Positions 1 to 64,000 of a stretch of DNA of 64,000 nt are shown here, piece by piece. The DNA is taken from NCBI GenBank assembly GCA_977862235.1, contig OZ374557.1:2852001-2916000 (forward strand). The letters are read 5' to 3'. This DNA comes from Dudresnaya verticillata. Its lineage: Eukaryota. How positions within the stretch are numbered: position 1 is the stretch's first letter; the number at the start of each line of letters is the position of its first letter. The notes beneath the pieces are model-generated. The model was not told the DNA's origin and ran no database searches. It saw nothing but the letters and a program-made list of their open reading frames with translations. The position numbers were made by a program, and so were the translations under genes.

Positions 1-1148
1 ATGTGTGGCCTCGTAGCATAAGGGAAAACGAAGGGAGGAAAAGGGGTGGTAGCGTGGTAGAGCGGGGCGACCGACGTGAAAGCCCACGGTGTCAATGTAT
101 TCGTGCGCGGAAGCGAGAATTCGAGCAATCGATCACCGGGGATGCCTGCAGGTGCGCAGAGCCTTGGAAAGCGAGGCTCGACCGTATCCGCGGTCACTGA
201 CACGAAGACATCTAACTCGAATAAACAGGCGCTAACCGAAGACCCCGGGGTCCGGGCGCCAGTCGCTTACCGTAAACTCTCGGAGTTCCTGTCAGACAAA
301 TAGCTAAGTACTACTACGTGAGCACGAATACACGTCAACACGGTAGCTGGTTTGTACTCTGTGGTGAAGTGAGCCGTGGCGCGCATGCCGCACGCGACGG
401 CGAGCCAACCGTAACGGGTGATGTGGCAATACGCCACGCTGATGATCTGGCAACGTGTAGCCGTGTCGGGTGTGTGCGCATTACTGTGCACTGGTACGCA
501 TCGCTGTACTGTAAGCGGAGCGCGCCAACCGTAGCGGAGTATTTGTGGTATTTATTCTTTATTTTTAGTGAGTATCTGTACTGTATGTAGAGTAGCGCGC
601 CAGCCAATGAGAATGCTGCGCATGTCCGTGTCGGAGGTTGGGACCAGCAGGGCCGATTCCACCATAGGACCAGACCACTAGGGTCTGGCCCCCACGGACC
701 GGACCACTCGGTGCCACCCTGACTTGTATATCAGCGGCACCGCAGCGGCTCCTAAGGTAAATGGGCAAGCAACCTTTGAGCCTCAATCCCACTGTAGCTC
801 TTTCCTTTACGGTTTTTTCCGCGCCGAGCCCTTTGCGGTCTACCACCACCACCGTTACGGAGTCCGTCCCGGCACTTGTACCAGCCCCTTGTCTGTTGCT
901 TCCCAATATCCGTTTCGGTTATCCGCTCGCTGTTCTCCCGTCTCGGTGCGAACTGCTCTACCACCCCGTGGAGGTAGTGTCGCTCTCATCCGGTGTAGGA
1001 AAGTTAGGCCAGCTGTCCGTTACGGAGTTCGTGGGTTTTCACTACACCACATACTCTAATGATTCGTAACGGCCTCGATGCCAACGAACAGTCGTCTCAC
1101 GTATGATGGCGGTTACAAAGCACGCCAGCAATGCATATGGAGGTGCAC
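1..1148. mobile_element. Partial LTR of family D, interrupted by solo LTR C (360-1051) and cut at 1148 by element A
   Basis: 1-359 plus 1057-1148 align colinearly with ~55150-55590, which lies inside the uninterrupted LTR D copy (55080-55922). Confidence 0.85.
360..1051 (+). mobile_element. Solo LTR (family C)
   Basis: Ends TGTGGTGAAG...CTACACCACA. 5-bp TSD TACTC at 355-359 and 1052-1056. Related to LTRs at 16755 and 54376. Empty site visible near 55494. Confidence 0.9.
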
Positions 1149-1523
1149 TGTAGTAGAATGGCCACGGAGCCAGGTAGAACGGAAATAACCAGAACACCTG
1201 TCCTAGGGTCAACACTAGCTTTGGTAGCTCGGGGGAAAAGGGAGTTGGTAGAGACTTGGGGGAAAAGGCACAAAGCCTAGGAAAAAAGGGAAAGGGGAAG
1301 GGCGGCGCTACCCAGCTCGCGCAGAGCTTCCGTCATGCGGATACAAGGCTCGTAGAGCGCCTGAAAGGGGAAAAAGTACGGTGAGTCCGTGAATTCCAGA
1401 AAAAGGGCAAAAGACCCAAACCCACCGTAGGGTTCTATTCAGGAGGCCCCTGCTACTCAGGGGCCTATTAAGTATGGCAGAGCCGGAAATGCTCTTACCT
1501 CCTATGAGCTATTCTAAGCTATT

Positions 1524-1705
1524 TACCTTATAGTAAGAATTTGTAGGGGTATGACCGCTCAAAGGGTAGTGTTAGCCCGGCCACGTCTCGAAAAATAAAC
1601 AAAATTCCATATCGATGCGCCAACAAATCCACTTGGCGCCACAATAGTTTCTACGCATCCGAAATTATATCTAAAATACACCGCCGCAGCGCCAATGAAA
1701 AAAAT

Positions 1706-1738
<33 letters not shown>

Positions 1739-1960
1739 AGGTCACCATTGATTGGCGGGATGTTGGTCATTACAGCCGACACCTTTGCTGTGCGCCTGAT
1801 TTCTTAATTTAGTTATTTTCTTTTGTGCGCGCGCGACCGCCGTTACACCCCGCGCCTGCCCTCGGCGTGGGGACTATCATACCACTCAGTGCCGTCCCGC
1901 GCCAAAGGCGCGGTCTAGCGGCGCGCAGCGCCGCCCCCGCCGAAGGCGGTGCGACTTGTT
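1524..1960 (+). mobile_element. Non-autonomous Helitron/Helentron-like insertion in LTR A
   Basis: Absent from the sister LTR. Inserted at a TT with no long TSD. Internal (CAG)10. Stacked GC hairpins at the 3' end (CGCGCCAAAGGCGCG, GCGGCGC..GCGCCGC, CCGCCGAAGGCGG) before CTTGT. Confidence 0.55.
1707..1736 (+). repeat. (CAG)10 microsatellite
   Basis: Seen directly. Confidence 0.95.
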
Positions 1961-2236
1961 CTAGCTGTAATTATTAATCTAATAGTACTGTTGTCAGTTA
2001 TAAATCCGGATTAGTGGTAATATCGCGTCGGGCTGCGTGAGCGGCCACAATAAATTACCCAATGGCAATTCGCCATCACACTTGGTGCCAGCAGGGACGC
2101 CAGAGGGCGCATCATCCTTACAGCGCACGGCGCTTGTGCGCGCCTTACAGCTTGATGCGAGTGGGCGTCTTACACCTTAATGCGCAGACATGACTTACAG
2201 TGCGCCAGCACTTCTGCTGCGGCTCATTGTTCCACA

Positions 2237-2253
2237 CGGCCCCCTTATTAAAG
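2237..2253 (-). promoter_or_regulatory. Polypurine tract of element A
   Basis: Minus strand reads AATAAGGGGGCCG directly before the 3' LTR. Confidence 0.75.
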
Positions 2254-2405
2254 CTGAGAGACCCGCGAAGCCAGCAAGGCTGTTTCTGTTGGCCCCGTCC
2301 TGGGCAAGGTTGAAATCCCAGTGGGACATTGGGCCAACGGCTCACTTGCAACCGCCGCCACGGGCGGCCGTTTTGCAACGGTTCTCAATAGTGACAAATC
2401 ACTTG

Positions 2406-3179
2406 TGTAGTATAGCTGTCAGCACACTATCAGCAGCGGCTGTAAGGTATGCTGGCAGCGCCGCACTGTAATGGTGCACATGATGACGCCCGCTGGCGAG
2501 TCGTGGTTGGGCAGCGTGCCCTTAGTTTTTTCGTTGAATTAGTAGCGGTCGACCGCATTGCTGCCGGCAGCGGCCGCGCGCCGTGCCGCACACGGCGCGC
2601 CCCTGTGACGCTCTCCGGCACCGAGCCGTTGAGAGGGCCGCTGCCCGTTACGCCCCGCGCGCGCCCACGGGCAACCGTTACGCGGACGTGTCGACACGTG
2701 TATGGGCGCGCGCTCGCACACCTCCCGCGTTGGTGTTGTGGGGCGCACCTACTGTAGAAGTAGTCGTAGGGCACATAGTGTAGGGTATTTAAGACCGTCG
2801 GCCATCGACGGCTCAGTAAACCGGGCAAGCAACAGCTCGCGCTGAAGCTTGCCCCCAGCCTTTTCGGGTTCGACCCCTTTGCCTTACTCCAGCGGGCGGT
2901 TTCCCTTTTTCCCCTTGCCTCGCTAGGCTTTCCCCTTTCCTTTTCCTTTTCGTCGGCTTCGTGCCCTCCTTCGACAGGGACGCTGGGATCGGGCCGCTGC
3001 CTACCCGCGTACGGTACGCCCCGTGCGCGCTCCGGCATCGACGCCGTCGATCCGCACCTGCGGGGCGCACGCGGCCGACACCGCTCTACCGACCCCAACA
3101 GCTACCCATCGACGGGTCTGTGGGGGGGCTTCGGACCAGCAAGTATCAGACGTCGGATCGACCCGACGTCTATACTACA
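2406..3179 (+). mobile_element. Solo LTR (family B) inserted in element A
   Basis: Perfect 10-bp inverted ends TGTAGTATAG...CTATACTACA. TSD ACTTG at 2401-2405 and 3180-3184. Inverted homolog at 15951-16727. Confidence 0.92.
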
Positions 3180-3541
3180 ACTTGGTTCGCCGTCCCAATC
3201 TCGACGGCGCCCGTCTCATTATTCCGGCGAACTTTGTGCCTTTCGCGCGGAAAGCCCCAAGGGGCTGCATACTTCAGCGGCATCACAGCGGCTTCCGCTA
3301 CAGTTCCCTGTGCACGCCCAAACTTCTCACCACTATCTCCAACCAACTCCGCGCCCTGCGCTTTCCTTCTTTCCCTCTCAGACCTACTGCCACGCGGTGC
3401 CGTTTTCATCTCAACGAGCCGCAGTGGCTGTGCGCGTGGTCGAGTGCCATCCTTCGGCCGTGATTAACGGCGGCTTGGCCTGACATCCACTACCCTACGG
3501 CCTTGCCGTTCAGTGTCTTCCAGAAGGAGTAGTCATTGTGA

Positions 3542-5892
3542 TTGTGTTGGGCGATTTGTGCGCCTTATAGGAGCTGGATGAATAACAGCCATATGGCTTA
3601 TGGAGCCGCCGGTTCACGCAACGGCGTGTTAAGACTCGAAGTCGATGAGATGGGCGTGCCCCTCACTGTCAAAGAGAGCCGCGACACTTGGGTGCGTACC
3701 GATCTGGCGCATCTGAAAGCGCGAGCTGGCGCTGATCGTACTGACATCCGCCGTCGCGGAGCGCGCCAAGCGCAACGTCGTACTTGGAATACTCACGCCC
3801 GGGCGCGTCTATCCCTGCTGACGGGTCTTACCCGTCGCCTGCCCGCCCTCGCGGGCCCGGGGCAATGGTACTTAGCGCACCCGCGCTTTCGACATGAAGA
3901 GCGCTACACCGACACGTTATGCGACAAGCCCAATTTCGAGCTGGAGCAGATGCAGAGCGTGCATGACGCTGGGCAGTACGACCTCGGGATGTTTTCGCAT
4001 GAGAGCCCACTGATTCGCAGTGGTGGGGACAATTACCCTTACACTATTGCGCGAGTTGTCCGCTGGGACGAGACATCCAACTTCAAATTCTCGATGGATA
4101 ATCCCCAAACGGCCATGCCGTCAGACGTGGTGCGGTTCGAGCGTCGCAATCGACATGGAACTGGGTGCTACGTCCCGGGACATTGCCAAGAGGTTACCTC
4201 TATCCGTCCGGAATTGTACACGGCGAAGTACCCTCAAGTTACAGGAGATCATGCGGAGCTCGAGGTATCCTACTCCATGCCCGTGGGCACGCCGACGATC
4301 ATAGCCTATCTTGGCTTGGAGATGATGGACACCAATACAGACGATAGCGTCTTGTGGTCCATCTTCCGCCACGAATGGATAGTCTTAGTGACTCAAGTAT
4401 TCGTATACGAAGCCCATCGGGGCTTGTTGTATTTCATCAAAGCCCCACTTCGTGCGTCCATCCGCTCCATAGGCTCCGCCGCCTTTACCGCGACTTCGGC
4501 TGATGCCGACGATTTGGCCAAACGGCTGGTATTTGTGGAACGCATCCGTTGGAGTGGCGTCTCAAAGCGCAACAGGCACTTGCCTCAGAATACCGGCCAC
4601 ATCATACCGGTATACGATAGCGGCGACTGGGTCGAGTTTGACGCCGTCAAGTGGCACCCAGTCCTTCCTAGCTACTTAATGGCGCCTCTACCCTGCGAGG
4701 GTGAATCAATCCAATTGGATGGAGGCGAACGTCGCACTGGGCACACCAAAGGTTGGGTGAGCTTGCGTTGGCACGATGAAGGGCCTAAGCACCCTGATGA
4801 GGTGCCCCCCTTCGACGACACTGTCGACGGGGAACCGCAGGGTCCGTATGCTCCAGTGTTGACACACCATTACCGTGCTGATGCCGATATCCGTGATCTA
4901 TTTCGCCGTCGTGGGTTGGCCATCCGCTTGGCTGCCCATTGAGGCGTCTTCTCCCTCAACCTTCACAGTCTCGCTGACTGGGTTCAGGACGTGCTAGCCG
5001 AGTATGAGGCTCACCGGGTTGGGACACCGGGTCCCATTGACCTCCTTTTGACTCACCTGAATAAGTTGCCCCCGCTGGGCCAGGTCAAGGTTAAAGGTGA
5101 GCCTGGAGTGGAGATCGAGAAAGAGCCGGGCTCTAAGGTGCGCCGCGGCATCGGCTATAGCCGAACGGGTTCATCTGCCCAGGTCTCTTCAGCGGCCCTT
5201 CCGGTTATCGATGCGAGGGAAGCTACCGAGACTGATGTGTGGAAGGTTCCGTGCGAGGAGTCCATTGCCACGGCTGGTGATAACGCCCCCAAAGCCGGTC
5301 CGCGAGTCACGGCGCCTCCTTCCCAGCCATCAGCTTCTCGAGTTGGATTCCCACTCCGCTCCGTGGTTCCATGCCAAATTCCTATCGTTAGCGGCGCGCC
5401 CGCTGGGAATAACCCGCAGTCTGTCATCACCAGCTAATCGTCCCAATGCAGAGGTTGCTGTTGGGCCCCCTCAGGGTCGCGCCCTTCGACTCCATCTGCC
5501 ACAGCACCTGCTTCAATAAAGGCGCCTGCTGAGTCTTTGACTTTGGTGATTCTCCCCAGGAGAAGGAGAGGGCGTCTAGGCCGTTAGCTCCCAGTCAAGC
5601 CGATGAGGTTTTGCACCCTACTGACGAAATGCTCGTGAGGACTAAGCTGGTGCTCAAGGAAGAGGAGGAGGCGGCTCCTGTGGAGGGCGATGTTGCGCCG
5701 ATGGATGTGGAACCGAGAGCCAACGAGGCTCAAGGGACATCGATGGAGGGCATTTGTCGGGGTCGTGGACCGCGTCGTGGCCAGGGTCGGCGTATCATCC
5801 GACAGGTGCGCCGCATCGTGACGGCGCGGGCTCCTTCTGCGCCTAACCCGCCTCTTGGCGATGACGAGGTCATTGACCTTCTATCGGATTAG
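3542..5892 (+). pseudogene. Antisense accessory ORF of element A (466-aa open part 3542-4942; same-frame continuation 4991-5437; tail 5611-5892)
   Basis: Long ORF opposite to pol, between pol and the 3' LTR. Shares motifs with the 747-aa ORF of element E. Confidence 0.7.
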
Positions 5893-6901
5893 TCATTTAC
5901 TTCCTATCGGATTAGCCGAGTCCAGCCCTTGTCTTTAGGTATCGAGCCTGATAGGGGCTAGAAGCCTACTCCAGCGGCTTAACCGCTTATCAATAAACCT
6001 CGTCTTGTATGCGTAACACAATTCCTTGGTAGGCTTCGAGCCTTCACGTCCTGTGCCAATTTCCTTCATAGTGAGACAGTGGTGCCTTTGCCTGTCCGGG
6101 CATCGTGGGACAGTCTATTATTGGTTGACCAATACGCCTGCACAGCGTCTGTCACGGCTTGAGAGCATACCAGCAATGTCAGCACTTGCTCTACAGTACA
6201 GTGCGACGCACTGTAGCGTATTTTGGCGCGATAGCCTTTTTGGCTGTTAATTGGCCACACCACTCCGCCACCTTTCTGTAGCCTTTCCTGTATCCCAAAG
6301 ACTTTACCCACCGCCACAACCACGAGGTAGAGGTCAGTGTCATCGGCTTCAAGCCCGCGCGGTCTCCAGAATCTCAGCGTCAATACGCTTGGCGCTTATG
6401 CTCCCGTATCAATGGGGTCTCACTCGATTTCCCATGGCTGTCCCAACAGGGGTGGGAGTCGTGGTATCAAGACTCATGAGTCTGGGGTTGGGCGTCTTTT
6501 TGCCTTACGCCCTCACTGGGTTCGATCCCATCGTGCCTCTTCGTAGGTGTTAGTTAATGTAACTTCGGGCCCATCGTGTCCCGTCCGTGTTTCTAGCGTT
6601 AGTGTCGCTCCTGGGCAGTTCGGTCGCCAACAAGCGCATTAGCGCTTATGGGTTATGGTCATAATAAATTATCAGTTAGTCATTGAGGCTTATCACCACC
6701 CGCATAGAGGGGAGAGGGGCCGCCATAGCTTGTGCCTTTCAGGCGTGATTCCTTGAGGTAGCCAGGTTTTTGGCAACTCCACCTATCAAGTTATTAGTCT
6801 TACGATAGCAGGAGCTGCTTCTTCTGGCGAGGGATCGACTCCTAAATTTACAGCGTACGCTCGCCTAGCAGCATCATCTTACAGAGTTCACCTCTTGATT
6901 G

Positions 6902-7090
6902 CATCTATCCATATCCGTACATCTATCCAGGACCCAATCCTTCCAACATCTATCCATGTTTTTCATCTATCCAGAGTCTTGACTCTTCTTCCAGCTATCC
7001 AATTCCACATCTGTCCAGAGGCTTGACTCTTCTTCCATCAATCCATGTTATACATATATCCAAGGTCTACCCTTCTGTAGCCATCTACAT
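6902..7090. repeat. Degenerate tandem repeat with CATCTATCCA core
   Basis: About 8-9 copies of the core, plus a duplicated CTTGACTCTTCTTCCA. Confidence 0.75.
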
Positions 7091-7354
7091 TGGCTCATCT
7101 TTTGAGGGCTCAACCCCTGCTTCGGTGCGCTCGGTAATCGGCGAATTCCGTCCTTAGCCCATAGGCTGAATTCTTATTTGCGCAAGGGCGTCGACTTCGG
7201 AACCCAGAACCAATGTTCTATCTCAACTAATATTAGATGAGATCTAGCAGTCGAGAGATCCGACTCCATACATCCTAACTACTGTTTGGTTGGGTGCGTC
7301 CGATTAACACCACTTGTGGGTCCGATGCCCTACTCAAAGAGATTGTTCGCCGCG

Positions 7355-10300
7355 CTAATTGTCAGGGAAAGGTATCCCTTTTTGGCGGTGGTGCCTTGCA
7401 ACCAAATTGTGAGGGAGATGTCCCTTTGGCTCCCATGCGTCCTTTGAAGCCGGGCTCTGGAACCACCGCACACGATAGAGGTGTGTGCCGGGATCATAGG
7501 AAACGATACCTTCGTACACGTGTTCGCGTGGTGGCGCCTTCTTGAAGCGCGAGGACTTGCGGCTTGACGTCCCCTCAGCCACTGTCGGCGTAGGCGATGG
7601 CGCGTCCACTTCGTCGTTCATAGGAGCATTCTCCTCCCGTTTTGGGACAACTGGCGCCGTATGGGCACCGCTAGGTTGCAGATTCCCACGTGGGGCGACC
7701 AGTGTCTCGCCTTCAGCCCCAGGTGCTTCGTGGTGCGCCGGTTCATAACCGCCTGATGCGGTGTTCGTCGGGGGCCAGTGGCGTTTGTGCTGGGCTCGCC
7801 GGTTGGCCAAGTTGGGCTACTTGAAGGTGCTGCACCTGTCTCCGGTGGCAATTCCACTACAGTGGGACTCATTTCTAGTGCAAGCCGCGCTTCATGTGGC
7901 GATGGAGCCAAAATGACTCGATCCAAAGGGATTGTTTCTCTGTCGCCCTTGATGTCGAGAACCACCACATGGGTTCCTCTGTCGAGCACCTTATATGGCC
8001 CAAGGGCTTTCGGGAACCGTTTCCCTTCTCTGACCACACCTGAAGCGTCCTTTACTTTAGTTTCCCGTTCGAGGAATACCCATGACGCAGGACGTACCTT
8101 TTGGTTGGCCGGTCGAATGCGGTTATTGAAGTTGGTTTCATAGCGCTTTTGCACTAGTGCGGAGGCGGACGGGTGGTGTAGTGGTTCACCTCTGCGCGGT
8201 TGATTCCGGGAACCGAGTTCGACTCCCGCCAGGTCCCATGGTTCTACATTTTCAAGGATTTTCCCCACCGGGGTTGTTTGCCCATTCTTCTCATGGAGCC
8301 GGCTGGACTGCCTCCAGATTACGGGTGTAAGCCCGTCAGTAGATAGCTGGTTGGTAGGGCGTATGCCTGCATATGGGCCTTAGTCGCCCGCGCAACTGCG
8401 CACGTTAAAGACGCAATAAAAGTACAACATCACTAGTTGCATCCTATGCAGAGCCGTATCCATGAGCTTTTCCAGGCGAGCAGTTAGGTGCTTCTTGACA
8501 TTCGTAGTGGGTACTCCGTCGATGTCTGCTGGTTCCGCTTGCTCCAGCAATAGGGAAGTCGGCGGGTTTGACAAAACCAAGTCAAAAGGGGCTAACCCTG
8601 TAGCGCGATGCACTGTCGTATTGTAAGCGTACGTGAGCGCTGAGGTGAACTCGTCCCAGTCCCTTTGGTATTCCGCAATGAAGTGGCGAAGGCCCGCTAG
8701 GATGGTGCGGTTGAACCTCTCAGCCATTAGTTTGGGGATGGTATGTCGACGTGACCATGTTTCGAATCCGTAGGATATCGCACACGGCGAGAAAGAACTT
8801 AGATGCCAATTGAGACCCATTGTCTGAAAGGACGTAACGGGGCGGTCCATAGGTAAAGACCCAATGGTCGCAAAACGCCTTCGCCACTGTACTGTATAGG
8901 CGGTTACCGTTTTCATCGGTATCGCTCGCGTCAGATTTGAGAAGTGATCCGTCATAACCAACAGGAACTCGTTTCCTTTCCCAGAGCGGGGCAAGGGACC
9001 CAGGAAATTAATTCCTACGAACTCCAGCGGCATGGTTGCCGGGAAGAGTTTCATACGCAAATCATGTTTCCGCAACTTCACCCGCTCTTGCGCGCACTTG
9101 ACACAATCACACACTGTGGCGTACACATCCAATACCATCCCTGGCCAATATACCTGTCTTCGCAGGTTGTGGCACATCCGGGTGCCACCCGGGTATCCCG
9201 CCATCTCGGGGTAGTGGGCTAAGTGTAGCGCCCTTTCCTTAAGAGAACGAGGTACGAGAACCTGTATCGCCTTGTCTATATACGACTTCCGGACTAGAAG
9301 TCCTCGGTCGTCCTCGAGATAGCAACCAGGCTTCCCGGCCTTGAAGTTCCGTCGGACCCAGATACAGAATTCATCTGTTTTCTGCTCACGGAGAAATTCT
9401 TCTGTGGTTATGAGGCATAGTCACTTTTGTCCTGATTCCTTCTCGGCCACTTGGGTGATGACCATTTCGTCATCCGAATCGGACTCATCGACGGGTTCGA
9501 TTTCCCATGCTTCCAACGGTCGCGTATTGGGTTGCGATCGCGGCCTTTCGCAGCGTTCGTCCGTCTGATCAGTCTCGAGGAATAAGCACGGGATCTCAAG
9601 GTCTGGTTCTCATGGCGTGAAGCCATACGTGGGCAACCGAGATCCTGAATCAGCAATCTGATTCTTTTTCCTTTTCGATACTGGACCGTGAAGTCGTATT
9701 CCAGGAGGCGTAACGTCCAACGGGCCAACCGCCCGGAAGCATCTGTGATGCTCATCATCCATTTCAGCGCTTGATGGTCTATGTACAGGTCAAAGGGGGA
9801 CCTTTCTAGATAGGGACTGAGCAATTGTGCCGCCCAGACCACTGCTAGGGACTCCTTTTTGCCTACAGAGTACTTCTTCTCTACCTTCGTCAGCCCTTGG
9901 TTGCAGAAGCCTATCGGGTGCCGAGTCCCTTCTTCTTCGGCTTGCATTAGCCCGCAACCAATTTGATAGTCGCACGCGTCGATATCCACCGATACGGCCT
10001 TACCCTCTTGTGGCAGCCTAAGAATAGGAGGCGCTATTGGTGCTTTCTTCAGCAATTCGACCGCCTCGCGTTGGCGTTCATTGAACTACGGTAGTTCAAA
10101 GCCCCCTTCCTTCTGTAGCAGGACATTGAGCGGAGCTGCCACGCGAGCGAAGTTAGGTACGAATCGCCTGTGGACGTTGCATAGACCGATGAAAGACCGT
10201 AACTGGGTCTGGGTGGTCGGTCCCTTGAAGCATTCGATAGCTTGCGTATTCTTAGTCGCCACTTCTAATAAACCTGGACTGATGACGTGCCCTAAGTAGT

Positions 10301-12150
10301 CGACACTCTTTGTGAAGAAGTTACACTTCTTAAGTTTCAAGGAGAACCCTGCTCCTTGTAATACAGAGAGAATCTGTCTTACATGCGTGACATGCTCGTC
10401 GACAGTCGCGGAGAATACGATAATATCGTTGAGGTATACGAGGCACGATTTCCATCGCAATCCTGATAAGAGGATGTCAACCGTTCGCTGAAAGGTCGCC
10501 GGAGCGTTGCATAGCTCAAAGGGCATCCTGAAAAACTGGAAGCAGCCCGCGTGGCAAGTAAAAGCAGTCTTATGCTTATCCTCCGGGGAAACCAGAATCT
10601 GCCAGCAGCCTGAGTTGCAATCCAAGGATGTGAAATATTGGGTCTCGCCCAGGGAGTCCAAATACTCGTCCATGCGTGGCAGAGAATACGTATCCGTGAC
10701 TGTAATACCGTTAAGCTTGCGATAGTCAACGCAAAAGCGGAGTCACCCGCCGGGCTTCTTAACAAAGACAACGGGGCCCGCAAACGCAGAGCGTGCAGGC
10801 TCTATGACGCCTTCTTTGAGCATTTTGTCGACTTCATCCTGTTATTCTTGACGGGCCTTAGGGCCCGACCGATAAGGTTGCGTAAACACAGGTTTTGAAC
10901 CTTCTTGAAGCTCAATACGGTGTTCGGTAACATTGATGGTGCCGAGTTGTCCGTCCCACATACCGGCGAACGGTTTAAGCATTTTGCGCATGCGGCGCCG
11001 ATCCGAAGTGGACAGGTGTTCCTGCGCGAGGTTATCGACCGTAATAGCGGTTAACGCTGATGTCGCAATTTTGATTCCAGGCTTAGAGTCTATATTTGTC
11101 TTCAGAGCAGCAGCAAGCCCCGCCCCCTACATCGGAGAATATTTCGGACGAGGGAAGCGAGTCACTGTCAGGAACATTATCCTCGATGGAGACAGTGTAG
11201 ACCGGCGTCTGCGTGGGCGCCGGTACAGCCTTGCCAAGGCTTTGATTCTTGGAAAGCCGTTGAGGACGCGAAGAAACGTTCGCGATCTTGACGTGAAAGA
11301 GTCGGTTCTCTTGAATGTTGATGATGCCATTCGTCAAAACGAATTGTTGACGCTCGTATAAGCGGCGGAGGAATTCCAGGAAATATGTTCCTTCGGCAGA
11401 ACAGGTCAGAGGACCCCATGACTCACTGTCGGGCAGTAAATTAGTAGTTTGTGCGACGCGAATGAGTCGCGAGTTATGTAACGGGGGAACCTCCATTGGT
11501 TCGTCAGACCTGCCCTCACGAGGTATACCACATCGCCGGCGTAGAATTGGGTGAATGGATCCGTCGCGAAGAACTATGTTCTGTCGGCGGACGCGCAACC
11601 CTTCCACGTGGGTATCGATAAACGTGCAACCCAAAATGGCATCTACTGCCAATACCCTTACGACAAAAAAAGGTTGTCGAACCGTGTAGGACCCGACCTG
11701 ATTATCAGGGAGACTGTTCCCATTGTATTTAGTCATTGACTTGACGTGGAGATCAAGTTCACAATTGATCGCGTTGTAGAAATCCATTTCTTGTCTTCCG
11801 GTGATAGAACATCCGCGCGTATGATATTAGGGGCTGCCCCTGTATCCAATACGGAGAGCACACGAGTAAGGTCGTCAACACAGGTCCCGATGGACGCAGT
11901 TACTTTATAGTTGTACCGGACAAGGAGAAAACGGGATCCTTACAATACTCATGATATTTCCGTCCAGGGGGTAAGCCCACGGGACGCGCTAAGATCTTCT
12001 TAGGAAGAGAAGTGACAGATTCACTGACAACAGGTCGATCCGTTGAGGAGAAGCTTTCGAAACTGTAGCTCAAGGAGCTGGATTCAACGTACCGATCGGA
12101 GGGTTCCGATGCCACCTGAGATATGTGGTGTGCCGAAACCGGTTCCCCCC
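7355..12150 (-). pseudogene. pol: pol of element A: protease, RT, RNase H, integrase, chromodomain (frameshifted)
   Basis: VLDTGAAPNI (~11830-11855). LDCNSGCWQ/FRMPFELCNAPATFQ/VYLNDII (YLDD mutated). DACDYQIG. GYPGGTRM..CVKC..ERFNRT. LYRVRWFQ..DAWEP. Confidence 0.93.
8158..8432. mobile_element. 275-bp insertion (probable solo LTR) splitting the integrase of A
   Basis: TG...CA ends with AATAAA near the right end. Flanked by duplicated (CA)CTAG. Removing it restores in-frame MQLVQKRY. Confidence 0.75.
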
Positions 12151-12153
12151 TCG

Positions 12154-14503
12154 CTAGTTTTTCGCCCTCATTTCTGGCGACCGCGGTAGTGGTGGAGGTC
12201 GTGGGAAGGGACGAGATCCTTGGCGTGGTGATCTGGGCGTTTGCCTCGGAGCGTCAATGGGGTGGCTCAGTCGAGGTTGAAATTGAACCTGTCGATTTCC
12301 CCCTTGACTTGCACCCAAATTTTGACGGGCTCCATCCGTTGCCCTATGGGCAGCCCGGCGGGCACTCACCGGTTAGCGAACTCCGGCAGTCGGTCACCGG
12401 TCGCCAACCACGCTTTTTGCTCGTGTGATAGTTGATGAAACTGTCTTCTTCTTAAAGTCTCCAAAGACTGCTCATCGGTGCGAGCCAAATGTGGACAGTT
12501 GGGCGTTTTATGGTCAATGCCGTAGTATTAGAAGCAGATATCATTGGGTTGGTCTTCAACCGTTACCACCCAGGGCGCTGAGTCCTGGTTGGCTGTGACC
12601 AGGCTGGGAGCCTATGATTGCAGTTCTGCAGTATCGCGTCAACTTCACCGTGATACGGTTGGTCGTAGTAATACTGTCCTGTCGACCACGAGTCCGATTG
12701 GGTCGCTGTTGATGGTGGCGCTTCGTCAGCAATTGCGGCCACGACCGCGTCTTCGCTTTCCGCATCAGAGCCACTGCTCTTTGAAGTATCCGAATAGGAG
12801 GCGGATGCATTCTTCGCCTAGCGAATAAGGAGTGCCCGTCCTGACTTGTGAGTACGAATTTTCTTCAAGGTCTTCCTTGGTAGCGTCCTGTTCGCTTTTG
12901 GCGTTCGTCCGCCACCCACCAGCGCCCGATTGGAATGTCCATGTGCAGTCGCCAGCTCGACGTAGTCCGCCAGTCTGGCAGTCCTTGGGTCCAATGGCGA
13001 CGTACTTAAAAGCGGCTTCACCGCTGGTAGAAAACGACGAATAAACCTGGTTATCAAATCTTGTTCGGTGTATACACCAGCGACTCGACGCGCTTTGTTC
13101 TGCAACCTTCTTGAAAAGGTCACCTCGTCCTCATCTGGCTCCTGCGCCATAGTGTCCATCGCAGAGGCAATCCTCTCAATATAGATGTCCTTGGGATAAG
13201 TCCGAAGGAGATAATTCACGGCTTCGGGCCATTCAGTGAAACCACCATTGTAGTCACCCGCAGCGTCAAAATTCGCTTCAAAAATATCCTTCGCATCCTT
13301 CTCGAGGAACTCGGAGATGGCGAGGATAGCGGCACCTTCACTGATATGGGCTTGATCAAGCTGCCTCTTCAGCGTGGCTAAGAAGCCAATAATTGACACC
13401 GGGTCACTTCCGTCAAAACGGCGACTCCGCATAACGGACTTGACGCGTTTGATTTTCTCCGTGGTCGCCTCGGTCACCTCGGGCCCGCGGTAATCATCCA
13501 GGTTCAATAACCTATATCTTCTGTAGGACAGTACCTGTATGAAGGTGGGATTCCTAGGAGTCAGTTCCTTCACACCGGAACGTCGGGGACCCTTCCAGGA
13601 AGACCATGAAGGTCTAGAATGCGAACGCGAACCCGGTCCTTCTTCATGCGATGGACCTGGATTAGGGTGATACCCTGACTTCAGGGATAGTATCCCTTCC
13701 GCGGATTACGCGCCGCATCTTCAACTCCCGAAAAGCGACACGACGCTTCTCCTCATCGCGTTCTTTCCGTAGGACCTCAATGGCTCTGTCCTGTTCAACG
13801 CACCGTGCGTTGTATACGTTGAATGGAACGTCCGCAATAACCATTACGGTTCCTGTCCTGGAAAGGTGGGCAGCCTTCGTGGCTTCATCTAATTCAAGGT
13901 GAACCGATTCCAATTGGTCCCCCAGTGAGTCCACTTGGGCTTGAAGGGTCTCGCCCCTTTCCTCTTCTAAACCCCTCAAGGGGCGTTTTTGGCAACGAGA
14001 AGTGACCGTATCTTGGCACTTAGCCAGTAGCTGGTCGTCTCGACGAGCGGTGGCGTCGTCGAAATAGCGTTTTACCCGGGTGAGGGTTTCGTCCGCCTCG
14101 CTTTCAAGTAGCGCCAATACGCTAGTTACGAGAGCATTCTCGATGCCGGTCTCAACCAAATGACCAATCTCACGCTCCGTGAAGCACCGTCGGTCGGTTG
14201 AGTTTGCCGTCGTTCTCATCGGCATTCCGATATCTGGCGGAAGCGATGAAGTCGCTTCTTCTTCTAAGGCCAGTCCGCCTTATCATGCTGGCTGTAGGTA
14301 GCTTGAAGCATTGGCGGCGGCAGCATCCTAGGGTCCGGACCCTCATCCGCACCGATGTTGCTGGTGCTGGTGGCTGCAGTCCGGGCCGTGTTTTCTACTT
14401 CAGGGATCTGCCCCTTTCCATGGGAAGATGGATGTTCATCTCCTGGTGCGCCCGCCATTCGGGGCGGGCGTTCTACTTCTCCTACTATAGGACCTCGAGC
14501 CAA
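12154..14503 (-). pseudogene. gag: gag of element A
   Basis: ORF 12818-13573 (FDGSDPVSIIGFL..AVNYLLRTY) is homologous to the gag of C and E. Coiled-coil-like ORF 13662-14225. Decayed zinc knuckle near 12490-12540. Confidence 0.8.
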
Positions 14504-15106
14504 AGCGGCTACACACGGGTTCTTGCTCCCGTGGTCCTCACGGAGGATAAGCTGCCTGTACAGCTACCGCCCGGGCTCGTTAAGCCTCGCCGGGTGGTAT
14601 CACCGCTAGATGTCGGCGTTTTCTAAACGAGGCTGTTATCGACAACCTTGAAACGTAGGATTCGGTTCTGCGGTTGCACTAATCGGGGAACTTCTCCCTA
14701 GGATGGCAAACTTCTCAGAACCGTAGTTCTCGGGGTTACGGGTGATTCTGTCCACGTGGAACGCCCAGCGTGCGTGCCCGCGCAGCCCGTGTACAGACGT
14801 GTTTTTGATGACAGGTGTCACGATGACCTGCAGGAAGAGTTCCTTGAAGGGGCGTCAATCCACGACCAGCATCTTGTTCCTTGTACACGATTAAAACCGC
14901 AGAAGCGGTGGCAGTTGCTTGCCTCGAATTTGACGCAACTTCAATGCTTGATATGAAGCTGAGAGACCGTCGACACTGGGTCGACTATGGTTTCAACCTC
15001 AGGAAGTTGTTCCTTGAATTCTTGCCTGGGGAACTCCCGTCCCGTGGAAAGTTCCGTACGACGACTTGAGGATGAGGCAGTAAAAAGAAGCCGACCCTGA
15101 AAACGA

Positions 15107-15124
15107 TTCTAGGTCGGGAGACCA
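15107..15124 (-). promoter_or_regulatory. Primer-binding site, probably tRNA-Tyr
   Basis: TGGTCTCCCGACCTAGAA next to the 5' LTR. Its complement ...CGGGAGACCA fits the eukaryotic tRNA-Tyr 3' end (C1-G72, A73). Confidence 0.7.
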
Positions 15125-15125
15125 C

Positions 15126-15777
15126 TGTAGTAGAATGGCCACGGGGCCAGGTAGAACGGAAACAACCAGAACACCTGTCCTATGGCCAACACTAGCTTTG
15201 GTAGCTCGGCGGAAAAGGGGAGTTGGTAGAGACTTGGGGAAAAAGGCACAAAGCCTAGGGAAAAGGGGGAAAAGGAACGGCGGCGCTACCCAGCTCGCGC
15301 AGAGCTTCCGTCGTGCGGAGACAAGGCTCGTAGAGCGCCTGAAAGGGGAAAAGGGTACAGTGAGTCCGTGAATTCCAGAAAGAAGGGCAAAAGACCCAAA
15401 CCCACCGTAGGGTTCTATTCAGGAGGCCTCTGCTACTCAGGGGCCTATTACGTATAGCAAAGCCGGGAATGCTTACCTCCTATTAGCTATTCTAAACTAT
15501 TCTAGCTGTAATTATTAATCTAGTAGTACTGTTGTCAGTTATAAATACGGATTAGTGGAAGTACCGCGTCGGGCCGCGTGAGCGGCCACAATAAATTACC
15601 CAATGGCAATTCGCCATCACACTTGGTGCCAGCAGGGACGCCAGCGGGGCGCATCATCCTTACAGCGTACGGCGCTTGTGCGCGCCTTACAGCTTGATGC
15701 GCGAGGGCGTCTTACACCTTAATGCGCACACATGACTTACAGTGCGCTAGCACTCTGCTGCGGCTCATTCTTCCACA
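15126..15777 (-). repeat. 5' LTR of element A
   Basis: TG...CA ends; direct repeat of 1149-2236. Confidence 0.9.
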
Positions 15778-16727
15778 CCGAACGCGGGTTATCGACGGCC
15801 GCGCGTCGGCTCGCCCGTCGTCCGCACACCGAAATGGCCACTTCAACACAAGCGGCAGCAGCCGGATCAGGGGGACTCGACATTCTTCACTTCGATCGCG
15901 TCGATGCGAGAAGTACTAGGGTCTCGACGACTTCTAGGTCGGGAGAGCAGTGTAGCATAGACGTCGGGTCGATACGAAGTCTGATACTCGCTGGTCCGAA
16001 ACCGTCACACAGACCCATTGATGGGTAGCTATTGTGTCGTAGAGCGGTGTCGGCCGCGTGCGCCCCGCAGGTGCGAATCGACGGCGTCGATGCCGGAGCG
16101 CGCACGGGGCGTACCGTACCAGGGTAGGCAGCGACCGGATCCCAGCGTACCTGTCGAAGGGCGGCACGAAGCCGATGGAAAGGAAAAGGAAAAGCCTAGC
16201 GAGGCAAGGGAAAAGGATAACCGACCTCTGGCGTATAGGAAAAGGGACCGAACCCGAAGAGGATGTGAGCAAGCTTCAGTGCGAGCTGTTGGTTCCCCGG
16301 TTGAATGAACCGTCAATGGCAGACGGCCATAAATACCCTACACTATGTACACTACGGCTACTATACAGTGGCGGTACGCCCTGCAACACCAACGCGGGAG
16401 GTGTGCGTGCGCGCGCCCATACACGTGTCGACACGTCCGGGTAACGGCTACCCGTCGGCTCGCGCGGGGCGTAACGGGCAGCGGCCCTCTCAACGGCTCG
16501 ATGCCGGAGAGCGCCACTGGGGCGCGCCACTGGGGCGCGCCGTGTGCGGCACGGCGCGCGGATGCTATGACAGTAAGGCGATGGACCGCAGCTAAAATCA
16601 ACGAACAAACTAGAGGCTCGTTGCCCAATCACGACTTGCCAGCTGGCGTCGTCGGGTGCATCATTACAGTGCGTAGCTGCGCACCCCTTACAGCCGCTGC
16701 TGAAGGGGTGCTGACCGCTATTCTACA
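15778..16727 (-). mobile_element. Family B 5' LTR (15951-16727) with mutated PBS and truncated leader
   Basis: Reverse complement of 2406-3179. TTCTAGGTCGGGAGAGCA at 15932-15949 resembles the PBS of element A. Confidence 0.85.
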
Positions 16728-16754
16728 CCAACGTCGGCCCCTTTCGGTAGCGGT

Positions 16755-17029
16755 TGTGGTGAAGTGCGATCGGCATCCGAAACGGTGGAAATGCATATAG
16801 TGTGGCCTGAACCGTTGTGGGATGTGTGCACGTGTACCCGTGTCGGTGTTGAGCGCATTGTTGTGTGCTGGCGTACATTGCTGTGCAGCAGTGGAGCGCA
16901 CCAACCGTAGCGGAGTATTTGTAGTATTTATTCTTTATTTTTAGTGACTCTGTGTACAGTTTGTAGAGTAGCGCGCCAGCCAATGAGAATGCTGCGCATG
17001 TCCGTGTCGGAGATTGGGACCAGCAGGGC
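16755..17029 (+). repeat. Truncated LTR, family C
   Basis: Starts TGTGGTGAAG and matches 360-655. Joined abruptly to a minus-strand integrase. Confidence 0.8.
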
Positions 17030-20000
17030 ATATGGGTGGCGTGTCAGCACCAAATCAAATGGTGTTCTTTCCGTAATACGGTGTGCCTGCATGTTGTACG
17101 CATACGTCAACAGTTGCAGGTACAAATCCCAATCGGATTGATGATCCTCAACGTAATGGCGCAAACGCTGGGCGATTGTCTTATTAAATCGCTCAGCTTG
17201 CCCATTTGTCTGCGGATGGTAGGCAGCGGTGAGTAGATGCCTGCATCCGAGTAAGGAACACACCGCATCAAAGCACCTAGCCGTAAACTGCGGTCCGTTA
17301 GCTGTTAGGACAAATTGGGGTGCGCCATACGCATACACCCAAAAGTCCAGACAGGCGTTAGCCACCACAACGGCTGTTGTTGTTCGTAATGGAATACAGC
17401 GCGTCAGTTTGCAGAACTGATCGGTTAATCCCAAGACATAGATAAAACCCGTTTTTTCTTCGGAAGTGGTCCGAGGATTTCGATAGCGACAAACTGCAAA
17501 GGTCCGCCAGCGAGGAAAAGTTTCATAAACCTTTGATTCCAAAAGCGGGTTCCCTTCGTCCTGACGCAGAAGCGACATGTCCGAACGGATTCAACTACAT
17601 CGTTGGCCATATGAGGCAAGTAATAATCCTATCGGAGTGTATAATACATCTTAATTCCGCCTGGGCAACCCGACATCAGGGTGTAGTGAGATAAATACCA
17701 TACCCGTCCACGGAGTTCGCTTGGCACCACCTTCTGCAGAGCACCATCCAATTGGGACTTGCGTACCAAGAATCCGTTACGGTCATAGTCAAATTGGGAT
17801 CCAAGGGAGCCTACCGTATCGCCTTTGAGATGACAGAAAGGGTCTCGGACTTGCGCTTCGACGAACTCCTCCCTGGTTATTGTCTCATCCTTAACTTCGG
17901 ATTCTTGGATTATAGTAAACCGTGACGGTATTGCGTCGGGCTTGTCAGGGGGGCGGATGCACCTTCACCGGTGGGCTCGACGGCGCATATTACGTCATCT
18001 TCCGTAGCGGTTTCTTGTGATGTGGCCCAGTCGGTTAAAAACCTCCATGCTCATATAATTCGTCGATGGTACTTTCGGCGACAAAGCAAGGCATCTCTTC
18101 ATCCAGAGGTCTATCGTCACTGCCATCCGTTCGGAGTCGCGACATCCCATCGGTGAGTTGATGCTTAATACCTGGACGATATTGCACATCAAATTCAAAT
18201 TCCGATAGGCGGAGCCTCCACCTGGCCAGGCGGCCAGATGAGTCTGCGAGGTCCAGGATCCATCGCAGGGTATCGTGATCCGTTCGGAGAATAATTGTGC
18301 CACCGTAAAGGTATGGTCGGTGTCAACATGCTCCGGACCACGACTCAGTATTCCTTTTCGGTTATAGTATAACTTTTCTCCGCATCGGTGAGGCTCCAGC
18401 TCCAGTATCCAATAGGGAGGTGATCGCCATTCGGTTGTTCCTGCAAAAGGACACAGCTGACTTGATGGTCACATGCGTTAGTGCCCAACGTATATTTATA
18501 TCCGTGACGGGGTAGGGACAATATAGGTGGAGAGATAAGGCGTCTGTTCAGTTCCTCGAAGGCTTCGTATTCCGTATCGATAATGTACCGAACTCAAAGG
18601 GTGAGCCCTTGCCGGTTTTCTTATTCAGCGGCGCTGAGATCCGAGCAAAGTTGGGTACAAAGCGACGATACACATTGCACATTCCCAAGAAGGATCGTAA
18701 CTCCGTTTGGTTAGTCGGCGGCTTCGCGACCGTAACGGATTGGATATTCCGAATATCCACTTCTAATTTTCCGGGGCGGATAACATGCCCCAGGTATTGT
18801 ACAGGCTCGTTGAAGAAGGCACACTTTGACAACTTCAACGTGACCCAAGTGTATCGTAACAGCATAAGGACCTCCTTAAGGTAGTGGAAATGTTCCGTAA
18901 CGGTTTTTGAGTAGAAAATTACATCGTCTAGGTAGACGAGGGCAAATTTCCATTTAACCGTAGAAAGGATTATATCCACTGCCCGTTGGAAGGTTGCCGG
19001 TGCATTCTTCAATCCGAATGGCATTCTCCGAAAACGGTGTAAGCCAAAATGGCTAGTGAAGGCATTTTTGTCCCTTTCCTCTTCCGGAATCTCGACTTGC
19101 CAATATCCGCTATTGCAATCCAGGGTGGTAAATACAGTAGCTTCTCCAAGGGAATCTATGCACTCATCCATCCTGGGAAAGGGATATGAGTCCCTAGCCG
19201 TTATGGAATTGAGCCTTTTATAGTCAACACAGAACCGCATGGTGCTGTCCTTGTTTGGAACGAAAACCACGGGACTGGCCCACTCCGATGAGGCTGGCTC
19301 AATTACCTCAGCGGAAGGCATGCGATCGATCTCTGTCTTTTCGAGATCTCGCTGCTTATGTCCGGCACGGTATGGGGCATGGTGTAATGGCTTAGCTCCG
19401 GGAGTTAACTCGATGCGGTGCTTGGCAACTGTAATGTTGCCAAGATCGCCACTCCACATCGACTTTTATTCCTCGCGTAGGGTTAAAATCTGTTTACGGA
19501 GCAATGCGTTTTCTGTACCGATCTGGACATGATCTTTCCAGTCGCTAGTATTTGTAGTTTCCGTTACGGGTCTGCTTACTTCCTTGTAGTGACGGGAGAT
19601 GCTGCTGTCCTTTTCGGAGGTAAGGTTAGAATTAAATGATTGAATAGTTCCTCCCCCTCCTTAAATGGAGGTATACCGTCAACGGTAAAAATAGCAGAAG
19701 GGCAGCAGTAGCGAGGCTCCCGACAGTAGATTTGGGCAACCGTACCGGCTTGTTAGAAAAATTAGAGACCCAGATCCGAAACGGTTTGTTAGATATAACA
19801 TCCATAATACCGTTAGCCATTAATGTAAGGTGCTTAAAAGCCGGCTTAGGATGCTTTTGTAGACAGAACAACCCACCAGTGGGTATTAACCGATACGGAG
19901 GTTTCAGTCATGGGGGAATAAAGGTAGATCTTGCTAAACGAATTTTCTGAGAAACCCTAGCGGTGGATAAAGATGAGGGCTGTAGGGTTGCGGCGGTACC

Positions 20001-20550
20001 CGTCTTCGCAATTTTGGCTTGACCAACAAGGGATACCGGGGGTAATGGTGAAAACAACTTTCCGTAACGGGGGAAGGATGTCCTTCACATAGCGGTCGAT
20101 GAAGGTAGTCCCCAAGATACATGGAGCAACTACGTTTGCGACCACGAGGAAGTGGACGCGAGCACGGAGCTCTCCGATAGGGACGAAAAGTTGCATCTGA
20201 CCAAGGGGGCGGATAGCGCGATTAGATGCATCCCGTAGCGAAGGACTGGTGGCGGGTCGAATGAGGGGTAGCCATTGACGGGGAAGTCGCCTGGCACTAA
20301 TGAGATTTGGCCCCGCACCAGAGTCCAATACGGAGATTATAGGAAGCATCACGCTATCTGTCCGTCCCACGGTAATTTGAATCTTATAATTTTGGTGTTG
20401 CATAACACATATAGGATCGTTGGTCTGAAAAGCCAATGGGAGTTCCGTAACGGTATCTCTCCGATCCCCGGGCGAGTCCACACTCACGAGAGGTGGAACG
20501 CCGTGAGGCGGGGATGGTGGCGCCCTTACGCGTCCCCCCTTGCGTTTTCC
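17030..20550 (-). pseudogene. pol: pol of Gypsy element C (PR-RT-RH-IN, 3' truncated)
   Basis: VLDSGAGPNLI; LDCNSGYWQ, VYLDDVI (18548-19459); YHPQTNGQAERFN. Close relative of element E pol. Confidence 0.93.
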
Positions 20551-21277
20551 GAAATCAAGGGCGCACCAGTCGGATCCGCCTCCATGGGCTCGCGCAATTC
20601 CGCGTATTCCACCCGTCATGGGCCGCAACCGATAATATCGGGGCATTCGGTTGCAGAGGGGGCGTTTGCGGCTTTCCCCGATTCCCTAGCGAATTCGATC
20701 TGGTTCCCACGACAAACCTGTGGCCTACAGGATAGTGCCTCTGGAAGTTAGGCTCATGCTCTTCCATGCGCTTAACATGATCGGGTTCGTTTATCCACGA
20801 GCAAACGACATGTTCTGCGGAAAGCCAGATGCGGCAATTGCCACTTCCGTAAAGGCGTCGGACCCGAGGATCCGACTCATCCCGTAGCAGAGGTGCTGGT
20901 TGCTGCTGTCCTCGCCCATCGTGGGCATTATTTCCGTAACGGTGAGTCGGCTGCTGTTGGGGGCCAAGAGCCGGGCGAGGACCACCACAGGGGGGACCTT
21001 GCGCGCATGGAATCCTGGGCGGGGTAGGGTGAACGCTTTGCGGGGTGAAGAGTACGGGGGTGAAAAGGTAACCCCCGTACGTGTTCCCGTAGGGGCACCG
21101 TGGCCTCCTTCGACTGCTAGCACTTGATCATCGTAACGGAAAGATTTCCTTGCGGCTCGTAGTGTACATCCGATACGGAATCCAATGATAACACCTTAGA
21201 CGGGCGTGCTCTAGTGCGCCCATCAAAGACGTGAGCCGGAACGGTTTGGCGTCGAGTTGCCCGATAGGACTGACCCA
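20551..21277 (-). pseudogene. gag: 3' part of gag of element C
   Basis: LGQSYRATRRQT..VFDG aligns with E gag LGESHRETRRQT..VFDG. Confidence 0.85.
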
Positions 21278-21522
21278 GAACACTGGTGTCCCGCGTTTCA
21301 GAATGTACTTTCAAAAACAGACTGAAATAAAACGCTTCAAACGTACATGCGTTGGAAAAGGGCGCGTCCCCTGAGCACGCTGGTGCAAACGGGATAGAAA
21401 CTAGGCAATACTTCGCGAGTTATGCAGGTTTGCGTGCTAACCCGGCAGCGGGTCTGAAAGAATTAATTTCTGGGCAATTTCCGATAACTTTTAATCTTGA
21501 ATTTTAGGTAACCTCGGCCAGT
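21278..21522 (+). repeat. Left TIR
   Basis: GAACACTGGTGTCCCGCGTTTCAGAATGTACTTTCAAAAACAGACTGAAATAAAACGC...AGGTAACCT; reverse-complement match to 35374-35618. Confidence 0.92.
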
Positions 21523-23755
21523 CCAATGTCGCCCGTCATGCAGTTTCAGGGGTATAGGAAGTTCTAGAAGATGAAACTGGGCACAAAGCTGATTCGAATA
21601 CCAGTCTTTCGAGTTCAGAGTTATTCTTTGGCTGCGGGGTCTGGGCAAAGCCATTTTACCGTCTGAAGGCTTCTTGACACCTGTAATTATTCCAGAATCG
21701 TTCTTCCCTTCTATTATAACAAGCGGTTGAGTGAATTGAGCTGCCATTTCTTCCCAACTCGTTTCCCGCTTCCCGTCCTTTATACATACCTGAAATGTAG
21801 TAGTGGAAAGAAGAGCCTAACCACCGCTCCTGGTTCCAGGACGGCATTGACAGTAAAAGCGCACTGCTCTGAAGGCTACCTAATCACCATGTTTCTGGCC
21901 TAGAATTCCTTTTCTTTGGGAGCGGAAAGGTGCGCCGTTCTACTGAGGCCGGTTGTCACGATTACTCTCCTTTGTCTCTCTCTCAGCTTTGTCTTTTCCT
22001 AGCAGTGCCCGCAAAAAGGAAGAGTTGGCGTGGTCTGCATGAAAAACGTTCTCCCGTGGTTGTGCAACAGTCTTCAAAACATCAGAGACCTAAAAAAAAG
22101 CAGGTGGGATAGCCCTCAAAACAGCCATTGCTCTACCCATGTTTTTGCTTCTGTCCTAACGGGCTCCCTCTAGCACTTGTTTGTTGGGGAAGGCAAGCAG
22201 GACATGAGCACGAATCGATTCCTGGACATCTATTCTCATGAGCACAAATCGCTTGACTCAATATGTATGGTACCTGTTACCTGTTACGCCTGCAGTATGC
22301 AGCAAGAACTGGGCAGGACCAATGCCGAGCAAGGGAAAGGGACAACGTGCAGGGGTAGTCCCATCCCTGACTCGGTGCCAGTGCACCGTGGTTACCCCAG
22401 CCCCCATTGAGCCGGCTCTAACACACGTGCAGCACGAGTAATCATTGCCCTACTGCATAAATAGCCACGTCATGGCATCGCGATACCTGCTGGCGCAAAT
22501 CTCCACCAACATCCAAGCTACTCCATAAACAGCTCCCACAGTCACCAACAGAGCGTACGCTGCATCCGGTGCAACGGGGGTACACCTCCGTGTATGTGCC
22601 CATGCTCAAACGCTCCACAATAAATTCGACAGACCCGTCTGTAGCTTCTAACATCCTGTGCCATTGATTCTCGCCACGCTCTCCACAAGGTCCAAACCTC
22701 CTTCAGCAAGCGGCACAAGATCGTTCCTGATCAACAATGAGGGGTTGCGTTCCATTATACTCCTCGACTGGTTGCCTACTCACTTCTCATCAGTCTTTTA
22801 CTGAACCGCTGGCTCATGAGCCGTGGTTCACCTGACCAACCATTTCTCGATTTGCGGTTCTGGCTGCACTTTGTGCACGAGCCCCTGTCTTTTTCCGCTT
22901 TGGCTTGTTATCGAGGAAAACGTCCCCTCGAGCTTCCCATTTCAACTCTTCCTGAAGCCCTGCCCTATTTGAAGGAGAAGCAGCACATACGTCCCGTAGC
23001 AGATCATTCGATTCCTGTGACATCTGTTTGTCGTCATCGGCCCTGAGCAGCTTTACTCCTGCAACAAAGTCTGGCTTCGGTCCCCATAGAGGCATTACAC
23101 ACGGAAATAACTTGAGCAAACGAGTCTTCACATTCGCCACATTGTCTTGGCGTAGGGGTAACAGCTCTTTCTTGACTTCCATTTTGAAATGGCATTGAAC
23201 GGCTTGGTCGAGACGATGTCAAGTTCAAACTTTGCACCATCAATGAACGCCAGGCACACCCAATACACCTACCCTCAAGGAACTTCCGTGCGCAAGTGGA
23301 TCTGGGTATAATTTCGCCGGGTCGTATACATTTACCTCCCTTCGTTCTGAAAATATCAGAAACTCCTAGAATCAGACAAATCAGGTGGTTCCACGCCATT
23401 TTGCAATATATCCCAGACGTATCACCAGCGCCGGCACCTGCCTTCACCTCCTCAATATTAATTCCCGGTGGTATCATCAGCTGGAAGGCGATCTTCGCGA
23501 CTCGGAGACGACAACCGTCGGCATGCTGGACCAGAAATGTCGTAATCTTAAGCTGCAATGCGTGAAGATAATGACGGGAAGGAAACTGCTACTTCCTCTA
23601 CTCGAAGGCGTTTGCAGTTGCTCGGCAAAGGGCTGATAGTCGGCAACGCTGAGCCACTCGTCCCACCAGAGCCTAGTGCAGCAGACAGTAAATGATGCTA
23701 TTGCACTAGACTACATGGGTATTATCTGCACGAAGTCGAGGAGGAAGGACAAACA

Positions 23756-24367
23756 TTGGCGGTCATTTACAAGGTGAAGATAGAAGCAGAGTTTGCTTGG
23801 AAGACATCCCGTTACACCTACAAGGCCGTAGAAGATCCACCTGCTACTCTTCGCGGTCTTGAGGTTGGGATGCATGTTTGGGACGTGTCGCAGATGCGCA
23901 ACAAACACGTTCCCAGCCGCTCCAATAGTAAACCTCACTCACCAACCCCCGAGACACCTCTAGACAGGCATAAACAGGCCGTGAAAACACCACCCAAGGC
24001 TTGGAGAGGAGGAAAGCGACTCACTGTGGTTTCCCCGCAAACAGCACCGTCGCCAGCATTAACCGCGTCACCTCTGCAGTACACACCTCGAACCAGACCT
24101 ACATGGCGACCTCGGCCACAGGTTTTAAACCTGGCAGATGGACCTACTCCGCGAGAAGAAGAATCTAGTGATGAGGTATATGTACCGGGGAGTGAGGGGA
24201 CGATAGCGATACGCTTGAAAAGGCGGAGAAAGGGGCTGAAAGAGAAGGACCAGTGGAACCAAACGAAATATCCAGCCCTCTCTGGGGAGACAAGTGCTGC
24301 TGCTAGACCAGGGTCGGAAGAAGAGGACATGCACATAGAAGAACAGAACACTCGGCAGAAGCGATGA
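23756..24367 (+). CDS. Hypothetical low-complexity ORF, possibly the N-terminus of the transposase
   Basis: 203-aa open frame with a basic NLS-like KRRRK, directly upstream of the transposase fragments. Confidence 0.3.
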   Translation: MAVIYKVKIEAEFAWKTSRYTYKAVEDPPATLRGLEVGMHVWDVSQMRNKHVPSRSNSKPHSPTPETPLDRHKQAVKTPPKAWRGGKRLTVVSPQTAPSPALTASPLQYTPRTRPTWRPRPQVLNLADGPTPREEESSDEVYVPGSEGTIAIRLKRRRKGLKEKDQWNQTKYPALSGETSAAARPGSEEEDMHIEEQNTRQKR

Positions 24368-24429
24368 TACGTCTATCAAAACAGGGCGAGAGGAAACCGC
24401 ACTGTACCTTTGATGGCCAGCAAGCGCCG

Positions 24430-36790: not shown

Positions 36791-38413
36791 TGAATTGAAT
36801 ACCTGGGGTATTCAATTCGGATGCAGTGGAAGATGAGAGATATTTTTCAGATTTTTCAGATACAATATCTGGACCGCACTCTGACACGTAGAACAGCAAC
36901 GGCCTTCCGTAATGACGGTACCCTAGATGACAGATGATTTTCTGTTATCCATGCATGTGACAGACCACAGTCCGCCAGACACGTTTCGTAAATTCGATCA
37001 CACTATGTGACCTACTATTTTCTGTATTGTGCCACAGATATCTGATATATATCTGTCGTAAATGACAGAAAACATTCGATCACCATAGAAGGTGATGGGC
37101 CTTGGCCTGTCATTTAGCATGCCAATGGATATATCCATCCTATGTGACCGTATGATTGCATATGCAATATGCTTGCTGTGAGTTAGGTACCTAGGCGTAT
37201 AGGCCTCGAGGGGCTTTAGCAGTAGCTACTTTGGGACAAATTGCAACTGCAGTTGCATGTAGCTATGCTGTCAGGCAGATGCTGCACAGAGCATCCCGTG
37301 CATAGCTTCTAAATGTACAGGGAACGTGCACGTTCCGTCCAGGTTTGCTAATTCGAACAAGTTTAACCTAGCCAACCTGAATCCTTTATGCCACTAAGTG
37401 CCAAGCTTGCCACTTGGTGCTAAATACACAGGTTGGCTGCAGTAATCAAACTTAATACTACGCAGCCGGTTGTATTCTGCAATAGAAGTGCCCGAAACCG
37501 GTTATCTCCGAACCAGTGCCGGCACTGTCGGCCGACCGGCCGGTCGTATCGTTCCCGTGCTGCGGTGCTGAAGCTCATATATCCGTATCCATATATCGAG
37601 CGGTTATCGCATCCAGCGGATAGCATTTCTTCTGCGCCACAAAGACTGTGCGCAGACAGTTGAACACGAATCCGTTGAAATAATACCTCAGGTTATCACG
37701 GTTGTAAGGTAAACGCCTTTTGGCATTGGCCGTTGATGGCCGGCTAGCCACTTGTAGAAAATCTCTCTCGAGACGCCACTTGTGTTTTCCAACTGCCGCT
37801 GCGCCATAACCGTGCTGTACACACACATACCCGTCTGCGTCAATTTATGACTGTTGTGTCCCTATGGATAGGGGGTTATCTGAGTATATCCCACGATTTC
37901 TAACGAACAATTGTACCAAAGCGATTGCAGTGCTATGATTGCAGTGATATGACCGACTATATTACATCTTCTGCTGATATGTCCGTTTCTGAACTATCAC
38001 ATGGTGAAATTAGATATATATTTATAGATTAGTTTGTGATTGCTCCGTCTCAAACGGATACCGCAACCGCTTCCTTCCGTTCACTATATTTTACCTGTAC
38101 TTCGGTACTTGTGTACCGTTGAGAACCACTGTTATAACAGTCATTTTATGGATGTATACGCGCAGAACTCTTCATGGCCAACAGTTCGAAACGGTGCATA
38201 TTGACGACGGGAAAGATGTGTTATGTGCGCTGTCGCGACAGTCATGGCTAGCACTACGCGATATCGCACTAGGTAACCTAAGGCGGTTGTTTCACATAGA
38301 ACAGTATAAAATTCTTTTCGCTGCTCGAACACATGATATGCTGTTTGAGAATACCCCTTCTGCAATTATCTGCTGCTAGCTGCACCCCCTCCGTGTCGCT
38401 ATTGTGAAGAAAC

Positions 38414-41056
38414 ATGGGAGTTATTGTGGTTAAGGATTCCTCTCCCTCTACTTCCCCTCCTTATTCTCCTATTGCGAACTCGCGGCACTCGCGGGCAGAC
38501 GTTCTTGCCACAGTACTGAACGTCACTTCGTTCCAATCCAAAGATGGTTCCAAAGATGACGACAGAACAATAACTCACAGTTTCTCTTCTGTTGTACAAA
38601 GCATCCAACGTACTAGTATTGGGGCGCAACCGTGTCGAAACATGTCTCCAGTGGACAAATGCATAGCAGCAGAGCTCTTCCGGTTTGAAGAAAGCGAAAA
38701 GAAGTATCGCATCTCGAAGAACATTTATGCAGAAGCTGTTGTAGTTGCACCGTCTCCTCCCGCATATTTCCCGGTTTGTCCGGGAGGTTTTGCTACTTTC
38801 TGCTCTCTAGCAGGCTACGAAGTCGACCTTCCAGGTTTCATCGAGGGTTCTTCGTATTCGCTCAGAGGGAACGTTGATTGGAAATCTTCCGTCATCCTTT
38901 GCGAAAACAGATTTGAAGTGCCCCGTCGGACATTCATATGCTCACGAATCAAGTATTTTCAGTACACTGAGGAGCTCTATAGCATTCCGCACAGAGGGCT
39001 TTGGAAGAATGAGGCAGAAGACATCACTGATGATCGCGAAAATCCTACCTGTGAAGAGATGGAGATGAACCTTGCTCGCCAAGTTTTCTTCTTCGCCCAA
39101 AACAGCTTCCCACTGGCTTGCAAACATTTACAGAGTCGCAAAGGCTTTTTCGATCAGTTGCAAACCCCAGAAATGTCATATAATCGACAAAACCGAGTTC
39201 CCAACTGGTTGTTCAAGGTTGGAAAGAACGTTGGTCATGAACTTGGTAGGTCATCGTCAAAGCTGCCAGACATCATTGGGTGTGCTGAATTTGGGAGACC
39301 AGGAGTGGTGGATTCCAGAAAGTGTACGCTGGTAAAGCTTCCTCCCCGACTGCAGGGTGCGAACCCTGATCTCGTCGATATGCTGCGAAGAGGCGCAGAG
39401 AATGGTATCTTTCCGGTATCTCAACATTCAAGAGGGAGGTGTCCACCTTTGAAGGCAAGGTACCCTGGCAAATTCTGCCCTAGTCCAATCCACGGCCAAT
39501 AATCTCCTAAAGTCATTAGGCTGAAGTGTGCTGCTGAATACCATTACCTGTTCCTCAGTAGTGAGGATGGGAGCTTGTCATGGGTTATTTTTGTCGGAAT
39601 TGGGACGTATCTACATACATGGCCGAAAACAACCCCTTCTCCGAGCTTGATGAAACACTTTGTCGAGAGCCAATGTTCAGAAAATCCAAAGATGACAAGT
39701 TGGGCTCTTACAATCAGTTTTGAAGAAAGGTTCAAGCTAAAGGTTCCTCTCAACACAATACGGAAGCTAGGAAATCAGTTCTGTACAGATACGTATCCAT
39801 TTGGGCGCTCGGTTCATGCGCTGATCGCAATTTATCGGGCAAGATGTGGAAATGATGGAAATAGTTTCGTCATTTAAATCGCTGATCATAGTTTACAAGA
39901 CGAACGGAGACAAGTGCGTGATCAGGAAGGGGCTTCCATTATCATAGCAATCGAGGAGCTACTGAAAACGGCTGTTAAGATGCCTCGGTTGGGATGTGAT
40001 GGAACCTTTGGTATCGTCAGTTCTTACGATCAAGATCTGAATTTCGAGCTCAACACGATTGTCGCCGAGGATGATAAGACTGGAAAGGTATTCGGAGTCA
40101 TGAGGCAGCTCTGCTCCAGAAAGACGGTGGCGGCAAGGAAGATTTTGTGCAAAGAACTGGTTTCGAGGCTCGTTCTTTTGGGCTTGAAGGACCCTCTCTC
40201 GGCTCCGATTGGTAAGCGAATGAACATGGCGACAGACTTTGAAACGACTTATGCATTTGCGTTGGGGCGTGCATTGTCAGAAGAATTTCGGTCTGGTTCG
40301 GACATGGAATACGTTCAAGCCGTTTGCTTCCGATGCGATGTGCACGCAAAGCGGTTAGTAATGGAGAAGTGCGACATTTCTCAGGACCCATCTCTTTTCA
40401 GTTGGGCAGTGGGAACGAGGAATATCTTGGAAGCGGCCGAAGTGGATGAGGCATTGCGTGTCACTACGGGGATGGGTGGCAAGTGGGAGTCTTTCACACA
40501 ATGGCTAGTGAACAACAAATTTGCTTTGTTCCTTTTGTTTCACCGGTACTACTCAAATAAGAACCCTGCAGAGCTATCAAGCTCTGTGTTCTGGGACACA
40601 AATCCTAGCGAGGCCATGAATGCTCGGAAAAAAGGCTTACCCAGCTATCTTCAGACCAATGGTCGAGTTCTGGACCTGGTAGAGGCAGTGAATGAGTTAA
40701 AAGTAATGGACGATGGGGATGCCAGAAGCATAGCGAATTTTGCTCCAACTCAAGGGATACAGTACTTCTCAGAACCCGACTGGAAGAGGTCTCAAGCAAA
40801 AGCAAGGAAAAGGGACTTCGACGATGTAATAGTGATCGATGATGAACCTGTTCCCGCGTTGCATCCGAAGAAAGCTTGGAAGGCTTCCAAGAACAGTACA
40901 GGTAGTTCGAGGGTAAGAACTAGGCATAGTGTCCTGGCATCTGCAGAGAAGGTTGATGCTCCCATAAGGAAGACAGAAGAACTCACTTCTCTAGTGGAGA
41001 AACTCATAGCATCCCAGAGCAATAAAAATGATCGGCGTGAATGGGCCATAGCATGA
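38414..41056 (+). pseudogene. Mutator-like (MULE) DDE transposase, split into three ORFs
   Basis: ORF 39914-41056 has CDGTF, ATDFE, CDVH (CxxH) and DTNPSEAMN. Upstream ORFs 38414-39502 and 39575-39877 are colinear, separated by a frameshift and a stop. TIRs not identified. Confidence 0.75.
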
Positions 41057-41682
41057 AATGACGGAAAAAGAGGTTATTTTCACCTATGAGTCTCAGGAAT
41101 AGGTCATGACTGCTTGGTCTCGATGACGTGAGCCGTAATCACTCGCGCTTAATTGAAACATAGAACGGAATGACAAAAGAAGCATTTATCCTCAGATGGT
41201 ACCCAACGCCAATAGCACTGAGTCAACAAATACTGCAGTATGCATGCAGTATGCACGATATCTCGCATACGCATCTGGTGCATGCATTTGTCTGCAGACA
41301 CATGTACATGTATGTACATGGACATTGACATATTGGCAAATGAGGGCTCAGTTGCAAACATGCAGATACTGTGCCGACTTCAACTTATCATCACACCATG
41401 CACACATCAGAATCGGTGACATGACATTGACAAGCAACGGAATAATTTCATTGTCAAACGTTCTTTAAGCAAAAGATTGGTTTCAAGTTGATGAGCACAC
41501 GGTAATATGTATCGGAAAATGTTTATGTCTGTGGCCACAATGTCAGGTTGGCCTGTCTCATGGTGGTTTAAATATAGTGGTATTGAGCAACCAAATGCTA
41601 GAATAGCACAGGCTATTTTTGAGTGCAAGTTACCCTATTTCGGTTATTCCACAGGTATTTAAACTTGTGAGGCGCTACATTG

Positions 41683-42190
41683 TAGTGCGCACAAGGGATA
41701 ACAAGCTTCGGGTACTGAAATGTGCAGTGCGATACCACAGGGAATACGTCACCTAAATAGATGATGGAAAACAATTGGGTTATTTGAGCATGCGGTCGAC
41801 AAAAGGCGATCATCTCGAACTCCTAGATTGTAACATGACACGTAGCTGTTTGTACGGCACTGAAAAACCAAACACACCTGGGCTCTCTTGTACGTCAGGA
41901 TGTCGGGTATGAGAGGGGTTAGAATAGAGTGTTTTCAGCCAACTGTGCATAACCTAGTGCTATCAGCGCTACCATAGTGTGTGCTGTTACAGGAAAGCAA
42001 GGACAAAGCTAGATACCTTGGTTAGGGTATTGAAATGTGCGAGGCCGTCCACTGCAGTGCGCACAAGGGAGCAGGGACTTCGGACAATGAATTGTGAAGT
42101 GTAATACCGGCAGTATTATGTCATCTAAACAGATGATGGAAATGATTCGGTTATTTGGGCATGTGGTCGACAAGTCGACCATCTCGAACT
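41683..42190. repeat. Diverged ~140-bp direct repeat (41683-41821 and 42056-42190)
   Basis: Shared AGTGCGCACAAGGGA...AGATGATGGAAA...GGTTATTTG...GGTCGACAA...CATCTCGAACT. Confidence 0.75.
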
Positions 42191-43200
42191 GCTCGAGGAT
42201 TCAGGCCTAATCCCGAGGAGGCGGCGACTGCAGGCTAGGAGATGCACACCCTTTGTTAGTGTACAGTACGGTTCCGATGTGAGCCCACTCTCTAATGAGT
42301 GGGTTTACAGTACAGTATAGTGTAGCAGTGCCGATATTATTGTACCGTTACAACTCTACCAATCAGTTTTATTGTACCGGATTTGACGGGTTTGGGTACA
42401 AGGGGCGTTGGTGTTGGGTCCTATCTGGGTCCGAGCCGAAGTGCCTTCTAAAAAAGCCTCGTATGGGCACCAAATGGATACTGTAGTGTCCATTTGGGGC
42501 TGACACCCAAAGTCCAGAAATTACCAAATGGACACTACAGTGTCTATTTGCGGTATTAGGGATATTCCAAGACATTAAGTAGTCTCCTTTCTCCAACTCT
42601 AGTGTCTATTCGACCGGCGTTTTGCCTCACCTCAGGCCAGAGTTGGCCTAACTTCAGGCCAGGGTGCTCCGCAGGGCAGTTCGGGGGGTATGCAGTAAAC
42701 GGTGGTGTAAAAAACGTAAATATTTTAGAAATAGCGAGGCAGGGTGAATGGCTGGGCCAAAAAAATCACCTAGTATTTGCGCGGTGTAAGCCGCTTCCTT
42801 ACTACGCATTTATCTATACAATCGACCCTCCATCGACCCTTTATATACAATGAAGTTCAGGAACGTTGGCGGACTAGCAGCTTCACTCTGAGGTTGCGGG
42901 TTCAATCCTCGTTGAGTTCATAACAACTTGAAATCTCCTTCGGGAGCTCGACGGTTTAATTATGCTCTTACCACAGGAAGCCACAAGACGCTCTCTTGAA
43001 CACTGGACAGAACACGGTAACATCCAGTAAAGGATTATTCCGACAGGTAAGTATCCAATCCAGCTAGTCAAATAACGCGGATACTAAACTGTAGGGGGCT
43101 TAAGGATTCTTTTTCTCTTTTGCACATGGAAAGGCCTGTCACTCTTATAGTTTACTTCTTTTGCGGCTCAGTACCCATAAGAGATTGCACTTTTATAGTA

Positions 43201-44240
43201 TCAAGACCCATGTTTAAACTGACTTAAGACACAATCCATGAACTTGGTCGTAATGCTTTTTAAAGCAACTCCGTTTCCTGTCACTGTGACAGATGTAAAC
43301 CTCTTTTTAAAAAGCCTGCAAGCATCCAGTACAGACATACTTTGCCATCTTCGTACCTTTGCAAACATTGCACTGGGCTTGGTATTCGCATTTTGCCGGA
43401 TCCCCATCCTTCTTTAAGCGCATGCGACTAGTGGAAACAAGGTTGATGCCTGTTCCAACATAAAAACCAGCACAAAAGCCTTCTTCCTCATCCGATGATT
43501 CCTGAGACGGTCCCTGTTGACGTAACTTTATTTCGTCGTATTTGTTCTCGATGAGACCCTCAGTCAGTTGCGAATAGAATTGATGCGGTGTCATCGCCGA
43601 CCGGTTTCCTTGAGAACCCTTTTAGCGCTTTCATGAATCGACAACAAAAATGCCAAAAAATTGTAGTGTTGACGAGTGTTGCCCAATCCTTCATCTCACT
43701 TTTCTTCTCAAGAGCAAGGTCATCCTGTCGGCACCTGTTGTGTATGTCAACCTGAGCACAATTGCTGTAGTAGGACTGAAATACAGTTGGAAGGTTGACT
43801 TCCGATTGCTCCAATCTAATGGCTTCAATACTGGTTCTCCAGCGTTCGCGGTAGATTGGGGTAGTGTTGCCTGATGTTGAGGCCGTACTGATAGAGTAGC
43901 GCCGATTTCTGTCAACCCACATTAGTGCCATCATTTGAAGGCTCCCAGAAGATGAGACAAGAGAAACATGATCACCCTTATTTGGAACCTCAGCCTTGGA
44001 AAGTTAATCCATTGGATACTTTTTGGTAGATGTCTTGACAACTCCCGTAAATCGTAGCCCTCTCTCATGCAGTTCTTCGGCTCCCTCCACAGAAGCAAAG
44101 AAAGAATCGGCACAAACCAATCGGTTTGTGTTAAACCAAGGCTCCACCAGTCGTATCATAACAGCTGTTCCATGTCGGAATTCCCTTTCATGCATCCTCT
44201 GGGAACTTTGTTCAGCACAAACAGTCAGTTCCAGTTGTAA
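43201..44240 (-). pseudogene. piggyBac-like transposase, C-terminal half
   Basis: HGTAVMIRLVEPWFNTNRLVCADSFFASV..GLRFTGVVKT; WVDRNRRY; VDIHNRCRQDDL; C-terminal CNVC..YVCTGC Cys-rich domain. Confidence 0.85.
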
Positions 44241-44825
44241 CTACGGTCCGAAGGTGCAAGCACTGCGCGAGAAATCGGATTCGCTTACGAAGGAACCTTC
44301 ATCGCTTGAAGCTCTTCCCCGCTACGCGTCCACTCGAATCGGTCGCGATTGACATCTTAGGCCCGTTGCCACCAACGCAATCCCGACGCAAGTTTACCCT
44401 CGTGATTACGTTCCGATTTACGAAGTTGACCCAGGTGGCTACACTACGAGTCATAACCACGTATCACGTCGCAGTTGCGTTTTGCGAAGTTTGGATCTTC
44501 AAGTATGGACCGCCAGCCTCGGTGCTCTCGGATAACGGAAAACAATTTACTTCGAAGTTCTTTCAGGGCGTCTGTCGCCTACTCGGGTTATCGAACGTGT
44601 TCACCTCCGCATGTCATCCGCAAACGAATGGACAAACCTAACGATATAACCGGACCATCCTCCGGATGCTTCGTAACTACGTGAACGACCTCCAAAACTA
44701 TTTGGACCGCTACGTCTCCGCGTTAACGTATTCGTACAATTGCCACGTTCATCAGTCTACGAAGACAACTCCGTTCAATCTCGTTTTATCGCGACCGCCG
44801 TCCGAATTCACCGTCAAGCGACGTA
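44241..44825 (+). pseudogene. Gypsy integrase fragment from a separate element
   Basis: CKHC..LFPATRPLESVAIDILGP..VLSDNGKQF..HPQTNGQT. Lies upstream of the E gag, so not part of E's own pol. Confidence 0.85.
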
Positions 44826-44827
44826 TA

Positions 44828-46818
44828 TGCCAGAAATCCCCACTCAGGTGTTTCCGCCCGATCCGGTAAGGACAGCGGCAGCCCCTGGGTTACCTACCCA
44901 AACTCAATACACCGAATTGGATCCAACACACCAACCCCAACCGAATCGGAGTACGGCCCCTGGACCCGCAGAAGTGCCTGCGGGGGAACGTATCACCGTG
45001 CCGGTGGCTTCGCGTAGAGGCCGTGAGCACTCCGATGGTGACTCCAAGAAAAATCAAGACCGGAGTGGTAGAGACAGTGCTAACAGAAAGGCCAAGGACT
45101 CCCACTCCAATAAGGAACGTGACCGTTCGCAACGGAGCAAACGCGCTTCGCGACGGGACAAAGAACACTCCGGTACGGAATCTGATGATAGCCAACACCG
45201 CAATAGGAAGAAGAATAAGCGCAAGTCGCGCCATAGGCGCCGAAAAGGGCATGAATCCTCCCATTCCTCCGGCTCTGATACGAGCTACTCCGATACGGAT
45301 AGGGACGAGCGGCGTCGGGCCAGAAAACACGACGCCAAACACCGAGAGGTCGACAGGCCACTCCCAAAGGCGATCCGGCCCCTGAACGACAGGTTCGTGA
45401 AGGCGATGGATTTCCGAACATACCGACTGGAGAAAAAGAGTTCATACTACAGCTCTAGCTTGTCCCAGAATATGGGACGCATCCGCAGAAAGCTGGAGGT
45501 ACAAATGAAGTCCCACTCCTTTAACGGTACAGACCCCATCACGGTCCTTGGATTTCTCGCGAAGTTCAAGGATGCGTGTAACATCAACTCCGTTTCAGAA
45601 GGAACCGCACTGTGGTTTTTCCAGCTTTTCTTAAGTGGACAGGCTGAAGCTTTGCTTCAGGCCCGTCTCGCTCTTGGCACCATGGCGGTCGACGAGGAGC
45701 AAGCAGAGATGCTTCGCACCTATACCGAAGCGGGGAACCTTTTGCTAAGGACTTATGCTACCGATGAGGTGATTCCCGAAGGGTATTCGGAGGTAACGTC
45801 GTTTCGAAAAACTTCGGCTTTAACGGAAGAGCAATTCTCCAACCAACTCTGGACTAAGGCACTCCGATGTGGTACAGGATTCTCCGACAGGTCCCTCAAG
45901 TCGCTGTTTGTGGAAGGACTCCTACCGGGAACGGGTCAGCAGATGCGCAATTCTCTGGCCACATACCCCCATATGTATAACCAAGCCATAACCCGCTACG
46001 CTAAAGGGCTTGGAGAATCCCATCGGGAAACCAGACGCCAAACCTCAGCGGTGCACGTCTTCGACGGAAAACCTAAGAGTCAGTCACGACGTTCTGGCGT
46101 TCTGTCGACTGATTCTCCATCGGAGTACACCTACTCGGAGCATCCCGCTGAATCAGAGGAGCACGTGCTCGCCCTGGAAGGTGCCGCGGGTCGACGCGCC
46201 AGCACCTCGTCGGGGGTTACGTTTACTACAGCGTACTCTTCCCCACCGAGTAGTGTCTACCCTACTCGGCCTCCGACTCTCAACTTACGCCCACCAGTGC
46301 CACGGATGCAACCACCCCGGCAACCCCGCTAAGGACCGGCTGATAGCCGCTACGGTCCCGCCACACACCGTCAAGGAACCCACGGGCAGCATCCCAGCCA
46401 TATCGGACACCCCCACGGTAACACGCCTCCCCGTCAAGGGCAGGGCGAACACCGTATTGGAAAACAATCCCCTACCGCAGAGCATACGGATCACACCTCA
46501 CCGGATGTCAGACGTCTCTATGGAAGCGGCTACTGTCGCTCGTGCCTCTCCCCGGACCATGTTATTTGTCCGTATCTGAGCGACACCGAAAGGGGTCCCC
46601 TGATGGAAGAGCGTGAGCGCAACTATCAGGCGATCCTCCTCAAACGGCAGGCCTCGCCAACTCCAATACGGGAAATCGTCCGCCGGGTAACTACCAGCAA
46701 TGCCCAGCGCGGGTGTTGACTGTCCATGGTCGTGCGGTTGGCGAGCCCCCAGCTGATATGATGGAGAAGGCACTCATGGGGCACCCCGACTCGGAAAACA
46801 TCGCAGGAGACGTGTAAG
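44828..46818 (+). pseudogene. gag: gag of element E
   Basis: ORF to 46332 (FNGTDPITVLGFL..LLRTYATDEV). Zinc knuckle CRSCLSPDHVICP follows in another frame. Confidence 0.85.
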
Positions 46819-49800
46819 GGCGTCCCCGTCTCCTCAATGCGACGGGGTACGCCCACCAGCACGGGCTTTGCCGGACTGTCAGTCCGCCACCATTACGGAG
46901 TATCCCTTGATTTTGTTCCAGAACTCCCCCTTGAATTTCCACCACGCGGTGATTCTGTCTGTGTTCTACAACGGCAGAATTATAGAATCCAGATTACCGT
47001 GGGAAGGGGTAATGACCTCATGTTGCCTCTCATCACCGTATTGGATTCTGGTGCTGGGCCCAATCTCATTAACGCTCGAGGGCTTCCACGCCACTGGTTG
47101 TCTTTGATTCGCCCAGCTACCAGTCCACCTTTACGGGATGCGTCCAATAAGTCGATACGCCCACTTGGTGTCATTCAACTTTTTGTCCGTATCGGAGAAT
47201 TGCGTACTCGAGTCCACTTCCTGGTGGTCGCGAACCTCGCTGCTCCGTGTATTCTGGGAACCAGTTTTTATTGATCGCCCTGTCAACGCGATCCTCCAAC
47301 CGGCACGGAAAGTTGTTTTCATCACCACTCCCCGGTTTCGCTAATGGGACAAACCAGACACTCCAAAACGGTGGCTGCTTCTACTGTTCAGGGCCCTCCT
47401 GTGTCATCCGCTTCGGTATCGCATAAGCTCCGCCTAGCAAAATCCCTTATTATCCCCCCTATGACCCAATCCCTTGCATTGGTCACCACTCCTACCGGTG
47501 GTTTGTGTTTTCTTCAAAACCATCCCAAACCCATCCATAAGCACCTGCCCCTTATGGCTAACGGGGTTATGGATAAAGTCCCTAACAAACCCTTTAAGGT
47601 GTGGCTGACTAATGTTCCCCGAAACCGGTGCGGTTACCCAAGTCTACCGTCATGGGCCTCGCTACTGCTGCTCCCTCCGCCATACTCACCGTTAACGATG
47701 TACCTCCATTTAAGGAGCGGGGCGGAAATATTAATTCCTTTCCTACTTCTCCTAATGAAAGCAGCAAGGCTACACCCCAAGGTGGATTCGAAGGAAACAC
47801 CGTGTCGGAATCAACTACAACCCCTGACACCGACTGGAAAGATAACATCCATATTGGTGCCAAGGATGAAAAACTCCGCGCCAAGGTGGTTACACTCCTC
47901 GAGGAGTTCAGCACTATGTGGAACGGCGAGTTAGGAAATATAACTGCCGCGAAACACCGTATTGAATTAATGCCTGGTGCCAAACCAGTGTATCACGCAC
48001 CATATCGGGCAGGACATAAACAGAGTGAGCTGGAGAAGGCAGAAGTGGATCGTATGTTGTCCGCTAAGGTGATCGAGCCATCCGCTTCGGAGTGGGCCAG
48101 CCCTGTGGTCTTCGTTCCTAAAAAGGACGGCTCCATGCGGTTTTGTGTCGATTACAGGCGACTTAACGCTGTCACCGTTCGGGATTCATACCCTTTACCC
48201 CGGATGGATGAATGTATCGACTCCCTTGGAGAAGCTACAGTATTCACCACTCTGGATTGTAATAGTGGCTACTGGCAAGTAGAGATCCCCGAGGAGGAGC
48301 GTGACAAAACTACCTTCACCAGTCATTATGGATTATACCGCTTCCGGAGAATGACTTTTGGGCTCAAGAACGCACCCGCTACTTTCCGACGGGCGGTTGA
48401 CATCATCCTATCTTCGGTGAAATGGCAATTTGCCTTAGTCTACCTGGATGATGTGATTGTATATTCTAACACCGTCACGGAGCACTTCGAACACCTTAAG
48501 GAGGTCCTCACGCTACTCCGTTCCGCAGGTGTAACTCTGAAGTTATCAAAGTGTGCCTTCTTCGACACTTCCGTACAGTATCTGGGCCACATAGTGCGCC
48601 CGGGCCAACTGGAAGTGGAACGGAAGAATATTCTCGCCGTTAAGGAGGCTAAGCCACCTACGAACCAAACGGAGTCGCGCTCTTTTCTAGGATTATGTAA
48701 TGTCTATCGACGCTTCGTTCCCAATTTCGACCGCATTGCTTCGCCACTCAACAAGAAAACCGGCAAGGGTCTGGTATTCGAGTTTGGAACTCTCACCGAA
48801 ACGGAGTTTAACGCCTTTGAGGAGTTAATGAGACACCTAATCTCTCCTCCAATATTGGCTTTACCCCGCCATGGTTTCAAGTATACATTGGATACCGACG
48901 CTTGTGATTACCAAGTTGGGTGTGTCCTTCTACAGGATCAACCTAGTGGAGATAATCTACCAGTGGGTTACTGGAGCCGAAGCCTAACTGATGTGGAGAA
49001 GAAGTACAGAACCACTGAAAAGGAGTGCCTTGCTGTCGTTTGGAGTATGCTAACGCTACGCCCCTACCTTTACGGTGAAAAGTTTATACTCCGTACGGAT
49101 CACGACGCATTACGCTGGATATTGAGTTTAGCCGATGCGTCTGGACGCTTAGCAAGATGGCGCCTACGCCTATCGGAATTTGAGTTCGAAGTACAATACC
49201 GCCCTGGTATCAAGCACCAACTCGCAGACGGTATGTCAAGACTCCGAACAGGTGGTGCTGACAAAGCTGAATTGGATGAAGAAGTGCCTTGCTTCGTTAT
49301 GGAATCGACTCCTAATGGTGTAGTGCACCATGGTGTGCGACTAACCAATTGGAAACAGACTCAGCAGCCTAAGGCCGCAAGCAGCCTTTCCTAGGCGTTG
49401 AAAGTAGAGACACCGAAACGGATACTACGCCTGAAAAGGATACAGTGCCACCCACTCCACTCCGGCAAACAGTCATCCAACAAGAGGATATGCGCAATGA
49501 GGCCCTTACCCGTGAGGAGTTCATAGCCGCGCAAGCAACAGATACTTTCTGCAAGCTTAAAACCGAATCGGTGGGATCCCCTGGATCGCAATTTGACTAC
49601 GACCGACATGGGTTTCTTGTGCGCAAGTCTGCCCTCGACGGCGGACTCCAAAAGGTGGTACCGCAACAGATGCGCCCCAGGGTCCTGTATCTTGCCCACT
49701 ACACCTTGATGTCGGGACACCCTGGTGGAATTAAGATGTACTACACCTTACGAAGAGACTACTATTGGCCACAAATGGCTAACGATGTATTCGAGACCGT

Positions 49801-51190
49801 TCGGAGTTGCCGCTCATGTGTCAAAACCAAGGGCACGCGGTTTAAGCATCAGAAGTTCATGAAGCTATTTCCAGCGAGTGGCCCACTGGAGTTTGTCGCT
49901 ACGGACATACTAGGCCCGCTGCCGAAAACCAAACGGGGATATGTCTTTGTACTGGTCATCACCGATCGGTTTTCTAAACTAACACGGTGCATCCCGTTAC
50001 GGACGATTACAGCCGTCGTGGTAGCGAATGCATTTTTAGACCATTGGGTGTATGCGTATGGCGTACCTAAATTTGTACTCACCGACAATGGAAGACAGTT
50101 CACGGCAATGTTCTTCGACGCTGTCTGCGCCCTACTTGGAGTGCCGCATTTGTTGACCGCTGCCTATCACCCGCAAACCAACGGGCAAGCCGAGCGGTTT
50201 AACAAAACTATAGCGCAGCGCCTCCGACACTACTTCGAGGATCACCACACTGATTGGGATTTATACCTACAGCCGTTGACCTACTCCTATAATATGCAGG
50301 TACACCGGATTACGGATACTACTCCCTTTGACTTGGTGTTAACTCGACACCCATCGGATATTATTATGCGTGGCACCCCTGTGGAGTTGGAAGAAACCGT
50401 TACGGAGGGGCGTATGACGCCCGTACTCCAAAAGCGGGGAACCATGCGGCGTTTGCGCTATGCCCTACAGAAGGCGCAGACCAAGCAAACTACAGCCCAG
50501 TTGAAGTCGAAGGCCCTATTCGACCGTAAGGTGCGTTTACGACCGGTGGTTCGCGGTGGCGATCAAGTCTACGTAGATCGCCCGCCGCGTAATCTACGGT
50601 CCACCGAACGGAAGGAACGCGACCGATTGGGTCAAGGCCCTGACCACGTCGGTGAATTTGCGGAGCAAATGAAGAAGCTCCTCCCAAGATCGACGGGCCC
50701 CTATGAGGTGCACACCGCAACGGATACTGTAGTCAGTATCAAGAACGATGGCGTCCTGATTCCCATCAGCATCGATCGCATCACTAAGGTACCAATTGGA
50801 GCTCCCGTGCAACCGGCGCCGCTATTGGCCCCGCCGGTTACGCCACACACCGATATGGACGGTACAGTATCCCAGCAGGCGGGAGGCACCACAGTAGTAC
50901 CCCAAACACCAGGTGGTATTACTGTAACACTCCAAACGCTAGGCGGTATTTATGTCCGCGTGCCGGAGACAATTGATGCCGACAGGGAGTATGTCATCAA
51001 GCAGATCGTGGGACACCGCGAAGAACCCACGGGCATGACCTACAAGGCGCGTTGATACGACTACCCACCAGACCAGGATACGTATGAACCCGCTGAGGAG
51101 TTGCCGCAAAACTTCATACACCGCTATTGGAATAGGAAGCGCACGGCAGCCGCTGCAGCTCGACGCCGCAGAGCCCCCACGCGTCGATAG
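46793..51190 (+). pseudogene. pol: pol of element E: PR, RT, RH, IN, chromodomain
   Basis: VLDSGAGPNLI; VYLDDVI and DTDACD (47628-49394); H..GHPG..CRSC, TDNG, ERFNKT (49445-51055); EYVIKQIVGHR..YKAR*..DTYEP. A few frameshifts. Confidence 0.95.
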
Positions 51191-51686
51191 CCGGTCGCTA
51201 ATCACCTACGCAGTAGGGGTTTTGGCAAAATCGGGCATGACCTCTGGACTCTGGAACCACAGAACCCTTGCCCAAGGGGCTCTACTACATATTGGTGAAT
51301 CGCCGGCAAGCGCGCAACCACTTCTGGTATCAGGTGGTCGTCAACCAGACACAAAGCCTTGCATAGTGGCGAGTATCCCCGCCACTTCGGGACTCACTCC
51401 ACAGTGGTGTTATTCCACTTCCCCTCCGCCAGTGGAAGGGGGGCTCACAAAAGTCACAAGATTTTATTGACAAGTGGCATTTCTACGCTTACACCGCATT
51501 TCGCGGACGCTTCGCTGGTGGCGCCAGGTCAGCCTCCGTATCTTCCTCTTTTGCCGCGCCCTCCTCCAAGTCGGGAATATCCTCACCATACACTCTTGCG
51601 GTAATCATGGTGAGTCTCCTACCGGTGTCTGCCATGCGTCGACGCGAAGCGCGAATGGTACGCCGTAGGCGCACCAGACGCCCTAC

Positions 51687-54360
51687 TCACAGCACGGCGG
51701 TGTTAATGGCCTCGTTCGCCGACGCTGGAAGGGGCATGCCCGCATCTCTACACCCTTCGTGGAGTCGCTGCAGGGCAGCCCCATCTACGCGCAACTCCGC
51801 TTCGGTCCAACTCGTCACCTCCTTCGGGGCATCCTCCTCTTGTTTCACCACCATGAGGTCGACATTACGGGGTGGCCCTCCACCTGGACCCGCAGCGGCC
51901 ACAAACGTCACGGAGTCACTCGACGCGGGCGACACCGGTTTGGCAGCTTCACCCCGCTTCGGTACAGGGGATTTCACTGCTAATCCAGGCCGTGTGTTCG
52001 CAAGTGCCTCCACTTGGTCGATCCCCGCCGGTGTAGCGTCCTCTTCCATTTCGGAGTCTTCGTGTTCCCAGACGGGGCCCAACTTCGCCGCGGCGGCAGC
52101 TACTACCGTGGGCTTCTCACAAACTACCGCTACGGTATTCGCCGCCTTGTCCAACTTGGTGTTCTTGTTGACCCCCGGCGAGACAGCCGGTTTCGAAGCC
52201 CCGATTGGTGTGGATGCCGCGGCCACCCCGACAAACTCTTTGCGCCTCGATCTCCACTCCTACAGGAGGAGACTCCGTTACGGTCTTCTTGGGCGACGAA
52301 GTCGTGCGGTCGCCCCACACCTTTATGGCTTCTCCACAAGGGGATTCTCTTGGCAAGAGGACCCTTGGGCCCCCGCGAACCTTCTCAATCTCGTCAACCC
52401 CCACTGGTGTAATCTCGTCAGCAGGCGGACTGTCGAGGCGTCCCTGTTGATGCAGCACACCGGATGGAGTACCCCACTCGCGTGACGGTGGAGCCCTTGA
52501 TGGCCCCTCCGTCATGGGGTAGAACCTTGAGCGGGAGCGCATCGCGTGCCAGCTTGACATCTTCTCGCCGATCAACCACGCCGGCTCGGGGTCTTCTTCC
52601 GATAGGAAATACGCCATGCCACACCCGGGGTTGAGCGGCGGCACCGACAACACGCGGTCGTCATCCCAATGATAACCGATGAACCCCGGCGTTCGCTCCC
52701 AGTTGGTGTCTGCGTGAACCGCGAAGAGACGCTCCACACGCGCCAAGGGGTATTCGGTCCCCTCAACCAACCGGTCTACTCCGACTTGGTGTATAAGGGT
52801 AACCACCGGCCCGGGTAGCTTGAATATGCGCCCGCACTCGCCAACTTCCGGATCCGTTCTGCTCCGCGGGTACGCCTTCCAGTCGGTCATCTTGGTACTG
52901 GCTCTAACACCCCGGTAGGTGATCTGTAACCAGGAGAAGAGGACCAACATGGCCCATTCCGCTCGGAGTATCCGACCCAACACCGTCATCAGCGGATGGT
53001 CGACTGACTTCTCTCCGCCTGGGTGTGCAGCTTGCCAGTCACGATGTTGAATGAACCGATTGGAGAAGTACGCCACCACCATCGGCGTTGGCACTGACAA
53101 CCAACGGGTGACTTCATACTCAGCCCACCAATCCGGAGCGGTGCAGTACAAGCGGCGATGCGCCCCCGGCGGCACCTGGAAGAATTCGTTGATGTTCCAA
53201 GTGTGGAGTATCGCCCTTCCGAGGCGGCGTCCATCTCTACTCCGCAACCGGAGTCGATGCTCTTTCGCTGCGTCGTCAGCCCACCGTTGCGGATTCCCAA
53301 ACCAATGAACACCTTGGTCGTATGGTTTTCCATAGCACAGGAAACCGACACCAACCGGATGATCTCGCAGTCGATGGGCCATGACCAACAATCGACACAC
53401 CTTATCGGGATAGCCTTCTTCTTCCTGACACCTCAAACACACGATGTCACACCCGGTTGGAGTTCGCACTCTACAGTTTGAGTGAATCCACCTGGCTCTC
53501 CACATCTCCTCACGCTGAGTCGGGAACCACTTGTTGTTGATTAACCCACCGGCGTCGGTAACAGCACTGTAGCGACGCCCCTCGAGGGTGCCACCATAGT
53601 TGGAAACGAACACCGATACGGGCATGGGGAGATGCACCATATCGCGCTCCTCTTCGGTACGCTGACGCCGCCCGGTGCGGTGATCATATTCCCGGCCCGG
53701 CCAAGTTCCCTCATCGGTGTACCCCGTCGAGTCCACACGCCCGTGGTAGCTCCCCGGTGTCCCCGGCGCGTATGGCAGTGAACCCGACGGTCCGCCGCCG
53801 ACATCCAAGTGGAGTGGGGGTGAGGTTACTCCACCTCCAACCTGACCAACCTGGGGACTTTGCGCGTACGCCTCATATCGCCCATGCGGAGTTGCGCGAC
53901 GATACCTCCCAAGCTCCATCTCGGTGTTGACTTTTGAAGGACCGGGCCGTTGTGCCCCCGGCCCCACCTGTCGATCCGGAAGCGGAGTAGACGCCTGTCG
54001 AGCCTCGCCGCCATCGCGCCGTCGCGGCACCCTCTGGCTACCAGCGCGTGCTGGCAGCGTCGGCGTTGCGCCCGCTGCCGCCGCAACTCCCGCTATGGTG
54101 TCCGCGAACCCGCCGCCTCCTCCCTCTTCTGCCTCCGGCGCCGGAGCCGCTCCCACCGACGATACACGCCATGTCGGTTGGAAGGGGCTCCGTGCGCGGT
54201 CGGTGTTACCGCCCGCCATCGCTAGCGGTACACCGGTTTGGACTTGCCCGTTGGTCGACTTGCCTGAAGTGGAGTGCACCGATGAGGCTCGCTCCGTTGT
54301 TGGGTACACCTGAGCGGAGTTGTAGAAGACGTGCTGTGGCGCACGAGGACGTGTCGCCAT
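51687..54360 (-). CDS. Antisense accessory ORF of element E (747 aa, 52117-54360, plus overlapping 179-aa tail)
   Basis: 2.2-kb open frame with its ATG adjacent to the PPT/3' LTR. Cys/His cluster. Motifs shared with ORF 3542-4942. Confidence 0.8.
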
Positions 54361-54375
54361 TTAAGGAGGGGGGTC

Positions 54376-55051
54376 TGTGGTGAAGCGGCCGTTGTGGAGT
54401 GCCGACGACGGTTGAACCGACTCGCGCCCGGCGCACCGGTGAGCTGGCGCCAAAACCCGAACGGGAGTGCAGCGGCACAGTAGCACTGTACGCCCTTCTT
54501 GGAGTCTGCGCGCACCACCAATAGGAGCCAAGTAGTTGATTTATTTGTAATTAGGTAATTATAATCATGCTGTACAGTACGTAGTGTCAGCCGGCCAATG
54601 AGAATGCCGAGCATGTCCGCAACGGTGACCGGGACCAGTAAGGCCGGACCCACCTGGTGGACCAGACCCATTGGGGTCTGGCCCACACGGACCGGACCGC
54701 GGGGTGTATCTCCCAGTATATTAATGGGTGGCCACCGCGAGTCCTACAGTAAACCGGTACGCAACGCTGGGCAAAGTGACTTACCCTAAGCCTTACCCTC
54801 ATACTCCTTTACGGTTTCCCCTCGCCAGCCCCGTGCACGGATTCCTCTTACCTCCGTCCCGGTGTAGCTGTCCTGGCACTGTACCGTCCCCCTTGTCTGT
54901 TGCGTCCCTTTACTCCTTACAGGTGTTGCCGCTCGAGATACTCCCTTCGGTCTACGAACTAAGCTCTACCACCCCGGTGCCGTGTGAGATCACTCCTTAT
55001 TGAGATTGCCTGATCAGCTCTCCTTACAGGTGTGCCTTTCACTTCACTACA
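54376..55051 (+). repeat. 3' LTR of element E (family C-related)
   Basis: TGTGGTGAAG...CTTCACTACA, directly after the PPT. Confidence 0.88.
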
Positions 55052-56175
55052 ACTTACCCTAAGCCTTACCCTCATACTATGTTGTATAACGAAGTCCACG
55101 GTGACGCGGAGAAGTGTCGCACTGTAAGGAATGGCTTCGGAGCCTAACGAATGGCCTCGTAGCCTAACGGAGAAACGAAAAGGGGTGGTAGCGTGGTAGA
55201 GCGGAGCGACCAACACGAAGGACCACGGTGTCAACGTATTCGTGTGCGGAAGGGAGAACTCGAGCGATCGATCACCGGGGATGGCTCCGGGTGCGCGGGG
55301 CTATCGAAAGCGAGGCTCGACCGTATCCGCGGTCACGAAGAAGAAGACACCGAACTCGAAGAAACAGGCGTTTACCGAAGACTCCGAGGTCCGGGCGCTA
55401 GTCGCTTACCGGAAACCCTCGGAGGTTGTGCCAGACGACTGGCTAAGTAATACTACGTGAGCACGAATGCGCGTCAACGCGGGAGACGGTTTGTACTCGA
55501 ATGATTCGTAACGGCCTCGGTGCTAACGAACGGTCGCCTCACGTATGGTGGCGGTTGCGAAGTGCGCCAGCGATGCATACGGAGGTGCGCGTGTCTCGTG
55601 GACCCCGGTGCCGTTACGCGCGGGAAACAATGGGAAAGTCACGAAGGTGTCAGCGATTTCGTATCGGGTGCGCACTGTAATGAAAATGCCATCGTGGCGC
55701 GGGCGATCACGAAGTCAGCTCGGGATTCGTCCGGAGGTGTCAGCGATTTCGTATCAGTGTTGTGCCGTAATGCGAATGCCATCGTGGCGCGCGCCCAGTA
55801 TGCGCACTGTAATACGTTTGCCATCGTGGCGTGCGCATTCACGGAGTCATTTCGAAATTCGTATTTCTCGATTACTTTCACGTAGACCACGGAGACGTTT
55901 CGCGGATAACGTCTATACCACATACTCCTTCACGGTTTGCCCTCGCCAGCCCCGTGCACCGATTTCTCTTACCTCCGTCCCGATGTAGCTGCCCTGGCAC
56001 TGTACCGTCCCCCTTGTCTGTTGCGTCCCTTTACTACTTACAGTAACAGTTGCCGCTCGAGGTACTCCCTTCGGTCTACGAACTAAGCTCTACCACCCCG
56101 GTACCGTGTGAGATCACTCCTTATTGGGATTGTCTGATCAGCTCTCCTTACAGGTGTACCTTTTGCTTCACCACA
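55052..56175 (+). repeat. Tandem duplicate of the 3' ~275 bp of LTR E, interrupted by solo LTR D
   Basis: 55052-55079 plus 55923-56175 repeat 54779-55051. Confidence 0.85.
55080..55922. mobile_element. Solo LTR (family D)
   Basis: TGTTGTATA...TATACCACA with TSD TACTA/TACTC. Homologous to 1-1148. Contains internal GCCATCGTGGCG repeats. Confidence 0.85.
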
Positions 56176-56953
56176 CCGGGTTCCCGCGCACTACGTCATG
56201 CTGCCGCCACGCCGTGGGCCCATAGCATTACTTAGGTACCTAGCCTAGGACATAGCAGTAAAGCCCCGGCAAGCCGGTGTGAGCATAGACTTCCTTCTCG
56301 CGACAGCACGCACTCTATCACTGCCCGGAAGCATAAGCGTCTACCTATACATGTTTCCACGTTCATAACCGTTGCTAACGTGTTTTACTTTGGGTTTCCT
56401 TGCCCCTTTTCTCTCTCGCCTGGGGCGTTTACAGTCCGCCCTATGCGTGCTGAACCTGCCCCACCAAATTCGCCAGCAGCGGCTACCCACTGGCCTCCCA
56501 AACGGCCCGGAGGTGGTTTCCGTCTCTAGACGACGTTTGCAAGACAATATTGAAAAGGCAGAGTTTGACATCCTTCAGTTGATCGAGCAGTTTCTATCTT
56601 TCTGTCATGGATCTGATGCGTCGGCTGTTCACAATGGATGTTGCCGTCGGAAGCACTGTTCCTGTGATCAATTTTGTCTTCCATGCGGCTCCATACTTTC
56701 GGCGGCACTTCCCGTCGGGTTTCAACAGCTTCGCGCGGGTATGGACAAGGTTGCCTTGAACTGTGGGAGGATCCGTTGTGTTGACCATTTTGGGTGACTT
56801 AGTGGACAGATAGGTAGCTTCTCTTTCCTGGAGACTACACGGCGAGGTTTTTGACTTTCACTCGAGTCTGCCATGGTTCGGTATTCAAAGGGGGAAGGCG
56901 AGGCGGGAAACATAAGTTTTCAAAATACTTCCTTTACTGTAATACGGCTATTC

Positions 56954-57250
56954 TTAAACTGGTATGTGAGGCCACATGGCCTCATATGAGGCCACTTGTC
57001 GAATAGACACTAGAGCAAACGAAGGCAAGGTCTCCATCCTTACACTGCCCTTTGGCCAGTGTAGGCTTTGCTTGTGTAAGTCGATCACGGAGCGACCTTC
57101 TTGTTCCCCTCCTTCCACCTCCTGCCACACCACAAAAGCCGAGGACACTAAATACCCACCCCTCATCCGGTCCATAGCGTACACCCTGCTGACCTCCTCG
57201 TATACTCCTTCCTGCAATCCCCGGCGAAGATCCGCCCGGGCGAACTGCTG
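56954..57250 (-). pseudogene. DIRS-like (tyrosine-recombinase retroelement) RT N-terminal fragment
   Basis: GVYEEV..VSSAFVV..GRSVIDL..SVRMETL. Confidence 0.55.
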
Positions 57251-57308
57251 ATCCTCCGTTACTTACCATTCCCTACAAATTCCTGCACTGTGTTTTTGTT
57301 GGGCAGTG

Positions 57309-57365
57309 CTCATTGTTCATTGTTCATTGTTCATTGTTCATTGTTCATTGTTCATTGTTCATTGC
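57309..57365 (+). repeat. (TTCATTG)8 minisatellite
   Basis: Seen directly. Confidence 0.92.
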
Positions 57366-58331
57366 CCATTGATTGTTACTCACCCTGGCCCAGTGGCTTG
57401 TACCGCTGCTACGGAAGTCAGCAGCCACGGGCTCGAACCGCGGGTGGGACCACCCGACCGTCCTCAGCGACCGTCCTCAGGCTGACGTTAAAAGAAGCCC
57501 AACTGCAGATGCTCCTGGAATCGCACGGTATCATCAAAGCCTTTTCTCAACAGCATTTTCTCCCGATACTCGAGTTTTCTGTCTCAGGTTGTTGGCCAAT
57601 GGTGACCTTGGGTTCGTTGTTAGGTGGGCTTCGGTTTCTACTACTAGGACACTTTCCCGTCTTTAAATAGATTCACTATTCTAATTGTTCAGGGTGGCGT
57701 CAACAGAGGGATGCCAACGTCGCGGTAGCAAACAATGTCCATACCTGCTTGCTGTGAGACCCTAATACTGCACAGGTCCTCTCCCCTCCCATGCACTCGA
57801 TCGACATGTTTCGGACTTGGCCACAGGCAAGCGTGCCCCATCAACTTCAGGGCTGACGTGGCTCTGCCCTGCGTGACTCGGGCAGCTGCTGCAATTCAAG
57901 TCTCAATTACACGGTGGAGTTCCTGACGGACTTTTCGAAAATTCTGAACTGGGGACTCGCGGATGTACAATAAGTTTACCCGGTAGGCCTGGAAATACAA
58001 GCTCCTTGCGACGCCATGTTCCATCCGATAACCACGGAGTACGTGCCTGTGCAGCAGAGGAAGGCGATCCTATTTTTCATTTAATTCTCCATCCCGCGTT
58101 CGTGGGGAAAAACGGCTGCGAAGCTGAGGGGACCTCTGCTCCCCTGTGGAGATGGAGGAAACCGAGGGATCATTCTTTGCTGCCGTCACTGTCATGTACC
58201 TGCTTTAAAAAAAACTGCTTAGACAATAATAAAAATGGTTCCTTTTATCGATACCTTTCAGTTGTAACCGGCAGCTGTAGCCCTACATTGGAAATCGTCA
58301 TGCCATACCGTGTCCTTGTCAGTTTTCTCGC

Positions 58332-58337
58332 ATACAT

Positions 58338-58368
<31 letters not shown>

Positions 58369-58451
58369 CGCACACACACACGCACACACGCACACACACA
58401 CACACACCAACCCACACACACGCTCACACCCACCCACACCCACACACACAC
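58332..58451 (+). repeat. Imperfect (CA)n microsatellite
   Basis: Seen directly, ~125 bp upstream of the RWP-RK ATG. Confidence 0.95.
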
Positions 58452-58575
58452 TCTGCGTCATAAATAGTACAAGTTTGTTGGAAGACATGACGGACCTGGG
58501 ACCGCCCTTGCTACTGCCGAGAGTGACTGCTGCGGTTTTGGCCTGAGTTTCTTGTTCTGTACTCCCATCCCGGTG

Positions 58576-59559
58576 ATGAAGAAGACATTTGACGTGGCCA
58601 ACCATAATAAGCTGCTTTCCCTCTGTGACCAGGATAGTGCGATGGGTTTTGAGGATATGCTCATTTTTCCTGAACGGAATGAAGAATCAGTTTGGAAAGT
58701 TAAGCATGACCTACTTGTGTCGGAGATATCTCCTTCTGTGGTTGATGTTGAAGCTACTGGCTGCAGGCATCCTTCAGACTGTGAAGGACTTCATGAAACA
58801 TCCTATCTACATGATCTTACCGTGAAGGAGGAAAGTGCCGACGCGAGCAGCTCTTCTACAAGAAACATCGTGCTTGACGATCTGTCTTGTTCGAGGCCAC
58901 TAGATTGTGATATTGCTGATGACGGATTGCTAACCGAAAGATTGCGTAACTTGACCGAGAACGGCACTCAAGAACTTACTGCTCTATGGAACATTGCTTC
59001 TGCGGTACCAAGTCATCTCGAAGACGCAACTTATCATTCATCTGAGAACGACACTCCAGCAACCTCATGGTATAGCTCAGCTTCGACAAGGACACAAGGT
59101 ATCCGCAGGGTTGATGGCTTTTTCCCTGAGATGGTCAGGAAGGGCGTGACCAACGATTGCAGGTTTCACAAAGAAGTTCAAAAGCCTCCAACCACAGCTG
59201 GAATTGGGTTAGGGGACCTAAAAGCGGTGTTCCACCTAGACCGGCCGAAGGCAGAGAAGCAGCTGCGGCTAAAGCGGACTACGTTTTCCAACCTCAACAG
59301 GCACTTCGGGATTTCGAAGTGGCCATTTCGAACAATTCGGGACGCACTGAATCGCATGAAGGCCAACCAGGACACATTGTTGCGAGCAAACCTGTCTGGG
59401 GATCGAGAGCGAAAGCTGATTGAACAGCAAAAACTGCTCGCTGGAGTCATCAAGTTGATCTATGCAAAACCCAGTGAAAGTCGGGACTCGAACACATTAG
59501 CAGTGTTGCTACAAATTGTTGCTTCTAGGGGGACCTCGGCAAGCTGTCAACCTCTATAG
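58576..59559 (+). CDS. RWP-RK domain transcription factor (divergent)
   Basis: Uninterrupted ORF. IGLGDLKAVFHLDRPKAEKQLRLKRTTFSNLNRHFGISKWPFRTIR fits the RWP-RK pattern and is followed by a helical segment. Confidence 0.82.
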   Translation: MKKTFDVANHNKLLSLCDQDSAMGFEDMLIFPERNEESVWKVKHDLLVSEISPSVVDVEATGCRHPSDCEGLHETSYLHDLTVKEESADASSSSTRNIVLDDLSCSRPLDCDIADDGLLTERLRNLTENGTQELTALWNIASAVPSHLEDATYHSSENDTPATSWYSSASTRTQGIRRVDGFFPEMVRKGVTNDCRFHKEVQKPPTTAGIGLGDLKAVFHLDRPKAEKQLRLKRTTFSNLNRHFGISKWPFRTIRDALNRMKANQDTLLRANLSGDRERKLIEQQKLLAGVIKLIYAKPSESRDSNTLAVLLQIVASRGTSASCQPL

Positions 59560-61595
59560 GGCATAGAACCATACGGAACAATTCTATATAACCATAACTT
59601 TACTGCTAGTTGTGGTCGGGATGACCTCATTCTCCTTCGTCACTCGCAACATAGCTGTACTTTTCTATTTCCCTATCCACAGCTGCATTTGGCACCGTAC
59701 GTACGAGCGAATTCGAGGAAACCGACAAAGCTCTGTCGCAGAGCGACCTGTCGCCCTAAGCTCTACGCAAGGCCGTGCCGTGATAGGTACGAAGCATGGT
59801 GATCGTACGATCCATACAGTCCCTGCCTGACTGCGACTGCATAGGTACACCATACTATCACGCACCACTTGCCCTCACTGTATCGGAATCCACAGTAACA
59901 TGCTCTAGCACTCAACAGTATTGATAGCACAAGCCCCGAAAGGATATCGGATAATCACACTAAACGGAGGCTTGGCTAAGCCAAAGGTTATATAACGTTA
60001 TCGCTGCACACCGTTTTTTGTCAGTTTGCCAAGCAAAAGCAATTTGTTGCTGAAAAGAACTTGCACTCCTCTTTTGGGCTCTCTGAGAGCCCTTGGGTCG
60101 AGATTAAATCACGAGTTCAATTGAGCCACAATGCCACATGCCACCATATCAAAATTGTGGCCGTTACTGTTCCAGACAGCATTGTCATAAATCTGTCCGT
60201 CCTGTCCCACCCCGTTCTCTGTCAACAGAAATGCAGCTTTAAGGCCATGGGATGATCACCCCTGTATTGTCGATGCTGGTGATCTAATCTATTCCAGGAA
60301 TTCATGGGTAATAATGCGAAAACTATTGTATATTGTAAAAGGATGTTGACCGCGGGTGTAGTTGTCGATTGACAGGTGATCGGCGTAGCAGTGCGAGATG
60401 AGATGCTCGACCAAAGGCTCTTGGGAAGCAGGCTTGGAAAAGTAGGTTTGGTTGGTTAATATTATGGTTGCGCCTTTCGGAAGATGATCGGCAAACTGTG
60501 TATGGCTTTCTGTAAGACACCAAGGTGGGCGCTCATCTTCTTACAGCATGTTACAACGTAAGGACTACTTCTACGCACTTGGCCATGGATTTTTCGTCAG
60601 AGACTGTGCCTGTCGGAAGAATCGATGCCATTTGCTTCGTTAATTCCGATTCCTTCCTCGTTCCCTGACCGTCCCCCGTAGGAACCATGGTGCTGGGGTG
60701 TTGCGGGTGGTCCAGATGCGGTGAGGAACGCATTTTCTTGTCCTCGGGCACAGCGGCCTGCTCCCTGATGGTGATGTACAGGGGTTTGATACCCCCTCCG
60801 GCCCACATAGCTGGGGCAGTAATCGTGCAGCGTGCACAGTTGGCATATTTTACGCAGACCGTGTGCACGGACTTTCGTTATATACCGTTGTAATATCGAT
60901 AAAAAGTGAGAAATAGCTGCTCTTACCTTTCAGAATCTCGAGATGATCCACACCGGCTGTGATCTTGCTGACACAGCATATCACGTCACAGGAAGCATAC
61001 GGTACACACATAGTATACTGTCACATACCAAGGGTAAGGATAGTTGTGCACAAGTTGACCAGAAGTCGCGAGAGTAGAGTATTGTAACCGACAGAGAAAG
61101 TTGTTTGCTAAATGGCCGCCTGAGATGCCCTGATGGCTACTGATGCCTCGGGCATTAACAGGTTCTCAGCAAGAAAAGAAAAAGCTAGTACGGCATACAT
61201 ACATGCAGTCATACAGCGTACGCCTGAGCCGGACGATGCGATTTACAATTGCTGCCATTCACAGCACGGGTGAGGAATAATCTCAATCTTCAAAATCAAT
61301 GACCATGGAGATTGAAATCTATTGCAGCAATTGTAAGTAAATAAATATAGTTTGCAGGAAGCATTGTTAATGTACTGCAATCAGTGTTGCGGAAGTTATG
61401 CAAACAATTCTAAAGTTACTGTACCGTCTTATAGCAACCGTAACAAGACTGTAAGTTATTATTTATCCGTTGAAACTCGAATGAAGAAAAGAATGCAAGC
61501 AGCGGGCATAGGAGTTGCTCAACCGCTGAGCGGCCTCCTGAGCATCTCCGAATAGTCAAATAAACGGGAGGGGGCGACGCAACAGGGAGAGAGAG

Positions 61596-63823
61596 TGTGA
61601 CGCTGGAGCACTGCTCGCCACAGTATGCTGCCGGCACACAAGCGCCCGCTAATGCGTCATTAGTCACTTCCATCCGTCAAGGCTTGCAGTAATTCGAGAG
61701 CCTGCGGGCCCCGCTGCTCGGCGCGCCGCTGGAGGGCAATGCTCTCGCCGCCGCCCACAGCCGCCGGGTCCAATCTGTAGAGTAGCAGATAAAGGCGCAC
61801 GGTGTGGGTCACCGCGGAGTGAAGCGGTAACCAACAGGTACCCCCCGTTGCAGCGCCGTCCACCTTCGCCGAGCCTTCCCTTTAGTTCCCTTGCGCTCTA
61901 TCGTCCTTATAGCGCCTCCCCTGCAACTAAGCGCGCACCTCCGCACGCGCGTTGTAAGCAAAGTCCCCGAGTCGTCACAGTAATTACGATGTAATTTTTA
62001 TGAGGATATTGAGTTGCAGTTGAAGATACTCGTCGTATCTCACTGTGGGACTATAGGACACCGCGGCAGAGCTGCCACAAAGCGTGTGCTAGCAGAGTCG
62101 TTTTGGTGGTCGAACATGGAAAAGGATGTTGAGACTCTAGTGCGCGGGTACCTTCACTGTATAGTGACCCGGAGAGGCGAGGTGGTACCACGTCCGCTCG
62201 GCACCGCACTACATGGCTCCAAGCCTAATGAGGTACTTCACCTCGATTTCCTGTTCATGGGGTCTGGCAGGGGACGTATGAAATACATACTAATCCTGCG
62301 TGACGATTTGTCGTCATACGTTTGGTTGTGGGCTACGGAAGCCTGCACCAGCGAAGCTGCCGCTGAGGCGCTCGCAAATTGGCTCGGTGCATTTGGAAGC
62401 ATGGTATGGCTCGTAACGGACCAAGGGTCTCATTTCAAGAACGAGCTCATCGCTGACTTGACGAATGAGATAAGGGTACACCATCATTTCACGACGGCAT
62501 ACTCGCCTTGGGCAAATGGGTCCGTCGAGAGGGTCTGTCAGGAGGTCCTGAGAGCGTGCAAAGCCCTGCTGAGCGAATGGGGACTTGGGCCGCAAGACTG
62601 GCCGGCTGTGACAGAATGTGTGCAGAGCGTACTGAACCACTCACCTTTAAAGCGTTTAGGATTGCGGGACAAGAAAGTGAATGACGTTTACAGAACACCG
62701 CTAGAAGTTTTCACCGGGCACTTGCCGGTACGTCCGCTGCTCCGCGCGTTACCAGTTGACAAGTTTAAGAATGCTCATAACCTGGATGAGGTGCGCGCAC
62801 TCCAACTTATTGATGTGGAAAGAACTCAAGATGCCATTTCCCAAATGCACACAGACGTTGTAGGGCTGGTCACGGCCTCAAGGAAGAGGAAAATAGACAA
62901 GCACAACCGCAAGACGAATATTTCTGCTGCCAGCTTTAACGTTGGGGACTTTGTTCTTGCTCGTCGTGCGAGAAGAGGAAATCATAAGCTACAATTCTCT
63001 TGGTGTGGGCCCAGACGCGTTACTGAAGTCAAGTCGGACTGGGTATACAAGGTCGAAGACCTAGTGAACAACAAACGCGAAATTGTTCACGCCCGACGGC
63101 TCCATATGTACCGTGCAGATATGGATGGAAAGCCCGTTTCAGAAAAACTGCTGCAGGCAGCCAAGCGGTCTGAAACATGCTTCGAAACTGCAAAAGCATT
63201 GCGAGCTATTCGAGACCATGAAGGTGGTCTGATGGTGCAGATTGAGTGGGAAGGACTTCCTGACGCAGCTGACTATACTTGGGAACCGCTGAACCAACTG
63301 TTTGAGGACTTGCCTGGACTACTGGAGGATTTTCTCCAAACAGCCGGTGATCGACCGCTAACGCGCAGAGCCCTCAAGCAACTCTCTCTATCAAGTTAAT
63401 GCTTTACCACTTCCGGTGGTGCGGCAAACCATGGGGCCCTGTGACGCTGGAGCACTGCTCGCCACAGTATGCTGCCGGCACACAAGCGCCCGCTAATGCG
63501 TCATTAGTCACTTCCATTCATCAAGGCTTGCAGTAATTCGAGAGCCTGCGGGCCCCGCTGCTCGGCGCGCCGCTGGAGGGCAATGCTCTCGCCGCCGCCC
63601 ACAGCCGCCGGGTCCAATCTGTAGAGTAGCAGATAAAGGCGCACGGTGTGGGTCACCGCGGAGTGAAGCGGTAACGAACAGGTACCCCCCGTTGCAGTGC
63701 CGTCCACCTTCGCCGAGCCTTCCCTTTAATTCCCTTGCGCTCTATCGTCCTTATAGCGCCTCCCATGCAACTAAGCGCGCACCTCCGCACGCGCGTTGTA
63801 AGAAAAGTCCCCGAGTCGTCACA
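61596..63823 (+). mobile_element. Integrase-only LTR retroelement derivative
   Basis: 384-bp LTRs TGTGACG...CGTCACA at 61596-61979 and 63440-63823 (about 7 differences counted). TSD GAGAG. 1460-bp interior. Confidence 0.93.
62014..63399 (+). CDS. Gypsy integrase plus chromodomain (5' truncated pol)
   Basis: H..GHRG..YLHC, LHLDFL, VTDQGSHF, NGSVER, WCGP, VQIEWEGL..TWEP. Confidence 0.9.
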   Translation: MQLKILVVSHCGTIGHRGRAATKRVLAESFWWSNMEKDVETLVRGYLHCIVTRRGEVVPRPLGTALHGSKPNEVLHLDFLFMGSGRGRMKYILILRDDLSSYVWLWATEACTSEAAAEALANWLGAFGSMVWLVTDQGSHFKNELIADLTNEIRVHHHFTTAYSPWANGSVERVCQEVLRACKALLSEWGLGPQDWPAVTECVQSVLNHSPLKRLGLRDKKVNDVYRTPLEVFTGHLPVRPLLRALPVDKFKNAHNLDEVRALQLIDVERTQDAISQMHTDVVGLVTASRKRKIDKHNRKTNISAASFNVGDFVLARRARRGNHKLQFSWCGPRRVTEVKSDWVYKVEDLVNNKREIVHARRLHMYRADMDGKPVSEKLLQAAKRSETCFETAKALRAIRDHEGGLMVQIEWEGLPDAADYTWEPLNQLFEDLPGLLEDFLQTAGDRPLTRRALKQLSLSS

Positions 63824-64000
63824 GAGAGAGAGTTTGTGTTTACTGGGATCTTGGGTATGGAAGGCAGAAAGCGCTTGTGGGTCGGGATGTGGTATGATAA
63901 ATCGCAGTATCGTTATCTGCGGGTTCAATAGTCGAACTCACTCGAGAGCTGGGGCCGGCCATCATGTACACGGTGAACGACATGCAGCGCGACAAGCAGC

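Follow-up and report, generated by a model that had tools for sequence, protein, structure and literature searches.

Within a 64,000-nucleotide stretch of DNA (the window), which is a nest of decayed transposons, two LTR retrotransposons, here called E and A, each carry a long open reading frame (ORF) that runs antisense to pol on the side of the 3' LTR. A sequence-only reading had taken these ORFs, both present as described with all six of its quoted motifs verbatim, for one uncharacterized protein family expressed from an antisense promoter. The locus raises the questions of whether the two ORFs are homologous, whether such a gene belongs to the elements in general, and what its protein may do.

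Two decayed elements and their antisense genes

Element E carries gag and pol on the plus strand and is arranged as follows:

44830-46332, plus strand: gag; the 5' LTR is absent and gag adjoins an integrase fragment
46950-51190, plus strand: broken pol with protease, RT, RNase H, integrase and chromodomain (PR-RT-RH-IN-chromodomain; domain matches)
50990-51136, plus strand: chromodomain of the integrase, with a stop inside (PF00385, E value 1.6e-6, read across the stop)
51489-51686, minus strand: final part of the antisense gene, beyond a premature stop, with an NLS-like PPAKRPR at its end (about 51489)
51690-52259, minus strand: tail of the antisense gene, in a second frame (tail-motif profile, E value 2e-4, the sole match in the window)
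51693-51779, minus strand: short helical C-x3-G-x3-P family motif in the tail (tail-motif profile)
52117-54360, minus strand: antisense ORF, the open 5' part of the gene (747 codons)
52633-53685, minus strand: conserved folded core, amino acids 226-576 (profile match, E value 5e-82; pLDDT 86, pTM 0.87)
54363-54373, plus strand: polypurine tract (read from the sequence)
54376-55051, plus strand: 3' LTR, TG...CA, sharing 68% identity with the solo LTR at 360-1048

The 747 codons, counted from the ATG, compare with a mean of 185 and a maximum of 432 codons in 500 base shuffles of the region, and the remaining five frames contain 13 to 22 stops across this span (12 to 20 across that of the A ORF). 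The gene runs on past 52117, where the final stretch of the 747-codon ORF before its stop is probably off-frame, and the tail frame is itself interrupted by a premature stop at 51687-51689, giving a full gene of about 957 codons with two lesions. At least five lesions (four computed and one read by eye) occur in the approximately 2100 codons of gag-pol, and pol itself stays open over runs of 593 and 560 codons. The antisense gene of E is thus not better preserved than gag-pol, and the contrast between an open ORF and a broken gag-pol, as originally drawn, provides no evidence of ongoing selection on this copy.

The first ATG of the E ORF lies 15 nt from the 3' LTR, and with translation from this ATG the 5' end of an antisense transcript would be nearly forced into the LTR. 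On this ground it is plausible that the 3' LTR holds an antisense promoter, presumably inside 54376-55051. A sigma-70 promoter scan was set aside, the host being a eukaryote.

Element A is inverted relative to E, with gag and pol on the minus strand, and its antisense ORF (3542-4942, plus strand) has its ATG at 3578:

1146-2237, minus strand: 3' LTR with an insert of about 435 bp, 94.5% identical to the 5' LTR
2406-3178, strand not assigned: solo LTR from a different family, inserted between the antisense ORF and the 3' LTR (ACTTG duplication)
3578-4942, plus strand: antisense ORF, 454 codons from the ATG, with the core match at 4127-4657
4943-5892, plus strand: probable tail of the antisense gene, low-complexity and broken (from composition; no family-motif match)
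7355-11912, minus strand: pol, with a weak chromodomain match (PF00385, E value 0.006)
12818-14279, minus strand: gag (sequence reading)
15123-15778, minus strand: 5' LTR, followed by a PBS-like TGG tract

The antisense gene of A is broken by a stop at 4940-4942 and has further breaks beyond it, and motif and profile searches of its tail found neither the terminal basic motif nor the short helical motif described below. Proximity to the 3' LTR, which had been claimed for both ORFs, applies to E (15 nt); in A about 1.3 kb, including the nested solo LTR, lies between. Both copies in the window have decayed and are probably dead.

The RT sequences of E and A are 54% identical, which places the elements in different families. 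Their domain order (PR-RT-RH-IN), LTRs and polypurine tract are those of Ty3/gypsy elements (Metaviridae), and relatives have similar integrase C termini. The label "chromoviruses" initially given to both holds only in the sense of chromodomain-bearing, on the PF00385 matches listed above (clear in E, weak in A); chromodomain Gypsy lineages also exist outside the chromoviruses (PMC12477816).

Several other features surround the two elements. Solo LTRs at 360-1048 (TACTC) and 2406-3178 (ACTTG) are flanked by 5-bp target duplications and are related to other LTRs of the window. Two different elements are cut just past the integrase PFxLVLxRxP motif, at 17032 and at about 44800-44830, element B continuing from there into an LTR, and an integrase fragment into the gag of E; the shared cut could mark a recombination-prone spot or be due to chance. 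Direct repeats of 385 bp (98% identical) at 61596-63824 enclose only an integrase-plus-chromodomain ORF (61984-63399), and this small element is young, non-autonomous and derived from another lineage. An ORF with an RWP-RK domain (58468-59559, plus strand; PF02042, E value 2e-7) probably represents a host gene for a transcription factor, lying amid the repeats. Two long ORFs lack a Pfam match (23696-26503 and 38408-41056) and, by eye, resemble DNA-transposon remnants. A broken cassette at 30166-32601 (minus strand) combines a weak ParB/GmrSD-like N terminus (E value 0.02) with an N6/N4 DNA methylase (PF01555, E value 1.3e-5). Accessory genes of this kind are reported from red and brown algal DNA transposons (PMC12477816; bioRxiv 10.1101/2025.02.11.637652), and a profile search of the window found no homolog of the antisense core beside the cassette.

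The antisense protein family and its predicted fold

Compared with each other alone, the E and A proteins are only marginally similar (BLASTP E value 0.001; the score is reached by 14 of 1000 shuffles), with 19% identity over 165 core columns, and their homology is carried by profiles. A HMMER search with amino acids 240-640 of E recovered 103 clusters at 50% identity (E value ≤1e-3), 26 of them at ≤1e-10, among 1.84 billion representatives. A first profile, made from the long matches in 47 of these clusters with E and A excluded, matched A with an E value of 7e-11 and recognized only E and A in the six frames of the window. A wider profile of 77 sequences, also built without E and A, matched A at 2.4e-16 and placed all three motif pairs in order, as had been proposed, with A lacking an insert of approximately 23 residues that precedes the third motif. 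A third profile, from eight ORFs of loci found through their RT, matched A at 3e-15, E at 9e-10 and nothing else in the window. On these sequence-profile grounds the homology of E and A is taken as real.

Identity between lineages of the family is about 15 to 25%. Among 30 family representatives looked up, the sole organism name was Gracilariopsis chorda (one of 30 clusters), whose members PXF39757.1, PXF42436.1, PXF44118.1, PXF45335.1 and PXF45952.1 (representative E value to the E core, 2.7e-25) are annotated as hypothetical; like the 103 clusters as a whole, they are known here as protein sequences. From this name and from the ParB-like/PF01555 methylase cassette of the window, a kind reported in red-algal transposons, the host is taken to be a red alga, and the retrotransposon group that carries the antisense gene probably belongs to red seaweeds. 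Word-indexed protein searches with E (amino acids 240-640) and A gave no match, and an alignment-based search returned eight unnamed proteins. No relative was found by a scan of metagenome, viral and prokaryotic contigs with the DNA of the E core, which detects close relatives only, or by a scan of viral contigs with the E RT. The core tree (76 rows with at least 150 filled columns) has long branches and poor resolution, and no claim is based on it.

Full-length relatives measure about 550 to 1160 amino acids and share a domain order consisting of a variable disordered N terminus, the core of approximately 350 amino acids, a disordered Pro/Ser-rich linker, in many cases a short helical motif along with a coiled coil, and a basic motif at the C terminus. 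SMC-type coiled-coil matches were present in the tails of four of 40 members. Of 28 tailed representatives, 11 have a K[KR]x[KR] motif among their last 30 residues, against 0.5 expected (0 of 1000 draws); its absence from the other 17 counts against a nuclear reading. The profile of the helical tail motif was made from ten sequences and found no nonseed members among the 28 tails, so that this motif is not universal. Short hydrophobic-acidic "VIDL"-like motifs occur in three tails (P0001, P0008 and P0019) and at 5860-5890 of the window, and resemble SUMO-interacting motifs (SIMs). As a clue to SUMO this was rejected: a loose, post hoc SIM-like pattern was found in 12 of 28 tails against 3.5 expected, but strict SIMs in four (2.9 expected) and SUMO sites in five (3.1 expected).

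The AlphaFold2 model of the E core is confident (pLDDT 86, pTM 0.87) and mostly helical. Residues 181-330 of A are modeled at about 75 to 93 (overall 63), and their helices and short strands follow one another as in E, the two models being compared by element order. Both are nearly all helical, and no RNase H-like chain, such as a disarmed DDE transposase would call for, was among the fold matches listed. Foldseek with the E core model returned nothing at an E value of ≤0.001 in the PDB or BFVD, and the best VIA match had a Z score of 3.6 (rmsd 4.8, 107 residues aligned). The A model likewise had no PDB fold match, its best Z score was 2.7 (rmsd 4.7, 130 aligned), the best E value of a sequence-profile search of the PDB was 1, and ESM Atlas gave no usable feature match for E or P0002, for which the structure rows came from a poor model (TM ≤0.32). 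Pfam, NCBIfam and PHROGs did not match the core, giving only coiled-coil matches in the tails. The original observation that neither an env nor a known domain is recognizable therefore agrees with the Pfam, NCBIfam, PHROGs, PDB and viral fold searches. The core fold may be new to the PDB, as far as searches run mainly with the whole core against the PDB and viral models can show.

Position, inheritance and selection in related elements

Whether the antisense gene is a regular part of these elements was addressed in metagenomic RT relatives of E. The best 80 of 201 loci, drawn from few samples, fall into about five RT clades (RT tree without a named outgroup) and are accordingly not independent. 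Among them, 22 are long, with at least 3.5 kb of DNA after the RT, and an antisense homolog lies downstream of the RT in 16 of these 22 by a profile without locus sequences and in 18 by the wider profile. Over the best 80 loci as a whole the two profiles found 25 and 31 homologs, at 2.0 to 3.8 kb after the RT with one at 0.4 to 0.7 kb, and none on the sense strand downstream of the RT. The four to six long loci that lack a homolog count against the reading as a conserved accessory gene of the lineage. Matches upstream of the RT (two and five of the best 80 loci with the two profiles) are taken to belong to neighboring elements. In two loci without an antisense homolog, the DNA downstream of pol instead holds a long ORF of a different kind on the sense strand (L023, 6214-9036; L027, 11059-13407; plus strand), possibly an inserted DNA transposon.

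In sister elements the antisense frame has a dN/dS of 0.18 to 0.31 and is free of stops in all four pairs, in which 2 to 15 stops interrupt the sense frame with which it shares the wobble position. Bootstrapping left 1 outside the interval for four of five ORF pairs: 0.31 (95% interval, 0.25 to 0.40), 0.29 (0.21 to 0.38), 0.32 and 0.40. The interval of the fifth pair spans 1 (0.67; 0.41 to 1.14), and that pair counts against selection. Integrase of the same clade has a dN/dS of 0.07 to 0.12 at a similar dS (0.42 to 0.49), and the value of about 0.3 for the antisense ORF thus indicates a protein that is conserved yet evolves faster. Identity of the antisense ORF follows that of the RT (rho 0.61, permutation P = 0.006, nine elements). 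Fixed position, dN/dS and tracking of the RT together indicate an old, vertically inherited, selected and fast-evolving part of the lineage. An uncharacterized, element-encoded antisense protein family was thus correctly recognized, and the purifying selection by which it was to be judged is seen in the sister elements, at about 0.3.

Known systems and proposed function

The plant Tat elements Grande, RIRE2 and Retand, and also Botrytis Boty, are established carriers of an antisense ORF between pol and the 3' LTR (PMC7264820, PMC11963269). In the same papers, these plant genes (aORF-3R) encode TRP28 and SMC domains and are of unknown function, and GENE23 is nuclear; REXdb describes extra ORFs as highly heterogeneous and typical of non-chromoviruses (PMC6317226). 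The present genes are likewise long ORFs antisense between pol and the 3' LTR, conserved across most loci (16 of 22). They occupy the same lineage-wide slot as aORF-3R of the Tat clade (Retand TRP28 [PF04195], maize Grande gene23, rice RIRE2 and bean PvRetro13) and share with them a conserved domain, often an SMC-like coiled coil, and nuclear signals, nuclear localization being reported for the plant proteins (PMC7264820, PMC11963269). They differ in that their host elements carry chromodomains, whereas Retand is a non-chromovirus, and in that the core is much larger (approximately 350 amino acids) and Trp/Arg-rich, in a host inferred to be red-algal. Neither PF04195 nor PF10536 was among the families matched by 101 members (E value 0.01) or among the 25 listed of 39 families matched by 40 members (E value 1), and by this Pfam test the family is not a member of TRP28 or PMD.

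Red-algal DNA transposons are reported to carry chromatin-modifying accessory genes (bioRxiv 10.1101/2025.02.11.637652). The Plavaka accessory genes PAG1 to PAG3 of the same preprint resemble the present family as transposon-borne accessory genes of red algae, PAG1 also lacking a known domain, but are located in DNA transposons. The retroviral antisense proteins HBZ/APH-2 (HBZ being a 3' LTR-driven antisense regulator) are a functional analogy only (PMC11963269, PMC7264820), and so are the element-encoded anti-silencing factors of VANDAL elements (bioRxiv 10.1101/2025.02.11.637652). The sequence and fold searches showed no relationship to HBZ/APH-2 or to VANC, the VANDAL anti-silencing protein. 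The literature searched, including PMC3350952, PMC2774666, PMC12477816 and the Bostrychia preprint cited above, showed no antisense ORF in red-algal LTR elements. The family accordingly appears not to have been described before, in a known kind of slot; Repbase, subscription papers or supplements could hold an annotation.

Neither the fold nor a family match in Pfam, NCBIfam, PHROGs, the PDB or viral sets points to a function. An anti-silencing or targeting function, as first suggested, is plausible. The reading tentatively preferred here, at somewhat below even chances, is that the antisense protein is a nuclear, nonenzymatic regulator that aids expression of the element against host silencing. 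Host-facing factors tend to diverge fast, and a positive, anti-silencing regulator is favored because the protein appears to carry nuclear signals and to be expressed on its own, and because its divergence far outpaces that of pol. Antisense transcription would start at a promoter in the 3' LTR, and the protein would enter the nucleus through its K[KR]x[KR] tail and oligomerize through the coiled coil. Its core may bind a host chromatin factor or the element's own DNA or RNA, and the protein would act in trans on copies of the family, on chromatin or transcription. Core charge is near neutral (+8 in E; -7 to +7 in 28 relatives), which does not favor direct DNA binding.

Among the alternatives, it is unlikely, if still worth considering, that the protein instead helps integration by binding integrase or the preintegration complex, providing nuclear import or a choice of target site beside the chromodomain. 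An NLS-like C terminus, strict coinheritance with pol and the role proposed for plant aORF-3R proteins (PMC7264820) all agree with such a helper, but the elements already have a chromodomain, the core diverges far faster than pol (19% against 54% identity between E and A), more as expected of a host-facing factor than of an integrase partner, and a separate antisense transcript would not by default be copackaged.

Somewhat less probable is a self-limiting repressor, protein or antisense RNA, that damps sense transcription and copy number in the manner of HTLV-1 HBZ. The antisense, 3' LTR-proximal position is that of HBZ, and double-stranded RNA- and protein-based negative control is discussed for aORF-3R (PMC7264820); an RNA effect, however, needs no large, selected folded domain, and the protein has no bZIP or known DNA-binding fold.

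Only slightly behind in probability, and likewise doubtful, is an enzyme of unsolved fold, with chromatin marks or nucleic acids as possible substrates, that was captured early and has held the slot since. Six core positions are at least 90% conserved in 40 sequences (two Glu, an Arg, a Tyr and two Pro), giving a few near-invariant charged or polar residues, and methyltransferase, SET and 2OG-oxygenase accessory genes are found in red-algal transposons (bioRxiv 10.1101/2025.02.11.637652). Against an enzyme, no core column is invariant, conservation is mostly of Trp, Pro, Tyr and Arg, and no profile library pointed to an enzyme family.

That the protein is env-like or a movement protein, carrying particles from cell to cell, is very improbable: the slot between pol and the 3' LTR would suit it, and in six of 28 relatives the hydropathy of a 19-residue window reaches at least 1.9, but the orientation is antisense throughout, the tail is NLS-like, hydropathy peaks at 1.45 in E and 1.33 in A with no clear transmembrane segment in the core, and the hydrophobic helix has a conserved Glu and packs within the globular core model. 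Least credible of all is that the E copy was domesticated or is still selected while its gag-pol decays, since its roughly 700 intact codons, whole core included, are set against two lesions in a gene broken at about the rate of gag-pol and against the long open runs of pol itself.

The preferred anti-silencing reading has a broader form, which is doubtful: an ancient, red-algal-wide counter-silencing factor with a fold absent from the PDB, independent of TRP28/PMD, that converged on the same antisense slot, core, coiled coil and NLS.

So far, antisense extra ORFs have come chiefly from flowering plants, in elements other than chromoviruses, and from a small number of fungi. The present family adds an independent, deeply diverged and very large one in chromodomain-bearing elements of apparent red algae, and offers a foldable, expressible target with named intact members in Gracilariopsis chorda. 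"Hypothetical host genes" in red-algal annotations probably include retrotransposon parts of this class. If the broader form of the anti-silencing reading is true, this would be the first anti-silencing protein from an LTR retrotransposon in this lineage and would provide a probe for transposon silencing in red algae.
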